Shown: positions 1 to 57,412 of the stretch, one piece after another
How the letters are laid out: every line of letters starts with the position of its first letter
Position numbering within the stretch: the first letter of the stretch is position 1
Program-made: the position numbers and the translations under genes
The notes under the pieces: generated by a model
What the model saw: only the letters and a program-made list of their open reading frames with translations
Told to the model about the DNA's origin: nothing
Databases searched by the model: none
NCBI GenBank assembly: GCA_009773045.1
Contig: WOUV01000001.1
Location: 1 to 57,412 of the forward strand
DNA length: 57,412 bases
Source: Rhodospirillaceae bacterium
GTDB lineage: Bacteria > Pseudomonadota > Alphaproteobacteria > Rhodospirillales > Rhodospirillaceae
Direction of reading: 5' to 3'

Positions 1-10
1 CATCAAGGGA

Positions 11-889
11 ATGATGCTCTTGTGGAACATGCAGACCATGAACATTACCGCAAACGGCTTTGAATCGCTGCCGGCCATGAATCTGCGCTTGCGACGACCA
101 AACGAGTCCGATGCACCCGCACTGGCCGGCACAACGGCCGTGCCCGATTTCCAAACGCTGCTGGCCATCGAGCGCTTGGCCGATGGCGTCGTGGTGGGCG
201 CCGTCGGGCTTTCCCCCCAGGGAACGGACAGAAAAGCGGCGCAGATCACGTATTGGGTCGATGAACCGTTCCGGCACGATGGCCTCGCCACCGAAGCCGT
301 GCGCCGTGTGGCCGTCTGGGTATTCCAGGATCTCGGTCTGGAGATTCTTTCAGCCCTCCTCCCGAAAAATCATCCGGCCGCGCGGCGGGTGTTGGAGAAG
401 GCCGGTTTCACCGCCGTGGGTGAGGCCTTTGTCTTGAGCCGAACCGCCTGGCTGACCCAATGGGCGGCCCGGCCCAGGGTTCTGGTGGCCGCGGCGGCTT
501 TGATCGACGGGGATGGACGGGTTCTCTTGACGCAACGTCCCCCGGGCCGACCCATGGCCGGCCTGTGGGAGTTCCCGGGTGGCAAGGTCCACGACGGCGA
601 AACACCCGAGACCGCCCTGGTCCGCGAAGTGCGGGAGGAATTGGGGATCGAGGTGCACGAGCGCTGTCTTGCCCCCCTGACCTTTGCGTCGCACCCTTAT
701 GTGGACTTCCACCTTCTGATGCCGCTGTATGCCTGCCGCAAATGGAACGGAGTGCCCTCCGGGCGCGAGGGGCAGCTCCTGCGATGGGTCCGCCCCCACA
801 CCCTCGCATCCTGGCCGATGCCCGTGGCCGACGTTCCCCTGATGGCGGCCTTGCGCGACGTGCTGGGGGGAGTGTCTTCCGGTCAATGA
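11..889 (+). CDS. GNAT N-acetyltransferase / NUDIX (MutT-like) hydrolase fusion protein
   Basis: Single 292-aa ORF. The N-terminal half looks like a RimJ/RimL-type GNAT domain (ITYWVDEPFRHDGLATEAV, NHPAARRVLEKAGF). The C-terminal half has a complete Nudix box, GGKVHDGETPETALVREVREELGIEV. The true start among several N-terminal Met codons is unresolved. Confidence 0.7.
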   Translation: MMLLWNMQTMNITANGFESLPAMNLRLRRPNESDAPALAGTTAVPDFQTLLAIERLADGVVVGAVGLSPQGTDRKAAQITYWVDEPFRHDGLATEAVRRVAVWVFQDLGLEILSALLPKNHPAARRVLEKAGFTAVGEAFVLSRTAWLTQWAARPRVLVAAAALIDGDGRVLLTQRPPGRPMAGLWEFPGGKVHDGETPETALVREVREELGIEVHERCLAPLTFASHPYVDFHLLMPLYACRKWNGVPSGREGQLLRWVRPHTLASWPMPVADVPLMAALRDVLGGVSSGQ

Positions 890-937
890 ACGGAAACGAG
901 GACGTGCGGGAGAGGCCATGCCTCTCCCACACTTTTT

Positions 938-1936
938 TCAGAACCGAAGGACATCGGTCCTGATGGCCAGGGTCGCCTCGTCCAGATCGCCCAAATCGCT
1001 GGAGTGTATGACACGTTGTAAGTTTCGGGTGTATTTTGCCATCTCGGCATAGTTTTCAAGATTTTCGACCAGACCTTCACCCGTCAGGGGAACACCACTC
1101 GTGCGTTTTTCCGCCCGGACCCGTCGGAAACTCGCATAGGCCGCGTGGCTGTTCAAATTGCGGACATACCCCCGCACGGCATCAACCGGGGTGGCAAACG
1201 TTTTGTAATAAATGACCCGCTTGCCCGCATCCTTGACGGCAACGGACTCGAGATCCTCTCCGGTCGTGGTTTGGCCAAACAGCACGTTCCGCCGGCGTGC
1301 CAGCCGTGACGTCCCCCAGCCACTTTCCATGGCAGCCTGGGCCAGGGCAAGCGAAGGCGGAATGATATCAACATGAAGCAACAACCGTTCAATGCTTTCG
1401 GTGGGGGCGATGCGGTAATGGGCAAACCGTTCCGCCAGCCACTCGTTCTCATCCCACGACAGCGGCATCCCCCGCCCCATCTGCCGTCGCAAGGCGATCA
1501 ACCGGCGGCGTTCGCTTAAAATTTCGTCATTCACCTGCAAAATCAACGGCAGCATCAGGCGCAGGAACAAATCTTTACGCTCGACGGAATCGGGGATGTG
1601 CTGCATGTCTCCCGGAATGGCCTGCACGTGCAGCGGCGGCACCTGGCGCATGCCATCGGCGACGGATTCGAGTGAATATTCCCATTGTTCGAAAACGGTT
1701 TGCAGTGCCCTTGCGCTCAGCCGTTCGGGCATGGGAGGTAAAAGAGTGGAAAGAGTTAAAAAGATCACCGGCTGAGGCCGGGCCTCGCCTTCCAGAGCGG
1801 AAGGCGGAGGAGCGAAAACGGACAACCGGGGAGTCGGAACACAAAAAGCCATGCAGTAAAGCAAAGCCGTCAAAAAAACTAAAACCCCAAGAGATGTCTG
1901 TTCGAATCTGGACTGGTACGGTGCGCCGTTTGTCAC
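938..1936 (-). CDS. Bax/FlgJ-like glucosaminidase-domain protein with N-terminal membrane anchor
   Basis: 332-aa ORF with a hydrophobic N-terminal segment (LGVLVFLTALLYCMAFCV). The C-terminal region resembles the mannosyl-glycoprotein endo-beta-N-acetylglucosaminidase domain (LAQAAMESGWGTSRLARRRNVLFG, GYVRNLNSHAAYASFR). Confidence 0.55.
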   Translation of the reverse strand: MTNGAPYQSRFEQTSLGVLVFLTALLYCMAFCVPTPRLSVFAPPPSALEGEARPQPVIFLTLSTLLPPMPERLSARALQTVFEQWEYSLESVADGMRQVPPLHVQAIPGDMQHIPDSVERKDLFLRLMLPLILQVNDEILSERRRLIALRRQMGRGMPLSWDENEWLAERFAHYRIAPTESIERLLLHVDIIPPSLALAQAAMESGWGTSRLARRRNVLFGQTTTGEDLESVAVKDAGKRVIYYKTFATPVDAVRGYVRNLNSHAAYASFRRVRAEKRTSGVPLTGEGLVENLENYAEMAKYTRNLQRVIHSSDLGDLDEATLAIRTDVLRF

Positions 1937-2308
1937 GGGCCTCTCCCTCCTGTTTCAGAACGCTTCGTTCATGGGTTTCAAGAACCAACTTTCACGTTAG
2001 CCGCATGCCGGCATCACGCATATCTTAAGTTGCTGTAGCGGATTTGCGGCATTGCAGCAACCCCTTTGTTGAATCGCACAGCGCCCCAAAGGCTTCAGAC
2101 CTGTCCGATCGGTCAGGGGGAGTATCATGAACACGCGTCTGCCATGGCAGGGATGAAACGGAATGGAAAGACGGCGGGGAAACGGCGGAGAGGGCCGCGG
2201 GGAAACGGAAAAAAGTGCGCGTTTTCACCAAGATGGTGCCACACAACACCCCACCCGGGAGCGGTGATCCCCGAATCCGTGCCCCCACTCCCGCCCTTTC
2301 GCAGGCTC

Positions 2309-2878
2309 TTAGTCCACTGCCCGAACGGCCAGGACCTCTGGGATATAATGCTGCAATAGATTTTCTATGCCATTTTTAAGGGTTGCTGTCGAGCTTGGAC
2401 ATCCAGAGCACGAACCTTGCAGGCGCAAATAGACGACTCCATCGCGGAAAGCCCGAAAAATGATATCTCCCCCATCGCGGGCCACGGCAGGGCGAACCCG
2501 GGTGTCGAGCAGTTCACGGATGCGGCGCACGATGCCTTCTGCGTCTGCGTCTTCCTCGTCTTCCTCGTTTTCTGCGCCTTCCCCGACGGGCCGCTCATGA
2601 ACCACGGCGTCCCCCGACAGAAAATGTTCGGCCAAAGCGCCCAGAACCGCTGGTTTCAACAAGGACCACTCCGTACCGTCGATTTTGGTGATGGTCACGA
2701 AATCGGACCCCAGGAACACGCCCCGCACCCCTTGCACATCGAACAATCTTTGGGCCAGGGGGGAGGAACGGGCCGTGTCTGGTGACGGAAAATCAGCAGT
2801 GCCGCGCGCCATGATGGAGCGGCCCGGCAGGAACTTCAAGGATGCTGGATTGGGGGTTGGTTCTGTCTGAATGAACAT
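2309..2878 (-). CDS. NifU/Nfu-family Fe-S cluster scaffold protein
   Basis: Nfu N-terminal signature MFIQTEPTPNPASLKFLPG, starting at the internal ATG (2878). The C-terminal NifU-like domain has LQGSCSGCPSS (CxxC). The ORF-track start at 2899 adds 7 unlikely residues. Confidence 0.8.
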   Translation of the reverse strand: MFIQTEPTPNPASLKFLPGRSIMARGTADFPSPDTARSSPLAQRLFDVQGVRGVFLGSDFVTITKIDGTEWSLLKPAVLGALAEHFLSGDAVVHERPVGEGAENEEDEEDADAEGIVRRIRELLDTRVRPAVARDGGDIIFRAFRDGVVYLRLQGSCSGCPSSTATLKNGIENLLQHYIPEVLAVRAVD

Positions 2879-3135
2879 GGGCGTGCCTTTTCTTCTCAAC
2901 GTTTATTGTGAATGCTGCAAGACTACATGGCCCATCACAAAACACCCGTCAAGCACGGTCTGCACGGAATCTGGCACGAGGCAGGCCCCTTCCGACCCTC
3001 CCCATCACAGAAGGTTTGGATCCCCCATACGAGCCTCTGCGTCACAAACGGCGCGTTGCCCTGCTCCTGCCCTGGAAGGGCCTTGAAGTCTCAAACAGGA
3101 TCGTCAAGAATGGTATGTGAGGGTGTTTCGCAGTC

Positions 3136-4278
3136 TTGCAGGAAAATTCATTCATGGCCATTCCCCTGATCCAGCAAATCCGCGTTGGCGCTTATGTTCT
3201 CAAACAGCGCCTGAAGGGCGTTGAACGCTATCCCCTGGTGTTGATGCTGGAACCCTTGTTCCGCTGCAATCTCGCCTGTACGGGGTGCGGCAAGATCGCC
3301 TATCCAGAGGATATTCTCAATCGTCGTTTGTCTGTAGCGGAATGTCTGCATGCTGCGGAGGAATGCGGCGCCCCCATTGTTTCCATCCCCGGCGGTGAAC
3401 CTCTTCTGCACAAGGAAATCGGTGCCATCGCCGCCGGTCTGGTGGCACAAAAAAGGTTCGTGTACCTGTGCACCAACGCCCTGCTGTTGGAAAAACGACT
3501 CGACCAGTTCACCCCGTCCCCCTATCTGACTTTTCAGATCCACCTGGACGGCGACCGTGCCCACCATGACCGCGCCGTCGCCCAGGAGGGCGTTTACGAC
3601 CGTGCCGTCGCCGCCATCCGCGCCGCCCGCGCCCGCGGCTTCCGGGTCAATATCAACTGCACGCTTTACGACCACGGTGCCGTCGAAGACATGGCGCGAT
3701 TCTTTACCTTTACCTGTCAGGAATTGAAGATAGAAGGCATCACCCTTTCTCCTGGTTTCGCATATGAGGATGCGCCGGTACAGGATCAATTCTTGTCCCG
3801 CAAGAACAGCCGCCAGATGTTTCGCCGCCTGTTCGCCCTGAACAAAGGGTGGCGCTTCAGCCATTCCGCGCTGTTTCTGGATTTCCTTGCGGGCAACCAA
3901 AGTTACCAGTGCACGCCCTGGGGCAATCCGACCCGCAACGTTTTCGGCTGGCAGAAACCGTGCTATCTGCTGAATCATGGCCATGCCGCGACGTTCCAGG
4001 AACTGATGGCCACGACCGACTGGAACGCCTATGGCATTGGCCACCACACGGCGTGCAACAATTGCATGATGCATTGCGGCTTTGAACCGACCGCTGTTGT
4101 CGATACCGTGACGCATCCCTGGAAAGCGGCCCTGGCGGCCCTGTTCGGTCCCCGGACGGAGGGCGCTATGGCCCCGGAAGTGCCACGGGAAACGGCGGGG
4201 GGGGGATCTCAGGGATCTCAGGTTCAGGAATCACAAAAAGGCGAAATCGGCGCCGGCCCGTTCAGCAACGCGACGTAG
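3136..4278 (+). CDS. hpnH: hopanoid biosynthesis radical-SAM protein HpnH (adenosylhopane synthase)
   Basis: Radical-SAM CxxxCxxC (CNLACTGC) near the N-terminus. Full-length resemblance to HpnH (MAIPLIQQIRVGAYVLKQRL, C-terminal CNNCMMHCGFEPTAV). Sits next to an HpnG-like gene. The probable start is the ATG at 3154. The 3' tail overlaps convergent hpnG by 48 nt. Confidence 0.8.
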   Translation: MQENSFMAIPLIQQIRVGAYVLKQRLKGVERYPLVLMLEPLFRCNLACTGCGKIAYPEDILNRRLSVAECLHAAEECGAPIVSIPGGEPLLHKEIGAIAAGLVAQKRFVYLCTNALLLEKRLDQFTPSPYLTFQIHLDGDRAHHDRAVAQEGVYDRAVAAIRAARARGFRVNINCTLYDHGAVEDMARFFTFTCQELKIEGITLSPGFAYEDAPVQDQFLSRKNSRQMFRRLFALNKGWRFSHSALFLDFLAGNQSYQCTPWGNPTRNVFGWQKPCYLLNHGHAATFQELMATTDWNAYGIGHHTACNNCMMHCGFEPTAVVDTVTHPWKAALAALFGPRTEGAMAPEVPRETAGGGSQGSQVQESQKGEIGAGPFSNAT

Positions 4279-4962
4279 CCGGGCGAAGGCGGTGCGACTG
4301 TCCTGCGCCAGCCGGAACAGCGCCCCCCCCTGTCCGGGATGACGCGCCAGGGCCTGAAAAAGCCTCAAGGGGCGCAAGCGGCCGTTGGCATCGACCCCTG
4401 CCTCGGCGACGGGGGGAAGAGTCCGCTCCGCCGGGTCCGCCGTCACCCGCACGACCACAAAGGGAACCCCCCCCGCCGTGGCACAAAGGGCAATGGCGCC
4501 GCTTTCCATATCCACCGCCCCGGCCCCGGTGGTTTTCGTGAGGTCTGCCTTGGCCGTTGCGCATGTCACGACCTGCGTGCTCACGGCCAGCGGGGTTTCA
4601 ACCGGCCCGAAAACGGCCAGCCGTTCGCGCAAACGTTCCCGCCACGCGCCATGGGGCAGCATGCGACGCCCATCCTCGAGCACCACTTCGCTTGCCAGAA
4701 CCACGGCGCCTGGCCGTAACGCCGGCGCAAGTCCCCCTGCCAGACCGAAACTGACCAGTCCGCCCACCCCGTGACCTAACAGGATTTCGCACGCGCGTGC
4801 CGCCCGCTCGGCTCCAGGCCCTTCGCACCGGACGAACCGGCCATCGCAACAGCGGGCCTCCGCCGCAAGGCCGGTGACGATGCCGATCATGGTCTTTTTC
4901 CCAGCATGGCTCTCGTCGTATCCGGAAGCATTGTCTGGGGGGACCGGATCAGGTATTTCCAT
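4231..4962 (-). CDS. hpnG: hopanoid-associated phosphorylase/nucleosidase HpnG (PNP/UDP family)
   Basis: PNP_UDP-type fold motifs (MIGIVTGLAAEARC, LVSFGLAGGLAP, GAGAVDMESGAIA). Convergent partner of hpnH. An alternative start is the ATG at 4890. Confidence 0.6.
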   Translation of the reverse strand: MEIPDPVPPDNASGYDESHAGKKTMIGIVTGLAAEARCCDGRFVRCEGPGAERAARACEILLGHGVGGLVSFGLAGGLAPALRPGAVVLASEVVLEDGRRMLPHGAWRERLRERLAVFGPVETPLAVSTQVVTCATAKADLTKTTGAGAVDMESGAIALCATAGGVPFVVVRVTADPAERTLPPVAEAGVDANGRLRPLRLFQALARHPGQGGALFRLAQDSRTAFARLRRVAERAGADFAFL

Positions 4963-5204
4963 ACGGACATCACGAAACGATCAATATATTTCATTGTTCA
5001 GTCCTCCTGGCTCAATCTTTCCTTGTAATATGGGCGCAACGGACTCTGTTCCAATGCCCGACCCATCGCATACAACGTGCCTATCGGGTGTAAAGAATGG
5101 GTAAAAATTTCCGGCAGGACATTTTTTCCTCCCTCCCTGTGTCTTTTCAGCCACACTGAACAAAAGGGGGAAAAACCAAGGCGCCATGAAGCAGGACAAA
5201 GGAT

Positions 5205-5996
5205 ATGGATCAGGAACCAGGTGGTTGGCGCGGCATCGTTTTTGACGGGCATCTGGCGGCCACTTTTCTTTTGCACGTGCCGCTGCCACCCCTGCCGCAG
5301 ACACCGTCTCCGCAAGCCCTTGCGCGGGCCATGCGGGTTTTCCCGTTGGTGGGGGCCTGCATCGGAGGAGGGGGGGGGCTGGTGTATGCCCTGGCCGTCA
5401 CCGTGGGTCTGACCCCGCTCCTTGCCGCACTGCTGGCCCTTGCGGCCATAAGCCGGCTGACCGGGGGTTTGCACGAAGACGGCCTTGCCGACATGGCCGA
5501 TGGTTTCGGCGCAACCGTTCCCCGCCCGCGCAAACTTGAGATTCTGCGGGACAGCCGCATCGGCACGTTCGGCGTGCTGGCCCTCGTCTTCGGGGTGACC
5601 CTGCGGGCCGCCGCCGTGGCCGCCGTTGGAACGAAAGGCGTGGATGCCGTCGTTGTCGCCTTGGTGGTCGCCGAAAGCATGGGGCGGGCGGCCATGCCGC
5701 TTGTGATGCGATTCGCTCCACCGGCGCGCCCCGACGGCCTGGGGGCCGCCGTCGCCGCCGCGGACCAGGCCAAAAGCATTGTCGCCACGGTCATCGCCGT
5801 GGCCACGGCGCTGGTTCTGGCGCTGGTTCTGCTGCCTCCGGGGCCGGCGGGGGGGGCGGGTCTTGCCATGGGAATCGCTGTCGGCTGGGTGACGGTCTCC
5901 GCGCGTCGCCACATCGGCGGTTACACGGGCGATGTGCTGGGGGCCGCCGGTTACGCGGCGGCAAGCGCCGTTCTGATCAGTCTGGCACGTGCATGA
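5205..5996 (+). CDS. cobS: adenosylcobinamide-GDP ribazoletransferase (cobalamin synthase)
   Basis: Polytopic membrane ORF with the CobS signature LTGGLHEDGLADMADGFG. Confidence 0.8.
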   Translation: MDQEPGGWRGIVFDGHLAATFLLHVPLPPLPQTPSPQALARAMRVFPLVGACIGGGGGLVYALAVTVGLTPLLAALLALAAISRLTGGLHEDGLADMADGFGATVPRPRKLEILRDSRIGTFGVLALVFGVTLRAAAVAAVGTKGVDAVVVALVVAESMGRAAMPLVMRFAPPARPDGLGAAVAAADQAKSIVATVIAVATALVLALVLLPPGPAGGAGLAMGIAVGWVTVSARRHIGGYTGDVLGAAGYAAASAVLISLARA

Positions 5997-6166
5997 AGAG
6001 TCCGGGCGAAAACGGCTCAAGGAGCCTCTGTCAACAAGGGTCCTCTGTCAACACGGGTCGTCTGTCAAAGTGACTTAAGCGAATATTTTGCAAAAGAACC
6101 ATTGCCCTGCCCCAACAGAGACGCATAAGTTGGGGCGGGATTATACCTGCCGGGTGGAGAAGCCAG

Positions 6167-7162
6167 ATGTCGCAAGATTCCCTTGCCGATCGCAAACAAT
6201 TTTCCGCGGAAAAGCAGCGCCAACCCGCCACGTCCCACGTCCGCACCCACAACGCCGGCAGCGGCGCCATCGGCCCCTGCCACGACGCAAGCAACGAAGA
6301 CATCCTGAAGGCCCTTCTCGCGATGGCCGAGGGCATCAAGACCCTTGTCGTTGAAACCATGGCGGCGGAACGCCAGGTCCATGTCCAGCAAGAAGGGGCT
6401 GGAATCCCGTCTTCCGTGGCATCCAACGATATCCACGCCATCGTTGCCGCGGCCATTCAGGCGCCCCTGGGCGAAATCGAACGGATCGTCCAGACCATGA
6501 AAGACTTCCAGGAAACCCTGTTGCCGGCGATGTCCGCGGCGGTCCAGGGCACGGCCCAGGCCATCGCCGTTCAGATGACCGACATCAAACACATGACGGC
6601 GGAAATCAAGGATATCGAGGATGCTTCCTTCCGGGGGTTGCGCAAGGAATTGGCCGACATGATGGCCCATATCGACAAGACCAAAACTGAAATCGCCGCC
6701 TTGCGTCCGGAAGGGGCCGACGAGAATCAAATCGCCATCGCCACCAACGAACTGGATGCGGTGATCGAGGCGACCGAAATGGCGACGTCGGAAATCCTGG
6801 AACAGGCGGAAACCATCCAGACCATCGTCGAGAATCTGCGGGATGCCTGCACTTCCAACAGCGTGGAGGACATCAACCACCACATTGACGCGCTGGAAAA
6901 CGTGGGGACGACTCTGCTGCTCGCCTGTGGGTTCCAGGATATTACCGGCCAGCGCATCAACAAGGTTGTCAACACCCTTCTTTACATCGAACAGCACATC
7001 GGCACCATGATGACCATCTGGCAGATCGACCGCGGCACCGGCCAGTCCCATCTGATGGTCAATGCCCCCGATGACGATCGCCCCGACAAGGATCTCCTCC
7101 ACGGTCCCCAGCTCAGCAATGGCGGCGTCAGCCAGGCCGACATCGATGCCTTGTTCGACTGA
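6167..7162 (+). CDS. CheZ-like chemotaxis phosphatase domain protein
   Basis: The C-terminal half matches the CheZ family ([45 protein letters not shown]). The acidic C-terminal peptide [10 protein letters not shown] resembles the CheY-binding tail. The N-terminal ~150 aa were not recognised. Confidence 0.55.
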
Positions 7163-7242
7163 ACACCGGGCGGGAGGGGATCATACGCCCGCCGCCAGCC
7201 AACACGCACACGCGATACACACACCATAAGGAATACCGCATC

Positions 7243-9078
7243 ATGCCGGCCTATCGCTCCCGCACCTCCACCCATGGCCGCACCATGGCCGGCGCCCGCA
7301 GCCTGTGGCGGGCGACGGGGCTTTCGGATGCGGATTTCGGCAAGCCGATCATCGCCGTCGTCAACTCGTTCACCCAGTTCGTGCCGGGTCATGTCCACCT
7401 GCGGGAGATCGGCGCCCTGGTGGCCGAAGAAATCACCCGGGCGGGGGCGGTGGCGCGCGAGTTCAATACCATCGCCATCGACGATGGCATTGCCATGGGC
7501 CATGACGGCATGCTCTACAGCCTGCCCTCCCGCGAGATCATCGCCGATTCGGTCGAATACATGGTCAATGCCCATTGCGTCGATGCCATGCTGTGCCTTT
7601 CCAACTGCGACAAGATCACTCCCGGCATGCTGATGGCCGCCTTGCGGCTGAACATTCCTGCGGTGTTCGTCTCTGGCGGTCCCATGGAAGCCGGGAAAAT
7701 GGCGGGGGGAAAGGTCGATCTGATCGATGCGATGATCGCCGCGGGCGATGACCGCAACACCGATGCGACGGTGGATGATTTCGAACGCCTGGCCTGCCCG
7801 ACCTGCGGGTCCTGTTCGGGACTGTTCACCGCCAACTCGATGAATTGCCTGATGGAAGCGCTGGGGCTGGCGCTGCCCGGCAACGGCAGCCTGCTGGCCA
7901 CCCACAGTGACCGGGGGGAGCTGTTTCGGCGCGCCGCCCGCACGGTGGTCGAGATTACGAAACGATACTATGAAGGGGATGACGACTCGCGGTTGCCGCG
8001 TTCCATCGCCTCGTTCCAGGCCTTCGAGAATGCCATGATTCTCGATATTGCCATGGGAGGTTCCACCAACACCGTGCTGCACCTTTTGGCCGCGGCGGTG
8101 GAAGGAGATGTTCCCTTCACCATGGCCGACATCGACCGTTTGTCGCGGCGGGTGCCCAATCTGGTGAAGCTCGCCCCCGCCACCCCGGACTATCACATGG
8201 AAGACGTGCACCGGGCGGGCGGCGTCATGGCCATTCTGGGCGAGTTGGGGGATCTGGTCCACTCCGACACCCGGACCGTGCATGCTCCCACGCTGGGAGC
8301 GGCGATTTCGGTGTGGGACGTGCGCATAGCCACCGATGCGGCGGTTCATGCCTTCTATCGCGCCGCGCCAGGGGGGGAACGCACGGTGGTGGCCTGCGGC
8401 CAGGACCGGCGGTATCCTGACCTCGATCTGGACCGGGTGAACGGGTGTATCCGCGATCGCGCCCACGCCTACAGCACCGATGGCGGCCTTGCCGTGCTTT
8501 ACGGCAATATGGCCCGTGAGGGGTGCATCGTGAAAACCGCCGGGGTGGATGCCGAGATTCTCGTTTTCTCCGGGCCGGCTGTGGTGTGTGAAAGCCAGGA
8601 AGAAGCGGTGGCCCGTATTCTGGGGGGGGAAATCAAACCCGGGGATGTGGTGGTCATCCGCTATGAGGGGCCGAAGGGGGGGCCGGGGATGCAGGAAATG
8701 CTCTATCCGACCAGCTATCTGAAGGCGAAGGGACTGGGGAAGGTGTGCGCCCTGGTGACGGATGGCCGTTTTTCCGGTGGCACTTCGGGGCTTTCCATCG
8801 GCCATGTCTCGCCGGAAGCGGCCGAAGGGGGGGGGATCGCCCTGGTGGAATCGGGCGATATTCTTTGCATCGACATTCCCGCCCGCACCCTCACCCTGGC
8901 CGTTGCGGACGCGGAACTGGAACGGCGGCATAAGGCCATGATCGCGAGGGGAGCGAACGCCTGGCAGCCGCGCGCGCGCGCGCGCTCCGTCTCGACGGCC
9001 CTGCGCGCCTATGCCGCCCTTGCCACCAGTGCGGCGCGGGGGGCCGTGCGGGATCTGGCGCAGATCTCTCTGAAATAA
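7243..9078 (+). CDS. ilvD: dihydroxy-acid dehydratase
   Basis: 611-aa ORF with full-length IlvD resemblance ([64 protein letters not shown]). Confidence 0.95.
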
Positions 9079-9844
9079 GCAAGGCCTCAGGAATCGCGGG
9101 GGGTGTGGGGGGAGGCCGCGCCTTCCCCTGTAACAAAAACCAAAGCGTAAGGGAGAAAACGCATTGCGTTTTCCGGCCTCCCCCCACACCCCCCGCGATT
9201 CCTGAGGCTTTGGAATCCTGGTTGGCAAGCCAGTCACCCGACGTTTGCGATTCTGACGGGGCCAAGGGTTGCCGTTTCGGTCCGCCCCGGGAAACCACCA
9301 CCATGGCCGGTCGTACCAGCCGATCGTGCAAGACATAGCCTTCCTGCAAGACCTGAACCACGGTGCCCGCGGGCACCGACTTGTTTTCGATTTCCTGTAC
9401 CGCCTGATGCTGATTGGGGTCGAACGGCTGGCTGAGGGAATCGAGCCGGCGCAAGCCGTTGCGCTCCATCAACGTCAGCAGTGATTTCTCCGTCATCTCA
9501 ACGCCGGTGGCCAGGCTGTTCAACAGTTCATCGCCCGCGCGGGCTTCGAGCGGGACATGCTGCAAGGCCCGGTGCAGGTTGTCAGCCACCGTGACCAGAT
9601 CCTTGACGAAGTTGGCAACGGCATATTTCGTGTTCTGCTCGATGCGGCGGTCGGCGCGCGCATTCGCGTTCTGGGCGTCGGCCAGGGCGCGCAAATAGTC
9701 GTTGCGCAAGCCGGCCCCCTGTTCTTCCAGTTCGGCGACACGGGCGGTCATGACCGCAAAAACATCGGGTTGCGACGGATCGCCGGTGGTTTCCTGAAGT
9801 GCGGAAAGAGGGGTATCGGGAGCCTTGTCGTCGTTCTGAGTCAT
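8891..9844 (-). CDS. grpE: nucleotide exchange factor GrpE with anomalous C-terminal read-through
   Basis: Residues 1 to about 190 are a normal GrpE ([19 protein letters not shown] coiled coil, [21 protein letters not shown] beta domain). It lies directly downstream of hrcA. There is no stop until 8891. About 125 extra codons run through repeat 9084-9208 and 188 nt antisense into ilvD. Confidence 0.85.
9084..9208. repeat. MITE/REP-like palindromic element, family 1, full copy
   Basis: Perfect 34-bp terminal inverted repeat: gcctcaggaatcgcggggggtgtggggggaggcc at 9084-9117, with its exact reverse complement at 9175-9208. The 57-nt core contains an inner hairpin (gaaaacgca t tgcgttttc). A related copy lies at 20866-20957. 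Confidence 0.8.
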
Positions 9845-9862
9845 ATTCTGGAATCCTGTTTT

Positions 9863-10924
9863 TCAACCAATAAGACGGCCGATCATCTTGGCCGTGTAAT
9901 CCACCATCGGAATGATACGAGCATAATCAATGCGAGTCGGGCCGATGACGCCGATGGCACCGATGATCTGCTCTCGTCGGTTCCGATACGGCGCGACGAT
10001 CATGGCGCATCCGGACATGAGAAACAATTCGTTCTCGGCGCCGATGAAGATTTGCACCCCTTCGGCCCGGTGTGCCCGTTCCAGGAGTCGCAAAACCTTC
10101 TCCCCGTTTTCCAGGCTTTCGAACAAGGCCCGGATACGTTCCAAATCATTGAGCGCGGTGACATCTTCCAATAAATGGGACTGTCCACGGATGATCAGAA
10201 CGCCGCCGATGATTCCACCATTCCAGATGGCAAGCCCAGCCTCCACCACCTTGCGGGTGAGTTCATCGAGCTGGTTGCGCTTGTTTTCAATCTCGGCAAG
10301 AATGGTCTCGCGGGATTCTTCAAGTGTCAGTCCCGGGAGACGGGCATTGAGGAAGTTGGCAGCCTCCATCAGCGCGGTGACCGATACGGTGTCTGGGACG
10401 TCGATGATCCGGTTTTCGACAAGCCCCTTGTCGTTGACGAGAATCACCAACGCCCGGCCCGGTCCCAGGTTGATGAACTCGATATGCTTGAGCGGACTTT
10501 CCAGCTTGGGCGCCATGACAAGGCCGGCGCAGTGGGACAGCCCGGAAAGGGTAGCGGTCGCCTTTCCAAGCATTTCCTCGATACTGCGGCCGGCCGCCCG
10601 GCATTGAGCATCGATGCGCCGCCGTTCCTCGTCGGCAAGATCCCCCACTTCAAGGAGTCCATCCACAAACAGCCGCAAGCCCGCTTCCGTGGGCAGCCGT
10701 CCGGCCGAGGTGTGGGGCGCACGCAAAAGACCCGCCGCCTCCAGGTCAGCCATCACGTCGCGGATCGTGGCCGGAGAGAGATCCATGCCAAGCTGCCGCG
10801 CCAACGTGCGCGAACCAATGGGGTCGCCCGTGCGGACATAGGCATCGACAATGCGGCGGAAAATTTCGCGCGATCGTTCGCTGAGCTGGGCGACCGTTGT
10901 GGTACGCAAACCTGGCACCCTCAT
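9863..10924 (-). CDS. hrcA: heat-inducible transcription repressor HrcA
   Basis: N-terminal winged-helix (IGSRTLARQLGMDLSPATIRDVMADLEAAGLL) and HrcA C-terminal domain (GAIGVIGPTRIDYARIIPMVDY). Classic hrcA-grpE arrangement. Confidence 0.9.
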   Translation of the reverse strand: MRVPGLRTTTVAQLSERSREIFRRIVDAYVRTGDPIGSRTLARQLGMDLSPATIRDVMADLEAAGLLRAPHTSAGRLPTEAGLRLFVDGLLEVGDLADEERRRIDAQCRAAGRSIEEMLGKATATLSGLSHCAGLVMAPKLESPLKHIEFINLGPGRALVILVNDKGLVENRIIDVPDTVSVTALMEAANFLNARLPGLTLEESRETILAEIENKRNQLDELTRKVVEAGLAIWNGGIIGGVLIIRGQSHLLEDVTALNDLERIRALFESLENGEKVLRLLERAHRAEGVQIFIGAENELFLMSGCAMIVAPYRNRREQIIGAIGVIGPTRIDYARIIPMVDYTAKMIGRLIG

Positions 10925-10952
10925 TCTCTAACATATTCCAACAGCAGAAGAC

Positions 10953-10981
10953 AGTCTAGTGTGTGCGCCGCCTTGCGTCAA
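10953..10981 (-). promoter_or_regulatory. possible sigma70-type promoter of hrcA-grpE
   Basis: On the minus strand: TTGACG (10981-10976), 17 nt, then TAGACT (10958-10953), about 30 nt upstream of the hrcA ATG. This is a pattern match only. Confidence 0.2.
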
Positions 10982-11157
10982 TGGGAGCCGGGAGGATCGT
11001 CAGCCTCCTTACAAAAACACTGCACTTCCCTTTGTGGGGGAAGGTTCTTTCAGAAAGGAAGACTCCCGGGCCGTTGTCAGAAGGCTTTCATAAAAATTTT
11101 TGCAACAGCGAAACGCCATTTGACAATTCTCCTGCATTGCGGTTATAGCCGTCAGGC

Positions 11158-12627
11158 ATGAAGCGCATATTCCTGGGGAAAGGAACACCTATGCACTTTC
11201 GGCACGGTAAAACAAAGGACCGCACGAATCGCATCACTGGCCCCATGAACGGCTTCAATCGAACCCTTTTCCGGGTTTTATTGAGTTTGGCCGCAAGTGT
11301 CGGGGGAAGTCTGAGCGGTGGGACCCCGGCAAAAGCCTTCACCCCCCTTGCCAGTGACGCATCGATTCAACGCCCTGGCCAACGTTCTGGAGGCGTTCCC
11401 TTGCCGCCTCGCCGTCCGGCCCTCCGTTCCCCCTCTTCCCCAATCCCACCGGAAACGGCCCATTTCTCCCGGAAGGTCCCCCTGCCGCCCGTGCCCCCCC
11501 GTTCCCCGCAGAGCACAAGAATCTGCGATTCCCTCACCAGCCGGGCAGAAGGTGTGTTTCTGGCCTATGAACAGATGATCCTGGACAAGGGGGACACCGT
11601 CATTGGCGTTTTGCGGCAACACGGCGTATCGATCAACGACGCCAACGCCTTTGCCCTGGCGCTGGCCGGCGCCATGGATGCCCGCCGGGTCCGCCCCGGT
11701 GATGCCCTGACGGTTCTGCGTGGGGCGGACCAAGGGGGAAAGCGGGAGATGGCCACGTTATCGCTGCGCATTCCCAATGGTCCCCGGCTGGCCTTTCGGC
11801 GCGATCCCGATGGACGGTTCGTGCGCACGCCCCACGAGCGGGAAAAGAAATTGCACCGCCGTGTCCTGTCCATGGATAAAGGACCGCGCCGTTCCCTCAC
11901 GGGCGGCGGACTGCCTGTTTCGGTTGCGCATGAGGTGATGACCGTCGCGGCAACCGATCCCGCTTTTCCCGCAAAACCAAGCCGTCAGGCCACCTTGACG
12001 GTCGTTTACGAAAGTCCGGAACGGGGCGAGCCGGTCCTGCGATTTGCCGCCCTCCACGACAAGGGGCGTGAACATCGCTCGTACCGCTTTCCTTTGAGCG
12101 AAGCCAAGGTCGCCTATCTGAACGAGAAAGGACAGGGTGTGGCCGTGGTCGAGCTGTCCACCCCCATCGATCATGCCGTCGAAATCAGTTCGGGCTGGGG
12201 CTGGCGCACCCATCCCGTTCTGGGCGACAAGCGGTTCCATCGCGGCGTGGATTACCGCGCCCCGCGCGGCACGCGCACACTCGCCGCCGCCGATGGCGTG
12301 ATCGAGGACATCGGGCGACGCGGCACTTACGGCCTTTATCTCCGTATCCGCCACACCGATGTTTTGTCCACCGCCTATGCCCACCTCGACGGCTACGCGC
12401 CCCATCTGATGAAAGGCGAGAGGGTCAAAAAGGGACAACTGATCGGTTATGTCGGAACCACCGGGCTTGCCACGGGGCCGCATCTTTATTACGAGGTTCT
12501 GGTGGACAACCGACAGGTCAATCCCCTTGATAAAAGTGATCACGTGGTGCCGGTGCGCCTGACAGATCAGGAGCTGACCCGCTTCAAACACTATGTCAAG
12601 GATACGGCGCAGGTCATCGCGAATTAA
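11158..12627 (+). CDS. M23/LytM-family peptidase-domain protein (possibly degenerate active site)
   Basis: C-terminal M23 domain with HRGVDYRAP (HxxxD) and GTTGLATGPHLYYEV, where the usual HxH reads H-L-Y. Pro-rich N-terminal linker after a signal/anchor segment. The start may be the ATG at 11191. Confidence 0.8.
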   Translation: MKRIFLGKGTPMHFRHGKTKDRTNRITGPMNGFNRTLFRVLLSLAASVGGSLSGGTPAKAFTPLASDASIQRPGQRSGGVPLPPRRPALRSPSSPIPPETAHFSRKVPLPPVPPRSPQSTRICDSLTSRAEGVFLAYEQMILDKGDTVIGVLRQHGVSINDANAFALALAGAMDARRVRPGDALTVLRGADQGGKREMATLSLRIPNGPRLAFRRDPDGRFVRTPHEREKKLHRRVLSMDKGPRRSLTGGGLPVSVAHEVMTVAATDPAFPAKPSRQATLTVVYESPERGEPVLRFAALHDKGREHRSYRFPLSEAKVAYLNEKGQGVAVVELSTPIDHAVEISSGWGWRTHPVLGDKRFHRGVDYRAPRGTRTLAAADGVIEDIGRRGTYGLYLRIRHTDVLSTAYAHLDGYAPHLMKGERVKKGQLIGYVGTTGLATGPHLYYEVLVDNRQVNPLDKSDHVVPVRLTDQELTRFKHYVKDTAQVIAN

Positions 12628-12642
12628 CCTTCTGATCCCGTC

Positions 12643-12763
12643 GAGCCTTGATCGTCAGGACTTTTCCCCTCACGCGCCGACCTCCCGCGCGGCCTTTGGT
12701 GCATCCACCATTCGGCGCGTCCTTCCCGTTGCCTTAAGCGTCAGTTTTGACTGACGCTTAAGG
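12643..12763 (+). repeat. intergenic repeat family 2, copy A
   Basis: Begins gagccttgatcgt, then cccctcacgcgccg. Ends in a perfect 14-bp hairpin, ccttaagcgtcagt tttg actgacgcttaagg (12732-12763). Shares both ends and the internal block with copy B (15205-15324) in opposite orientation. Confidence 0.55.
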
Positions 12764-12778
12764 AAGAGGCAGGGACAC

Positions 12779-13666
12779 TCACCAGATAAACGCTGATAGA
12801 ACCGCCCGGCACCGTAAATGGTGACGGGCGAGAAGAGCGGCGATGCGTGCCGGGTCGGCCGGTTCGTTGTAACCGGTTCCCAACTCGGCCCCATGGACAC
12901 CGCAGGTCACGAACACCGCATCAAGGCCAGCGGCGCTGGCCCCGGCGATATCGGTTTCCAGCGCATCCCCCACCGCCAGCACCCGCTTGCGGTCCGGCCC
13001 GCCCAGCCGTTCCAGGCACAAATCATAAATGGCCGGATCAGGCTTGCCGCGAGAGCTGACCCGTCCTCCCAAAGCCTCGTACCGGGCGGCCAGGGCGCCG
13101 GCGCACATCACCCGCCGTCCTTCACGAATGACCACGTGATCGGGATTGGCGCACACCATGGGCAGGTCCCGGTGTCGGCAACGGAGCAGCCGCATTTCAT
13201 AATCGGCCACGGTTTCGTGAAATTCCCAGGGGCCGGTGTTGACAACGAACGTGGCCTCTTCGGGGCTGGCCACCAGGGCCACATCAAGCCCTTCAAACAC
13301 GCTACGGTCACGCTCCGGCCCCAGATGCCAGCAACGCTGTCCTAGGTCCGCGTAAAAGGGATCGCCGCGACTGCGCATCGCGACATTGATCGCCTCTCCC
13401 GACGACAGGATGTCATCATAAAGGAAGCGGGAGAGGCCCATGCGCTGCATGCCGTCGATCAGATTACGGGTACGCCGGGGGGCGTTGGATAACAGAATCG
13501 TCCGCTTGCCGGCTTCCTTCAACCGCTTGAGTGTTGCGGCGGCATGTGGATAGGCCACGGCGCCATCATGGATCACCCCCCACAGGTCAAGAATGAACGC
13601 ATCATAGTGTTCAGCCACGACGGACAGGCCGGGAATGGCAACGACATCAAAACCAGGACCGACCAT
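12779..13666 (-). CDS. HAD-superfamily subfamily IIA hydrolase
   Basis: HAD motif I FILDLWGVIHDG, LLSNAPR, and C-terminal GKPDP and AVGDALETDI motifs. Confidence 0.7.
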   Translation of the reverse strand: MVGPGFDVVAIPGLSVVAEHYDAFILDLWGVIHDGAVAYPHAAATLKRLKEAGKRTILLSNAPRRTRNLIDGMQRMGLSRFLYDDILSSGEAINVAMRSRGDPFYADLGQRCWHLGPERDRSVFEGLDVALVASPEEATFVVNTGPWEFHETVADYEMRLLRCRHRDLPMVCANPDHVVIREGRRVMCAGALAARYEALGGRVSSRGKPDPAIYDLCLERLGGPDRKRVLAVGDALETDIAGASAAGLDAVFVTCGVHGAELGTGYNEPADPARIAALLARHHLRCRAVLSAFIW

Positions 13667-13739
13667 GACCGAACACGCTCAAAACTGTGAAGGTCCGGCA
13701 AAGTAGCGTGGGGACACGGGCAAGGGGAAGAGCAAACCG

Positions 13740-14828
13740 TCACCCCTGTTGTTTGACCCCGGTCCCCACCGCATCGGCCAGCGTACGGTATCCCTCGTTC
13801 CGCAAAAGCGCCGCGAGTTCCCTTTTGATTCGTTCCACCACGCCGGGGCCTTCGTAAATCAGGGCGGTGTAAATCTGCACGAGCGAGGCGCCTGCCGTGA
13901 TTTTCGCCAGAGCCTCCGCCCCCGACCCCACTCCTCCGACTCCGATCAGGGGCAACCGCCCTTCGGTCAGCCGGTAGAGTTCCGTCAACACCGCGGTCGA
14001 TGCCCGAAACAATGGCCGGCCGGACAGGCCGCCCGCCTCGCGGCGCGCCGGATCGCGCAAGGAGGACGGGCGGTCGATGGTCGTGTTGGTGGCAATCATG
14101 CCATCAACCCCACCGGCAAGGGTAACCGCGGCAATGTCGGCCAGCTCCCCGCCCGTCAGATCGGGGGCGATCTTCACCAGCAGCGGCGGCTTCAGGGTCT
14201 CCCCCGCCGTTGCCTGGTCCAGGGATTCCCGCACCCGCGCAACCAGTTCCGCCAGGGCGTCACGCCCCTGCAAGGCGCGCAGGCCCGGCGTATTGGGAGA
14301 GGAAACGTTGATCACGAGGTAATCGGCCCGTGGGGCAAGAACACGCACGCCCTGCACGTAATCGGCCACGGCGTCCGGACTGTCCCGGTTACAGCCCACG
14401 TTGGCCCCGATCCATCCCGGGCGCGTCACAAGGCGGGAGGCGATGGCCTCCAGGCCCTCATTGTTAAAGCCCATGCGGTTGATGAGCGCCTTATCCATGG
14501 GAAGACGGAACAGACGCGGACGGGGGGTGCCGTGTTGTGGACGGGGGGTGACTGTGCCCACTTCGACAAAACCGAACCCAAGTCCCAGCAAAGCCCCAGG
14601 CGCCGTGGCGTTCTTGTCGAAACCGGCCGCAAGGCCAATGGGATTCGGAAAATCGCGTTTCCACAGCCGCACGGCAAGAATCGGATCGTCCCGCTTCGCG
14701 GCACACAACAGACCCGTCCGTTCCGCGCCCCGCAACAGCATGAAACCAAGGGCATGGGCCGTTTCCGGCGACAGCCGCCGCAACAGGGAACTCCCCCACC
14801 GCCCGCCGTACTCCCAAACCCTTGTCAC
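13740..14828 (-). CDS. pyrD: dihydroorotate dehydrogenase (quinone), class 2
   Basis: NPIGLAAGFDKN, VEVGTVTPRPQHGTPRPRLFRL and IGVGGVGSGAEA. I prefer the in-frame GTG at 14828, which gives a GTGA start/stop overlap with the upstream DUF952 gene. The ORF-track start at 14957 would overlap that gene by 133 nt. Confidence 0.9.
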   Translation of the reverse strand: MTRVWEYGGRWGSSLLRRLSPETAHALGFMLLRGAERTGLLCAAKRDDPILAVRLWKRDFPNPIGLAAGFDKNATAPGALLGLGFGFVEVGTVTPRPQHGTPRPRLFRLPMDKALINRMGFNNEGLEAIASRLVTRPGWIGANVGCNRDSPDAVADYVQGVRVLAPRADYLVINVSSPNTPGLRALQGRDALAELVARVRESLDQATAGETLKPPLLVKIAPDLTGGELADIAAVTLAGGVDGMIATNTTIDRPSSLRDPARREAGGLSGRPLFRASTAVLTELYRLTEGRLPLIGVGGVGSGAEALAKITAGASLVQIYTALIYEGPGVVERIKRELAALLRNEGYRTLADAVGTGVKQQG

Positions 14829-15178
14829 CGGTGCTGTCCGCCACTGCGCAGGAAGGGCAGATTCGGATAGCCCGCCGCATCCAGGGACACACCTTCCACC
14901 GCCAGCACCGCCATGACCGGCAGGGGACCGTACAAATGAGGAAAAGCGTTTTCCCATTTAAGGGATGCCCCCAATTGCGCGGCATCAACGGTCAGCAGCA
15001 GCAGATCCGTCACATTCCTGAAGAACTTGTGCGCGCTTTCCTCCACCTGTTCGACGGTGGAAAGGTGGATGAACCCCTCGAGCCGCGCCGCTGGCGGCAG
15101 ATAATGGCCCATGCGGACGGTGGTGGTCCAGTCGGCGGCGGAGCAAAGATGATAGAGTAGTATCATCGTCATGACCAA
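14825..15178 (-). CDS. DUF952-family protein
   Basis: 117-aa ORF resembling DUF952 (ILLYHLCSAADW, GFIHLSTVEQV, FPHLYGPLP). Its stop overlaps the pyrD GTG. Confidence 0.6.
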   Translation of the reverse strand: MVMTMILLYHLCSAADWTTTVRMGHYLPPAARLEGFIHLSTVEQVEESAHKFFRNVTDLLLLTVDAAQLGASLKWENAFPHLYGPLPVMAVLAVEGVSLDAAGYPNLPFLRSGGQHR

Positions 15179-15204
15179 TCCTTTGAACGCGAAACGTTGT
15201 CCCC

Positions 15205-15324
15205 CTGAACGTCAGTCTTTGACCGACGCTCACGGGCTACCGCGGCGCGCCCTCAGGCGCGAAAGCCACGGGCCACGGACGCCCGGCGTCTGAGGGGAGC
15301 CTTGATCGGTCACGATCAAGGCTC
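15205..15324 (-). repeat. intergenic repeat family 2, copy B (inverted relative to copy A)
   Basis: The reverse complement starts gagccttgatcgt, here part of a perfect 11-bp hairpin (gagccttgatc ggtcac gatcaaggctc, 15297-15324). It contains cccctcagacgccg and ends in the degenerate hairpin gaacgtcagt cttt gaccgacgctc (15207-15231). Confidence 0.5.
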
Positions 15325-15447
15325 AAAGGGATTATTCGGACCGAAAGAATTTCCTTTTCGCAACCGTCTTGCCAAAGAAGCGACCTTGCGGAGGAAGCGA
15401 TCATTCCTTACACTCTTTCGCATGCACGAGACAAGGGGAGGCCTTGA

Positions 15448-16110
15448 GTGAAAAAATTACAGCGTCTTTTGGCGCAGGGGGGAATCGCCGTTGCGCTTTT
15501 GGCGGGGGGAGAAGCCCTTGCCGGGGAGGCCGGGGAGAATGTTTCCGGTAAAAACCCCCTGCCCACTGTCACCGTGTCCGCGGCGCATCTTCTGGAAGAT
15601 CGCTTCCTGGGAAAAGCCGACGCGCCTCTCACGGTGATCGACTACTCTTCACTCACCTGTCCCCATTGTGCTGACTTTCATACCCAGATCCTGCCAAAAC
15701 TCAAAGCCCATTACATCGACACCGGCACGGTCAGGTTCATCTATCGCGACTTTCCCCTCGAACCCATAGCGACCGCGGCAGCCATGCTGGCCCGGTGCGC
15801 TCCACCCGAGATGTATTTCCGTTTTCTCGACGCCCTGTTTGGCAGTCAGAAAACGTGGTCCAAGGCGCAAAAGCCCCGGGAGGCGCTCGTCACCCTGGCC
15901 CGGCTGGGCGGCATGACCGAAACGGATGTCGCGCAGTGCCTGGACAATCAGGCGTTATTGAACGGTTTGACCGCCATGAAAAACGAGGCCGTGCAACAGC
16001 ATGGGATCAAGGCAACACTAAGCCTTGTCATTGGTGGACGGACCCATGTCGGGGTGGGATCTTACGATGCCCTTGTCACCTTGATTGAGAACGCATTGCC
16101 AAAGCAGTGA
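15448..16110 (+). CDS. DsbA-family periplasmic thiol:disulfide oxidoreductase
   Basis: GTG start preceded by AAGGGGAGG. Has a signal peptide, the CPHC active site (SSLTCPHCADFH) and a DsbA-like helical insert. Confidence 0.75.
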   Translation: MKKLQRLLAQGGIAVALLAGGEALAGEAGENVSGKNPLPTVTVSAAHLLEDRFLGKADAPLTVIDYSSLTCPHCADFHTQILPKLKAHYIDTGTVRFIYRDFPLEPIATAAAMLARCAPPEMYFRFLDALFGSQKTWSKAQKPREALVTLARLGGMTETDVAQCLDNQALLNGLTAMKNEAVQQHGIKATLSLVIGGRTHVGVGSYDALVTLIENALPKQ

Positions 16111-16352
16111 TTCCTTTGAGGGTTACTCTTTGATGGTGGGGGGGGCACTCCCCCTTCCACAGCGCGGCGTGTTCTTGTCCGTTGAAATCCGCAGGAAGCA
16201 CTGCCCTGTTCACCGGTCTGGTTGGGCGTGCCGCCTGACGTGGAGTCTGGTCGAACAGGTGCGCGAATCGGCCTGATACAGATTCGTGAGAACGACCGGA
16301 CGCGGGAGAGGGCACGCCCCCTCCCTGTCCTGTCCACTGCCGTGCAAGAAAA

Positions 16353-17654
16353 TCACTTCCAGCTATCGGCGATAATGTTATCGAACCAACTGTGAGCGTA
16401 TGAAACCTCGCGTTTCAGCATGACCGGCGAGGCATCACTGGCCGTCACTTCCGCCTTGCCGACGATTTCCTTTTTCTCCTCGTCGAAACGATACACCGCC
16501 GCGACCGAGAACCCATAATCGTGCCCGGCGATGCTGTAGCAGGTATTCACATAAGAGGGCGTGCCCGGTTCCTTGCCGGCCAAGGCGGCCACCACGGCGG
16601 CGGCCGTCACCTTGGCCTGGGAGTTTGCGGCATAGGCCGACTTTGGCATGACACCGGCAACGCACGCATCCCCGATGACATAAACCCCTGCCTGCAAGGT
16701 GGATTCAAAGGTTTTCTGGTTGACCGGACACCAGCCCTTATCGTTGACAAGGCCGGCGGCGGTGGCGATGCTCCCCGCCTTCTGGGGCGGAATGACGTTC
16801 AGGACATCGGCCTTGAAATCCTCCGTCTGGGCCTGGATCGTCAAGGCCTTGGGGTCGATCTTGTCCACCTTGCCGCCTTCAGCGCCGGGGACCCATTTGA
16901 TCATGGACTCCGGCGTGCCATAGCCATACATCCGGGTCCATGCTTGGATGAACAGTCCCTTTTTGGCAAAATCGTCCTTCGGGTCAAGAATGATGATTTT
17001 TGACTTGGTCTTGCCGTGGGTCTTGAAATAATGCGCAAGCAGGGAGGCTCGCTCATATGGCCCCGGCGGGCAGCGGAAGGGATTGGGGGGCGCAACGATC
17101 ACCACCGTTCCGCCATCCTTCATGCTTTCGATCTGCTTTTTCAAAAGAAGCGTTTGCGGGCCGGCCTTCCAGGCATGGGGAATGGTTTCGCTTGCGGCTT
17201 CGTCATAGCCTTCGATGGCGCCCCATTTGAAGTCGACGCCGGGTGAAACGATGCAACGGTCATAGGCGTAGGTCTTACCCCCTTTGGTCGCAACCGTTTT
17301 TCCCACCGGGTCGATGCCGGTCACGGTGTCGATGACAACAGTGATTCCGTGCTTTTTCAGGTCGTCGAAACCGATGGTGAGGGAGTCCATTGTGCGCTCG
17401 CCTATGACGGCTTCGTTCGACAGGAAACAGCTCACATACTTTTCGCTGGCCTCGATCACGGTCACATCAAGGTTCGGATCGGCCATTTTCAGGTATTTGG
17501 CAGCCGTGGCGCCGCCCGGGCCTCCTCCGACGACCACCACCTTCTGGCCCGCCGCCGCGGCGCCGCGGGCGATGAACGGCATGCCGACCACCGGGGCCAC
17601 TGCTGCCGTTGCGACCGTGAATTTAAGGAAGTTACGACGATTGACGGTAAACAT
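16353..17654 (-). CDS. fccB: flavocytochrome c sulfide dehydrogenase, flavoprotein subunit
   Basis: Tat signal (RRNFLKF), FAD dinucleotide fold VVVVGGGPGGATAAKYL, and full-length resemblance to FccB/SoxF. Lies directly downstream of a dihaem cytochrome gene. Confidence 0.85.
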   Translation of the reverse strand: MFTVNRRNFLKFTVATAAVAPVVGMPFIARGAAAAGQKVVVVGGGPGGATAAKYLKMADPNLDVTVIEASEKYVSCFLSNEAVIGERTMDSLTIGFDDLKKHGITVVIDTVTGIDPVGKTVATKGGKTYAYDRCIVSPGVDFKWGAIEGYDEAASETIPHAWKAGPQTLLLKKQIESMKDGGTVVIVAPPNPFRCPPGPYERASLLAHYFKTHGKTKSKIIILDPKDDFAKKGLFIQAWTRMYGYGTPESMIKWVPGAEGGKVDKIDPKALTIQAQTEDFKADVLNVIPPQKAGSIATAAGLVNDKGWCPVNQKTFESTLQAGVYVIGDACVAGVMPKSAYAANSQAKVTAAAVVAALAGKEPGTPSYVNTCYSIAGHDYGFSVAAVYRFDEEKKEIVGKAEVTASDASPVMLKREVSYAHSWFDNIIADSWK

Positions 17655-17669
17655 GGGTGCATCCCCCCC

Positions 17670-18257
17670 TTACTTCTTGCTGCCATAGAAGTGAACAAGC
17701 GCCTCGATGCCAGTATCTTTATGCTCATTCACCACTGCATCGACCTTGGATTTCATTTTCTTGTCAGTCGGTCGTGTTCCGGAAGCATAGTCATCAAGGG
17801 TCGCGTGCAAATAGAGCATCCACTGGCCCGCCAGTATGCCGGCCCCCTCACCGCTGCTGCCGCCGTTCTCGTGGCACTTCTCACACTGCTGATTGTGCAG
17901 GGTTTCCCCCAGCTTGGCCTTGGCAGGGTCCGTCTTTTGGTTGGCGGGAACGAATTTCTGTTTGGCGAAGAACGCTCCCATCGCCGTGATTTCATCGTCG
18001 CTGTAAGGTTTGGCGAGACGAACCATCACCGTGGACGCCCATTCGCCTTTCTTGTAGCCCTGCATGGCGGACGTGAAATAGTCGGCATCGATTCCGGCAA
18101 GGGTTGGAATCGAAGGACCGACGCTGACGCCGTTCGTTCCGTGACAGCCGGCGCACGCATTGGCCAACATTTCCGGCGTGGTGGGATCGGCGGCGAAGCT
18201 GTTGCCGGCGACCACCAATCCCCCCAACAGTACCAAGAAACCTATTTTGTTTCTCAT
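17670..18257 (-). CDS. fccA: flavocytochrome c sulfide dehydrogenase, dihaem cytochrome c subunit
   Basis: Two CxxCH (CAGCH, CEKCH). The signal peptide MRNKIGFLVLLGGLVVAGNSFA starts from the internal ATG at 18257, which is preceded by GGGAAG. The gene ends 16 nt upstream of fccB. Confidence 0.75.
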   Translation of the reverse strand: MRNKIGFLVLLGGLVVAGNSFAADPTTPEMLANACAGCHGTNGVSVGPSIPTLAGIDADYFTSAMQGYKKGEWASTVMVRLAKPYSDDEITAMGAFFAKQKFVPANQKTDPAKAKLGETLHNQQCEKCHENGGSSGEGAGILAGQWMLYLHATLDDYASGTRPTDKKMKSKVDAVVNEHKDTGIEALVHFYGSKK

Positions 18258-18609
18258 GGTCTTCCCTCTGTCTTGAGTCAACAGAAATACAACCATCCCC
18301 CAACGATCATTGGGGAACGATTCGCAGAACCGTTCCCGCACCGTCTGCACAATGGCAAACACTCCCTTCTCACGACATGCGCTAATGACACGCGCCAACG
18401 CACGACCCAAAAGGGTACGCAGCAACATTCTCCTGCACTACACAATGGACAGTATCAATGAGTATGGTCTATACTTCAGGTATGGCGTATTGCTCTCGTC
18501 CATGTCCCCCTTGCCGTGCCACTTCCCCCCGTATCACCTCTTCCCGTCAAAGGCAAGACCTTGACGTGGAAGGGGTCGGAAAAAATACCAGAATCGTAAA
18601 AGTGCGGCC

Positions 18610-19236
18610 TCACTCCTCAACGCCTGAAGGCAACGTGTGGGCAATTCCCTGGTGGCAGTCTATACACGTTTTGCGTTCATCCCCTTTCTCTTTCATGATA
18701 CGCTGATGTTTCTTGGCGGCCGTTTTGTCCTGATCATCGAACTTCATGGCGTTGAAGTCATGGCACGAACGGCATTCACGGGAATCCGTCGCCTTCATTT
18801 TCGCCCATACGCCCTTGGCCATTTCAAGGCGGAGGGCCTCATATTTTTCCGGTGTATCGATGACCCCCGTGATGCGGCCCCAGACATCCTTGGCGGCAGC
18901 CAGCTTGGCCAAGTATTTCGGCAGACCGCCTTCCGGCACGTGGCAATCCGGACATTCGGCACGGACGCCAACACGGTTGAGATAATGTTTCGTCTTCTGT
19001 AACTCGTTGAGAGCGGTTCCCATTTCGTGGCATCTGGTACAAAAAGCCGTCGTGTTCGTGTTGGCCAGCGCCATATTGAACACGACGATGCCCCCCGCCC
19101 CCCCCACAAGACCGATGATGAGCACGACTCCCACGGCAAGTCGCGCACTGGGGCGCCACAACCACATCCAAAGCCGCCTGATGACGTTCAAGGTTATTCT
19201 CCCCCTAAAATCCATAGCATTTTTTGCATACACCAT
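18610..19236 (-). CDS. NapC/NirT/CymA-family membrane-anchored tetrahaem cytochrome c
   Basis: N-terminal TM helix (LAVGVVLIIGLVGGAGGIVVF) and four CxxCH (CTRCH, CPDCH, CRSCH, CIDCH) with family-typical spacing. Confidence 0.8.
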   Translation of the reverse strand: MVYAKNAMDFRGRITLNVIRRLWMWLWRPSARLAVGVVLIIGLVGGAGGIVVFNMALANTNTTAFCTRCHEMGTALNELQKTKHYLNRVGVRAECPDCHVPEGGLPKYLAKLAAAKDVWGRITGVIDTPEKYEALRLEMAKGVWAKMKATDSRECRSCHDFNAMKFDDQDKTAAKKHQRIMKEKGDERKTCIDCHQGIAHTLPSGVEE

Positions 19237-19526
19237 GAGCCTGGCACTAATTCTCTTGGCGGCAGACAGATTTCACGATAGATTGCCATTTTCTAATTCA
19301 TTGGCCGTCCGAGACAAGGGGATTGAACGAACAACAGAAACAAAAAAATACGAAAATAGAGATGAAGACAAAGGGAAATTGGCCATGATATAAATCATGG
19401 GGGGGGCAGAATCGATGACAAAGGTCAAGAAAAGGGGCTGCCGAGGGAAAAAGCATTTTCGCCTGTTCCCGTCGTGGGCCATGATGGCGACGAGGGGGGG
19501 GAGTGTGTGTGCATAGGGAGGACTAG

Positions 19527-20015
19527 ATGTCAGAGAACGCCAAAAGCATGTCGATCATTGTGACCAAGGGCACACTGGACTGGGCGTATCCTCCGTTCAT
19601 TCTGGCGACCACGGGCGCCAGCATGGGGCTTAATGTCACGTTGTTTTTCACCTTTTACGGATTGGCTTTGTGCAAGAAAAAACTTGACTTGAAAGTCACC
19701 ACCCTTGGCAATGCCGCCATGGAAATGCCGATAATGGGCATGCATCTTGCCATGCCCAATATGGTGGGCATGTTGCCGGGGATTGATGGCTTCGCCACGG
19801 CCATGATGAAGGATCTCATCAAGAAAAAAGGGGTGGCCTCCATCGAGGAACTGCGGGAACTGGCCAAGGAGGCCGAGGTGCGCATGATCGCCTGCCAGAT
19901 GACCATGGATCTGTTCGAGTACAAACAGGCGGACATGATGGACGGGATCGAATACGCCGGCGCGGCCACGTATATTGAAACCGCCACCAAATGCGACATC
20001 AATCTGTTCATTTGA
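19527..20015 (+). CDS. DsrE/DsrF-like sulfur-relay family protein (DsrE2/3-like)
   Basis: 162-aa ORF (SIIVTKGTLDWAYPPFILATTGASMGLNVTLFFTFYGL, conserved Cys in MIACQMTMDLF). The next gene is tusA. Confidence 0.7.
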   Translation: MSENAKSMSIIVTKGTLDWAYPPFILATTGASMGLNVTLFFTFYGLALCKKKLDLKVTTLGNAAMEMPIMGMHLAMPNMVGMLPGIDGFATAMMKDLIKKKGVASIEELRELAKEAEVRMIACQMTMDLFEYKQADMMDGIEYAGAATYIETATKCDINLFI

Positions 20016-20108
20016 TCGGACGTGCGAAAAATCACGACGCTGTCGTGTCATGGGGACAGCGCCGACGTGTTTGTTGAACATCAACACTGAAACAAGGAGA
20101 AAGTATCA

Positions 20109-20339
20109 ATGAGCACAACCACCCTTCTCGACGTCAAGGGTCTGGGCTGCCCCCTGCCGATCCTGAAGGCGAAAAAAGCCATCAAGGACATCGCCATCAA
20201 CGATATCCTTGAGGTTCATGCCACCGATCCGGGATCTGTCAAGGATTTCGAGGCTTTTTGTCGTCAAACCGGCCACGAACTGGTGCAAAGTATCGAGGAA
20301 GGCGGCGTTTACAAGTATCACATCAAGCGCACGAGCTGA
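20109..20339 (+). CDS. tusA: TusA/SirA-family sulfurtransferase
   Basis: 76 aa with the diagnostic LDVKGLGCPLPILKAKKA (Cys-Pro-x-Pro) motif. Confidence 0.85.
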   Translation: MSTTTLLDVKGLGCPLPILKAKKAIKDIAINDILEVHATDPGSVKDFEAFCRQTGHELVQSIEEGGVYKYHIKRTS

Positions 20340-20464
20340 TGAGACGGTGCCGCGTAGCGAAACAGAACACGCCAGGGGCCACAAAGAAGACCGGGGAGAG
20401 GGTTGGTCTGGCGCTTGCGGGTAAAAATGAAACAGGACAACCAAGCTTACCTGAGCCTGGGGCG

Positions 20465-20872
20465 ATGATCCGTTCTTTTCTGCGACGGGTCGCGGGATGG
20501 AAACACATGGTGGTAGTAGGGGGACTCCTGATCGCTGGTGTGGGCGGCGCCTCCGGCGTCGCCCAAACGGCGGAACTGGTGATGTTTGAAAGCGCCGGCT
20601 GCGGCTAGTGCGCCAAATGGCGGCGGGAAATCGGCACGGTTTATTCCCGCACGCCGGAAGGGCAGCGGGTGCCGCTGCGGACGGTGCAGGGATTGGATGT
20701 GCTGGAGGATGATTTCGTTCTGGAAAAACCGGTTCATTTCACGCCAACGTTTGTCGTGATCGAGAACCGTCGGGAGGTTGGCCGGATCACCGGCTATCAT
20801 GGAGACGCCGCCTTCTGGGAAATGCTGGATTACATTCTCCTGACGCTGTCTTCTCCCACGGTAGGGAATTGA
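20465..20872 (+). pseudogene. membrane-anchored thioredoxin-fold protein interrupted by in-frame TAG inside the CxxC motif
   Basis: ORFs 20258-20608 and 20669-20872 are in the same frame. Joined they read MIRSFLRRVAGWKHMVVVGGLLIAGV...LVMFESAGCG*CAKWRREIGTVYSRTPEG...FTPTFVVIENRREVGRITGY. The TAG at 20606-20608 is the second x of C-G-x-C. Confidence 0.6.
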
Positions 20873-20957
20873 GGGGGGGGGGTGTGCGCCTTCACCCGTA
20901 ACAAAAACCACGATGCGGGGAAGGCTCGGCCTCCCCCACTGCCCCCTCGATTCTTTG
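20866..20957. repeat. MITE/REP-like palindromic element, family 1, shorter degenerate copy
   Basis: Shares the core gcgccttcacccgtaacaaaaacca (copy 1: gcgccttcccctgtaacaaaaacca). The right arm is ggcctcccccactgccccctcgattc and the left arm is the G-rich gaattgagggggggggtgt. The element fills the gap between the thioredoxin-like stop and the prpE stop. Confidence 0.6.
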
Positions 20958-22862
20958 TCAACGGGCCTGAGCGTAGCCTAGAAGGGTCAGGGTTTCCTTG
21001 ATTTCCTGCAAAATGGCAGGGTCGTCAATAGTCGCCGGCACCTTGCAGGGTTCGTTATCGGCGATCTTGCGCACCGTGCCGCGCAAAATCTTGCCCGAAC
21101 GGGTCTTGGGGAGTCGCTTGACGACGGCAGCCGTCTTGAAAGCGGCCACGGCCCCGATCTGCTCACGCACCATGACCACAAGCTCGGCGATGATGTGCGC
21201 CTCCGGCCGCACCACGCCGGCCTTCAGACAGACCAGCCCCAGGGGAATCTGACCTTTCAACGCATCGGCCACCCCCATTACGGCACATTCGGCGACATCA
21301 GGATGGGCGGCCAGCACCTCCTCCATGGCGCCGGTGGACAGGCGGTGTCCGGCGACATTGATGATGTCATCCGTTCGCGCCATGACGTAAACATGACCGT
21401 CGTCGTCGATATACCCGGCGTCGCCCGACTGGTAAAACCCGGGATAGGGATCAAGATACGATTGGCGATAGCGATCTTCCCGCTGCCACAGCGTCGCCAG
21501 ACTGCCCGGCGGCAAGGGCAGCCGACAGACGAGTGGGCCGTGATGGCCGGCGGGTGCGGGGTCGCCCGCCTCGTCCACGGCACACACATCCCACCCCGGC
21601 GCGGGCCGGCCCGCCGAACCGTACCGGATGGGAGAAGGGTGCAGCCCCAGGCAGGTGGCGGCGATGGCCCAGCCGGTTTCGGTCTGCCACCAGTGATCAA
21701 TGACCGGAGCGTTCAAATGCTGCTCGGCCCAGCGCAGGGTATCGGGATCGGAACGCTCCCCGGCCAGGAACAGGGCGCGGAACCCCGCCCCCGCGAGATC
21801 ATATTTTTTCAGAAAATCGGCGTTTGGATCTTCGCGCTTGATGGCGCGGAAAGCGGTTGGCGCGGTGAACAGCGTACCGATTCTGTGTTCGGTGATCATG
21901 CGCCAGAACGCCCCGGCATCGGGAGTTCCGACCGGCTTGCCCTCGTAAACGACCGTCGTGCAGCCCTGCAACAGCGGCGCATAAACGATATAGGAATGGC
22001 CCACCACCCACCCCACGTCGGAAGCGGCCCAGAACACGGCGCCCGGACGCACGTCATAGATGGCTGTCATGGTCCAGGCCAGGGCCACGGCATGGCCGCC
22101 ATTGTCGCGGACGATCCCCTTGGGATCGCCGGTGGTGCCGGAGGTATAAAGGATGTACAACGGGTCGGTCGCCGCCACCGGCACGCAGTCGGCAGGCTTG
22201 GCCGCGGCCATCACGGCCTCATAATCGCGGTCGCGCCCGGGCAGCAGAATCGCCTCGGCCTCCGGGCGACGGACGATGATGGTCCGTTCGGGCTTGTGGG
22301 TGGACAGGGCGATCGCCTGATCCAGAAGAGGTTTGTAGGGGATGACCCGCGCCGATTCGACGCCGCACGAGGCCGAAACGATGACCTTGGGTCGCGCATC
22401 GTTGATGCGGGTCGCAAGTTCGTTCGGCGCGAAGCCGCCGAAGACGACCGAATGCACCGCCCCGATTCGGGCGCAGGCCAGCATGGCGATCAAGGCTTCC
22501 GGAATCATCGGCATATAGATCACCACCCGGTCGCCCTTCGTCACGCCCTCCGCCGCCAGGGCGCCGGCCAGACGTGCGGTCAGGTCTTGCAATTGCGCAT
22601 AGGTGATCGTGCGCTGATTCCCGGTGACCGGGCTGTCCCACAGGATGGCGTTCTGTCCGCCGCGGCCCGCCGCCACATGACGGTCAACGGCATTGTAGCA
22701 GGTGTTCATCACGCCCCCGCGGAACCAGCGGTAAAAAGGCGGACGGGAATCATCGAGAACCTTCTCCCATTTCTTGTCCCAGTGAATATTTTCGGCGACC
22801 TCCCCCCAGAATCCTTGCGGGTCGGAAAGAGAGCGCCGATAAGCCAGCTCGTAAGGATTCAT
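20958..22862 (-). CDS. prpE: propionate--CoA ligase (acyl-CoA synthetase family)
   Basis: 634 aa with end-to-end resemblance to PrpE (FWGEVAENIHW, PPFYRWFRGGVMNTCYNAVDRHV, YTSGTTGDPKG, WQTETGW, RTDDIINVAGHRL, LPKTRSGKILR). Confidence 0.8.
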   Translation of the reverse strand: MNPYELAYRRSLSDPQGFWGEVAENIHWDKKWEKVLDDSRPPFYRWFRGGVMNTCYNAVDRHVAAGRGGQNAILWDSPVTGNQRTITYAQLQDLTARLAGALAAEGVTKGDRVVIYMPMIPEALIAMLACARIGAVHSVVFGGFAPNELATRINDARPKVIVSASCGVESARVIPYKPLLDQAIALSTHKPERTIIVRRPEAEAILLPGRDRDYEAVMAAAKPADCVPVAATDPLYILYTSGTTGDPKGIVRDNGGHAVALAWTMTAIYDVRPGAVFWAASDVGWVVGHSYIVYAPLLQGCTTVVYEGKPVGTPDAGAFWRMITEHRIGTLFTAPTAFRAIKREDPNADFLKKYDLAGAGFRALFLAGERSDPDTLRWAEQHLNAPVIDHWWQTETGWAIAATCLGLHPSPIRYGSAGRPAPGWDVCAVDEAGDPAPAGHHGPLVCRLPLPPGSLATLWQREDRYRQSYLDPYPGFYQSGDAGYIDDDGHVYVMARTDDIINVAGHRLSTGAMEEVLAAHPDVAECAVMGVADALKGQIPLGLVCLKAGVVRPEAHIIAELVVMVREQIGAVAAFKTAAVVKRLPKTRSGKILRGTVRKIADNEPCKVPATIDDPAILQEIKETLTLLGYAQAR

Positions 22863-23086
22863 CTACCTATCCTTTTTTAAGCCTGTACCAGGGTGCGGCC
22901 AATCTACAGCCATCACGAAAAGGATTCATGGCAGATATGATTGCGGATGACTTTAGTGATACTCCACAGGAAGAAATTGAATATCCGGTGTGGAAAACAC
23001 ACGAACGATCCCTGCGAGAGTTCCTTTGGATGGGATCCCACAACAAGAAATCAGAACATGAGAGAGGCGCGCTCCCCCCTGCGTCC

Positions 23087-23821
23087 CTATTCCCGTCCGC
23101 CATAGGCCCGGACCACCTGGCCATGTTGGCGGCATTCGGGACTTGCGAGATCAAGAAAGGCCTCGGTCACGCTTTCCGGCGGCGGCAGGTGTTCCGGATC
23201 TTCGCCCGGAAAGGCTTGTGCGCGCATTCGGGTCCGCACGACCCCGGGGTCCAGAAGGTTGACCCGCATCCGGGTCTTGGTCACCTCTCCGGCATAGACC
23301 TTGACCATCATTTCCAGCGCCGCCTTCGATGTGGCATAGGCCCCCCAATAGGGGAAAATGTCAGAGGCAACGCCAGAGGTGACGAACACGGCCCGCCCCG
23401 CGTCGGACTGGCGCAACAAGGGATCGAAACTGCGCAGGAGATGAAAATTGGCCGTCACGTTGACCGCCATCACCTGATTCCAATCCTCGGGCGCGATGTG
23501 TTGCAGGGGGCTGAGGGGTCCCAACGCCGCCGCGTTGCCCACCAGCACATCCAGGCGGCCAAAACGGTGATAAACGGCCAGCGCAATCTGGTCGATCTTG
23601 GCATGATCGGCCAGATCCTGGGGCACGAGAACGGCATGATTGTCGCGTCCCAAGGCGCGAATCTCGTCATCCAGTTCCTCGAGCGCGCCCACTGTGCGGG
23701 CGATTGCGATCACCGTTGCCCCTTCCGCGGCGAAACGATACGCCACCGCCCGGCCAATGCCGCGCGAGGCGCCGGTGACAAGGGCGATGCGCCCTTCCAG
23801 ACGACCCGTCCAGGTACTCAT
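23087..23821 (-). CDS. SDR-family oxidoreductase
   Basis: TGASRGIG cofactor motif and YATSK catalytic motif. Its start overlaps the purF stop by 4 nt. Confidence 0.85.
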   Translation of the reverse strand: MSTWTGRLEGRIALVTGASRGIGRAVAYRFAAEGATVIAIARTVGALEELDDEIRALGRDNHAVLVPQDLADHAKIDQIALAVYHRFGRLDVLVGNAAALGPLSPLQHIAPEDWNQVMAVNVTANFHLLRSFDPLLRQSDAGRAVFVTSGVASDIFPYWGAYATSKAALEMMVKVYAGEVTKTRMRVNLLDPGVVRTRMRAQAFPGEDPEHLPPPESVTEAFLDLASPECRQHGQVVRAYGGRE

Positions 23822-25320
23822 CGGTGTAATGTCCTCCTCCCTTCGGCCAGCAACGACAACGGCGCCCGGGTATTCATGGTTTCCTGATCGGTGAGCGGTC
23901 CCGGATAAGCGCCGGTGAAGCAGGCGTCGCAGAACTGGGGCTGTTCGGGATGGCGCCCCGTTTCGCCCGTGGCCCGATACAAACCATCAAGGGAAATGAA
24001 TGCAAGAGAATCCACCCCCAGAATCGCCGCCATTTCCTTGACGTCATGACGGGCGGCCAGAAGTTTTTCACGGCTGGGAGTGTCGATACCGAAAAAACAG
24101 GGGTGCGCGGTCGGGGGCGAGGAAATGCGCATGTGCACCTCCACCGCTCCTGCCTGGCGCACCATGTCAACGATTTTCATGGATGTGGTTCCGCGCACGA
24201 TCGAATCATCAACCAGAACGACGCGCTTCCCATATAGGACGGCCTTGTTGGTGTTATGCTTGCGTTTCACCCCCAGATGGCGGGTGCGCTCGGTGGGCTG
24301 GATGAAGGTGCGCCCCACGTAATGATTGCGAATGATCCCATATTCGAACGGAATGGCGGATTCGCTGGCATAGCCCATGGCGGCAGGCACGCCGGAATCG
24401 GGCACCGGCACCACCACATCGGCCAGCACGTGGCTTTCCCGGGCCAGTTCCACACCGATTCGCTTGCGGACAGCGTAAACACTCAAACCCTCCACCACCG
24501 AATCCGGCCTGGAGAAATAAACATACTCGAAAATGCAGAACCGCCGCGGGTGGCGGGGAAAGGGCTTGATGGAGCGCACGCCCCGCGCGTCCACCACCAC
24601 CAGTTCTCCCGGTTCGATGTCGCGCACGAACTCGGCCCCGATGATATCCAGCGCGCAGGTTTCCGAGGTCAGGATATACGCCTTGCCCAGCCGCCCCAGC
24701 GCCAGGGGCCGGATTCCCAAGGGGTCACGCACCCCGATCAAGGCATCGTGCGTGAGGGCCACCAGGGAATAGGCCCCCTCCACCTGGCGCAACGCATCGA
24801 TCATCCGATCTTCGACGGAAGAATAGGTGCTGATGGCCATCAGGTGGATGATGACCTCGGTATCGGTGGTGGACTGGAACAGACACCCCCGCCGCACCAG
24901 CGCGCCATGCACGGTCATGGCGTTCGTCAGGTTGCCGTTGTGCCCGATGGCAAACCCGCCGAACGCAAAATCGGCGAACAAAGGCTGGACATTGCGCAGG
25001 ACTGTGGCGCCAGAAGTGGCGTAACGGACATGACCAACGGTCATGCTTCCCGGCAGACGATCGATGACCTCTTCGTTGAAATTCTCCGACACATGACCAA
25101 GACCACGGTGGGAATAGAACTGCCCGCCATCACAGCTCACGATTCCCGCCGCCTCCTGCCCCCGGTGCTGCAAGGCGTGCAGGCCAAGGCCGGTATGGGC
25201 GGCGGCATCGGGGTCCCCAAAAATGCCGAACACCCCGCATTCCTCGTGCAGGTGGTCTTCCGGGGGATCTTCGATCCCCAAAGAGGCGGCATCGAAGGGG
25301 TTTGTGGGAATGAGGGGCAT
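23818..25320 (-). CDS. purF: amidophosphoribosyltransferase
   Basis: Ntn-type ECGVFGIFG after a short propeptide, and the PRPP motif VVLVDDSIVRGTT. Start set at ATG 25320 (MPLIPTN...) because the longer ORF would overlap cvpA. Confidence 0.9.
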   Translation of the reverse strand: MPLIPTNPFDAASLGIEDPPEDHLHEECGVFGIFGDPDAAAHTGLGLHALQHRGQEAAGIVSCDGGQFYSHRGLGHVSENFNEEVIDRLPGSMTVGHVRYATSGATVLRNVQPLFADFAFGGFAIGHNGNLTNAMTVHGALVRRGCLFQSTTDTEVIIHLMAISTYSSVEDRMIDALRQVEGAYSLVALTHDALIGVRDPLGIRPLALGRLGKAYILTSETCALDIIGAEFVRDIEPGELVVVDARGVRSIKPFPRHPRRFCIFEYVYFSRPDSVVEGLSVYAVRKRIGVELARESHVLADVVVPVPDSGVPAAMGYASESAIPFEYGIIRNHYVGRTFIQPTERTRHLGVKRKHNTNKAVLYGKRVVLVDDSIVRGTTSMKIVDMVRQAGAVEVHMRISSPPTAHPCFFGIDTPSREKLLAARHDVKEMAAILGVDSLAFISLDGLYRATGETGRHPEQPQFCDACFTGAYPGPLTDQETMNTRAPLSLLAEGRRTLHR

Positions 25321-25348
25321 GGCCGTTCCTGCTACACGCATCCAGGGA

Positions 25349-26002
25349 TCAGGGGGAACGCGACGTGTTCTGAGCCTCTCGCGGACTCTGCGCACCCTGG
25401 GCGCCTTGGGCGCGCGGAACCGGATTGGCAAGCCGCTTGTAGGCTTCTTCGGTTTCCCGTATCTGGCGGACCCGCTCCGTGGCGGCATCGGTGGCGTTTT
25501 TGGCCTTGCCGACCAGTTCATCGGGCGCCAGCTGGCGGATCAGGGCGCTTCCTCGTTGCATCAGAACGAGGCTTCTTGCATTCTGCAACCAGGCGGGCCG
25601 GTCATCTGGTCGCACAAGGGCCTCTATCAACAGATAGGCAAGGGAAACCACGAGCGCACCCCTTGCAAGACCGAATAGAAAACCCAAGGCGCGATCAAAG
25701 GACCCGAACAGAGTCATTCGGATCGCACCCGCTACGGCATGGGACAGCATGGATAAGACCAAAAGCGCCGCCAGAAAAAGAACCACCACCGCCGCCGCAT
25801 CGGCCGCCCAGGGCACGGGAATGATGTTGCGGGCCAGCGGCCTGACCCATACGAAACCATACAGGGCGACGAAACCGGCCCCCACCCAGGCGGCAATGCC
25901 CAGAACTTCGTGGACGAAACCGCGTATGAAACCGATCAGCCCCGATAACAGCACGACAAGGGCCACCACCGCATCAAGCGTCGTGATCCCCTGACCGCTC
26001 AT
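25349..26002 (-). CDS. cvpA: CvpA-family membrane protein
   Basis: From the internal ATG at 26002 (MSGQGITTLDAVVALVVLLSGLIGFIRGF) the protein has four hydrophobic helices. It shows an ATGA overlap with the radA stop and the canonical position upstream of purF. Confidence 0.8.
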   Translation of the reverse strand: MSGQGITTLDAVVALVVLLSGLIGFIRGFVHEVLGIAAWVGAGFVALYGFVWVRPLARNIIPVPWAADAAAVVVLFLAALLVLSMLSHAVAGAIRMTLFGSFDRALGFLFGLARGALVVSLAYLLIEALVRPDDRPAWLQNARSLVLMQRGSALIRQLAPDELVGKAKNATDAATERVRQIRETEEAYKRLANPVPRAQGAQGAQSPREAQNTSRSP

Positions 26003-27375
26003 GACCCTGCCATCCGCCGGAAAGAATCGACCACCCCCTGCACGTGCCCCACCTCGCGGATCGCCAGCCCCCTTTCCCCCTTTCCCCCGGAACGGTGGGG
26101 CGGTGGGATCATGGCCTGAACGAATCCAAGTTTGACCGCTTCCTTCAGCCGGACATCCCGTTGCGCGACGGCGCGAACCTCGCCCGACAAACCGATCTCC
26201 CCGAAAACCACCATGTCCGCCGCCACTGCCATACCCGTTGCCGCAGACACGAGAGCGGTGGCCACGGCAAGATCCGCCGCGGGTTCGGTGATGCGCAATC
26301 CCCCGGCAACGTTCAAATAAACGTCCCGCGCGCCCAAAGCAAGACCGCAACGCGCCTCCAGCACGGCCAGCACCATGGCGAGGCGGTTACCATCCCACCC
26401 CACCACGGCCCGGCGCGGCGTGCCGGGCGTGCCCACCAGGGCCTGGATTTCCACCAGCACGGGCCGCGTGCCCTCGATGCCCGCAAAGACGCAGCTTCCC
26501 GCAACATTGCCCCGCCGTTCGGCCAGAAACAGGGCCGACGGATTGGCAACCTCCGTCAGGCCGGCGCCGGTCATCTCGAACACGCCGATTTCATTGGTCG
26601 GACCGAAGCGGTTTTTCATGGCCCGCAGAATGCGAAACGGGTGGCCGCGTTCGCCTTCGAAATACAAAACGGTATCGACCATGTGCTCCAGCACCCGGGG
26701 ACCGGCGATCATGCCTTCCTTGGTGACATGTCCCACCAGAAACAACACAAGCCCCCGTCGTTTGGCAAGACGGATCAGTTCGTGGGCGCTCGCGCGCACC
26801 TGGGCCACCGTTCCCGGCGCCGAGTCGAGGGTATCGACGAACATGGTCTGGATGGAATCGATCACCACCACCGTCGGAGGGACGGCAGTGTCCAGGGTGG
26901 CGAGGATGTCGCGCACACTGGTGGCCGTGGCGAGATCGACCTTGGTTTTGGCAAGGCCCAGCCGGACGGCCCGCAGCCGCACCTGGTCCACCGCCTCCTC
27001 GCCCGAAATGTAGATGGAACGGGCGGCGCCCGCCAGGGCAGCGCACGCCTGGAGCAACAGGGTAGACTTGCCGATGCCGGGGTCGCCCCCGACCAGCAGC
27101 GCCGATCCCCCCACCAGCCCGCCGCCGCACACCCGGTCGAGTTCGGCGATGCCGGTCGCGAGCCGGGCGGGCTGTTCGCTCGTGCCCGCAAGCCCGACGA
27201 ACACGACCCCCTGCCCCCCTTTTGCCGGGTCAAGCCCTTTGGGAGCGATGGCGGCCTTTGTTTCCTCCACAAGACTGTTCCAGCTTCCGCACCCCTCGCA
27301 TCGTCCGCCCCACCGGGCATGTGCCGTGCCGCAGGACTGGCAGACGAAAGCGGTGACGGCGCGCTTCATGGGCAC
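25999..27375 (-). CDS. radA: DNA repair protein RadA
   Basis: N-terminal zinc ribbon CQSCGTAHARWGGRCEGCGSWNS, Walker A GDPGIGKST, the KNRFG motif and a Lon-like C-terminal domain. Confidence 0.95.
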   Translation of the reverse strand: MPMKRAVTAFVCQSCGTAHARWGGRCEGCGSWNSLVEETKAAIAPKGLDPAKGGQGVVFVGLAGTSEQPARLATGIAELDRVCGGGLVGGSALLVGGDPGIGKSTLLLQACAALAGAARSIYISGEEAVDQVRLRAVRLGLAKTKVDLATATSVRDILATLDTAVPPTVVVIDSIQTMFVDTLDSAPGTVAQVRASAHELIRLAKRRGLVLFLVGHVTKEGMIAGPRVLEHMVDTVLYFEGERGHPFRILRAMKNRFGPTNEIGVFEMTGAGLTEVANPSALFLAERRGNVAGSCVFAGIEGTRPVLVEIQALVGTPGTPRRAVVGWDGNRLAMVLAVLEARCGLALGARDVYLNVAGGLRITEPAADLAVATALVSAATGMAVAADMVVFGEIGLSGEVRAVAQRDVRLKEAVKLGFVQAMIPPPHRSGGKGERGLAIREVGHVQGVVDSFRRMAGS

Positions 27376-27384
27376 ACCGCTCCC

Positions 27385-28068
27385 TCAGGCGCGCACCAGA
27401 TGGCCGGCCAGGAAGGCGGTGGTCCGTGACCAGGCTTCCTGCGCGCAGTCGGGGCGAAAATCTTCCCGCCGGTCACAGTTAAAGCCGTGTCCCGCCGCGT
27501 ACAAATGACACGTGACTTCCGGATGGGCCGCCATGATGGCGTCTTGATCGGCGGGGGGAATGATGGAATCATCCCGCCCGAAGTGCATCATGACCGGACA
27601 GAACGAATGCTCGTCAAGAAACTGGGCAATCTGCCCACCGTAATAGCACACGGCGGCCTGGAACGGCAGACGGCACGCCGAAAGCCATGCCAGGGACCCG
27701 CCCCAGCAGAAGCCCACCACCCCCACCGTGCGTTCGCCCCCTTCGGCGGCCACGTATTCGCGCGCGGCCTCGATATCGAGGAAGGGTTTTTCCCACCCCA
27801 AGGCCAGGCGGAGCGCCCGCCCCCGGGCCAGGTCCTCCGCGCCATAGTCCAAGGCGACGCCCCGTTCCAGCCGATCGAAAACGGCCGGGGCAATCGTTAC
27901 ATACCCTTCGTGCGCGAAACGATCGACAAGGGCGCGGATATGGCCGTTGACCCCAAAGACTTCCTGCATCACGACCAGACCGCCCCGCGAGGACCCGCCA
28001 CTCGGCCAGGCGACATAGGCCTCGAAAAGATGCTCGTCCCGTGCCGCAAGCGTGATGATTTCTCCCAT
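27385..28068 (-). CDS. dienelactone hydrolase family protein
   Basis: DLH-family layout with nucleophile motif GFCWGG and C-terminal HGF. Start taken at ATG 28068, preceded by GGAAGGAAAGG. Confidence 0.75.
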   Translation of the reverse strand: MGEIITLAARDEHLFEAYVAWPSGGSSRGGLVVMQEVFGVNGHIRALVDRFAHEGYVTIAPAVFDRLERGVALDYGAEDLARGRALRLALGWEKPFLDIEAAREYVAAEGGERTVGVVGFCWGGSLAWLSACRLPFQAAVCYYGGQIAQFLDEHSFCPVMMHFGRDDSIIPPADQDAIMAAHPEVTCHLYAAGHGFNCDRREDFRPDCAQEAWSRTTAFLAGHLVRA

Positions 28069-28244
28069 ACCGGCCTTTCCTTCCAAGATGTTCTCCCAAG
28101 GCGGGGTGTCCCCCCCCAGGACCGTGCCCAACCGGGCTATTGGCAAAACGGCGCTCCGTGCCGCACAATGATGATTGTCTCCATCGGCCAATGGCTGCCT
28201 CTGTCGGCCATAGTGCCCTATGAACGCCGAATCATGGATGTGTC

Positions 28245-29147
28245 ATGAATATGCCGCCTTTTGCCCCGGGGGTCATCGACATTCTGGTCCCGGCGGAACA
28301 AAAAATTCCGTTCGTCTTTGCCTCGCCCCATTCGGGGTCCAATTATCCTCCCGACTTCGTGCACGCCTCCGCCCTTGACCCGGCGAGTTTGCGCAAATCG
28401 GAAGACATCTATGTGGATCAGATTTTCGCCTTGGTTGTCGCGTGCGGCGCCCCACTGCTCCGCGCCCTGTTCCCGCGCGCCGTCCTTGATCCCAACCGCG
28501 AGCCGTATGAACTGGACCCGGCCATGTTCGAGGAGACTCTGCCCGCCTATGTCAACGCCCGCTCGCCACGGGTGGCCGCCGGACTGGGCACGATTGCCAA
28601 GGTCGTTGCCAACGGCGCCAGCATCTATGCCGGCAAACTGCGTTTTGCCGAGGCCGAACGGCGCATCAACACCTTTTATCACCCCTATCACCGGGCCTTG
28701 CGGCATTTGATCGAGACCACGCGGCAGCGCTTTGGCTGTTGCGTGGTGATCGATTGCCATTCGATGCCCTCCATCGGCGGCCCCATGGACGCCGACCCCG
28801 GATTGCAGCGGGTCGATTTCGTTCTGGGAGATTGTTTTAGCCTGAGCTGCGCCCGCGCCTTCACTGCGACCGCCGAGCGGACCTTGAAAGCGCAGGGTTA
28901 CCAGGTCACCCGCAACAGGCCGTATGCCGGAGGCTACACAACACGCCGGTATGGACAACCGATCCGACGCCAGCATGCCCTTCAGATAGAAATAAATCGA
29001 AAGTTGTATGTTGACGAAATGACTTACGCGCCCCTGCCGGAATTGGACCGTTTGAAACAAAACATCGCCGCTCTTGTCCAGGCGCTTGCGGCGGTTCCGG
29101 GGCAGGAACGGGTCTTATCGGCCCCCGTGCGCCGTGGCATGACATGA
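28245..29147 (+). CDS. N-formylglutamate amidohydrolase family protein
   Basis: FGase-family motifs (FVFASPHSGSNYPPDF, VVIDCHSMPS, ALQIEINRKLY). Confidence 0.75.
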   Translation: MNMPPFAPGVIDILVPAEQKIPFVFASPHSGSNYPPDFVHASALDPASLRKSEDIYVDQIFALVVACGAPLLRALFPRAVLDPNREPYELDPAMFEETLPAYVNARSPRVAAGLGTIAKVVANGASIYAGKLRFAEAERRINTFYHPYHRALRHLIETTRQRFGCCVVIDCHSMPSIGGPMDADPGLQRVDFVLGDCFSLSCARAFTATAERTLKAQGYQVTRNRPYAGGYTTRRYGQPIRRQHALQIEINRKLYVDEMTYAPLPELDRLKQNIAALVQALAAVPGQERVLSAPVRRGMT

Positions 29148-29158
29148 GGGCGGTTCCG

Positions 29159-30361
29159 TCATGGCAGGATCAGGTGCGGCACGAAACGGCTGGTGTTGAC
29201 GGTGATGGGGCCGTTGTCTTCGCGCATGCCGATTCCGTGCGGGCGCCCGGCGACAACCCAAGAGCCGACCACGGCGTGATGGCACCGCCCCGCGTCATCG
29301 GGGAACACCGGCAACGGGTGATACTCCTGGATCACCCACCCCTCGGCGCCATAGGGGCCGTCCGTGGCACGCTCCCCTTCCGGTAGGGCGGGATCGACAA
29401 GGCGGACATTGGCCCCCTCGCGGGAAAGAAGGGGCTTGATCACGTGGCGCGCCGCCGGTCGTGCCACCGGATCATCGGCAAACCAGGCCGGCAGCAGGTT
29501 GGGATGACCGGGAAACATCCGCCACAGCCAGGGCAGAAGGCCTTTTGTGGACAAAACCATCTTCCAGCACGGCTCGATGATTCGTGGTGCCCGCGGCCCT
29601 TTCAGGAAAGGCGCGAAAGGTTCATCGATCAGCCACTCCCACGGATAAAGTTTGAACAGAGCGGCAATGACATGATCGTCACGGTCGGTCAAGGCGCCGT
29701 TCGCATCAATACCAATTGCCTCGATATCCAGCACCGTCGTCGCCAGGCCGGCCTGATGGGCGCAGTCGCGCAAATACAGGATCGTCCCACGGTCTTCGGC
29801 GTTGGCGGCAACCGAGGCCAGGTGCACGGTGCGTGACCCCGACAACGCCAGCCAGTCCGGCGCCAGGGCGGCGAACGCATCGATCAGGGCTTCCTGCACG
29901 CTGTTGAACTGATCACAGCCCCGGGGGATCAGGCCACGCTGTCCGGCTTCCTCCAGCCACAGCCACTGAAAGAAGGCCGACTCGAACAGGGCGGTCGGGG
30001 TATCGGCGTTCATCTCCAGAAGCCGGGCCGGGCCGTGGCCGTCATAGGCAAGATCGAAACGGGCATAAAGGTCTTTGTCGCCACGATGCCAGCTCTCGCG
30101 GATGGGGTCCCACCAGGAGGGCGGGATTCGCAACGAGGACAGCACTTCATCGTCACGGCTGGCCCGTTCCACCACGTGATAACACAGGGCGATCAGTTCG
30201 GCCGTGGGATCTTCGATATCGTTTTCGATCTGCTCCAGGGTGAAGGCATAGGCCGCCTCCTCCCACCAGTAGGGCGCATCGTAAAGGGTATGGAACGTGA
30301 AGCCGACACGTTCGGCGGTCTGCGGCCAATCATGACGGGGCGACAGCGCGAGACGATGCAT
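29159..30361 (-). CDS. glutathionylspermidine synthase-like ATP-grasp protein (YgiC/YjfC family)
   Basis: From ATG 30361 it is collinear with E. coli YgiC/YjfC (HTLYDAPYWWEEAAY, LLEMNADTPTALFESAFFQW, LFKLYPWEWL, HPNLLPAWF, KPLLSREGANV). Confidence 0.8.
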   Translation of the reverse strand: MHRLALSPRHDWPQTAERVGFTFHTLYDAPYWWEEAAYAFTLEQIENDIEDPTAELIALCYHVVERASRDDEVLSSLRIPPSWWDPIRESWHRGDKDLYARFDLAYDGHGPARLLEMNADTPTALFESAFFQWLWLEEAGQRGLIPRGCDQFNSVQEALIDAFAALAPDWLALSGSRTVHLASVAANAEDRGTILYLRDCAHQAGLATTVLDIEAIGIDANGALTDRDDHVIAALFKLYPWEWLIDEPFAPFLKGPRAPRIIEPCWKMVLSTKGLLPWLWRMFPGHPNLLPAWFADDPVARPAARHVIKPLLSREGANVRLVDPALPEGERATDGPYGAEGWVIQEYHPLPVFPDDAGRCHHAVVGSWVVAGRPHGIGMREDNGPITVNTSRFVPHLILP

Positions 30362-30584
30362 GACACTTTTCCCGTTGCGAGAAGATATGGGGAGGGGTCT
30401 CTCCACGGCCGTTGAAACACACCCTTGCGCCAGAATAACGCCCTTTCTCTTGAGGGGGGAGGGTTCTTTCGACGGCGCCCTTGCCCCCACTCCATCGATT
30501 CCGAATACCAGAACAATCCATATGGTTGTTCGGTGCGGGGCACGGCGTTACAGTTCCGGCGGAACAGCGGCGGAGAGAAGGACC

Positions 30585-31016
30585 ATGATCGACGAACTGA
30601 ACGGCCTGTATTTCGAGGATCTGACCATCGGCCATCACGGGGTGTTCGCCCGTACCGTCACGGAGGCCGACATCGTTCTGTTCGCCGGCGTCTCGGGCGA
30701 CAACAGCCCGGTGCACCTGAACGAGGAATACGCCAAAAAAACCCGTTTCAAGACCAGAATCGCCCACGGCGCCCTGTGCGGGGCCTACATCTCGGCCTGC
30801 ATGGCGACGCGCATGCCGGGGCCGGGATGCATTTATGTCAGCCAGAGCCTGAAATTCCTCGCGCCTGTCCATATCGGCGACACGGTGGTCGTCAGGGTGG
30901 AGGTGACCGCTCTCGACGAGAAAAAGAAATTCGCAACCGTGGCAACGCGCTGTTTCGTTGATGAACGTCTGCTGGTGGACGGCGAGGCCGTCATTCTGAT
31001 GCCAACACGCGCTTGA
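30585..31016 (+). CDS. MaoC-like (R)-specific enoyl-CoA hydratase
   Basis: Hot-dog fold motif FAGVSGDNSPVHLNEEYAKKTRFKTRIAHGAL. ATG at 30585 preceded by GGAGAGAAGG. Confidence 0.8.
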   Translation: MIDELNGLYFEDLTIGHHGVFARTVTEADIVLFAGVSGDNSPVHLNEEYAKKTRFKTRIAHGALCGAYISACMATRMPGPGCIYVSQSLKFLAPVHIGDTVVVRVEVTALDEKKKFATVATRCFVDERLLVDGEAVILMPTRA

Positions 31017-31029
31017 AGGTGGAATCCCC

Positions 31030-32031
31030 GTGACCTTGCGTTTGTTCCGCCATTATACCGAGCTGCCCGCCGATGTGCAGGGCGGCGTGGTCGCACTGGG
31101 TAATTTCGACGGTGTGCATCTAGGGCATCAGGCGGTCATCGGCACGGCGCGCACCATCGCCCAGGCCGCGGCCCTGCCGGTTGGCGTGATGACGTTTGAA
31201 CCCCATCCCCGCACCGTGTTCGCCAAAAGCGAAGAAGCATTTCGTCTGACGCCCTTTCGCATCAAGGCTCGCATCCTCGAAACATTGGGGATGGATTTCC
31301 TGATTGCCCAGCATTTCGATCTGGCCTTCGCCCGACATACCGCGACGGAATTCGTCGATCACGTTCTGGTGGAAGGAATGGGCGTGCGTCACGTGGTCGT
31401 GGGATACGATTACCTGTTCGGCCAGAACCGCGGCGGAGATGTGAGCACTTTGGAGACCATGGGGCGGAGCTGCGGCTTTGCCGTGACCGTGGTGCCGCCA
31501 GTGTGCAACGCCGATGGCAGGATCCATTCCTCGACCGGCGTGCGCACATGCCTGATGGAAGGGCGCCCCCGTGAAGCCGCCCTGCTGCTGGGGCGCTGTT
31601 TCGAGGTGGAAGGGCGTGTCGAGCACGGCACGGAACGGGGGCGGCGGTTGGGGTATCCCACGGCCAACCTGCATCTTGGTGAATACCAGCCGCCCCACAC
31701 CGGAGTGTATGCCGTGCGCGCCGGGGTGGACCGGGGCGGAGACACGCTGTGGCACGATGGCGTCGCCAATTACGGACGTCGCCCCAGTTTCGACAATGGT
31801 CCGCCGCTTCTGGAGGTTCATCTGTTCGATTTCGCCGATGATTTGTATCATCGCCATTTGCGGGTCGCCTTGGTCGAGTTCCTGCGTCCCGAGCGCCGTT
31901 TCAACAGCTTCGAAGCGCTGCAAACGCAGATCGCCGCTGATTCCGCGCACGCTCGGGCTGTCTTGCGTCCCTTCGCCGCCTCCGCCGACCGCCCCGCCCC
32001 CATGGTGCCAAACCCGACGGCCCCTTCATGA
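31030..32031 (+). CDS. ribF: bifunctional riboflavin kinase / FMN adenylyltransferase
   Basis: GNFDGVHLGHQAVI in the FAD synthetase domain. GYPTANL and LEVHLFDFADDLY in the kinase domain. GTG start. Confidence 0.9.
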   Translation: MTLRLFRHYTELPADVQGGVVALGNFDGVHLGHQAVIGTARTIAQAAALPVGVMTFEPHPRTVFAKSEEAFRLTPFRIKARILETLGMDFLIAQHFDLAFARHTATEFVDHVLVEGMGVRHVVVGYDYLFGQNRGGDVSTLETMGRSCGFAVTVVPPVCNADGRIHSSTGVRTCLMEGRPREAALLLGRCFEVEGRVEHGTERGRRLGYPTANLHLGEYQPPHTGVYAVRAGVDRGGDTLWHDGVANYGRRPSFDNGPPLLEVHLFDFADDLYHRHLRVALVEFLRPERRFNSFEALQTQIAADSAHARAVLRPFAASADRPAPMVPNPTAPS

Positions 32032-32050
32032 AGGAGGGGGCTTGGTTTTT

Positions 32051-34114
32051 TCACCCCCCGGCATGGTAACGATGACACAAAGTGCACCCTTGTGTTGCGT
32101 TTCCCTCGACATGACACGTTATGCAAACCTGCCGCGGTGTCGGGCGAAAAGCCGTTGCCGTGGGGGAACGCCAGGGATGACAGGCAAGACAACGCCCCTC
32201 GTCCGACAGAAGCGCCGGCGGAAGGGAATGGGGGGCGTGGTCAAAGGTTATAAAGGACTCCTCCCTGTGACGGCGAAAGGCCGGCGCCCATGGCTCGTCA
32301 CCCTGCCGGAACGTCTGGAGGGAATGGCATGTCAGACAGCGTTTGCCGGGGTCTCCAGATGCGATATCGTTCCCATCATCGTTGTCATCGTTCCCGATTG
32401 CCGGCGCTACCGTCACGATCATCTCAAGCCAGGCGCGCAAGAACGGATCGGCATGGGCCATGGGCCGGTAATACAACGTGAATCCCTTGCGATACCAGCC
32501 TCCGTACCGTTCTCCTGGATCGGCGGCGGGCAGGCTTCCCGGATTGGCGGCGGCGCGCGTAGTCCAGGGCGATGTTTCATCCTCTGACAGAAGACCATCC
32601 TCCTCGGGCAGAATTTCATCATCATCCTTGGAAAGCACAGTGCGGTCCACGGGAACGAGGGTCTCCTCCTGACGGGGCGGGGGAGAGGCGGGTGGGATCA
32701 CGACGCGCTCCCCGGCGCGAAACCGGGTGATTTCCTCCGGCAGGGCCGCAAGCCATTCCCGTTGCAAGGCCATCAGGACATCGCGCGGCAGGCCGGCCAT
32801 CAGGCGGACCAGAACGTTTCTCTCCGGCGCGTGCCCCAGGTGCGCCTGAAGCCGCGCTGCCAGCGCCGCATCGCCGGAGTCGATGAGATCCTGAACAAGG
32901 TTCTTGATCGCCCAGGCCAGCCGTTCCACCGCGGCGATTGTTTCCGGTGGGACCTTCGTCAGATCGCGCAGAACGATCCCGTCGAGGTGCGCAAGGTCGA
33001 CGGCGGCCTCCGGCAGCAGAAGCCAGGGCATGAAGGGTGTCAGTCGCGCCGTTGAAGACTCGGGCCATGTGCCGATGGCCGCTGCCCGCTGGCGCAAGGT
33101 TTCCAGATCCAGGCCGGGCAGGGAAAGAAAAGGGACCCCCCCCACTGCCGCCACCGTGCCGTCGATCTTGGATTGATGACAGTCGGCGCAAACGACATCG
33201 AACCGTTGCAGCCGCATGCCGGGGGATCCCTCTGCCACAAGGTGACAGGTGGTGCAGGTTATTTTCCTGTCCGTCACCTGAGCAGGGAACACGGTGTTGA
33301 TATGCTTGCCATGATTGAACGTGATTCGGGAAGGACCGACGGGATAGGAACCTGTCCGGGCATGTTCGTCGGCCGCCTGCGCGAACCAGCGCCCATGACA
33401 GCCCTGGCAGCGTATGCCGTCCCGGCCGCGCAGATCCGCCGCACGGCCGCGGTGTTCCCCATGGCAGAAGAAGCAGGCCACGGTATCGATCGACGTTTCC
33501 GCTGGGATCGTGTTCTCTGTCAAAGGGGTCTGCCGCAAGGCGGCCAGTCGCGCCCGTGGCAGGGTGTGGGGGGTCATCGGGTGGAGGCCACGCGCGTGGC
33601 ACCGCAGGCACCGCTCCGCCGCAACCGTTGGAGTGGGCCGGTGCGTGAGGGCTTGCGCCCACGCCGCCGGGTGCGTGGGCAGGGCGGCATGACAGATCGT
33701 GCAGTCCTCGATCATCCGGTGTTGCGGCGCCATATCGCCGGCCGCAAAATGCGCAAGGTCATGGCGGCTGCTGAAAAAGACGCCCATCAATCCAATGGTC
33801 AGAAGGGCCCCCCATACACTCAATACCCGTCGTCGGCCACGCCAGGTCCGGACGGGCACGCAAAAAGACCCTCCCTGCCCGCAGCGCCCATCGGGCAACG
33901 GCCCAGGCGCGCACGAACCGCCGGCGGTGCTGGGCCGGGTGCATTCCCAACGCTCGCCCCGGCGCGCCGGGGCGCACTGAAATGCACCCTGACACCGGCC
34001 TTTGCTGTCGGGTCCAAGGCGGCAGGGGGCCGTCTCATCGGTTTGACCGCAGTGCCACTTTTGGGTGGGACGTTCATAGGGGCTGTCACGATAGCCAAAC
34101 TTTTGCAGGCGCAT
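32051..34114 (-). CDS. signal-anchored decahaem cytochrome c with Cys-rich cytoplasmic N-terminal domain
   Basis: Ten CxxCH: CTICH, CLRCH, CFFCH, CQGCH, CTTCH, CADCH, then CLTCH, CLACH, CITCH, CTLCH. One TM helix (VLSVWGALLTIGLMGVFFS) is preceded by RGRRR. Eight Cys lie in the first 85 aa. The ATG is 3 nt after the upstream stop. Confidence 0.8.
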   Translation of the reverse strand: MRLQKFGYRDSPYERPTQKWHCGQTDETAPCRLGPDSKGRCQGAFQCAPARRGERWECTRPSTAGGSCAPGPLPDGRCGQGGSFCVPVRTWRGRRRVLSVWGALLTIGLMGVFFSSRHDLAHFAAGDMAPQHRMIEDCTICHAALPTHPAAWAQALTHRPTPTVAAERCLRCHARGLHPMTPHTLPRARLAALRQTPLTENTIPAETSIDTVACFFCHGEHRGRAADLRGRDGIRCQGCHGRWFAQAADEHARTGSYPVGPSRITFNHGKHINTVFPAQVTDRKITCTTCHLVAEGSPGMRLQRFDVVCADCHQSKIDGTVAAVGGVPFLSLPGLDLETLRQRAAAIGTWPESSTARLTPFMPWLLLPEAAVDLAHLDGIVLRDLTKVPPETIAAVERLAWAIKNLVQDLIDSGDAALAARLQAHLGHAPERNVLVRLMAGLPRDVLMALQREWLAALPEEITRFRAGERVVIPPASPPPRQEETLVPVDRTVLSKDDDEILPEEDGLLSEDETSPWTTRAAANPGSLPAADPGERYGGWYRKGFTLYYRPMAHADPFLRAWLEMIVTVAPAIGNDDNDDGNDIASGDPGKRCLTCHSLQTFRQGDEPWAPAFRRHREESFITFDHAPHSLPPALLSDEGRCLACHPWRSPTATAFRPTPRQVCITCHVEGNATQGCTLCHRYHAGG

Positions 34115-34117
34115 GGC

Positions 34118-35020
34118 TCAAGGGCTTCCCGCCGTGAAGGCATGCACCAGGATCCCATGGGCCGCCGATACGATCAAAAGCGCCGCCGTCAGGGGAACAT
34201 GAATGAAGAGCCACCCTTTGAGCATCATGTGATGCGCATGCAGGTAATCCAGATGATCCTTGAAACGGATCAGCTTTTCGATTTTCCCAAGCGATTCGCG
34301 CCCTGCTTCGTCCAGATACCGTTCCAGCGGACGCATTTCAAGGCTGATCCGGTGCACGGGATGGTGGGATTGGAAAAGATGGAACAGCATATGACGCGGC
34401 CCCCTGAAAAACGGCGCGAGGCGATGGACGTAAAAGTCCAGAATGACCATCGATCCCGTATCGCGGGTAAACGCCATGACCTCCTGTTCGACCAGACGCC
34501 CAAGTTTTGCCCGAAAGAACGGAATGCGTTCCATGAAAATCATTTCGTTGTTGCGACGACGATCCCCCCCCGCCTCGATATCGGCACGAGAGATCTGCCA
34601 CAGACGGATATGCGGACGCTCATGCAATCGCGCCGGTAGAAAGGTATAGAACGCCGCGCCAATCACTCCGCTCACCGCCACTGCGACGAACAAAGACCAC
34701 AGCCACCAGTCAAATCGCCCCTGCGGCAACCGTCCATCCGTATGCAGGACAAACACCCCCACCGCGCCCCAGCCGGTGGCGATGTGCACCCGTTGCTGCA
34801 CGGATGCCTTGAGAGTTGAGAGAGTGACAAGCCTTCGTTGCATGCCGAACAGCGCAAGCCAGCCCACGATCCCCACAAGCTCCCAGCCACTGAGGAACCG
34901 CACATCCCGGAAAGAGAAGGAAAAAGAGGCAGCGTACAAATGATTCGCCGCAAGAATCCCTCCCGCCAGAACGACGGTCGGAAAAACCTGCGCGGCCAGG
35001 CGTCCGAAAAACATCGTCAT
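34118..35020 (-). CDS. 5-TM membrane protein with two H-x13-H helices (putative dihaem b-type electron carrier)
   Basis: Four N-terminal hydrophobic helices, an Arg/Lys-rich loop of about 135 aa, and a fifth helix. His79/His93 (HIATGWGAVGVFVLH) and His274/His288 (HVPLTAALLIVSAAH) both have 13 intervening residues. ATGA overlap with the upstream gene. Confidence 0.6.
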   Translation of the reverse strand: MTMFFGRLAAQVFPTVVLAGGILAANHLYAASFSFSFRDVRFLSGWELVGIVGWLALFGMQRRLVTLSTLKASVQQRVHIATGWGAVGVFVLHTDGRLPQGRFDWWLWSLFVAVAVSGVIGAAFYTFLPARLHERPHIRLWQISRADIEAGGDRRRNNEMIFMERIPFFRAKLGRLVEQEVMAFTRDTGSMVILDFYVHRLAPFFRGPRHMLFHLFQSHHPVHRISLEMRPLERYLDEAGRESLGKIEKLIRFKDHLDYLHAHHMMLKGWLFIHVPLTAALLIVSAAHGILVHAFTAGSP

Positions 35021-36678
35021 GACCGTGCCAGCCAGCGGGCCAACGTGTAACGGTCACGCATATCGATGCGCACCAGGGCCTCGGTCGCGCAGGCCCGCTG
35101 GCAGGCCGGTCCGCCGCGCACGTCCGGGCAAAGATCGCATTTGGTGGCCCGCAAGGTCGGCTGCCGTCCGTTCCGCAACGGCCTGCCATCACTGTCTCGG
35201 ATCTCGACCATGCGGATGTCGTCATAGGGACAGGAATCGGCGCATGTGGCGCAGCCGATGCACAAGGTTTCGTCAATGACGACGCGGCCCGCCTGCGCCA
35301 GGCGGTGAATGGCCCCTGTCGGACAGCCGATCAGGCACACCGGGTCCACGCAATGCATGCAGGCATTGGCCACCATGATGTTGGTGCAATCCCGACCATG
35401 GCGGAGAAAGCGTGGATTGTTGTCATGGACAAGGCTGCACGCCCGCACGCACTCATCGCATTCCGTGCACCGGTCAAGATCGATGAGCATGACCGCGGTG
35501 CCATTGATGAAGCGATTGTCGATGAAGAAATCGATCAGGGCCTGTTCACGTCCCGACAGGGGCGGTCCTCCCTCCCTGAACGTGACGGGTCGCGGCGTGA
35601 AATCAGCCGACAACCGTGGCAGCACGTGCGCCTGCAAAACCTCCACCGGCACCTTCAGCACGTCGACATGCCCGATGGCGCTGACCCGGTGTCGATACAC
35701 CGGATGTTCCTGGGTCAGGATTTCCTCGAGTCCGATCATCTCGTTCCGCGCGACGAATCCTTCTGTACGATAGCTGGAGCCGTGGCGGACGCTGACGCGG
35801 GCAAAGCCCGAGCAGACCACGAGCAAATGGTCCAGGGGTTGACCTTCGTCAACCACGACCGGCTCGTATTCGATGATGGTCGAAACGCCACGGGCCATGG
35901 CCTGTTTGAACGTTCGCGTCCATTCGAACGAACCATAGGTTTCAAATTCGGTTTCGCGGGTGAGAACGTCAAGGACGTTCCGTTCAAGGGTGGCGAACAG
36001 AACGGATTCCAGCAGATGATTGGCAAGGGCGCGGGAACCATAAAGGCCGTCCAGATACTTCCGGAAATGCACGTCCCGGTAACGGATTTCCTGCAATCCC
36101 TGCCAGCGCAATTCCAGAAGCGTTGCGTCGCTCTCGGCAAACACCGTGGCCGTTCTCGCGCTCCGGGCCAGGGCGGCGATCATGCCAAAGCTTTGTCCTT
36201 CCACCAGCACCCGGGTGGGAAACGCGGTGATGACGGTTTCTGGATCTTCAAGATAAAGACGGGAGCCGATCTCTTCCGCCCTGCGCAACCGCGCAAACCC
36301 GAATCGGTTGGCCTGTTCGTCGTGGCGAATTTCCGGCATGTTGGGGGTCCGCCATGTCTGAAGGAGGGTCGTAAACCATGGCTTGTGGTCGAAAACAGGC
36401 CGGGCCGTGATCAGTTTCTCCACGCCAGGATCGACCAGCACCCGCAGCCGGCCCTTCAGGATGCCAAAGACGGTATGGCCATAGTCCCCCCTGCGCACAA
36501 CAATGTCGCCACGCCGACAGTGCCGCACGCGCGCATGACGCACAAGGATATCCCGAAGAGAGGACCCGGGAGGAAAATTCGCCTCGTTGACGGCACGAAA
36601 AAGCGGCAGGGCCAGAACCGGCTCGAGATCCTGGTTCTGCGTGTCCGGATCAAAGGGAGGAGCATATGGTGCGTTCAT
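35017..36678 (-). CDS. two cyclic-nucleotide-binding domains fused to a four-cluster [4Fe-4S] ferredoxin module
   Basis: Two cNMP-binding-like beta-barrels (GDIVVRRGDYGHTVFGILKGRL ... FGMIAALARSARTATVFA; a second at about aa 225-345). Then CTECDECVRAC, CMHCVDPVCLIGCP, CIGCATCADSCP and CDLCPDVRGGPACQRAC, a PsrB/DmsB/NrfC-like arrangement. Confidence 0.75.
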   Translation of the reverse strand: MNAPYAPPFDPDTQNQDLEPVLALPLFRAVNEANFPPGSSLRDILVRHARVRHCRRGDIVVRRGDYGHTVFGILKGRLRVLVDPGVEKLITARPVFDHKPWFTTLLQTWRTPNMPEIRHDEQANRFGFARLRRAEEIGSRLYLEDPETVITAFPTRVLVEGQSFGMIAALARSARTATVFAESDATLLELRWQGLQEIRYRDVHFRKYLDGLYGSRALANHLLESVLFATLERNVLDVLTRETEFETYGSFEWTRTFKQAMARGVSTIIEYEPVVVDEGQPLDHLLVVCSGFARVSVRHGSSYRTEGFVARNEMIGLEEILTQEHPVYRHRVSAIGHVDVLKVPVEVLQAHVLPRLSADFTPRPVTFREGGPPLSGREQALIDFFIDNRFINGTAVMLIDLDRCTECDECVRACSLVHDNNPRFLRHGRDCTNIMVANACMHCVDPVCLIGCPTGAIHRLAQAGRVVIDETLCIGCATCADSCPYDDIRMVEIRDSDGRPLRNGRQPTLRATKCDLCPDVRGGPACQRACATEALVRIDMRDRYTLARWLARS

Positions 36679-36915
36679 GGTCGATTCCCTCCTGTCTCGT
36701 CATCCCTTCGAGGGGACTTCTCAAAACCTTTTTCTCCCCCTCGATGGAGGCGGGTTGGGGGGGGGGAGTGATGGAGGTGCCCCAGGATGGGTGGCGTTCC
36801 ATCTGTTGATGCACACATCGTGGAACGTTATCACTCTTTTCCAGACTCGAACACTCCTCCCCCTCCTTCCCCATTACGGGGGAAGGTTTTCAGCAAGGAC
36901 TCGGAAAAGGGCCGT

Positions 36916-38178
36916 TCAGGCATCCAAAACAAGTTCAGAGCTGTTCGGAACGGCGATGCAGACCAGGCAGCGCTTTTGTTCATGGTCAAACGTCGCCGGT
37001 GGTTCATCCACATGGCAGATGCTGCCCCGCAGCACCGATGTGGTACAGGCGCCGCATTTTCCGGTCCGACAGCCGGTGGCAAGAATGATTCCATTGGCCT
37101 CCGCAAGATCAAGCAGTGAATGCTGCTCCCCTGTCCATTGCAGCGTCTTGCCGGAGCGATTGAAAACGATGCGCGCGCCTTCTTGTCCGCCCGGGCGACG
37201 TCCTCCGTCCCCCGCCCGGATGCTGTCCGGGGTGAAAGCCTCGATGCGAATATCCTTGTCGGGGACGCCCCAGGCACGCAACCCGCTCGTGATTGCCTCC
37301 ATCATGGGAGGGGGGCCACAAACATAGAACAGATAATTACTGGCAGGAAGCGTTTGCCGGAGCATGTCGATCGTGACGTGGCCCCGATAATCATATCCTG
37401 TTCCCGGCGGCCCGACAGGCGCGCTGTGGCAGACCAGCACATGAAGGGTGTCGCAGGATTTGGCCAGACGGCGCAAGTGCTCGTGCATGATCTCCTGGGC
37501 CTCGTTGCGAACGCCATAGAAAAGCCAAGCCTCCCGCCTTTTGGGTGCGTGGGCCAGCGCCGTCAGCATGCTGATGAAGGGGGTGATGCCGATTCCCCCG
37601 CCCACCATCACCACCGGGCGATCGTCGTTGACATCCAGGAAAAAACGTCCCTCCGGCATGCGGATATCGACGGTGGCCCCTTCTTCCAAAGAATCATACA
37701 GGAAGTTCGATGCGGATGGAATCCCTTGCCCCAGGGCGAAAGGTCTGACCCGCTTGACGGTGATGCGATAATGGGTCTGGATCGCGCTTGGCGCTTCCGA
37801 AAGCGTGTAACACCGGATGACAGGCGCCGTCTGGTTCGGGATGTCAAGGGAAACCGCAATGTGCTGGCCGGGCAGAAAGGACGGAATGGGCTTACCGTCG
37901 TGCGCCGTTAGATAGAAGGAGCAGATGTCTTCGGTTTCCCTGACTTTGCGGTCGATGCGAAATTTCCGCCATCCTTCCCACGACAGGGCGGCATGCCGTT
38001 GCTCCTCCAGCCTGCGCTCTGCATCGATTCTGACACGCTGCGCGAAAACAGTCAGCATGTGCCGCGCATGACGTGTTTCTGCCAACCGTCGCCACACAAG
38101 GCCATACAAGGCCACCACCACCTGGACCAGGGACAGGCCGATGATGCCATAAGCGCCCCATTCAATGACATGTGTCAT
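36916..38178 (-). CDS. membrane-anchored FNR-type flavin reductase with C-terminal plant-type 2Fe-2S ferredoxin domain
   Basis: From ATG 38178 (preceded by GGAGGAG): TM helix GAYGIIGLSLVQVVVALYGLVW, FAD motif RCYTLS, NAD(P)H motif VGGGIGITP, YVCGPPPM, and 2Fe-2S ligands CRTGKCGAC plus CLVC. Confidence 0.75.
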   Translation of the reverse strand: MTHVIEWGAYGIIGLSLVQVVVALYGLVWRRLAETRHARHMLTVFAQRVRIDAERRLEEQRHAALSWEGWRKFRIDRKVRETEDICSFYLTAHDGKPIPSFLPGQHIAVSLDIPNQTAPVIRCYTLSEAPSAIQTHYRITVKRVRPFALGQGIPSASNFLYDSLEEGATVDIRMPEGRFFLDVNDDRPVVMVGGGIGITPFISMLTALAHAPKRREAWLFYGVRNEAQEIMHEHLRRLAKSCDTLHVLVCHSAPVGPPGTGYDYRGHVTIDMLRQTLPASNYLFYVCGPPPMMEAITSGLRAWGVPDKDIRIEAFTPDSIRAGDGGRRPGGQEGARIVFNRSGKTLQWTGEQHSLLDLAEANGIILATGCRTGKCGACTTSVLRGSICHVDEPPATFDHEQKRCLVCIAVPNSSELVLDA

Positions 38179-38304
38179 GCGCTTGAAATCTCCTCCCCCT
38201 TGCGTTTCCGGGGGAACGCGAGGCCCGCTCCCGGCTTCGAGAGCGCAGGGCGGGCTTCCCGTGACATCGTGTGCGGAAGGTCCACGTTCCATGAGACCCC
38301 ATTT

Positions 38305-39321
38305 CTAGGGTTTTCCCTTGAACCGTGTTTCATCCGGCAACAAACCATCGAGCGCCGCAAGCACGCTTCCATCGTACTTTTCAACCATCGCCCGGGTGGC
38401 CACGGCCACTGCTTCGGCGGCCTGGAGTAACGCGACGCGATGGTTGATGCGCAACCCGACAGCTTCGCTCGCCGCAAGGATCTGCGTTATTTCGGGAAGG
38501 GCAAGAAGCGTTGCGATCTGGCGCATTGTCTTCTGGGCGGCGCGTGCCCGCTTTGCCATCGCCACGGCATAGGGGCCTTTGGTCGTGCTTTCCGCCACCG
38601 CCCGCAGCGCGGTTTCCAGATTCACCGCCACCCCCACGAGAAAAATCAGTCTCTGCCGTTCACGATCTGGCAGCCGGTTTTCCGCACCCGGTGTCTCGGC
38701 GATGGCGTGACGCACTTCGCCAAGACTCCAGGCCAGCAGTTCAAGGGACTCATCGCCCGGTTTATGGCCCCCACGATCGACCAGTTCTTCGTCTGTCGGC
38801 ACGTGGCAAGCATAACATCGTTTTGCCCATTCATAAACCCGCACGGGCCGGAGCATTCCCTCCCGCTCGGCCCGCCGCCAGCGCCGGGTACGTTCCTCGG
38901 CGGATTCCGTCTCGCGGGTCTTGCCGGAAAACTCGGCATGGGGTTTGTTCCAGGCAAAGCCCGCCCCATGACAGGACTCGCACGACACGCCCCCCACCGC
39001 CACCCGTTTCCGGCGGTCCATGGCGATCGTTGCATGACAGCCGGTGCACCGTGAGGCAAGATCGGCGTTCCGGATGTCCAGCTTTCCGGCCATCGTTGCC
39101 GCTTCCGGTTTCTGCACAAGGGTGTTCAAGGCATTGGCATGATGGGAGGCCTGCCAGTGCGTGGTCACGGCCTTGTGGCACTGGGCGCAGGCGAAGGATC
39201 CAACCACCCGTTCCGGGTCAATGATATCCTCCGCCCCCGCCGTTTCCGCGTGAGCGGCCCATTCCGGCACGCCCCAGGCCAACCCTGTCACCAGGACAAG
39301 GAAAACAAGGCGTGATTTCAC
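38305..39321 (-). CDS. periplasmic tetrahaem cytochrome c (c554-like N-terminal domain plus helical C-terminal domain)
   Basis: The GTG at 39321 is preceded by GGGGAGA and gives the signal peptide VKSRLVFLVLVTGLAWGVPEWAAHA. Four CxxCH (CAQCH, CTGCH, CESCH, CYACH). The ORF-track ATG at 39441 would overlap the upstream gene by 50 nt. Confidence 0.7.
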   Translation of the reverse strand: MKSRLVFLVLVTGLAWGVPEWAAHAETAGAEDIIDPERVVGSFACAQCHKAVTTHWQASHHANALNTLVQKPEAATMAGKLDIRNADLASRCTGCHATIAMDRRKRVAVGGVSCESCHGAGFAWNKPHAEFSGKTRETESAEERTRRWRRAEREGMLRPVRVYEWAKRCYACHVPTDEELVDRGGHKPGDESLELLAWSLGEVRHAIAETPGAENRLPDRERQRLIFLVGVAVNLETALRAVAESTTKGPYAVAMAKRARAAQKTMRQIATLLALPEITQILAASEAVGLRINHRVALLQAAEAVAVATRAMVEKYDGSVLAALDGLLPDETRFKGKP

Positions 39322-39391
39322 GCCACATTCTCCCCAAGGTTCCCCCCCTCCCTGTCGTTCACGCGTGTCTTGCCCTGGAGTGTGTCCGCGG

Positions 39392-40792
39392 TTACCGGTC
39401 GGCTGGCAGGGTTTGCAAATGAGCGACCAAATCAATGACAATTTGTTTCTCCAATACCCGCATCGGAGGCATCAGCTCATCCGGATGGCCATTGAGAACC
39501 ATATGTACGGCGTGCCATGGATTCTGGCGTGTCATGTGTCCCAGTGGCGGGGCGTTCGTTATCTTCCGGCCATCGAAGCCGTGGCAGGGTGCGCATATCG
39601 CTTCGTAATAGTGTTTGTACCGAACCGGATCGCCTTTGGCCACCGCCCCGTCGATGAACGAATCCAAATCCACCAGTCCTTTGTTGATGAAGGTCGCAAG
39701 ATCGAACTGGTCCCGGGCGTTCAGAATGCCGTTGTAGCGGTGGTTGGAATCCCCAAGGATGGTCAGGACGTCCTCCACCGGCAAGCCCGCCCTTAGGCTT
39801 TTGGCGATGACGGAGGGGGTAATGGCCCTGGCCTGCCCTTCCGTTCCCCGATAGTCCCAGCCATGGCACCCGCCACACCGCCAAGTCATTTCAGCCTGTA
39901 CGCCCGTCGTTTGCGTGGCGGGATAGGCCGGATGGAATCCCTTTGGCGCCGTGGCATGCGTTTCCAGAATCCAGTTATCATACAGCCGCCCGCCCCGCAC
40001 GACGGCGGCCAGGACATCCCGCACCGGGGGAGCCGTGTCGTCCGCGCGCTCGGGCAATGTTTGGAGAAAGGCCAGAAGATCGGTGATCCTGGCCTGCCCC
40101 AGAACACCGATGGCCGGCATTTTGGTTCCCGGATGGCCGACGAGGAGCTTGTGCAGGGTTTCATAGGGGCTGTGGCGGGCAAGGAATCCCACCGGCGGAA
40201 TATCCCGCGTTTCCGTTCCGTTTGCGCCGTGACAGTTGCTGCACACGGTCATGTAGAATTCGACCTGGGTTGTCTTGTCCCCGCGCGCCTGCCCCGTGGC
40301 CGGGTCGATCGAGTCGTTCATTTCGACCTGTCCCTGGCTGACGAACGCCGCCAAGGCATTGATCTGGTCATCGTAGAAAATATCGTCATAGCCGTGCGCC
40401 GGCGCATTGAGGACCGCGGCGATCTTGGCCGGGTCGGTGCCACGGAGCGCCCACAGCCCCGCGATGCCAGTATAACGGTCGCTTGTCTTGCCGTAGGCAC
40501 CATCCTTTCCCTTGTAATCCCAGCCATGACACGTGGTGCAACGCCATGTTTCTGCGGGCGTGCCGGTAAGTTTCCCGCCCGCGGGATACAGGGGATGGCG
40601 AACCTGGGGCGGCTTGTAGCGCAGTTCGAGAATCCAGTTGTCATACAGCCGCCCGCCAAGGGCGACCGCCCCTGGCACCTCCCCGGTCCGCGCCGGCACC
40701 CCCGACATGACCATCAGAACGCCTGCCACGGCAGCGAAGCGCACTCCCCTCCACAGCGTCTCCGCCATGGCCTTGCATACAATGTTCATCAT
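39392..40792 (-). CDS. periplasmic tetrahaem cytochrome c built from two tandem dihaem modules
   Basis: ATG 40792 is preceded by GGAGGGGGGGG. Signal peptide present. Module 1 (40049-40657) and module 2 (39401-39994) each start GGRLYDNWILE. Each contains WRCxxCHGWDY(K/R)G plus a class-I-like CxxCHG...MP site, and ends LQTLP. Confidence 0.75.
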   Translation of the reverse strand: MMNIVCKAMAETLWRGVRFAAVAGVLMVMSGVPARTGEVPGAVALGGRLYDNWILELRYKPPQVRHPLYPAGGKLTGTPAETWRCTTCHGWDYKGKDGAYGKTSDRYTGIAGLWALRGTDPAKIAAVLNAPAHGYDDIFYDDQINALAAFVSQGQVEMNDSIDPATGQARGDKTTQVEFYMTVCSNCHGANGTETRDIPPVGFLARHSPYETLHKLLVGHPGTKMPAIGVLGQARITDLLAFLQTLPERADDTAPPVRDVLAAVVRGGRLYDNWILETHATAPKGFHPAYPATQTTGVQAEMTWRCGGCHGWDYRGTEGQARAITPSVIAKSLRAGLPVEDVLTILGDSNHRYNGILNARDQFDLATFINKGLVDLDSFIDGAVAKGDPVRYKHYYEAICAPCHGFDGRKITNAPPLGHMTRQNPWHAVHMVLNGHPDELMPPMRVLEKQIVIDLVAHLQTLPADR

Positions 40793-40996
40793 GGTTCCCC
40801 CCCCTCCATTCTGGTATTCTGTAGGCAGCACCTGGATTTTTTGGTATCTTTCGTTCTGTTGCAACCCATACCATGCTGCCGTAAAAGGCAAAACCCTTTC
40901 ACCCTTCAGCGAAACAAAGAATTTTCTTGAAAAATAATCCAGGACCGCCGCCATGACAACGAAAAATGAAAAGACTTTACTCGTATCAACAACAGA

Positions 40997-41015
40997 TCCT
41001 ATCATTAATAGGATA
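40997..41015. promoter_or_regulatory. inverted repeat in the AT-rich leader upstream of the cytochrome genes
   Basis: atcctat catta ataggat (7-bp arms) inside the 367-bp AT-rich gap between the Crp/Fnr gene and the first cytochrome gene. It does not match the TTGAT-N4-ATCAA consensus. Confidence 0.2.
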
Positions 41016-41159
41016 CCACCGGTTCCCGATGTCCGGTGAACGATCCTCCAAGGCCCTCCCAGGAGAATTCCTGAAATGGTGGGGGCCGCCCTTTCTCAAC
41101 CCCTTCTCAGTCTCAATGGAAGGAATTTTTTCCTTTATCCTGCCCCCTTGCCGTGCAGG

Positions 41160-41885
41160 CTATGCGTCCTTGGCGATGCGCCGCAGAGCCGTCTCATCAC
41201 AGTGCACGCGATGGCTGTCGGCAGGAAGGATGACCTGTGTCCGTTTGAATTCGGCAATGACCCGGCTAGCGGTTTCGGTGGTCACGCCCAGCATGGCGCC
41301 CACGTCTTCCCGGCTGAACAGGTCGCAGTCGCCCCCCGGTTCATCGTGCAGGATGCGCAACAAAAGCCGCGCCACCCGCGCCCGCGCCGGCCCGGTGGGC
41401 ATCTCCGTGATCCACTCGTCGGCCCGTGCCACCGATTGGTGCCAACGCAGCATCAGCTGCCGATGCAGCCGGGGAGTTTCCTCGCTCAGGCGCTGCACGA
41501 CATTGCGCGGAATGCGACAACACACCGCCGCACGTAAAGCGACAGCAGCATGCTCGTAGTTGCGGTCAAGCAGAACCTCAAGGCCAAGGGTATCGCCCTG
41601 ACGTAACAGACGAACGATTCGTTGCGTTCCATCGGACAGGTATTGTACCAGCTTGATCAAGCCGCTGCGGACCGTAAAAACCGCCGATCCCTCATCGCCC
41701 GTTTCATAAAGAACGCTGTCGGCGTTGTAATGAACCTCCTCGATCGGAAGGTGAATAAGCGAGAAGTCAGCTTCATCGAGATCCGCAAACAACGCCATAT
41801 CCCGAATGCCACAACCGTGGCATTGGGCTTGAGAGGACCAGGAAGCATCAATTTTATGTTTTCTCACGGTCCCTGCGATCCACAC
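41160..41885 (-). CDS. Crp/Fnr-family transcriptional regulator
   Basis: cNMP-binding-like effector domain (ADSVLYETGDEGSAVFTVRSGLIKL) and C-terminal HTH (REDVGAMLGVTTETASRVIAEFKR). N-terminal CHGC pair only, not the full Fnr cluster motif. Confidence 0.8.
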   Translation of the reverse strand: MWIAGTVRKHKIDASWSSQAQCHGCGIRDMALFADLDEADFSLIHLPIEEVHYNADSVLYETGDEGSAVFTVRSGLIKLVQYLSDGTQRIVRLLRQGDTLGLEVLLDRNYEHAAVALRAAVCCRIPRNVVQRLSEETPRLHRQLMLRWHQSVARADEWITEMPTGPARARVARLLLRILHDEPGGDCDLFSREDVGAMLGVTTETASRVIAEFKRTQVILPADSHRVHCDETALRRIAKDA

Positions 41886-42129
41886 GTGACTTTTGGTTCC
41901 AAACCAGAGCGCGACTTTTGCAGGCTAGCATGGCTTGCGTTCGTTTGGTAGAGTGATCGCAGGTCACGCGTATCCGCACCTTCCCTGCGTGCCGAACGGA
42001 ACCTTTGGCGTGTTCCTTTTCCCATGATACCCTTTTCCCCGAAAAAGCCGGAAGAAATCGTATTCATTAAATGATATTCAGTGTCAATAGTGTCCGGAAA
42101 CGGTCCTGGAGAAGAGCGGGTTTGTCCGT

Positions 42130-43176
42130 GTGATAGAGGATCTCATGCGCGCCGCCGGTGTTCCGCATGCCTCCCCCGATGGCGGGCGGCAAGGGGTGTC
42201 TTTGGCCGCGCGTCGGATTTGTCTTGCGCCGATGATGGACCGCACCGACCGGCATTTCCGTCGTCTGATGCGCTGCATCACCAGGACGGCGCTGTTGTAT
42301 ACTGAAATGATTCCTGCCCTCGCCCTCGTGCGGGGTCGACAGACCTGCCTTCTGGATTACCACCCGGTGGAGCGCCCCCTTGCCGTCCAGTTCGGAGGAA
42401 GCGATCCCGATGTTCTGGCCGAATGTGCCCGCATGGCTGCCGATCGTGGGTATGATGAAATCAACCTGAACGTCGGTTGTCCGTCGGAGCGGGTCGCGGA
42501 CGGAGGATTTGGGGCCTGTCTCATGGCCCGGCCGGACACCGTCGCCCGCTGTGTCGAGGCCATGGCCCGGGTGGTGACCCTTCCCGTGACGGTCAAGCAT
42601 CGCATCGGCATCGATGCCATGGATAGCGATGCCGATCTGACCCGGTTTGTCGCCACCGTGGCGCAAGGAGGCTGCACCGTCTTCATCGTGCATGCCCGCA
42701 AGGCCTGGCTGGGCGGTGTATCGCCAAAGCAGAATCGGTCTTTGCCACCGCTTGATCATGCCATGGTGTACCGTCTCAAGGCCGACCGACCGGATCTGAC
42801 GGTGGTCATCAACGGCGGCATCGCCTCGCTGGCCGACGCGGCGATTCATCTGGAACGGGTGGATGGCGTCATGATCGGACGCGCTGCCTATGAAACGCCG
42901 TGCCTTTTCGTTCCGGTGGATCGCATGTTCGGCGGATGTTTCACGGCTCCGCCCTCGCCCCGGCATGTGGCCGCCAGGATGATCGACACGCTAGCCTGTA
43001 CCGCGGCCGACGGCACGCCGCCGGTCCGCGTCCTGCGCCATATGCATGGTCTGTTCCACGGCATGCCCGGCGCCCGCCGCTGGCGCCGGTGTCTGACCTC
43101 CCTGACGGGGGCCGATCCAGACACGGTTGTTCGTGCCTTGCACGATTGCCTCGACTCCTTCCCCACACGGGATTAA
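42130..43176 (+). CDS. dusA: tRNA-dihydrouridine synthase A
   Basis: LAPMMDRTDRHFRRL, YDEINLNVGCPS and DGVMIGRAAY. The start is uncertain (GTG 42130 or ATG 42145). Confidence 0.85.
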   Translation: MIEDLMRAAGVPHASPDGGRQGVSLAARRICLAPMMDRTDRHFRRLMRCITRTALLYTEMIPALALVRGRQTCLLDYHPVERPLAVQFGGSDPDVLAECARMAADRGYDEINLNVGCPSERVADGGFGACLMARPDTVARCVEAMARVVTLPVTVKHRIGIDAMDSDADLTRFVATVAQGGCTVFIVHARKAWLGGVSPKQNRSLPPLDHAMVYRLKADRPDLTVVINGGIASLADAAIHLERVDGVMIGRAAYETPCLFVPVDRMFGGCFTAPPSPRHVAARMIDTLACTAADGTPPVRVLRHMHGLFHGMPGARRWRRCLTSLTGADPDTVVRALHDCLDSFPTRD

Positions 43177-43778
43177 CGCTTCTGCCGGGGGGTGGCGGGC
43201 GCACGGGGAGTGGTGGGTGCACCGCCCCTGGCGCAGGCCTTGTCGATCAGGGCATGGGCGGCGGTGAACCCCGCAAGGGAGAAGGTATCCACCGTCTTCG
43301 TTCCCCGTCGGGAGACCCCCGTGACGGTCATCTCGTGACCGTTTTTCATGGCGGCCACCAGATCCTTGGAGTCGCCATCCTGCGCCCAGGCCGTTTCATC
43401 CTCCCCGGTCAGCGTGAAGGTGCGCTCTTCGATCGTGACCTGGACGGTGGCACCGGGGGTGTAGGGATACCCTGCGGCGACACTGACGGTCCCATAGCTT
43501 CCCTGGCCGGGACGATGGGTGATGATGGCATACATCTCTCCCCGCCGTGTGTACTTGCCTTCCGAATGCGAAGGATAGGCAAGGACATAGCACACCTTTC
43601 CCTTGTCTTCCGTGAAAGTATAGGCGGTCCATGCACCATCGGCGCCGATGGATGAAACCGTCTGTGCCGCCGCCCCCGGTGCGGCACCGAGAACGAGCAC
43701 AAGACCGATGGCGATCCCTTTTCCCGTCCGTTTCATTTTTCCTATCGGTTTCAGCATCACAGACTCCCTTTTTGTCAT
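43173..43778 (-). CDS. invasion-associated locus B (IalB)-like periplasmic protein
   Basis: Signal peptide, then the IalB-like pattern (WTAYTFTEDKGKVCYVLAYP ... ETAWAQDGDSKDLVAAMKNGHEMTVTGVSRRGTKTVDTFSLAGFTAA). Confidence 0.65.
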   Translation of the reverse strand: MTKRESVMLKPIGKMKRTGKGIAIGLVLVLGAAPGAAAQTVSSIGADGAWTAYTFTEDKGKVCYVLAYPSHSEGKYTRRGEMYAIITHRPGQGSYGTVSVAAGYPYTPGATVQVTIEERTFTLTGEDETAWAQDGDSKDLVAAMKNGHEMTVTGVSRRGTKTVDTFSLAGFTAAHALIDKACARGGAPTTPRAPATPRQKR

Positions 43779-44057
43779 CGTTTCCTGTCACGCTTTCAGG
43801 CAAGCGTAAATAAATCGTTACCGCTCTTCGCATGAGCGGAACGTTCCAACGCCCTCGCAAAAAAAATTGGGCGCCGCAACAAAATCGGGGTTGGCCCGGC
43901 TCATTAAAATTTCGTAAAATAATCGTCGTTGTGCCTGGAGACAAACGTCTGTGACGGGGAGATGCGACTTGAAAATCGACGGGGAAGTTGCGGACGCCAG
44001 ATCTGCATGTACAATTATTTGCCAAAATAACATCACGTGCAGGTGAAGGACGAAGCC

Positions 44058-44954
44058 ATGGAAATCAAAAAAGTTGGTATTATCGGTACGGGTACGATGG
44101 GGCTTGGGGTGGCCCAGGTCATTGCGACTGCTGGTATTGACGTTGTGGCCGTCAAGGCAACTCCAGGTTCGCTGGACCGGGCCAGGAACACCCTTGTCAC
44201 GGGCCTGGCCAAACTTGTCGAGCGTGGCAAGATGGACGAAGGAACAAAGAATTCCATCGTTGATCGCGTGACCTTCAGCGCCAGTGAACAGGATGTCGCG
44301 CCCTGTGATCTCGTCATCGAATCCGTGATCGAAGACATCACGACGAAGAAGGCACTGTTCCAACGACTTGAACAGATCGTTGCGAAGGAATGCATTCTTG
44401 CCACCAACACCTCGACCCTTTCGGTTACGGAAATGATGGCCGTCTGCACTGAACGGGTGCGCGTTGCCGGCTTGCACTTTTTCAATCCCGTGCCCGTGAT
44501 GCGGCTGATCGAGGTCATCCACGCCTTCGAGACATCCAGCAAGACCGTCACCGCCCTGATGGAATTCAGCCGCAAGGTTGGCAAAGACCCGGTGCTGGTG
44601 CAAGATACCACCGGCTTCATCGTCAACCGGCTTTTGACACCTTATATGCTGGAGGCGGTCCGGCTTCTGGAGCACGGCACCGGCACCATCGATGCCATCG
44701 ACCATGCCCTGATGACGGGCGCCAGCATGCCGATGGGACCCTTCAGCTTGGCCGATTATATCGGGCTTGATGTCGTTTTGGCCATGTCCAACAATATCTA
44801 TCAGGATGTGCGTCAGCAATATTGCTCGGCCCCGCATACCTTGATTCGTTTGGTCCAGCTTGGTTATCTGGGTCGCAAGACCAATAAAGGATTTTATGAT
44901 TATTCGAAAAAGCCGGCCATCCCGAATCCGCAACTCCGGCATCCGGTGGCATAA
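44058..44954 (+). CDS. 3-hydroxybutyryl-CoA / 3-hydroxyacyl-CoA dehydrogenase
   Basis: NAD fold KKVGIIGTGTMGLGVAQV, HFFNPVPVMRLIEV, and C-terminal GPFSLADYIGLDV and GRKTNKGFYDY. Confidence 0.85.
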   Translation: MEIKKVGIIGTGTMGLGVAQVIATAGIDVVAVKATPGSLDRARNTLVTGLAKLVERGKMDEGTKNSIVDRVTFSASEQDVAPCDLVIESVIEDITTKKALFQRLEQIVAKECILATNTSTLSVTEMMAVCTERVRVAGLHFFNPVPVMRLIEVIHAFETSSKTVTALMEFSRKVGKDPVLVQDTTGFIVNRLLTPYMLEAVRLLEHGTGTIDAIDHALMTGASMPMGPFSLADYIGLDVVLAMSNNIYQDVRQQYCSAPHTLIRLVQLGYLGRKTNKGFYDYSKKPAIPNPQLRHPVA

Positions 44955-44988
44955 GATTTCCGCAATCGTGGGAGCGTAAGGCGTTTTT

Positions 44989-45035
44989 GCAGGGCAATCG
45001 CGTTCAAATGCGATTGCCCTGCCATGGTGGTTTTT
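44989..45035 (+). terminator. perfect 13-bp stem-loop between hbd-like gene and hisG
   Basis: gcagggcaatcgc (44989-45001), loop gttcaaat, gcgattgccctgc (45010-45022). A T-run (ttttt g tttt) begins 8 nt after the stem, so the geometry is not ideal for an intrinsic terminator. Confidence 0.4.
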
Positions 45036-45050
45036 GTTTTCGAGGAGTCC

Positions 45051-45716
45051 ATGGCGCACCGTGACAAACTGGTTATCGCCCTGCCCAAGGGGCGTATCCT
45101 GAAAGAAGCCATGCCGCTGATCCACGCGGTCGGCATCGATCCCGAACCGGCCTTCGCCGATCCGAATGCCCGGCAGCTTCGCTTTGCCACCAATCATTCC
45201 GAAATCGACATCATCCGGGTGCGCAGTTTCGATGTCGCGACCTTCGTTGCTTTCGGGGCGGCACAGGTGGGCCTTGCCGGCAACGATGTCTTGATGGAAT
45301 TCGATTATGCCGAGATTTACGCGCCGCTCGATCTTGGAATCGGCGTTTGTCGCCTGGCCGTGGCCGAGCCGGAGCACCTGTCGCAAACCGACGATCCGGC
45401 CCGCTGGAGCCATATTCGCGTTGCGACCAAATATCCCGAAATCACCCGCCGCCATTTCGCCGCCCGTGGCGTGCAGGCCGAATGCATCAAGCTGAATGGG
45501 GCCATGGAACTGGCGCCGGCCTTGGGTTTGTGCCAGCGGATCGTCGATCTTGTCTCGTCGGGGCAGACGCTGGCCGCCAACGGTTTGAAGGAGGTCGAGC
45601 GCATTGCCGATATCACCACCCGCCTGGTCGTCAACCGGGCGGCCTTGAAAACCCGGCCCGAAGACATTGGGGCCTGGATCGATCGATTTCGCAAGGTTGC
45701 CGCCCATGGCCGTTGA
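45051..45716 (+). CDS. hisG: ATP phosphoribosyltransferase (short form)
   Basis: [31 protein letters not shown] and [14 protein letters not shown]. About 220 aa, so the HisZ-dependent short type. Start at ATG 45051. Confidence 0.9.
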
Positions 45717-47064
45717 ATTGTTCGCCGGCGCCGCCGGTTTCCCTTCCGCCTTTGCGGCGTTGCTGGCCGGCACGCGGGAGCGGAGCGTTGATGTGGAGGC
45801 CACCGTGCGCGCCATCCTTCAGGATGTTCGGGAACGGGGCGATGCCGCGGTGCGTGAATACACCCGCCGTTTCGATCACATCGACCTTGCGGTCGTCGGT
45901 TCTTGCATCAGCATCGCCGAACGGGATGCGTGCGCCGCCGCCGCTCCGGCCGCGGCGGTGGCCGCGCTGGAATTTGCCGCGGCGCGAATCCACGCCTTTC
46001 ACCAGCGCCAGCAACCGGCCGGCTTCAGCATGACCGATGAGGCCGGCGTGCGGCTGGAACAGCGCTGGACGCCGCTGCAATCCGTTGGCCTCTATGTGCC
46101 GGGGGGCACTGCGGCCTATCCATCCTCGGTCCTGATGAATGCCCTGCCGGCCAGGGTGGCGGGGGTCCCGCGGGTGGTGATGGTGGTCCCAACGCCGGAA
46201 GGGCGCATCACGCCCTTGGTGTGCGCCGCCGCCCGCCTCGCCGGGGTTGAGGAAATCTACCGCATCGGCGGTGCGCAAGGAATCGCTGCCCTGGCCTATG
46301 GTACCACGACCATCGCCCCGGTGGACAAGATCGTCGGTCCTGGCAATGCCTATGTCGCCGCGGCCAAGCGCCAGGTGTTCGGTCAGGTGGGGATCGACAT
46401 GATCGCCGGCCCTTCCGAAATCGTGGTGGTGGCCGATGGTCCCGGCAACGATCCCGACTGGATCGCCGCCGATCTGATGAGCCAAGCCGAACACGACACG
46501 GCGGCCCAGGCGATCTTGATCACCGACGACCCTGTGTTCGCCCGGGCGGTCATCGCGGCGGTGGAGCGCCTGCTGTCATGCCTGCCACGGGCCGACATCG
46601 CCGGCGCGAGCTGGCGCGATCATGGCGCGGTGATCGTGGTCGAACGCCTGGAGGATGCCGTGCCGCTGGTGAACGCCCTGGCGCCGGAGCACCTGGAACT
46701 GGCGGTCCTTGAGCCTGATTCCCTGGCGGCCGGGGTGCGCCATGCCGGAGCCATTTTTCTTGGGCGCCATACGCCCGAAGCGGTGGGCGATTATGTGGGG
46801 GGTCCCAATCACGTGCTGCCCACGGCCCGTAGCGCCCGTTTTTCCTCTGGCCTGTCGGTGTTCGATTTCCTGAAACGGACCTCGCTTTTGTCGTGCGATG
46901 CGGGGGCGCTGGCTCGCATCGGCCCGGCGGCCATGATTCTTGCCGAAGCCGAAGGCCTGACCGCCCATGCCCACGCCGTGGCCGTGCGCCTGAACAAAAA
47001 TTGGAATCAAGGGGGTATGGGGGAGGCCGTGCCTCCCCCATGCTTGGTTCAAAACAAACCATGA
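45706..47064 (+). CDS. hisD: histidinol dehydrogenase
   Basis: [19 protein letters not shown] and the PGG/GGAQ motifs. The ATG at 45706 overlaps the hisG end by 11 nt. The 3' end overlaps convergent cobD by 16 nt. Confidence 0.95.
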
Positions 47065-48122
47065 CCATACCCCCCCCTGTTCGTTATTTTTATGACCAAA
47101 GTGCCGGCCAGGACAACAGGGCAATACCATACTGCGAGAACGAGCGCGGCGTGCATGACGCACGCCAGCACGAACACGCTCAAGGCCCGTCCGATATCCC
47201 GGACCCCGGCGGGTTCCCCGGAGCCGATCCAGGCGTCATCGGCCCGATAGCCCAGATAGCGGCGTGGCCCCGCCAAGGCCACTCCCAGCGCGCCGGCCAT
47301 GGCCGCCTCCGGCCACCCCGCGTTGGGCGAGCGATGCTTGCGGGCGTCCCGGATCATGGTCACGAGCGCCGCCCGGGGGCGCGCCGTCGGCACGAACACC
47401 GCCGCGCCCGCGATCAACAGGCCCGCAAGCCGCGCCGGAATCCAGTTCATCCCGTCGTCGAGACGCGCCGCGGCCTGTCCGAACGCCAGGTAGCGTTCGC
47501 TACGATGGCCGATCATGCTGTCAAGAGTATTGACGGTCTTGTAGATCAATATTCCGGGCAGGCCCCCCAGGATGTACCAGAAAACCGGGGCCACCACGCC
47601 GTCACCGAAGTTCTCGGCGCAGCTTTCCACGGCGGCCCGCACGATTCCGGCCTCGTTCAGGCTTTCAGGATCGCGTCCGCAGATTTTCGCAATCGCCAAG
47701 CGCCCTCCTGGCAGGCCATCACGCGCAAGCCCCCGCGCCACCGCCGCCACATGCTGGTAAAGACTGCGCTGGCTCACCAGAATCCCGATCAGGAAGACCT
47801 CGCCCACCCAGGCGTAGGGAACGCCGAGGGTCAGGGCATGCCCCGCCACGCCAAGGCCCCCTGCCCCCGTCACCATCACGCCCACGGTGAAAATACCGCG
47901 CCAGCGGCGGTCGGCGACGCTACGCCCGGGGCGGTTCAGTTTGTGATCGAGAACAGAAATGAAATACCCCATCACCACCACCGGATGCGGCAGACGGCGG
48001 AACACCCATGGCATTTCCCCGGTCAGGCCGTCAAGCAGTAGGCCCGCCAACAGCAACAGAAAAAGGTCAGGCCCACCAGACTCCGACACCGTGCCGAAAA
48101 TCAGCATGCCCATGCCCGACAT
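47049..48122 (-). CDS. cobD: adenosylcobinamide-phosphate synthase CobD/CbiB
   Basis: Polytopic membrane ORF with CbiB motifs (HPVVVMGYFI, NTLDSMIGHRSERYLAFGQAAARLDDGMNWIPARL). Confidence 0.85.
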   Translation of the reverse strand: MSGMGMLIFGTVSESGGPDLFLLLLAGLLLDGLTGEMPWVFRRLPHPVVVMGYFISVLDHKLNRPGRSVADRRWRGIFTVGVMVTGAGGLGVAGHALTLGVPYAWVGEVFLIGILVSQRSLYQHVAAVARGLARDGLPGGRLAIAKICGRDPESLNEAGIVRAAVESCAENFGDGVVAPVFWYILGGLPGILIYKTVNTLDSMIGHRSERYLAFGQAAARLDDGMNWIPARLAGLLIAGAAVFVPTARPRAALVTMIRDARKHRSPNAGWPEAAMAGALGVALAGPRRYLGYRADDAWIGSGEPAGVRDIGRALSVFVLACVMHAALVLAVWYCPVVLAGTLVIKITNRGGYGHGLF

Positions 48123-48135
48123 CCCCCTGATCTGG

Positions 48136-49056
48136 TCAGGCGCCGTTGACGTATGGTTTCAGAGCGGCGAAAATGCACTCATGGATCGGAGTCGCAAGGC
48201 CCGTTTCGCGCCCCAACCGCCCGACGGCTCCCGACAGCCAGGGCAATTCCAGCCGCCTGCCGCGGATCAGGTCATGCAATTGTGAGGAACCGGCGGTTTC
48301 GGCCAACGTGTCGAGCTGTTTCATATCGTGGGCCACGATGTTCTCCTTCAGGGCGATGCCTTTCGCGCGGGCGATGGCCACGACCTCTTCGACCGCTTTC
48401 TGGAATAGAAGACGAATATCTGGATCGCTCCGGATGGGACCGACCGGTTTGCGGGTCAGGGCCGTCACGCCCGACAATGCGGCCAGCAGGGAGAACTTCG
48501 ACCAGATATCGACCAGAATCTTCGTCGAGGCCACGGCGTCGATGCCGGCCTTGACGCAGACATCCCTGAAGGCCAGCACGCGCGGGGTCTCGCCACCATC
48601 GAGTTCCCCGAAAACCAAGCGGGGAGTGCCGCCCTTATGGACGACAAGCCCCGGTTCGGTGATCTCCGATGTGATGTAGGCCGTACCGCCCCACACCGCT
48701 TCGGCCCCCACGGCAGCCCGCAACGTGTCCGCCGCGGTCACGCCGTTCTGGAACGACACCACCGAGGTTTGCGGTCCCACCAGGGCCTTGCATCCCTCGG
48801 CGGCACCCGCGGTATCATACAGTTTGACGGCCACCATGACGACATCGACCGTCCCGATGGTGGTTGGGTCCGTGGTGACCCGGGCCGGCGCGATATGAAG
48901 ATCACCGCTTTTTTGGCTTTTGACCCGCAGACCGTTGGTCCGGATGGCTTCGTAATGGGAGCCGCGGGCGATGAAATGGACCTCCTCCCCTGCCGCTGCC
49001 AGCAGAGATCCGTAATAACCACCGACGCCGCCGCTGCCATAGACCGCAATTTTCAT
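48136..49056 (-). CDS. panE: 2-dehydropantoate 2-reductase
   Basis: MKIAVYGSGGVGGYYG Rossmann start and an ApbA/PanE C-terminal domain (SQLHDLIRGRRLEL). Confidence 0.8.
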   Translation of the reverse strand: MKIAVYGSGGVGGYYGSLLAAAGEEVHFIARGSHYEAIRTNGLRVKSQKSGDLHIAPARVTTDPTTIGTVDVVMVAVKLYDTAGAAEGCKALVGPQTSVVSFQNGVTAADTLRAAVGAEAVWGGTAYITSEITEPGLVVHKGGTPRLVFGELDGGETPRVLAFRDVCVKAGIDAVASTKILVDIWSKFSLLAALSGVTALTRKPVGPIRSDPDIRLLFQKAVEEVVAIARAKGIALKENIVAHDMKQLDTLAETAGSSQLHDLIRGRRLELPWLSGAVGRLGRETGLATPIHECIFAALKPYVNGA

Positions 49057-49337
49057 CTTTGTTGTCTCTCTTTCCTATCCTGTGATGAGGTGTGCCATGG
49101 TTCATGCTTTCCCCCAAGCGCCGGGCGCGCGGCCTTTGGCACGCTCTACGGGGGCATTGACGGCCCTGGACACGTGTCCTTCGCCTGAGTGCGTTGTTTT
49201 TTTCTTCATTTCCGGTGGACCAGCCTATTCCATTTCAGGCTCTTTCGGCCAATCCGGTAATATGATAGCATGAAAAATGAAGGAACCGCTTTTGTGCGGG
49301 CCGTACCCCCTTTCATGACAAGAACATCGGAGGGCCT

Positions 49338-51770
49338 GTGCAACGACGATACACAATGCGCTGGCGGCGACGGCTCATTCGGGGGATGATCGTTGGGGGG
49401 ATCTTCCTTCTGGCATGCGCAGGCGTGGGGGGATGGGTGGTCTTCCGTTCCGTGCCGTCGCATGAAGGAAAACTGACCGTGATCGGCCTGACAGCGCCGG
49501 TTGAAATCAGGCGGGACGATCACGGCGTGCCGACCATCCGCGCCGGAAACACTCACGATGCCTATTTCGCGCTTGGCTTTGTCCATGCCGAAGATCGCCT
49601 GTGGCAAATGGAAGCCATGCGCCGGCTGGGGGCCGGTCGTCTGGCCGAGGTCTTGGGGAAGCGGGCCGTTGCCACCGATCGGGCCATGCGTGTTGTTGGC
49701 CTGTACCGACGGGCGACGCAGAGTCTTTCCCTGATGGCGCCCGAGGTGCGGGCAGCCCTTGAAGCATACGCTGCCGGAGTCAACGCCTGGATCGAACACC
49801 ACCCGGGTTTTCTGCCGCTGGAGTTCCTTTTGCTGGCCCACACGCCCGATTCCTGGCAGCCGGTCGATTCGCTCGTCTGGGGCCGTCTCATGGCCATGAG
49901 TCTTGGCGGCGACTGGATCGATGAACTGGCCCGGGAGCGAATCGCCGACGGTCTGCCGCGGGCGGATGAATTGTGGCCCGCCGAACCGCAGGCCGTCGTC
50001 ACCCTTGCCGATGCCGCGCGTTCCTTTATCCCGTCCGTTGTCCCGTCCGTTTCCCCGGGGTCTTCCCCAAGGCTCCCGTCTTTGCCCGTGCCGTGGGCGC
50101 AAGATCTGCCGGCACTCATCCCCCAACCGCTGCACAGCCGTCTTGCCTCCAACGCCTGGGTTCTGGATGGTCGGCATACTCTTTCGGGCAAGCCGCTTCT
50201 CGCCAACGATCCGCACCTTGCCTTTTCGGCGCCGGTGTTATGGTATCTGGCCCGGATCGAAACACCGGGCATGGTCCTTGCGGGGGCCACCGTGCCAGGG
50301 GTCCCGTTCCATGTGCTGGGCCATAATGGTCGTATTGCCTGGGGGCTGACCGCAACCCATGCCGATACCCAGGACGTGTTCGTCGAGCGGGCGGTGGATG
50401 ATGCGCACTATACCGCGCCCGAGGGGCCGCTGCCGTTTCTGACCCACACGGAAATCATTCCGGTGCGCGGGGGAGCGTCCGTGCCCGTGACCGTGCGCGC
50501 CACCCGCCATGGACCGGTCGTTTCCGATATTCTGACCAGCTTCACGGCGCCCGCAGGCCACCTGCTCGCCTTGAGTTCGACCGCCCTGGCCGAAGACGAC
50601 CGCACGGCAGAGGCCCTTTATCACATGAACCACGCCGGGGACTGGGATGCCTTCCGGGCCGCCCTGGCCTTTCTGCACGCCCCGGCGCTGAACGCAACCT
50701 ATGCCGATACCGGGGGCACGATCGCGTTCATGACCGCGGGCCGGATCCCGGTACGGGCAGGGGGCAATGGCACGCGCCCGGCGCGCGGATGGGATGGCAC
50801 GGCGGACTGGGGCGGATGGCTGCCGGAGGAGGCTCGTCCGTTGCGACGCGATCCGCAAGACGGGCGACTGGTCAATGCCAACAATCCGGTCATCCCGCCG
50901 GACCATCCGACCCTGATCACGGCCGCATGGCCCGATTCGTTCCGGGCGCGCCGCATCAACGCGCTGCTCGATCGTTTCACGGACGAAGGCAAGGTGGGGG
51001 TGGCAACCCTGGTGGCGCTGCAACACGATACGGTTTCCCTTTATGCCCAGGCTTTGCTCCCGTTCCTGGCCGAGGCGCCGATGATGAGCGAATCGTCGCG
51101 CCAGGCCACGGATTTGCTGGGCGCCTGGGACGGACGCATGGACCGCAACCGGCCCGAACCCCTGCTGTTTGCCACCTGGGCCGTTTTGTTGAAACGGGCC
51201 GTTTTTGCCGATGAATTGGGGGATCGGTTCGCGCTGTGGGGGGGCTTGCGGCCCACGGCCCTTCTTCAGGCCCTCAAGACCCATCCCCACTGGTGCGACA
51301 ACGTGGAGACTCCGCACATCGTCGAGACATGTTCCCAAAGGACAGCGCTTGCCCTCAAGGAGGCTCTGGCCCTTTTGGAAACGCATTATGGCACGGAGCC
51401 TGCCCGGTGGCGTTGGGGGACGGCACACAAGGCCATCATGGACCACACCTTGTTCCAACATCTGCCCGGTCTGGACTGGCTGGGGCGCCGGACCATCGCC
51501 AGCGATGGCGATGACAGCACCATCAACCGCGGTCTGAGCGATCTGTCGACGCCTCCCCAGTATCCACACCGCCAGGGGGCCGGCCTGCGTGCCGTTTATG
51601 ATCTGGCCGACCTTGACCAGTCTCTGTTCGTGATCGCCACGGGTCAGAGTGGTCATGTTTTTTCTTCCCATTACGATGATCTGCTGCGTTCCTGGCGGAA
51701 CGGTTTCATGTTTCCCCTGACCGGCACGGGGACGCAACGGTTTGTTCTTGTCCCCCCGCACGCTCCATAA
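49338..51770 (+). CDS. penicillin acylase-family Ntn hydrolase (possible acyl-homoserine-lactone acylase)
   Basis: 810 aa with a signal/anchor. Alpha-chain motifs (GFVHAEDRLWQME), the beta-chain nucleophile SNAWVLDG, and LLANDPHL. Confidence 0.85.
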   Translation: MQRRYTMRWRRRLIRGMIVGGIFLLACAGVGGWVVFRSVPSHEGKLTVIGLTAPVEIRRDDHGVPTIRAGNTHDAYFALGFVHAEDRLWQMEAMRRLGAGRLAEVLGKRAVATDRAMRVVGLYRRATQSLSLMAPEVRAALEAYAAGVNAWIEHHPGFLPLEFLLLAHTPDSWQPVDSLVWGRLMAMSLGGDWIDELARERIADGLPRADELWPAEPQAVVTLADAARSFIPSVVPSVSPGSSPRLPSLPVPWAQDLPALIPQPLHSRLASNAWVLDGRHTLSGKPLLANDPHLAFSAPVLWYLARIETPGMVLAGATVPGVPFHVLGHNGRIAWGLTATHADTQDVFVERAVDDAHYTAPEGPLPFLTHTEIIPVRGGASVPVTVRATRHGPVVSDILTSFTAPAGHLLALSSTALAEDDRTAEALYHMNHAGDWDAFRAALAFLHAPALNATYADTGGTIAFMTAGRIPVRAGGNGTRPARGWDGTADWGGWLPEEARPLRRDPQDGRLVNANNPVIPPDHPTLITAAWPDSFRARRINALLDRFTDEGKVGVATLVALQHDTVSLYAQALLPFLAEAPMMSESSRQATDLLGAWDGRMDRNRPEPLLFATWAVLLKRAVFADELGDRFALWGGLRPTALLQALKTHPHWCDNVETPHIVETCSQRTALALKEALALLETHYGTEPARWRWGTAHKAIMDHTLFQHLPGLDWLGRRTIASDGDDSTINRGLSDLSTPPQYPHRQGAGLRAVYDLADLDQSLFVIATGQSGHVFSSHYDDLLRSWRNGFMFPLTGTGTQRFVLVPPHAP

Positions 51771-51813
51771 GGCCCCATAAGGCCCGACGGCGCGGGAGGC
51801 GTTCGAGAACTGG

Positions 51814-52372
51814 GTGCAAAACCCGACGACGCTAGGGCATATCCTGTCGCCGGAGGCGCAGACGATAATGACGAAGCGGATGGCGGAGCGGTTGCGGAAC
51901 AACGACTGTCCGACGGACCAGACTTGGTGTTTCAATAAGACCCCCTGCCGCCAAGACACCCCTGCCGCCGGAGGAGCGGCATGCCTGGCACGTCAACAAC
52001 AAAGCCGTCGAGACGGAGAATTTCCCCAGCGGCGCCAACGACGACGTGTCGGGGGCGTTTGGCAATTTCGCCTTCTATGCCCATCCGCGCGCAACCATCA
52101 TCCCCATCGGTGGCAACCTGTGGGAAGTGATCCTTATCGATGTCGGAATTGACATTTTTGATGTGTTCGAGTTTAATGGAGATCAGTGGCTGGGAAACTG
52201 GAACCCAGAAACGATGGAAGGACCTAATATGTTGAGTGGATGCAAGATGGGCAATGAGAAGTACAACATCTGGCGTTCACGGCACGGGCGGGGAGGAGAT
52301 TTCCCTGTTTATTCCGATCTCAAAATGCACACATTTCCAAAACCGGTGCGCTTCGTGGTCCCTAAGCCATGA
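51814..52372 (+). pseudogene. toxin-like small protein gene split by a 16-bp tandem duplication
   Basis: ORF 51814-52152 and ORF 52046-52372 are in different frames. Units aagaccccctgccgcc (51937-51952) and aagacacccctgccgcc (51953-51969) are tandem. Deleting the first fuses ...DQTWCFN to KTPLPPEERHAWHVNNK..., giving one 180-aa ORF. The 3' half is visibly AT-richer. Confidence 0.6.
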
Positions 52373-52764
52373 CGGGTTTAACGGGCGCTTTTCTGATCAT
52401 GTTCTCCGTTTCTGGCGCGATGTACGGGGCTGTTTTGTCTATCCCAGTGCTGCGTACCAGACGACGGGGATGGGTAGCATCCGTAGGCATGAGTCTGGTG
52501 GGTGCGATGGGAATGGCGGGAGGACTTTACTGGGGGCTTGGTGAGTTTCTGTTTTCCTGGAAGCTTATCGCTCCTGGCGCTATCGTTTTTCTGCCATGGA
52601 TCTGGGAGGAGCGACACATTGTGTTTACCTCTCTCGCTCTCCTTGCTCTTTTCGCCGCGTTCCTGTGGTGGTCCTCCTCCCCTGCCCGGCGGTGGCATTG
52701 GCCGCGGTTCCGGTCCTCCGCGAACATGCCGGACATGGACGCCGCCACGCGCCGGGAAACGTGA
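52369..52764 (+). CDS. small polytopic membrane protein (immunity-like position)
   Basis: 131 aa with four hydrophobic segments. Its ATG overlaps the upstream TGA (ATGA at 52369-52372). Confidence 0.5.
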   Translation: MTGLTGAFLIMFSVSGAMYGAVLSIPVLRTRRRGWVASVGMSLVGAMGMAGGLYWGLGEFLFSWKLIAPGAIVFLPWIWEERHIVFTSLALLALFAAFLWWSSSPARRWHWPRFRSSANMPDMDAATRRET

Positions 52765-52860
52765 TCCTCCGTAACCGTGCGCCCGCGCTGACGAGCGCAC
52801 CTTGACTCCCCGGTCTGCCGCGCCCACGGTGAGGGGAGAGCCGATCGAAAGGATTTCCCC

Positions 52861-53340
52861 ATGGCCACCGCCGTTGCCTTTGACACCCTGAAACTGGCGC
52901 GCAAACTGGAAGCCGCCGGCTTCGAGCACAAGCAGGCCGCCGATACCGCCGAGGCCCTGGCCGAAGCCATGACCACCGCCGAAATCGCCACCAGGGCCGA
53001 CGTGCGCGAGGCCCAGGCCGCAACCATGGCGGCCATCGCGGAAGTCAAGACCGAAACCATGGCGGCAATAACCGACGTCAAGACCGAAACCATGGCGGCC
53101 ATCGCGGAAGTCAAGTCTGCCCTGCGCGAATCGGAACATCGGCAGGCCGCCGAGAACGCCACGATGCGGTCTGCTTTGCGCGAATCGGAGCAACGGCAAA
53201 CAGCCGAGAACGCCGCGATGCGAGCGGAAGCCAAGGCGATGGAATTGCGCCTGGTCGTCAAGCTTGGAGTGATGCTGGCGGCCTTCTTCACCATGGCCGC
53301 TGGGGCGGTGGCCGTGGTCGTCAGGCTGATGATGCACTGA
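52861..53340 (+). CDS. DUF1640-family coiled-coil protein with C-terminal TM helix
   Basis: The N-terminus AFDTLKLARKLEAAGFEHKQAADTAEALAEA is typical of DUF1640. C-terminal helix LGVMLAAFFTMAAGAVAVVV. Contains the coding repeats listed below. Confidence 0.65.
   Translation: MATAVAFDTLKLARKLEAAGFEHKQAADTAEALAEAMTTAEIATRADVREAQAATMAAIAEVKTETMAAITDVKTETMAAIAEVKSALRESEHRQAAENATMRSALRESEQRQTAENAAMRAEAKAMELRLVVKLGVMLAAFFTMAAGAVAVVVRLMMH
53023..53121 (+). repeat. 3 x 33-bp in-frame tandem repeat
   Basis: Units at 53023-53055, 53056-53088 and 53089-53121 (accatggcggccatcgcggaagtcaagaccgaa and variants), encoding TMAAIAEVKTE / TMAAITDVKTE / TMAAIAEVKSA. Confidence 0.9.
53122..53229 (+). repeat. 2 x 54-bp in-frame tandem repeat
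   Basis: Units at 53122-53175 and 53176-53229, encoding LRESEHRQAAENATMRSA / LRESEQRQTAENAAMRAE. Confidence 0.9.
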
Positions 53341-53380
53341 TTCCATCCCCCCGCGATCCGGCCCGCGCGCTGGTAGATGA

Positions 53381-53641
53381 TCAGCGTCCGGTCTCATATT
53401 GCTTTCCGTCACTGGCAGTCGTTTTCATGATGAAAACGACTGAACCGAGAACGACATTCCGTTTGATGCGAAGATACTGGCTTGCCCATGTCAGCTTGAG
53501 TGCGTCGCAGATCGGACGGATGGCAACGAACGGCTGTCCCTCGTGCATCACGACAGGGATCGTGGTTCCGGCAAATTCGATGGAAACGACAGACTCCGGG
53601 CGAACGTCGTCCATGGGGAGAGCGGTCATGGCATGCTCCAT
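53381..53641 (-). pseudogene. phage antirepressor (P22 AR N-terminal domain) fragment
   Basis: 86 aa. IEFAGTTIPVVMHEGQPFVAIRPICDALKLTWASQYLRIKRN matches the P22_AR_N pattern. The ORF stops about where homologues continue (after SDGKQYE). Confidence 0.5.
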
Positions 53642-53763
53642 AGTTTTGAACCTTGCCTGCCGCAGACTCGGTCAGGAGTCTGGCGACAGACGCACAGGGG
53701 TTGACCAACCCGTACTATGGAAACGGGCACACCATTTCTGGTGTCCCCCATGCGCCTGTCATA

Positions 53764-53790
53764 GAAAAACCGCGCTTGAGAGGGCGCGGT
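53764..53790 (-). terminator. rho-independent terminator-like hairpin (minus strand)
   Basis: The minus strand reads accgcgc cctctcaa gcgcggt followed by tttttct. The 7-bp GC stem is at 53769-53775/53784-53790 and the U-tract comes from 53765-53769. Confidence 0.45.
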
Positions 53791-53856
53791 GAGGGCGCCA
53801 TAGTTTTCGGGGCGGTCAAACTCCGGAGCCTCTACCGAAGCTCCACCTCTGACGCT

Positions 53857-54342
53857 ATGCGCCCCGTTCCGCGGGGTCAAGGAAATTATGCTTTCGAACC
53901 AGCAAGGAGACCGGACATACGATTTGCGCGTCTGACCGAGGATGGCGTCGTGATCGACCTCATTCGGAACGATCCTTCGATCTGTTATCACCCGCGGCTG
54001 GCCGCCGCGTTCGTCCCCGTGTCCATCGAGGCGCCCGATGAGCTGGCGGCGGGATGGCGCGTCGGCGCGGACGGGCGCTGCACGCCGCCGCCGCCGGAAC
54101 CGGAACCGCCGCCGAGCGCCTCCGCCCTTCTGCCGAAGCTCGCGTTCCTGCGCCGCTTCACGCAAGAGGAGCGCATCGCCATCCGCGCCCAAGGCAAAAC
54201 CGACCCGGTCATCAAGGATTTCTGGCTACTGCTTGATCTCGCCGATACGGTGGATGTGACGGACCCCGGAATGGTTCAGACCATCCGGTATCTGGAACAC
54301 CCTGGCCGCCGGGCGGGCTTCGATCCTGCTGGCGGCGGCGCC
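53857..54342 (+). CDS. phage hypothetical protein (tail-fibre-region-like), boundaries uncertain
   Basis: FARLTEDGVVIDLI and LAFLRRFTQEERIAIRAQGKTDPVIKDFWLLLDLADTVDVTDP resemble small phage proteins found next to tail genes. It runs without a stop into the sheath ATG, so its 3' end may itself be damaged. Confidence 0.3.
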
Positions 54343-55043
54343 ATGAGCGAGACCTTCCTGCACGGCGTGCGGGTCATCGAGATCGACGATGGCCCGCGCC
54401 CGATCCGCAGCGTCGAGACGGGCGTGATCGGACTCATCGGCACGGCGCCCGACGCCGATGTCACGGTATTTCCCCTGGATACGCCGGTCCTGGTGGCCGG
54501 CTCCCGCCTCAAGGCCGCTCAACTGGGGGCCGAGGGAACCCTGCCATAGAGGGAATCTTCGACCAGATCGGCGCCCTAGTGGTGGTGATCCGGGTGGCTG
54601 AAACCGCGACGGAAGCCGCGACCATGACCAATGTCCTCAACGGGAACGAGGTGACGACCATCATCCGCGAGGATGGCTTTCGGCTGTGGGGCAATCGCAC
54701 CTGTTCCGCCGATCCGCAATGGGCCTTTCTGTCGATCCGGCGCACGGCGGATGTCATCCACGACAGCCTGCAACGGACCCACCTGTGGACGGTCGATCGC
54801 GCCATCACCCGGACCTATCTGACCGACGTGGCGGAGGGGGCGAACGGATACCTGCGCGCCCTGACCGCCCAGGGCGCGATTCTGGGGGGGCGCTGCTGGC
54901 CGGACCCCGACCTGAACAGCCCCGCGAACATCGCCCAGGGCAAGGTGTATTTCGACTTTGATTTCACGCCCCCGTACCCCGCGGAAAGCATCACCTTTCA
55001 GTCCACGCTCACCCACGAATACCTGACGGAGCTTCTCAAATGA
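54343..55043 (+). pseudogene. contractile tail sheath protein, frameshifted and internally deleted
   Basis: N-terminus MSETFLHGVRVIEIDDGPRPIRSVETGVIGLIGTAPDADVTVFPLDTPVLVAGSRLKAAQLG, then a TAG at 54547. The protein continues in the -1 frame (IEGIFDQIGALVVVIRVAE) and jumps to the sheath C-terminus (REDGFRLWGNRTCSADPQWAFLSIRRTADVI). The total is about 233 codons, which is too short for a sheath. Confidence 0.65.
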
Positions 55044-55195
55044 CGGCGCAACTGCCGCGGGTTTTAAAGAACCTATCCCTGTTCGTTGACGGGCGCGGCT
55101 ATATGGGACGGGTGAGCGAAGTCATCCTGCCCAAGCTGACCCAGAAAACCGAGGAGTTCCGGGGCGGCGGCATGAACATGCCGATCGAGGAAACG
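55040..55195 (+). pseudogene. tail tube protein (P2 FII-like), N-terminal fragment only
   Basis: MTAQLPRVLKNLSLFVDGRGYMGRVSEVILPKLTQKTEEFRGGGMNMPIE matches the tube N-terminus. Similarity is lost after about 50 aa. ATGA overlap with the sheath remnant. Confidence 0.6.
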
Positions 55196-55322
55196 TTGCG
55201 GGACCTTGGCCGCCGCATCGACTCTCTCTGCGCGCGGGTGCGGGGCATGATTGACGCGACGCAATTCCTCATTCATGTCATCCGCCCGATGCTTTTCCAT
55301 CTCGACATGCATTCCGCCGCCA

Positions 55323-57412
55323 CTACTGCATCAACGTGGCCAATACCTGCAAAATGGTGTCAAGGCGCGCTTCTGGCGGCAGTTCCGATGGCCCGGCATA
55401 AACATCGGGCGTCGGGAACAGCGGGTTGCCGGGTGACCATAGTTCCACAGTGTCGGGATGCTCTTCAACGAAAGTGGGGTCGGTCGAGATTCGCACCTCC
55501 TCCGCCATGCCTGGTGCGCCGAACGCCCACTGTCTGTCTCCCATCTGCCGGACGGCCAGCCCCGGCGGCAACGCCTCGGGATAGCGCAGCAGTAGTTCCA
55601 GGCCGTTCATATCGAGCGGTGGTGACGGGCGAGGCGGCTCCTCCAGATCGGCGTCCGTGACCGCGTCCAGGTCAAAGCCGCCGTCCCTGGCCGAATTCAC
55701 CGCCGACACGACATCATCGTGCACTGTTTCCAGATCGGACTTGGAATCACACCTCCGCCTCAGGATTCTGTCAGCGATTAGGCTGGGCAACTTTGCCAGG
55801 ATGGGCTGAAGCGTGCCAACGACCGACTGGAACAAGCCGATGCGGTCGCGGAGCGAACAGTAGACGTCGGCTTCCACAGTGTCCGCGTAGTGCAGGTTCA
55901 CGATGCGCACGCGCTCGAACCGCTGTCCCAGACGGTCGATGCGGCCGATGCGTTGTTCCACCCGCATGGGGTTCCACGGCATGTCATAGTTCAGCAGCGC
56001 GCCGCAGAACTGGAAGTTCAGACCCTCCGCGGCGGCATCGGTGCACAGGAGGATGTCGGCCATCCCTTCGCGGAAGCGGCGTTTCACTTCGTCACGGCTG
56101 ACCCGCCGCCATGTGCCATCCTGGTCACGGACCTCGCCGCCGCGCCCGGAAAAGCACATCACCGTGACGGCGGGATCGGCGGCAACATGGTCGCGCAGGA
56201 AGTCCATGGTGTCGGTGTAGCCGGTGAACACCATTGCCTGGCGGTAACCGTCGGCGCGCAGGGTGGCCAGTTCTTCCAGCAGGTGGCGCAGCTTGGTGTC
56301 CGGCGGCAAGGCGCGGATGGCGCCCAGCAACCGCTCGATGTCGCCCTTTTCCTCGAGGGTCAGCGCCTGCCTCTCCAGGTCCAACGCCTCATCGATATCC
56401 GGGGCATCGTCCAGCGTCTCGTCGTCGTCGGGGATGTCGTCCTCGTCCACGCGCCGCGGTTGGCCATTGGCCCTGCCCATGGCGTCGATGGCCTCAAGGT
56501 GGTTCTCCAGGGTCTTGCGCAGGGCATGGAAAGACGACGCCAGCCGTTTGCGATAGATGGTCAGCACGAACCCAACGGCACTCTTCTCCTTGTCGGACGC
56601 CTGATTGTAGGTTTCCGAAATATACCGCTCCACCTCGTCATAGAGGATGCGTTCCGGCTGCGTCATTTCGACGAACCGGTCGACCACGTCGCGGTCGGCG
56701 ATGCGGGTCGAGATCTTGCCCGCCTTGAAATACGCCCGTAGCAGCGCGCGGGTATGCCTGGAGATCAGACGGGCAACCGGGGTGTTGGCGCGCATGACGC
56801 GAACCGCCAGCAGGCGTTCCTTCGTCTCCAACTGGTGCCGGGGGATGCTCGATGGGTCACGCAACGCCGCCAGGACATTCTTGGCCCGGAGCTTCGACCA
56901 CTCCCCGCCCATGGACCGCTTGAGGTCCTCCGGCGTCAGCGGCCCCCAGGCGGATTCGCAAGACCGGAACAGGCCCGCCATCCACTCCATGGACGCATGG
57001 GAGGGGTTCTGCGCTTTCACCTCGCGGCGGCATCCCCAGCAGGTCGAGAAGGTCCCAGACCTCGACGGGGTCCACATGCATGGGGGTGGCGGTGAGCAGT
57101 AACAACGCCTGCGTCCGATGCCTCAAGCCCCGCATCAGCCGGAGCAGGGCGTTGGGTCCGTCCCTCGGTGGACGAGCCGGCGCCCTTGCGGCGGGCGTGG
57201 TGGGCTTCGTCGAGAACGATCAGAATCCTACGGCGCCGCATCAGGTGGCTGGAGACGATGACGATGGATTCATGGTGCCATAAGGTCCGGTCAACGGGCC
57301 ACTCCAAGCGGCCGCGCAGGGCCGGCGAATCATACCAGGTCAGCCGGTGGCCGTCGTAGATCGGAATGTTGAAGTTGAACTTCTCGCGTAATTCTATCTG
57401 CCATTGGGGCCT
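55323..57412 (-). pseudogene. SNF2-family helicase, 5' end outside the window, two frame disruptions
   Basis: Three consecutive minus-strand frames carry WQIELREKF...VLDEAHHARRKG, then GPNALLRLMRGLRHRTQALLLLTATPMHVDPVEVWDLLDLLGMPP. The third carries a 584-aa ORF with helicase-C motifs (LLCTDAAAEGLNFQFCGALLNYDMPWNPMRVEQRIGRIDRLGQ). Frame switches occur near 57154-57166 and 57018-57030. Confidence 0.7.

Follow-up and report, generated by a model that had tools for sequence, protein, structure and literature searches.

The redox gene cluster described here is a porin-less variant of the ptd multihaem operon, a subunit set that is named yet uncharacterised and that occurs in hundreds of bacterial species. 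We propose, with moderate confidence, that its five conserved products, PtdC, PtdD, PtdE, PtdF and PtdG, carry electrons outward through the inner membrane, independently of quinones, from NAD(P)H to periplasmic cytochromes.

The ptdABCDEFG operon was named in one metagenomic study of Alphaproteobacteria of oxygen-deficient zones, which is bioinformatic only and which calls the function of the operon "completely unknown" (Elbon et al., bioRxiv 10.1101/2023.11.21.568154). The initial annotation of the present DNA (57,412 nucleotides from a Rhodospirillaceae bacterium, hereafter the window) had described a seven-gene unit, unnamed and matching no known module. Neither part of that description is retained here: genes c to g correspond to PtdD, PtdC, PtdE, PtdF and PtdG of the named operon, and genes a and b have no counterpart in 82 related loci, recurring only in close relatives of the window. 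The ptd set, though named, is not a characterised complex.

Gene layout and conserved synteny

Seven open reading frames, a to g, lie on the minus strand at the coordinates of the initial annotation, whose count of 18 CxxCH motifs (10 in g, 4 in c and 4 in b) is confirmed in the sequence together with the ATGA overlap, the 3-nt gap and the AT-rich leader discussed below. Longer reading frames enclose three of the genes (b in 39392-41005, c in 38305-39441 and d in 36916-38292), and sequence features indicate that the shorter starts are the better ones: the start at 40792 puts a signal peptide at the head of b, immediately downstream of GGAGGGGGGGGAACC; that of c, a GTG at 39321, gives MKSRLVFLVLV...AHA; and that of d, an ATG at 38178, gives 420 amino acids, as against 416-441 in homologues. 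Genes e and f overlap by ATGA at 35017-35020 (GGTCATGACG), and at the f-g junction, TGA-GCC-ATG, g starts 3 nt past the f stop. Gaps of 70-237 nt are found in the cluster, and because of those between d and e (237 nt) and between c and d (126 nt) the operon structure is unproven. A GGAG-polyG-AACC string, which had been taken as a ribosome-binding region common to the two tetrahaem genes, does lie upstream of both, with 8 G before b and 7 G before c; for c, however, it is 20 nt from the start codon, and the Shine-Dalgarno role falls more probably to a closer GGGGAG. The leader of 367 bp that precedes b (40793..41159, minus strand; 48% GC against 61.6% in the window) has zero matches in Rfam; in it lie a single promoter-like site (40959-40931) and a single FNR-type box, imperfect in sequence (TTGATACGAGTAAA, 40989-40976), neither of them above chance expectation. 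The sole terminator-like site at either cluster end is a GC-rich hairpin (32019..32042) between the g stop and the convergent ribF, and none of the promoter or terminator evidence in the cluster rises above chance.

Sequence comparison assigns d to PtdC, c to PtdD, e to PtdE, f to PtdF and g to PtdG as orthologues. The products of c to g matched the loci of organisms in Table S7 of Elbon et al. (Ferruginivarius sediminum, Tistlia consotensis, Roseibium aggregatum and Oceanospirillum sediminis D5) with phmmer E-values of 1e-32 to 1e-172. The anchor protein, PtdE, is encoded in at least 534 species genomes belonging to many phyla, and the d/c/e/f/g set is syntenic in the 80 species genomes returned by the scan, again from many phyla. 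The initial annotation had named a failure of the genes to co-occur in related genomes, or of the paired histidines to be conserved, as grounds for refuting it, and neither failure is seen. Together with two loci fetched earlier with the f homologues (L001 and L002), these 80 make up the 82 related loci, among which PtdC is present in 72, PtdD in 73 and PtdG in 78. In nearly all of the related loci e, f and g lie next to one another in the same direction, and the stop-to-stop distance from e to f clusters around 818 nt, so the genes overlap or abut. In several lineages E and F are naturally fused in proteins of about 840 amino acids (P0062, P0064, P0053 and P0114), the C-terminal part of which matches the PtdF profile with an E-value of 2e-68. 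In a planctomycete locus a Pyr_redox_2 flavoprotein takes the place of PtdC, which argues that pyridine-nucleotide input is the conserved function.

Genes a and b are lineage-specific extras outside this conserved module. The Pfam domains agree with the initial annotation of both: b (39392..40792, minus strand) encodes a periplasmic tetrahaem class-I cytochrome of two tandem dihaem modules, DHC/DUF1924-like, with four CxxCH in total, and a (41160..41885, minus strand) encodes an Fnr-like Crp-family regulator (cNMP_binding and HTH_Crp_2). The hits of a in Pfam and NCBIfam all fall under equivalog cut-offs; in the protein, C22-x2-C25 and C121-C122 correspond in position to the FNR cysteines, and the recognition helix reads E-x2-S-R. 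Neither gene has a counterpart in the 82 related loci, in most of which the position of b is occupied by PtdA and PtdB. A homologue of b stands beside ptd genes in L084 (82% identity), where a cNMP_binding gene precedes it, and in L085 (56% identity), where the gene order differs; a paralogue occurs alone in L086. The pentahaem PtdA and the porin PtdB are absent throughout the 57 kb window, which thus gives no pointer to an extracellular acceptor.

That unrelated redox genes have come together here by chance, without the seven forming a functional unit, is extremely improbable as a general account. It draws on the gaps within the cluster, the chance-level promoter and terminator evidence and the absence of a and b from the conserved partners, and for these two genes it stands; for c to g it is contradicted by the synteny across many phyla, the E-F fusions, the conserved e/f overlap and the f/g abutment.

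Cofactor-binding features of the conserved subunits

The product of d (36916..38178, minus strand), PtdC, is a membrane-anchored NAD(P)H flavoprotein with an N-terminal transmembrane helix, FAD_binding_6 and NAD_binding_1 domains and a C-terminal plant-type 2Fe-2S domain (Fer2; C370-x4-C375-x2-C378...C407), as had been described. It matches the Hmp reductase module of NCBIfam at 4e-65 and the PtdC locus of F. sediminum at a phmmer E-value of 8e-114. Gene c (38305..39321, minus strand) encodes PtdD, a periplasmic tetrahaem cytochrome whose signal peptide, c554-type domain (Cytochrome_C554, PF13435, 3.4e-15; four CxxCH) and helical C-terminal part of about 150 amino acids bear out the earlier description of a c554-like protein with a helical tail; its E-value against the F. 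sediminum PtdD locus is 3.5e-83.

PtdE, encoded by e (35017..36678, minus strand), combines two cNMP_binding stretches with a ferredoxin domain (Fer4_11), and homologues number more than 3,562. Their alignment contains 16 invariant cysteines in four motifs, enough for four [4Fe-4S] clusters as the initial annotation held, and the published description of PtdE is accordingly revised to four probable Fe-S clusters, not two. Each of the nearest solved relatives (HycB3/HycB4, ArrB, HycB, NrfC and FdnH) is an electron-transfer subunit with four clusters. Neither a Tat nor a Sec signal was found in PtdE, which is predicted to be cytoplasmic because it lacks an export signal and lies N-terminal to the first transmembrane helix in the E-F fusions. 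The proposal that cyclic-nucleotide sensing is built into this subunit is plausible for the family, in which the cNMP phosphate-binding cassette is canonical; in the window protein, Met stands in place of the ribose-binding Glu found in at least 90% of homologues.

PtdF, the product of f (34118..35020, minus strand), is a membrane protein of five transmembrane helices with 3,971 representative homologues, zero hits in Pfam and NCBIfam, and no significant match by fold or profile in the PDB or to the MsrQ and YodB profiles. It contains exactly two H-x13-H motifs, 79/93 and 274/288, which the AlphaFold2 model (pLDDT 87, pTM 0.80) places on TM3 and TM5, helices of the same orientation, in agreement with the initial annotation; a cytoplasmic helical insert separates TM4 from TM5. 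All four histidines are invariant in 55 diverse homologues of about 30% identity, where they account for four of only eight invariant columns, and H79 and H274 are predicted to lie on the cytoplasmic side and H93 and H288 on the periplasmic side. Cytochrome b of bc1 complexes shows this arrangement of paired H-x13-H histidines on two helices, and from the conserved histidines we infer that PtdF is a di-haem carrier with two b-haems stacked across the membrane. The published description of PtdF is likewise revised, as membership of the ferric-reductase family was not detected, PF01794 falling short of its threshold. Sub-threshold hits fall in register, those to DUF4405 and Ferric_reduct on TM2-3 and that to Ni_hydr_CYTB on TM5.

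The Ni_hydr_CYTB similarity, weak as it is, bears on a rather unlikely alternative in which PtdF and PtdG form a quinol dehydrogenase that works like CbcL, CymA or ImcH and passes electrons from the quinone pool to periplasmic multihaem cytochromes; PtdC and PtdE would then not be the main donor, their input being regulatory or auxiliary. Reactivity with quinol or quinone is common among membrane cytochromes b with two haems (NarI, FdnI and CybB), and the absence of an NrfD/PsrC subunit is compatible with a Q-site on PtdF itself. Such an enzyme would, however, have no need of a four-cluster cytoplasmic ferredoxin coupled translationally or fused to PtdF, nor of the pyridine-nucleotide flavoprotein that is always nearby, and a quinone-site motif was not identified in PtdF.

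PtdG, encoded by g (32051..34114, minus strand), is a bitopic decahaem cytochrome with a single transmembrane helix (residues 96-116) and a periplasmic part in which six and four CxxCH are separated by a haem-free stretch of about 280 amino acids; it matches the F. sediminum PtdG locus with an E-value of 2e-112. The ten motifs accord with its initial annotation as a signal-anchored decahaem protein, but its first 95 residues (33830..34114, minus strand) are instead a conserved cytoplasmic Cys-rich domain, present in 40 of the 40 homologues inspected and without a match in Pfam or the PDB. Eight cysteines of this domain are invariant (C22, C31, C41, C47, C58, C68, C78 and C85), and two copies of an internal repeat, C-x8/9-C-x2-GP-x3-G-x-C-x5/6-C-x-P, are present. 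The domain is previously undescribed and adds to the published description of PtdG.

Proposed electron path and its direction

The domains of the window proteins fit each step of the proposed outward path, and the order flavin/2Fe-2S, four [4Fe-4S], bis-His carrier and multihaem c set out in the initial annotation is supported by the synteny, the E-F fusions and the invariant histidines and cysteines. As to cofactor occupancy, carrier order, direction and physiological acceptor, we infer that NAD(P)H would reduce the FAD of membrane-tethered PtdC, whose 2Fe-2S cluster would pass electrons on to cytoplasmic PtdE and its four [4Fe-4S] clusters, PtdE being docked on PtdF or, in some lineages, fused to it. 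PtdF would move the electrons through the membrane, from a b-haem bound by H79 and H274 near the cytoplasm to one bound by H93 and H288 near the periplasm, and the ten c-haems of PtdG would accept them, the transmembrane helix and the cytoplasmic Cys-rich domain holding PtdG to PtdE and PtdF. Tetrahaem PtdD would then share the electrons out in the periplasm. In most genomes the path may continue into PtdA, a pentahaem protein, and PtdB, a putative porin; in the window the tandem-dihaem product of b would take their place and pass electrons on to periplasmic reductases or to the pool of soluble cytochrome c in the periplasm. PtdE may have in its cNMP-type domains a built-in module for regulation or ligand binding, and the Fnr-like neighbour a suggests that the genes respond to oxygen or redox state.

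Electrons exported from NAD(P)H (about -320 mV) would run down the redox gradient with the membrane potential assisting them, and inward flow would be uphill in redox and run against that potential. The initial annotation had allowed for the reverse direction, which as a route to NAD(P)+ is bioenergetically implausible. An inward path as in Hmc, Tmc and DsrMKJOP, from periplasmic or extracellular donors (sulfide via the nearby FccAB, Fe(II) or H2) through multihaem c, PtdF and PtdE/PtdC to a cytoplasmic acceptor, is accordingly improbable. The Tmc-like architecture of periplasmic multihaem c, membrane cytochrome b and cytoplasmic Fe-S protein would suit it, as would the fccAB and napC/nirT genes 12-16 kb from the cluster within the window and a weak, sub-cut-off match of g to TmcA (5e-5). 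Yet an FNR-type NAD(P)H flavoprotein forms the cytoplasmic end, reduction of NAD(P)+ by high-potential donors against the membrane potential would be doubly uphill, an HdrD/CCG-type subunit and a DsrC-type acceptor are missing, and linkage of fccAB to ptd genes was not found in other genomes.

Since outward flow would dissipate the proton-motive force, the conduit must be assumed to serve something other than energy conservation. One possible but doubtful sub-case of the outward conduit, differing from it in purpose, is an assimilatory or protective supply for periplasmic reductases in the style of FRE/NOX or Fre-MsrQ, not a respiratory wire, gated by the cNMP-type domains and bringing reducing power out of the cytoplasm for one particular task in the periplasm, such as Fe(III) reduction for uptake or the removal of NO, hydroxylamine, nitrite or peroxide. 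Outward flow that conserves no energy would suit such a role, as would the likeness of PtdC to the Hmp reductase module, the Fnr-like regulator adjoining the window genes, the placing of PtdA from other genomes in the NrfA COG and the transcription of ptd in bacteria that express nod in oxygen-deficient zones (Elbon et al., bioRxiv 10.1101/2023.11.21.568154). Against it, the window cluster encodes no catalytic periplasmic enzyme, and 18 haems appear excessive for a simple supply line.

Comparison with known systems

The window cluster has the domain set and the E-F-G order of ptdABCDEFG, from which it differs in gene order (D-C, as against C-D in most loci), in lacking PtdA and PtdB and in adding the tandem-dihaem cytochrome and Crp/Fnr genes. 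In Fre and MsrQ (with MsrP) of E. coli and in NOX/FRE systems, NAD(P)H, an FNR-type flavoprotein and two b-haems lead to an outer-side acceptor, and in NOX-like systems paired histidines on two parallel transmembrane helices ligate the b-haems, the same logic as that proposed for Ptd. PtdF, however, has no Foldseek match to NOX, STEAP or MsrQ (hhalign against MsrQ, 1% probability) and has five transmembrane helices and a cytoplasmic helical insert where NOX-like enzymes have six helices; Ptd also interposes a four-cluster ferredoxin and has multihaem c acceptors.

Tmc, Hmc and DsrMKJOP of sulfate reducers share with Ptd the periplasmic multihaem c, membrane cytochrome b and cytoplasmic Fe-S components and, in common with the proposed path, transmembrane transfer without a quinone. 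They work inward to sulfite reduction with HdrD/CCG-type cytoplasmic and HdrE/NarI- or NrfD-type membrane subunits, families with no Pfam or NCBIfam hit above threshold in the window cluster, and they lack the NAD(P)H flavoprotein and cNMP-type domains that Ptd adds. The ferredoxin domain of PtdE falls in the same four-cluster family as HycB, NrfC, FdnH and HydN, and FdnGHI and HybA-type pairs set a four-cluster ferredoxin beside a di-haem membrane protein, as predicted for PtdE and PtdF; their ferredoxin is periplasmic and that of Ptd cytoplasmic, a mirrored topology, and Ptd has no molybdopterin or Ni-Fe catalytic subunit, PtdF being an unrelated new family. Finally, in CbcL of Geobacter and in MtrCAB/CymA, with which Ptd shares only generic multihaem motifs below family cut-offs, electrons enter at a b-type or multihaem membrane component and go on to a periplasmic chain of decahaem scale, as proposed for Ptd. 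The likeness extends to the putative porin-cytochrome pair encoded by most ptd clusters, though not by that of the window, and these systems draw on the quinol pool, unlike the path proposed here.

Gene models and identity of the cluster

All seven co-directional minus-strand genes between 32051 and 41885, lettered a to g in the order of transcription, are present as ORFs at the coordinates claimed for them in the initial annotation: the Fnr-like Crp-family gene a (41160-41885), the tandem-dihaem tetrahaem cytochrome gene b (39392-40792), and then c (38305-39321), d (36916-38178), e (35017-36678), f (34118-35020) and g (32051-34114). The internal starts chosen there are justified for the three genes b, c and d. 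Gene b starts with the ATG at 40792, immediately 3' of GGAGGGGGGGGAACC, and encodes an N-terminal signal peptide; gene c starts with the GTG at 39321 and its N-terminus reads MKSRLVFLVLVTGLAWGVPEWAAHA; and d, read from 38178, encodes 420 aa, consistent with the 416-441 aa of its homologues. Scripted checks of the finer details agreed with that annotation on the ATGA by which e and f overlap, the 3-nt gap at the f-g junction (TGA-GCC-ATG), the CxxCH counts of the three cytochromes (4 + 4 + 10), the plant-type 2Fe-2S motif of d, the four Cys motifs of e and the H-x13-H pairs of f, of which there are exactly two (79/93 and 274/288). The leader upstream of b (40793-41159; 367 bp) is indeed AT-rich, at 48% GC against 61.6% for the window. 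Pfam and NCBIfam assignments also concur for six of the products, that of f giving no match. A promoter and terminator scan stayed at chance level, and Rfam detected neither riboswitch nor leader RNA upstream of gene b.

The cluster was initially regarded as an unnamed module, a description that does not hold for c to g. A full-text search on the domain combination located a preprint by Elbon et al. [quoted passage not shown] According to its authors the function of the operon 'remains completely unknown', and further literature searches on the operon or the domain combination found nothing beyond this one preprint.

With an alignment of e homologues as the anchor, we scanned a single genome for each species and obtained at least 534 genomes. 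Among the 80 scan loci listed are those of Ferruginivarius sediminum, Tistlia consotensis, Roseibium aggregatum and Oceanospirillum sediminis D5, four organisms that appear in Table S7 of bioRxiv 10.1101/2023.11.21.568154. Genes d, c, e, f and g of the window match the corresponding ORFs of the Table S7 loci with E = 1e-32 to 1e-172, which identifies c to g as ptdD, ptdC, ptdE, ptdF and ptdG, respectively. Against F. sediminum, e reaches 4e-172 (1e-145 to 1e-149 against the Tistlia, Roseibium and Oceanospirillum loci), f 5e-45 and g 2e-112, while d matches PtdC at 8e-114 and c matches PtdD at 3.5e-83, both of the latter also with Pfam matches. The features that define each subunit agree: e combines cNMP-binding domain(s) with a 4Fe-4S ferredoxin in Pfam, f is a small polytopic membrane protein overlapping e by ATGA, and the decahaem g directly follows f. 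PtdA and PtdB have no such counterparts here. Three PtdA sequences, compared by phmmer with all ORFs of the window, gave matches at the level of haem motifs only (NapC and c, E 1e-5 or weaker), there is no 5-haem ORF anywhere in the 57 kb, and three PtdB queries found no match at E up to 10. The cluster is a new variant, lacking both porin and pentahaem cytochrome, of a named and wholly uncharacterised system.

The predicted redox subunits PtdE, PtdF and PtdG

The sixteen cysteines of PtdE fall into four classical motifs (C404/407/410/414, C440/443/448/452, C473/476/479/483 and C514/517/526/530) and all are invariant, which bears out the four motifs noted initially and indicates that PtdE would carry four [4Fe-4S] clusters; two clusters are stated in bioRxiv 10.1101/2023.11.21.568154. 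This region is of the four-cluster ferredoxin type of DmsB, NrfC, HybA and HycB; it matches PF13247 (Fer4_11) at 36 bits, against a cut-off of 26.2 bits, and in a profile comparison with the PDB it matches HycB3 at 7e-23, its closest solved relatives being HycB3/HycB4 of the hydrogen-dependent CO2 reductase, ArrB, HycB, NrfC and FdnH. The cNMP-type domains are nearest, among solved structures, to those of PKG, PKA and HCN channels. In domain 1 the family consensus retains the canonical phosphate-binding cassette, FGEIAALSRxPRTAT, and the ribose-contacting Glu is present in at least 90% of PtdE homologues. The window protein reads FGMIAALARSARTAT at this point, keeping Arg175 and replacing the Glu by Met166 (FGMIAAL against FGEIAAL). 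Domain 2 is non-canonical, with a long insertion and the S/T missing. Gating by a ligand is plausible for the family and less certain for the protein of the window.

Nine of the 120 best e homologues measure 827-854 aa, and reading of the sequences confirmed that four of these nine (P0062, P0064, P0053 and P0114; ~840 aa, from several lineages) are fusions of PtdE with PtdF, one fusion matching the PtdF profile at 2e-68. The e homologue in the Oceanospirillum D5 locus (L015, 9965-12541) is 858 aa long and is itself a fusion, which explains why PtdF of this organism is entered as 'N/A' in the table of bioRxiv 10.1101/2023.11.21.568154.

With f alone as the query, a word-indexed search turned up just 3 relatives, as if PtdF were a near-unique family, an impression that we reject as an artefact of the search method, since an exhaustive profile search gave 3,971 cluster representatives, including 723 with E <= 1e-30. 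An alignment of 55 diverse members at ~30% identity has only eight invariant columns, and four of these are H79, H93, H274 and H288. A first AF2 model of f, for which 4 sequences were used, was of low quality (pLDDT 70.7) and gave meaningless Foldseek matches; with the 55-sequence alignment the model reached pLDDT 87 and pTM 0.80 and consists of four TM helices, a cytoplasmic helical insert (163-233) and a long helix (238-296) that contains TM5. The N-terminus of PtdF should be cytoplasmic, because PtdE has no export signal and precedes PtdF in the fusions; TM3 and TM5 would then both run from inside to outside, so that H79 and H274 would lie towards the cytoplasm, and H93 and H288 towards the periplasm. 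Set as two pairs in parallel TM helices (H79/H93 in TM3, H274/H288 in TM5), the histidines have, in the model, the geometry needed for a stack of two predicted b-haems spanning the membrane. Their H-x13-H spacing is identical to that in cytochrome b of bc1 complexes.

Could PtdF nevertheless be a ferric reductase, as its published label (bioRxiv 10.1101/2023.11.21.568154) implies? Some faint likeness exists in homologues, where sub-threshold matches lie in register with the model (DUF4405 and Ferric_reduct on TM2-3, Ni_hydr_CYTB on TM5) and PF01794 is touched in 5 of the 55 (best E 6e-4, 17 bits against a 28-bit cut-off). The window's PtdF itself has no Pfam match, PF01794 included. Neither the PtdF profile nor a phmmer search with f found anything significant among PDB sequences, Foldseek with the pLDDT-87 model found no PDB match at E < 0.1, and hhalign gave 1% probability against E. 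coli MsrQ and nothing significant against YodB. The model, with 5 TM helices and a cytoplasmic insert, also departs from the six-helix fold of the NOX/STEAP/MsrQ type. What PtdF does share with the PF01794 superfamily (NOX, FRE, STEAP, MsrQ) is the pattern of two His pairs, spaced by 12-14 residues, in two parallel TM helices. On the null results above we keep PtdF out of the ferric-reductase family; the description that suits it best is that of a new family showing the hallmarks of di-haem cytochromes b.

Residues 1-95 of PtdG (33830-34114, minus strand), ahead of its single TM helix, form a domain with eight invariant Cys, arranged as two copies of C-x8/9-C-x2-GP-x3-G-x-C-x5/6-C-x-P followed by a basic stretch, and by the positive-inside rule this domain would be cytoplasmic. 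No relative was found in Pfam or the PDB. The domain is newly recognised here, being mentioned neither in bioRxiv 10.1101/2023.11.21.568154 nor in the initial annotation. It could bind a metal or an Fe-S cluster, or dock PtdG onto PtdE and PtdF, and the single TM helix of PtdG may lie packed alongside the five of PtdF.

Conservation of the core and the standing of genes a and b

We compared 82 loci, comprising the 80 listed by the species scan and two with f homologues that had been fetched earlier. Their hosts include Alpha-, Beta-, Gamma- and Zetaproteobacteria as well as Planctomycetota, Verrucomicrobiota, Acidobacteriota, Nitrospinota, SAR324, Gemmatimonadota, Elusimicrobia, Methylomirabilota, Kiritimatiellae and Bacteroidota. 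A homologue of e is present in all 82, of f in 79, of g in 78, of c in 73 and of d in 72, the missing ones being mostly accounted for by contig ends. The commonest order is d-c-e-f-g (40 of 82 loci), and the c-d-e-f-g order of the window was not seen in any of the 82. The distance between the stop codons of e and f peaks at ~818 nt, so that overlap or abutment of the two genes is kept across phyla. Where the 10-kb flanks are complete, PtdA and PtdB occur together in 28 of 42 loci and are both absent from the other 14, a split from which we take PtdAB as an accessory output and PtdCDEFG as the core. Clustering of the flanking ORFs of related loci yielded no conserved partner beyond PtdA-G, with the sole exception of generic two-component sensor genes (18 loci). 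In a planctomycete soil MAG, a Pyr_redox_2 flavoprotein lies upstream of E-F-G in place of the FNR-type PtdC, a replacement which suggests that the conserved role at this position is that of a pyridine-nucleotide flavoprotein.

Other multihaem genes adjoin some ptd loci. In that of Halofilum ochraceum (L083), a gene convergent to ptdG (15138-18947, minus strand) encodes a multihaem protein of 1,269 aa that matches LVIVD repeats faintly, and large ORFs with 8 to 10 haem motifs adjoin the PtdAB-less loci L025, L031, L044 and L054 of Verrucomicrobiota and Planctomycetota. The core module may have its alternative outputs in such proteins.

Genes a and b, initially counted as part of a seven-gene unit, have no counterpart in the 82 loci and so fall outside the conserved module; with this change, and with the name that c to g already bear, the earlier interpretation of the cluster is largely supported. 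The family of gene b consists of c-type cytochromes of ~450 aa from Rhodospirillales-type bacteria, among them Magnetovibrio, Magnetospira, Azospirillum and Skermanella. One homologue (L084, 82% identical) has a context like that of the window, being preceded by a cNMP-binding gene and followed by a c554-type one; another (L085, 56% identical) adjoins ptd genes in the rearranged order E-F-G-C-D-b; and a paralogue from the same MAG as the latter (L086) stands alone. These contexts, together with the absence from the 82 loci, make b a lineage-specific add-on of a PtdAB-less sub-clade. A general role for b as a Ptd component was rejected, since none of the 82 loci has a b homologue at a distance of up to 10 kb from ptdE. 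Also in L085, from an alphaproteobacterial MAG of the window's sub-lineage (GCA_039908285.1), a gene at 175-2478 (minus strand), directly upstream of and divergent from ptdE, encodes a 767-aa fusion of cNMP-binding, acetate kinase and PTAC (phosphotransacylase-type) parts.

Gene a is conserved only in the closest relative. Its product resembles FNR in that Cys residues occupy equivalent positions, and its recognition helix contains E-x2-S-R; the presence of such an Fnr-like regulator beside ptd genes hints at control by oxygen. A search for FNR boxes (TTGAT-N4-ATCAA, up to 2 mismatches) found 25 sites against 15.6 expected; the leader holds a single imperfect box, not above chance, and because of its 2 mismatches we do not count it as evidence.

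Elsewhere in the window, a group of sulfur and redox genes (16353-20015) comprises, on the minus strand, FccB, the Tat-signal-bearing flavoprotein of flavocytochrome c sulfide dehydrogenase (16353-17654), an FccA-like cytochrome with two haems (17670-18428) and a NapC/NirT tetrahaem quinol dehydrogenase (18610-19236), and on the plus strand a DsrE/DsrF-like protein (19527-20015). A 461-aa ORF of high GC3 (26044-27429, plus strand) has no Pfam match at E <= 0.001. At 53679-53766 (minus strand) Rfam places a C4 antisense RNA (RF01695; 62 bits, gathering threshold 45), a type associated with P1/P7-like phages, and a prophage remnant may accordingly lie near the end of the window.

A putative electron exporter and its relation to known systems

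The order of carriers would lead from NAD(P)H to the FAD and then the 2Fe-2S centre of PtdC, on to the four [4Fe-4S] clusters of PtdE, across the membrane by the two b-haems of PtdF, and through the ten c-haems of PtdG to the four of PtdD, which would pass electrons to an output; in most genomes this would be PtdA/PtdB, and in the window the product of gene b, a class-I tetrahaem cytochrome. Outward transfer, from NAD(P)H to periplasmic haems, would be the direction in the best-supported reading: with a donor at ~-320 mV it would run downhill in redox terms and be assisted by the membrane potential, whereas inward reduction of NAD(P)+, being uphill and against that potential, is disfavoured. 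An outward line conserves no energy, which makes redox balancing, or the supply of electrons to a periplasmic or extracellular reduction, the more likely purpose; what is reduced could be iron, nitrogen oxides or a cytochrome c pool that feeds periplasmic reductases.

Taken as a whole, PtdCDEFG can tentatively be read, with a probability that we put slightly below even, as a widespread (at least 534 species of many phyla) transmembrane electron exporter that is driven by NAD(P)H and independent of quinones. It would amount to a prokaryotic NOX analogue made of several subunits, with multihaem cytochromes as recipients; it would be built on two previously unrecognised elements, the di-haem b family PtdF and the cytoplasmic 8-Cys domain of PtdG, and gated by a ligand-binding cNMP-type module in its Fe-S subunit. 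If true, it would constitute a module of a new class, serving respiration or redox balance, and the PtdAB-less form in the window would represent a core attachable to different periplasmic outputs. In the known bacterial routes to periplasmic or extracellular multihaem cytochromes, electrons are drawn from quinol, by CymA, CbcL, ImcH or NapC/NirT. If NAD(P)H were connected directly, by way of Fe-S clusters and haem b, with multihaem c, both quinones and the bc1 complex would be bypassed, and the cytoplasmic redox state would be linked with periplasmic chemistry in a different way. The hosts of the ptd gene set include nitrite oxidisers, planctomycetes, verrucomicrobia, SAR324, zetaproteobacteria and abundant Alphaproteobacteria of oxygen-deficient zones, and with this range its function bears on marine nitrogen, iron and redox cycling. 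The system is still an attractive problem, to which the present analysis adds several specific, testable features: the four His of PtdF, the sixteen Cys of PtdE, the eight Cys of the PtdG domain, the E-F fusions and the natural porin-less variant. Roseibium aggregatum, Tistlia consotensis, Halofilum ochraceum and Ferruginivarius sediminum are cultured hosts suited to genetics.

Among known systems, the ptd operon itself is the one to which c to g of the window belong, PtdA and PtdB being missing. As to the Mtr/Pio/Mto porin-cytochrome conduits, none of the seven products matches a porin family, and the matches of the decahaem g to DmsE and MtrC are below cut-offs. In function the closest systems are Fre-MsrQ-MsrP and NOX/FRE, from whose family PtdF is set apart by the tests described. 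In architecture the closest are Tmc and Hmc, which differ in subunit families and in direction; no CCG, NarI or NrfD family of the Tmc/Hmc/Dsr type is matched by any of the seven products, and the matches of e to HmcB, DsrO and QrcC are of the generic four-cluster kind, far below cut-offs. With FdnH-FdnI, finally, Ptd has in common the pairing of a four-cluster ferredoxin with a di-haem b protein, in a topology that is mirrored in Ptd.

Follow-up and report, generated by a model that had tools for sequence, protein, structure and literature searches.

The window, a 57,412-nucleotide stretch from a Rhodospirillaceae bacterium, contained a ptd gene cluster in the order D-C-E-F-G and two further genes upstream of it. 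The genes, with the evidence for each assignment, were as follows.

32051..34114, (-) strand: ptdG, 687-aa decaheme cytochrome c (10 CxxCH motifs); Pfam, tblastn, motif count
34118..35020, (-) strand: ptdF, 300-aa membrane protein with five predicted transmembrane helices and a ~130-aa cytoplasmic helical domain; tblastn, alignment, topology
35017..36678, (-) strand: ptdE, 553 aa; ORF list, Pfam cNMP_binding and Fer4_11, 47% identity to Halofilum PtdE
36916..38292, (-) strand: ptdC, membrane-anchored FNR-like NAD(P)H oxidoreductase; Pfam, profiles, tblastn
38305..39441, (-) strand: ptdD, c554-like tetraheme cytochrome c (4 CxxCH motifs) with a signal peptide; Pfam, tblastn
39392..41005, (-) strand: tetraheme class-I cytochrome c, 537-aa ORF, upstream of ptdD; Pfam
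41160..41885, (-) strand: Crp/Fnr-family regulator, upstream of the cluster; Pfam, profiles

The central reading frame proved to be real, as an earlier note on this DNA had held, and its product matched Halofilum PtdE over the full length with 47% identity in tblastn. PtdC, PtdD, PtdF, and PtdG matched the same Halofilum cluster with 41, 42, 37, and 37% identity, respectively. The locus shared with the described ptd cluster a PtdE containing cyclic nucleotide-binding (CNB) and 4Fe-4S domains, the neighbours PtdC, PtdD, PtdF, and PtdG, and 43–49% identity to orthologues. By these matches, the product is a PtdE orthologue, and its architecture of tandem CNB domains and a four-cluster ferredoxin is not new. 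The name PtdE and the ptdABCDEFG cluster come from the marine oxygen-deficient-zone Alphaproteobacteria UBA11136, in which the function was called "completely unknown" (bioRxiv 10.1101/2023.11.21.568154). The architecture on which the earlier note dwelt had therefore been described and named, although a role was not given there. High transcript levels have been reported for the cluster in oxygen-deficient zones of the ocean. Full-length homologues of PtdE numbered in the thousands in databases, and the literature searched for functional studies of the CNB–ferredoxin architecture yielded the ptd preprint alone, with no measured cofactor, ligand, or electron-transfer step for the homologues.

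Best matches suggested a Rhodospirillales-like alphaproteobacterium as the source of the window. The window differed from the described cluster in several respects. It lacked PtdA (pentaheme, beta-sandwich) and PtdB (porin): tblastn gave no PtdB match in the 57 kb, and the sole PtdA match was weak and fell on a NapC/NirT tetraheme at 18610–19236. The described order was C-D-E-F-G, whereas a Magnetococcales locus (L062) was ordered like the window. The class-I cytochrome c and Crp/Fnr genes upstream were additional to the described cluster; the cytochrome was lineage-specific, being matched in none of 81 related loci, and the regulator was likewise not conserved among them. A search for FNR boxes (TTGAT-N4-ATCAA, up to 1 mismatch) gave a single site at 20071, away from the cluster and at chance level. 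Promoters and terminators showed no excess over shuffled controls in a scan of the cluster, and no Rfam match was located within it.

Relatives of PtdE were found in at least 589 species genomes of many phyla, ranging from marine Alphaproteobacteria to Planctomycetota, Verrucomicrobiota, Nitrospinota, and Zetaproteobacteria. This family size and the FHA-bearing variants came from an exhaustive representative search with an 826-position profile, which was dominated by PtdE because three rows of fused proteins contributed their PtdE columns as positions; the same search gave no remote PtdF relatives. In the 81 loci, also drawn from many phyla, PtdF followed PtdE in 79, and PtdG, PtdC, and PtdD were present in 76, 69, and 77, respectively, while PtdA/PtdB were absent within 10 kb in about 30. 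By this synteny, the conserved core is PtdC-D-E-F-G, and PtdA and PtdB are accessory. The commonest gene family outside the ptd genes within 10 kb was the class III nucleotidyl cyclase (11–12 of 81 loci, directly adjacent in 8), a raw count taken without a genome-wide background rate and including four Planctomycetota loci of shared ancestry. These cyclases were linked to CHASE2, 7TMR-DISM, or FHA domains. FHA domains were also carried by some PtdE relatives. N-terminal extensions of ~350 aa in three relatives (P0177, P0193, and P0195) had no Pfam assignment; a fusion to PtdC was considered for them and rejected, as the extensions are not PtdC.

The N-terminus of PtdE showed neither a hydrophobic nor a twin-arginine segment in a sequence scan. 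Because a signal peptide is absent, PtdE is predicted to be cytoplasmic, in agreement with the earlier note and as for HydN, HycB, and NarH. The protein was composed of the following parts.

36031..36621, (-) strand: CNB-A, residues ~20–216, beta-barrel with B/C helices; model secondary structure, Foldseek
36217..36435, (-) strand: CNB-A insert, ~70 aa, residues ~82–154; model and alignment
36136..36189, (-) strand: CNB-A phosphate-binding cassette FGMIAALARSARTATVFA, residues 164–181; column counts, ungapped PKG/PKA alignment
35614..36030, (-) strand: CNB-B, residues ~217–355; Pfam, alignment, model
35497..35613, (-) strand: linker, residues 356–394, partly of low confidence, with a conserved INGT motif at its end; model, alignment
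35056..35496, (-) strand: HydN/HycB/DmsB-type ferredoxin domain, residues 395–541; profile and structure-sequence matches, alignment

The two cNMP-binding beta-barrels claimed from the sequence were borne out by profile and fold. Pfam cNMP_binding (PF00027) matched PtdE in three stretches with an E value of 2e-18 and 66.6 bits (cutoff, 27.5), the strongest stretch being residues 274–349 of CNB-B. The AlphaFold2 model (pLDDT 85, pTM 0.84) had its best PDB matches in PKG and the PKA regulatory subunits, specifically in their tandem CNB-A/B modules (Foldseek, E ~1e-16, probability 1.0, ~340–360 aligned columns). The fold of residues ~20–355 resembled PKA-R and PKG (PDB codes 1rgs and 4z07), and the family shared with them the Gly-Glu...Arg-Thr-Ala-Thr pattern, of which RTAT is the PKG-type form. 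In contrast to these proteins, identity was 11–16%, CNB-A contained the 70-aa insert, CNB-B was non-canonical, and the output in cis was an Fe-S domain rather than a kinase. The insert, which the earlier note had placed at about this length in the first barrel, was partly of low confidence in the model, yet its residues Trp109 and Arg118 were invariant in the family. In one relative (P0132), an FHA domain was located within this insert.

The Arg-containing cassette-like stretch noted before (FGMIAALARSARTATV, residues 164–179) was located in CNB-A. The cassette consensus of the PtdE family was FGEIAALSRTPRTATVFA (FGE...PRTATV), and it aligned without gaps to the ligand-binding CNB domains of PKG, PKA-RI, HCN2, MloK1, SthK, and Epac. 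Among 111 aligned homologues, the Glu was conserved in 109, Arg175 in 103, and Thr178 in 105, and the Glu was kept in 63 of 64 further species genomes. At the family level, the CNB-A cassette is canonical in its residues. The PtdE of the window retained Arg172, Arg175, Thr176, Ala177, and Thr178, and thus the phosphate-contacting Arg, but had Met166 instead of Glu and Ala174 instead of Pro. The Gly-Glu pair that contacts the ribose 2′-OH was Gly165-Met166 in this protein, unlike that of described PtdE; Met166 was the sole Met in the Glu column of the 111 homologues, one other of which had Ala. The CNB-B cassette was non-canonical, with Gly316-Leu-Glu-Glu-Ile, a longer loop, and Ser333 in place of the Arg found in 89 of the 111 homologues, and this non-canonical form was common to the whole family.

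The C-terminal domain contained four Cys motifs (Cys404/407/410/414, Cys440/443/448/452, Cys473/476/479/483, and Cys514/517/526/530), which had been recognized earlier at residues ~400–540 and were invariant in the 111 homologues. These 16 Cys are enough for four predicted [4Fe-4S] clusters, whereas two were counted in the ptd preprint (10.1101/2023.11.21.568154). Fer4_11 matched with 36.0 bits against a cutoff of 26.2. Residues 397–540 matched positions 5–157 of the 181-position HydN profile, end to end, and residues 6–159 of HycB3 (7qv7_A) with an E value of 1.3e-15. Named NCBIfam equivalogs, including HydN, DmsB, DsrO, NrfC, and TtrB, all scored 34–57 bits against cutoffs of 200–1150 (HydN, 56 against 260). 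The domain resembled HydN, HycB, DmsB, and NarH in its motifs and in a wire role on a membrane or catalytic partner. In contrast to these proteins, PtdE carried a ~390-aa sensor module ahead of the ferredoxin domain, the cluster had no molybdopterin or hydrogenase partner, and the partner, a putative diheme protein, belonged to a family that has yet to be described.

This partner was PtdF. The ptdE stop and ptdF start shared 4 bp, ATGA (tcATGAcg), which upheld the overlap reported for a bis-His membrane protein gene; the two genes are translationally coupled. Residues His79, His93, His274, and His288 of PtdF were invariant and formed two H-x13-H pairs, located on predicted helices 69–94 and 238–297, both of which ran from inside to outside. 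Because of these two pairs and the consistent predicted topology, PtdF is suggested to be a diheme b-type cytochrome. Neither Pfam profiles nor PDB folds matched PtdF significantly; in Foldseek, its model gave a best E value of 0.49, with b561 at 2.5 and the NOX5 transmembrane domain at 2.9. A Pfam scan of seven homologues at E ≤ 5 gave faint recurring matches to DUF4405 (E 0.009–0.09), Ni_hydr_CYTB (E 0.005–1.5), and Ferric_reduct (E 1.2–3.1). The putative heme binding rests on the His pattern and these faint matches. A word-indexed search with PtdF gave only four proteins, and the homologues were taken instead from the C-terminal parts of PtdE–PtdF fusions. Nine such natural fusions of ~840 aa, with PtdF as the C-terminal part, were present among the best matches, and a further one of 858 aa was located in Oceanospirillum sediminis (locus L020). 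With so short a linker between the two parts, the fusions put the C-terminus of PtdE at the membrane surface.

PtdC contained FAD_binding_6, NAD_binding_1, and a C-terminal plant-type 2Fe-2S domain, with a weak match to NAD_binding_6, the ferric-reductase NAD domain. In profile searches, it fell in the FNR-Fer2 reductase class of BenC, PaaE, MmoC, and Hmp-reductase-like proteins. Such reductases take their electrons from NAD(P)H, and the membrane potential favours outward electron movement; for these two reasons, outward flow from NAD(P)H is the preferred direction. Ahead of its single transmembrane helix (residues 97–115), PtdG had a conserved 8-Cys domain at the cytoplasmic N-terminus.

From these sequences and models, the probable task of the ptd cluster is to move electrons taken from NAD(P)H through the inner membrane and onto multiheme cytochromes. 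In the arrangement judged somewhat better than even, PtdE would be the cytoplasmic iron-sulfur subunit of a NOX-like chain running from NAD(P)H through PtdC, PtdE, and PtdF to PtdG/PtdD. NAD(P)H would be oxidised at the FAD of PtdC, and the electrons would pass through its [2Fe-2S] cluster to PtdE, which would dock on PtdF from the cytoplasmic side and relay them along its four [4Fe-4S] clusters. The two b hemes of PtdF would then take the electrons across the membrane to PtdG/PtdD in the periplasm. Most other organisms would have a further step, to an outer-membrane module of PtdA/PtdB that the window lacks. The whole chain would constitute a split, NAD(P)H-driven form of electron export. Like NOX/FRE and MsrQ-Fre, it would combine a cytoplasmic NAD(P)H/FAD dehydrogenase, two putative bis-His hemes in the membrane, and an acceptor outside. 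Unlike NOX/FRE, it is divided over three proteins, places a four-cluster ferredoxin between the flavoprotein and the heme protein, and has multiheme cytochromes as acceptors, and the likeness of PtdF to Ferric_reduct and NOX5 is limited to the E values given above. Most ptd clusters resembled MtrCAB conduits in having a putative porin and multiheme cytochromes, whereas the predicted inner-membrane entry was of the NAD(P)H/Fe-S/heme b kind, not a CymA/NapC-type quinol dehydrogenase, and the window had no porin module.

Binding of a cyclic nucleotide at CNB-A that switches the Ptd chain on or off is a tentative proposal, held at somewhat less than even. Allosteric gating of electron flow, as suggested in the earlier note, is plausible at the family level, on the circumstantial grounds of the canonical CNB-A cassette, the recurrent class III cyclase neighbours, and the FHA-bearing variants. 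The CNB module might shift relative to the distal cluster or the PtdC docking site, and in several lineages the nucleotide would be supplied by membrane-receptor cyclases encoded beside the cluster. In its fuller form, which is possible but on balance doubtful, PtdE would act as a second-messenger-gated valve, in which nucleotide at CNB-A allosterically connects or disconnects the wire between PtdC and PtdF. The nucleotide would come in some lineages from neighbouring CHASE2/7TMR-DISM receptor cyclases, and in others FHA/phospho-Thr input would be complementary to it. For the PtdE of the window itself, the Met166/Ala174 cassette, the non-canonical CNB-B, and the cyclase-free window count against gating. 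Because the cassette Glu is Met, cyclic-nucleotide control may have been weakened, altered, or lost in the Rhodospirillaceae host.

These same observations on the window, in which no cyclase gene was found over the 57 kb, also fit a constitutive wire, in which the CNB tandem has lost any response to nucleotides, at least in this organism, and instead provides a structural scaffold or a docking surface, be it for PtdC, for PtdF, or for dimerisation. Degenerate CNB domains have precedents among the PDB fold-match entries, namely Plasmodium PKG and the trypanosome PKA-R, which binds nucleosides. This arrangement is considered rather unlikely, with near-universal purifying selection on the CNB-A cassette across phyla, cyclase genes recurring beside ptd clusters, and five cassette residues kept in the window PtdE all set against it. 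A link to the quinone pool is improbable. PtdF would then be a quinone- or quinol-reactive diheme b like NarI or FdnI, PtdC-E-F would exchange with the pool, and the periplasmic cytochromes would connect separately. Four-cluster ferredoxins normally pair with quinone-reactive subunits (NarH–NarI, FdnH–FdnI, and DmsB–DmsC), and the faint Ni_hydr_CYTB and DUF4405 matches point the same way, but PtdF lacked significant likeness to NarI, FdnI, or NrfD-type subunits in Pfam and Foldseek. Moreover, the gene of the membrane-anchored decaheme PtdG strictly adjoins ptdF and therefore favours direct heme b to heme c transfer.

Flow in the inward direction, in which donors in the periplasm or outside the cell would feed PtdG/D, PtdF, and PtdE in turn to reduce NAD(P)+ for lithoautotrophy, is given little credence. 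Lithotrophs are found among the hosts (Mariprofundus, Acidiferrobacter, Nitrospinota, Magnetococcales, and Methylomirabilota MAGs), but the cluster was equally common in the heterotrophs Roseibium, Oceanospirillum, Halofilum, and Tistlia. By established bioenergetics, transfer through the transmembrane dihemes would oppose the membrane potential and be uphill to NAD(P)+, and no ion-translocating subunit was conserved in the cluster. It is highly improbable that PtdE is a signalling protein rather than a conduit, with Fe-S clusters that sense redox state or O2 and a CNB module that relays the signal: its sensor-type domains, the missing catalytic domain, and the upstream Crp/Fnr gene would suit such a role, but PtdE has no HTH or other output domain in Pfam (HTH_Crp_2 and Crp matched only the regulator at 41160–41885, itself not conserved), carries four cluster motifs that are all complete and arranged as in a HydN-like wire, and is locked beside, and sometimes fused to, a putative diheme protein inside an electron-transfer operon, which also disfavours the redox-sensing regulator without an HTH offered as an option in the earlier note.

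For the preferred NAD(P)H-driven export, a four-site PtdE docked on or fused to a putative diheme protein, the conserved core, the canonical CNB-A, and the recurrent cyclases turn an "unknown porin-cytochrome complex" into a testable model of regulated, NOX-like export. If the valve is correct, it would represent a widespread NAD(P)H-driven electron-export route that bypasses the quinone pool. If gating is true, it would be, within the literature searched, the first instance of a cyclic nucleotide exerting direct control over a subunit of an electron-transfer chain and a new post-translational control of bacterial electron flow, with a bearing on extracellular electron transfer, iron and nitrogen cycling, and engineered bioelectrochemical switches.

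Two gene starts in the cluster probably differ from those listed. The true start of PtdC is probably near Met39, and that of PtdD probably lies downstream of the listed TTG.

The 553-residue open reading frame at window 35017–36678 (minus strand) encodes PtdE, in which predicted tandem cyclic-nucleotide-binding (CNB) domains precede an iron-sulfur domain. PtdE matched the Pfam family cNMP_binding with an E-value of 2e-18 over three stretches, the best at residues 274–349. An AlphaFold2 model built from 111 homologues was confident (mean pLDDT 85, pTM 0.84), and its best PDB fold matches were the tandem CNB-A/CNB-B domains of PKA regulatory subunits and PKG (E ~1e-16, probability 1.0, 340–360 aligned columns). 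From these matches, the N-terminal ~355 residues are predicted to form a PKA-R-like double CNB module, which shares the fold of PKA-R and PKG with an identity of only 11–16%. CNB-A spanned residues ~20–216, and its barrel was broken between strands by a ~70-residue insert (~82–154), which was partly of low confidence in the model, yet held the family-invariant residues W109 and R118 and the near-invariant Q107, N111, and E116. Both the cNMP-binding domains and the ~70-residue insertion in the first of them, as claimed in the earlier note, were thus borne out.

Residues 395–541 aligned end to end with four-cluster ferredoxin subunits (positions 5–157 of 181 in the HydN profile; AegA, DmsB, and DsrO), and residues 6–159 of HycB3 (7qv7_A) aligned with the ferredoxin domain at an E-value of 1.3e-15. 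Several Pfam 4Fe-4S families were also matched, including Fer4_11 at 434–535. Sixteen Cys residues were invariant across the 111 homologues and formed four motifs (404/407/410/414, 440/443/448/452, 473/476/479/483, and 514/517/526/530), in agreement with the four motifs typical of electron-transfer subunits noticed earlier. The domain was likened to a HydN/NarH-type Fe-S wire, with scores below every specific equivalog cutoff. The N-terminus of PtdE carried neither a hydrophobic nor a twin-arginine signal, as expected from the earlier reading that Tat and Sec signals are absent, and the overlap of the ptdE stop codon with the start of the next, membrane-protein gene was found as tcATGAcg. PtdE probably serves as an electron wire within the Ptd chain.

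This architecture and its neighbours were surveyed, and a full-text literature search returned one paper describing them in gene context, bioRxiv 10.1101/2023.11.21.568154, where the protein is already named PtdE. The window protein is a member of this named but uncharacterized family. The paper names ptdABCDEFG and describes PtdA as a pentaheme protein with a beta-sandwich, PtdB as a porin, PtdC as an FAD/NAD(P) oxidoreductase, PtdD as a periplasmic tetraheme protein, PtdF as a "ferric reductase-like" membrane protein, and PtdG as a decaheme protein, and states that the function of the cluster "remains completely unknown". With Halofilum ochraceum (locus L001) as the source of the tblastn queries, the window yielded five of the seven ptd genes, all on the minus strand.

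Genes of the ptd cluster in the window, with identity to Halofilum ochraceum
38305–39441, minus strand, PtdD, 42%
36916–38292, minus strand, PtdC, 41%
35017–36678, minus strand, PtdE, 47%
34118–35020, minus strand, PtdF, 37%
32051–34114, minus strand, PtdG, 37%

PtdG contained 10 CxxCH motifs and PtdD 4. Homologues of PtdA and PtdB were sought in the 57-kb window and none was found; their absence, the swapped D-C order, and a Met in the CNB-A phosphate-binding cassette are features of the window variant. The cluster lay between ribF and a gene for dihydrouridine synthase (Dus), and was preceded by genes for a tetraheme class-I cytochrome c and a Crp/Fnr-type regulator, neither of which had a counterpart in 81 related loci. 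The upstream cytochrome c gene is lineage-specific. A 237-bp non-coding gap (window 36679–36915) separated ptdC from ptdE, where ptdD sits in most other loci; promoter, terminator, and Rfam signals sought in this gap did not rise above background.

A protein search with PtdE gave thousands of matches, with source records such as "cyclic nucleotide-binding domain-containing protein". The best 120 were full-length with 43–49% identity. When each species was represented by a single genome, at least 589 genomes carried a relative; the closest among those listed was from Ferruginivarius sediminum (49%). The listed relatives came from Alpha-, Gamma-, and Zetaproteobacteria, Magnetococcales, SAR324, Planctomycetota, Verrucomicrobiota, Nitrospinota, Methylomirabilota, Gemmatimonadota, Elusimicrobia, and Kiritimatiellae. 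In an exhaustive representative search, 1348 clusters formed at 50% identity matched a PtdE–PtdF profile with E ≤ 1e-30. PtdF followed PtdE in 79 of the 81 loci, and PtdG was found in 76, PtdD in 77, PtdC in 69, PtdA in 48, and PtdB in 50. By these counts, the conserved core is C-D-E-F-G, and A and B are accessory. Clustering of all open reading frames of the 81 loci limited wide conservation to PtdA–G. The D-C-E-F-G order without A and B, as in the window, also occurred in a Magnetococcales metagenome-assembled genome (L062).

The family CNB-A cassette was FGEIAALSRTPRTATVFA. Gly165 and Arg172 were present in all 111 homologues, Glu166 in 109, Arg175 in 103 (His in the other 8), Thr176 in 83, Ala177 in 100, and Thr178 in 105. 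A CNB-A half-domain profile matched ligand-binding CNB domains with the cassette ungapped, those of Plasmodium PKG (E 2.7e-15) and PKA RI-alpha (E 2e-10) as well as HCN2, MloK1, SthK, and Epac. The Arg-Thr-Ala-Thr form of the cassette is closer to PKG than to PKA, a likeness that does not settle ligand specificity. CNB-B was non-canonical: it read Gly-Leu-Glu-Glu, its loop was longer, and its Arg was not followed by [ST]-A-[ST]. As judged from sequence, genuine cyclic-nucleotide gating of the Ptd chain is a possible, if tentative, reading, and a purely structural role of the CNB module is unlikely. At the cassette Glu position the window PtdE carried Met, unlike any other of the 111 aligned homologues (Ala occurred in one), and the usual Pro174 was replaced by Ala. 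Glu occupied the position in 63 of the 64 further genomes whose cassette fitted a strict pattern, with Gly in the remaining one. It is a real possibility that the copy of this organism is constitutive or tuned differently.

Within 10 kb of the clusters, class III adenylate/guanylate cyclase (PF00211) was the commonest non-ptd family; it occurred in 11–12 of the 81 loci, from several phyla, a count that covers these loci only and partly reflects shared ancestry. The cyclase lay directly upstream of PtdA in Kiloniellales (L003), Rhodospirillaceae (L023), and SAR324 (L026), diverged from PtdC in four Planctomycetota loci, and followed PtdG in Tepidisphaeraceae (L018). No cyclase gene was found in the window.

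Cyclase genes in ptd loci (locus coordinates); further ones lay beside or near ptd in L077, L078, and L081
L003, 779–3148
L023, 300–2498
L026, 1272–3416
L042, 5638–7395
L046, 1428–2978
L060, 5526–7070
L068, 5629–7410
L018, 10308–11486

These cyclases bore CHASE2, 7TMR-DISM, or FHA input domains. FHA domains, which bind phospho-Thr, were also found in the PtdE relatives P0132, P0136, P0183, P0200, P0229, and P0234. P0136 had two at its N-terminus, and that of P0132 lay inside the CNB-A insert, between segments aligning to window residues 118 and 138; the insert is therefore a site that accommodates extra regulatory modules. The cyclase neighbours and FHA variants point to signal input to PtdE. 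Relatives P0177, P0193, P0195, and P0216 carried N-terminal extensions of ~350 residues with no Pfam match.

Nine of the best 120 PtdE matches were ~840 residues long, and alignment of their C-terminal ~280 residues with the window PtdF shows them to be natural PtdE–PtdF fusions; an 858-residue fusion was also found in Oceanospirillum sediminis (L020). Such a fusion places the N-terminus of PtdF on the cytoplasmic side. The PtdF model (pLDDT 80) contained helices at 2–32, 40–63, 69–94, and 102–126, a cytoplasmic helical region (137–235), and a long helix (238–297). Four His residues were invariant, H79, H93, H274, and H288, as two H-x13-H pairs. Since the N-terminus is inside, both His-bearing helices would run from inside to outside, and H79 would pair with H274 towards the cytoplasm and H93 with H288 towards the periplasm, a transmembrane diheme b geometry. 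The window PtdF had no Pfam match, and its model matched no PDB fold significantly (best E 0.49; cytochrome b561, E 2.5; NOX5 TM domain, E 2.9); PtdF homologues repeatedly gave faint matches to DUF4405, Ni_hydr_CYTB, and Ferric_reduct. A ~22-residue insertion, HERPHIRLWQISRADIEAGGDRRR, was observed at ~132–155 of the window PtdF (window 34550–34625, minus strand), in the cytoplasmic segment after TM4, and was absent from all 12 aligned homologues.

PtdC contained an N-terminal TM helix, FAD_binding_6, NAD_binding_1, and a C-terminal plant-type 2Fe-2S domain, with top profile scores to the reductase part of flavohemoprotein and to BenC, MmoC, and PaaE-type reductases, a class that oxidises NAD(P)H. 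PtdG had a single TM helix (97–115) behind a conserved region (residues 1–95; window 33830–34114, minus strand) with eight conserved Cys residues (C22, C31, C41, C47, C58, C68, C78, and C85) and the motif ...YERPxQKWxCG...PCRxGPD..G.C....EC.P...G.RW.CTRP...GG.C..GP.PDG.C... The 8-Cys domain was also present in L001, L002, L003, L013, L014, L023, L033, L052, L071, and L072. PtdG is more than periplasmic, as this domain is predicted to be cytoplasmic; the domain may bind Zn or an Fe-S cluster and dock on PtdE/PtdF. The available text of 10.1101/2023.11.21.568154 calls PtdG a periplasmic decaheme and leaves the domain unmentioned.

A PtdC-E-F-G/D chain is the most economical arrangement. Electrons would pass from NAD(P)H through FAD to the [2Fe-2S] cluster in PtdC, then to the four [4Fe-4S] clusters of PtdE, the two hemes b of PtdF, and, on the periplasmic side, PtdG with its ten hemes and PtdD with its four; in other organisms the chain would extend to PtdA/B. 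Cofactor sites, topology, synteny, and fusions are observed; which way the electrons flow and what accepts them are inferred. Membrane potential favours outward electron movement, and the Ptd system would therefore act like an NADPH-oxidase/ferric-reductase, working in the same way but split and with an Fe-S wire inserted. A quinone-reactive PtdF appears improbable, and reverse, inward flow to NAD(P)+ less probable again, being thermodynamically disfavoured and lacking a conserved coupling subunit. The alternative raised in the earlier note, that PtdE is a redox-sensing regulator without an HTH, is very improbable given its wire-type cluster set, its fusions with PtdF, and its setting within an operon. 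The published ptd description is extended by four cluster sites instead of two, the C-D-E-F-G core with accessory A/B, the natural PtdE–PtdF fusions, the invariance of four His residues in PtdF, the conserved N-terminal 8-Cys domain of PtdG, predicted to be cytoplasmic, the canonical CNB-A cassette, the neighbouring cyclases, and the FHA-bearing variants.

Flavocytochrome c sulfide dehydrogenase (FCSD) genes lay ~13 kb from the ptd cluster (window 16353–19236, minus strand).

Genes of the FCSD region
16353–17654, minus strand, FCSD flavoprotein with a Tat signal
17670–18428, minus strand, diheme cytochrome c
18610–19236, minus strand, NapC/NirT-type tetraheme quinol dehydrogenase, next after the diheme cytochrome c

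The ODZ Alphaproteobacteria of 10.1101/2023.11.21.568154 likewise express FccAB. Large open reading frames with coding-like GC3 were located at 6982–9336 (minus, 784 residues), 26044–27429 (plus, 461), 46893–48041 (plus, 382), 4998–6020 (minus, 340), and 52378–53412 (minus, 344), and a Pfam scan of these five gave no match. A radical-SAM/DUF3463 gene (3136–4278, plus strand) adjoined a phosphorylase-superfamily (PNP_UDP_1) gene (4231–4962, minus strand), a pair that we take to resemble hpnH and hpnG of hopanoid biosynthesis. An Rfam match to C4 antisense RNA (RF01695) was detected at window 53679–53766 (minus strand), with 62 bits against a gathering threshold of 45 and an E-value of 1.2e-09. 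Such RNAs are typically encoded in the immunity regions of P1/P7-like prophages, and the window may therefore contain a prophage remnant close to its right end.
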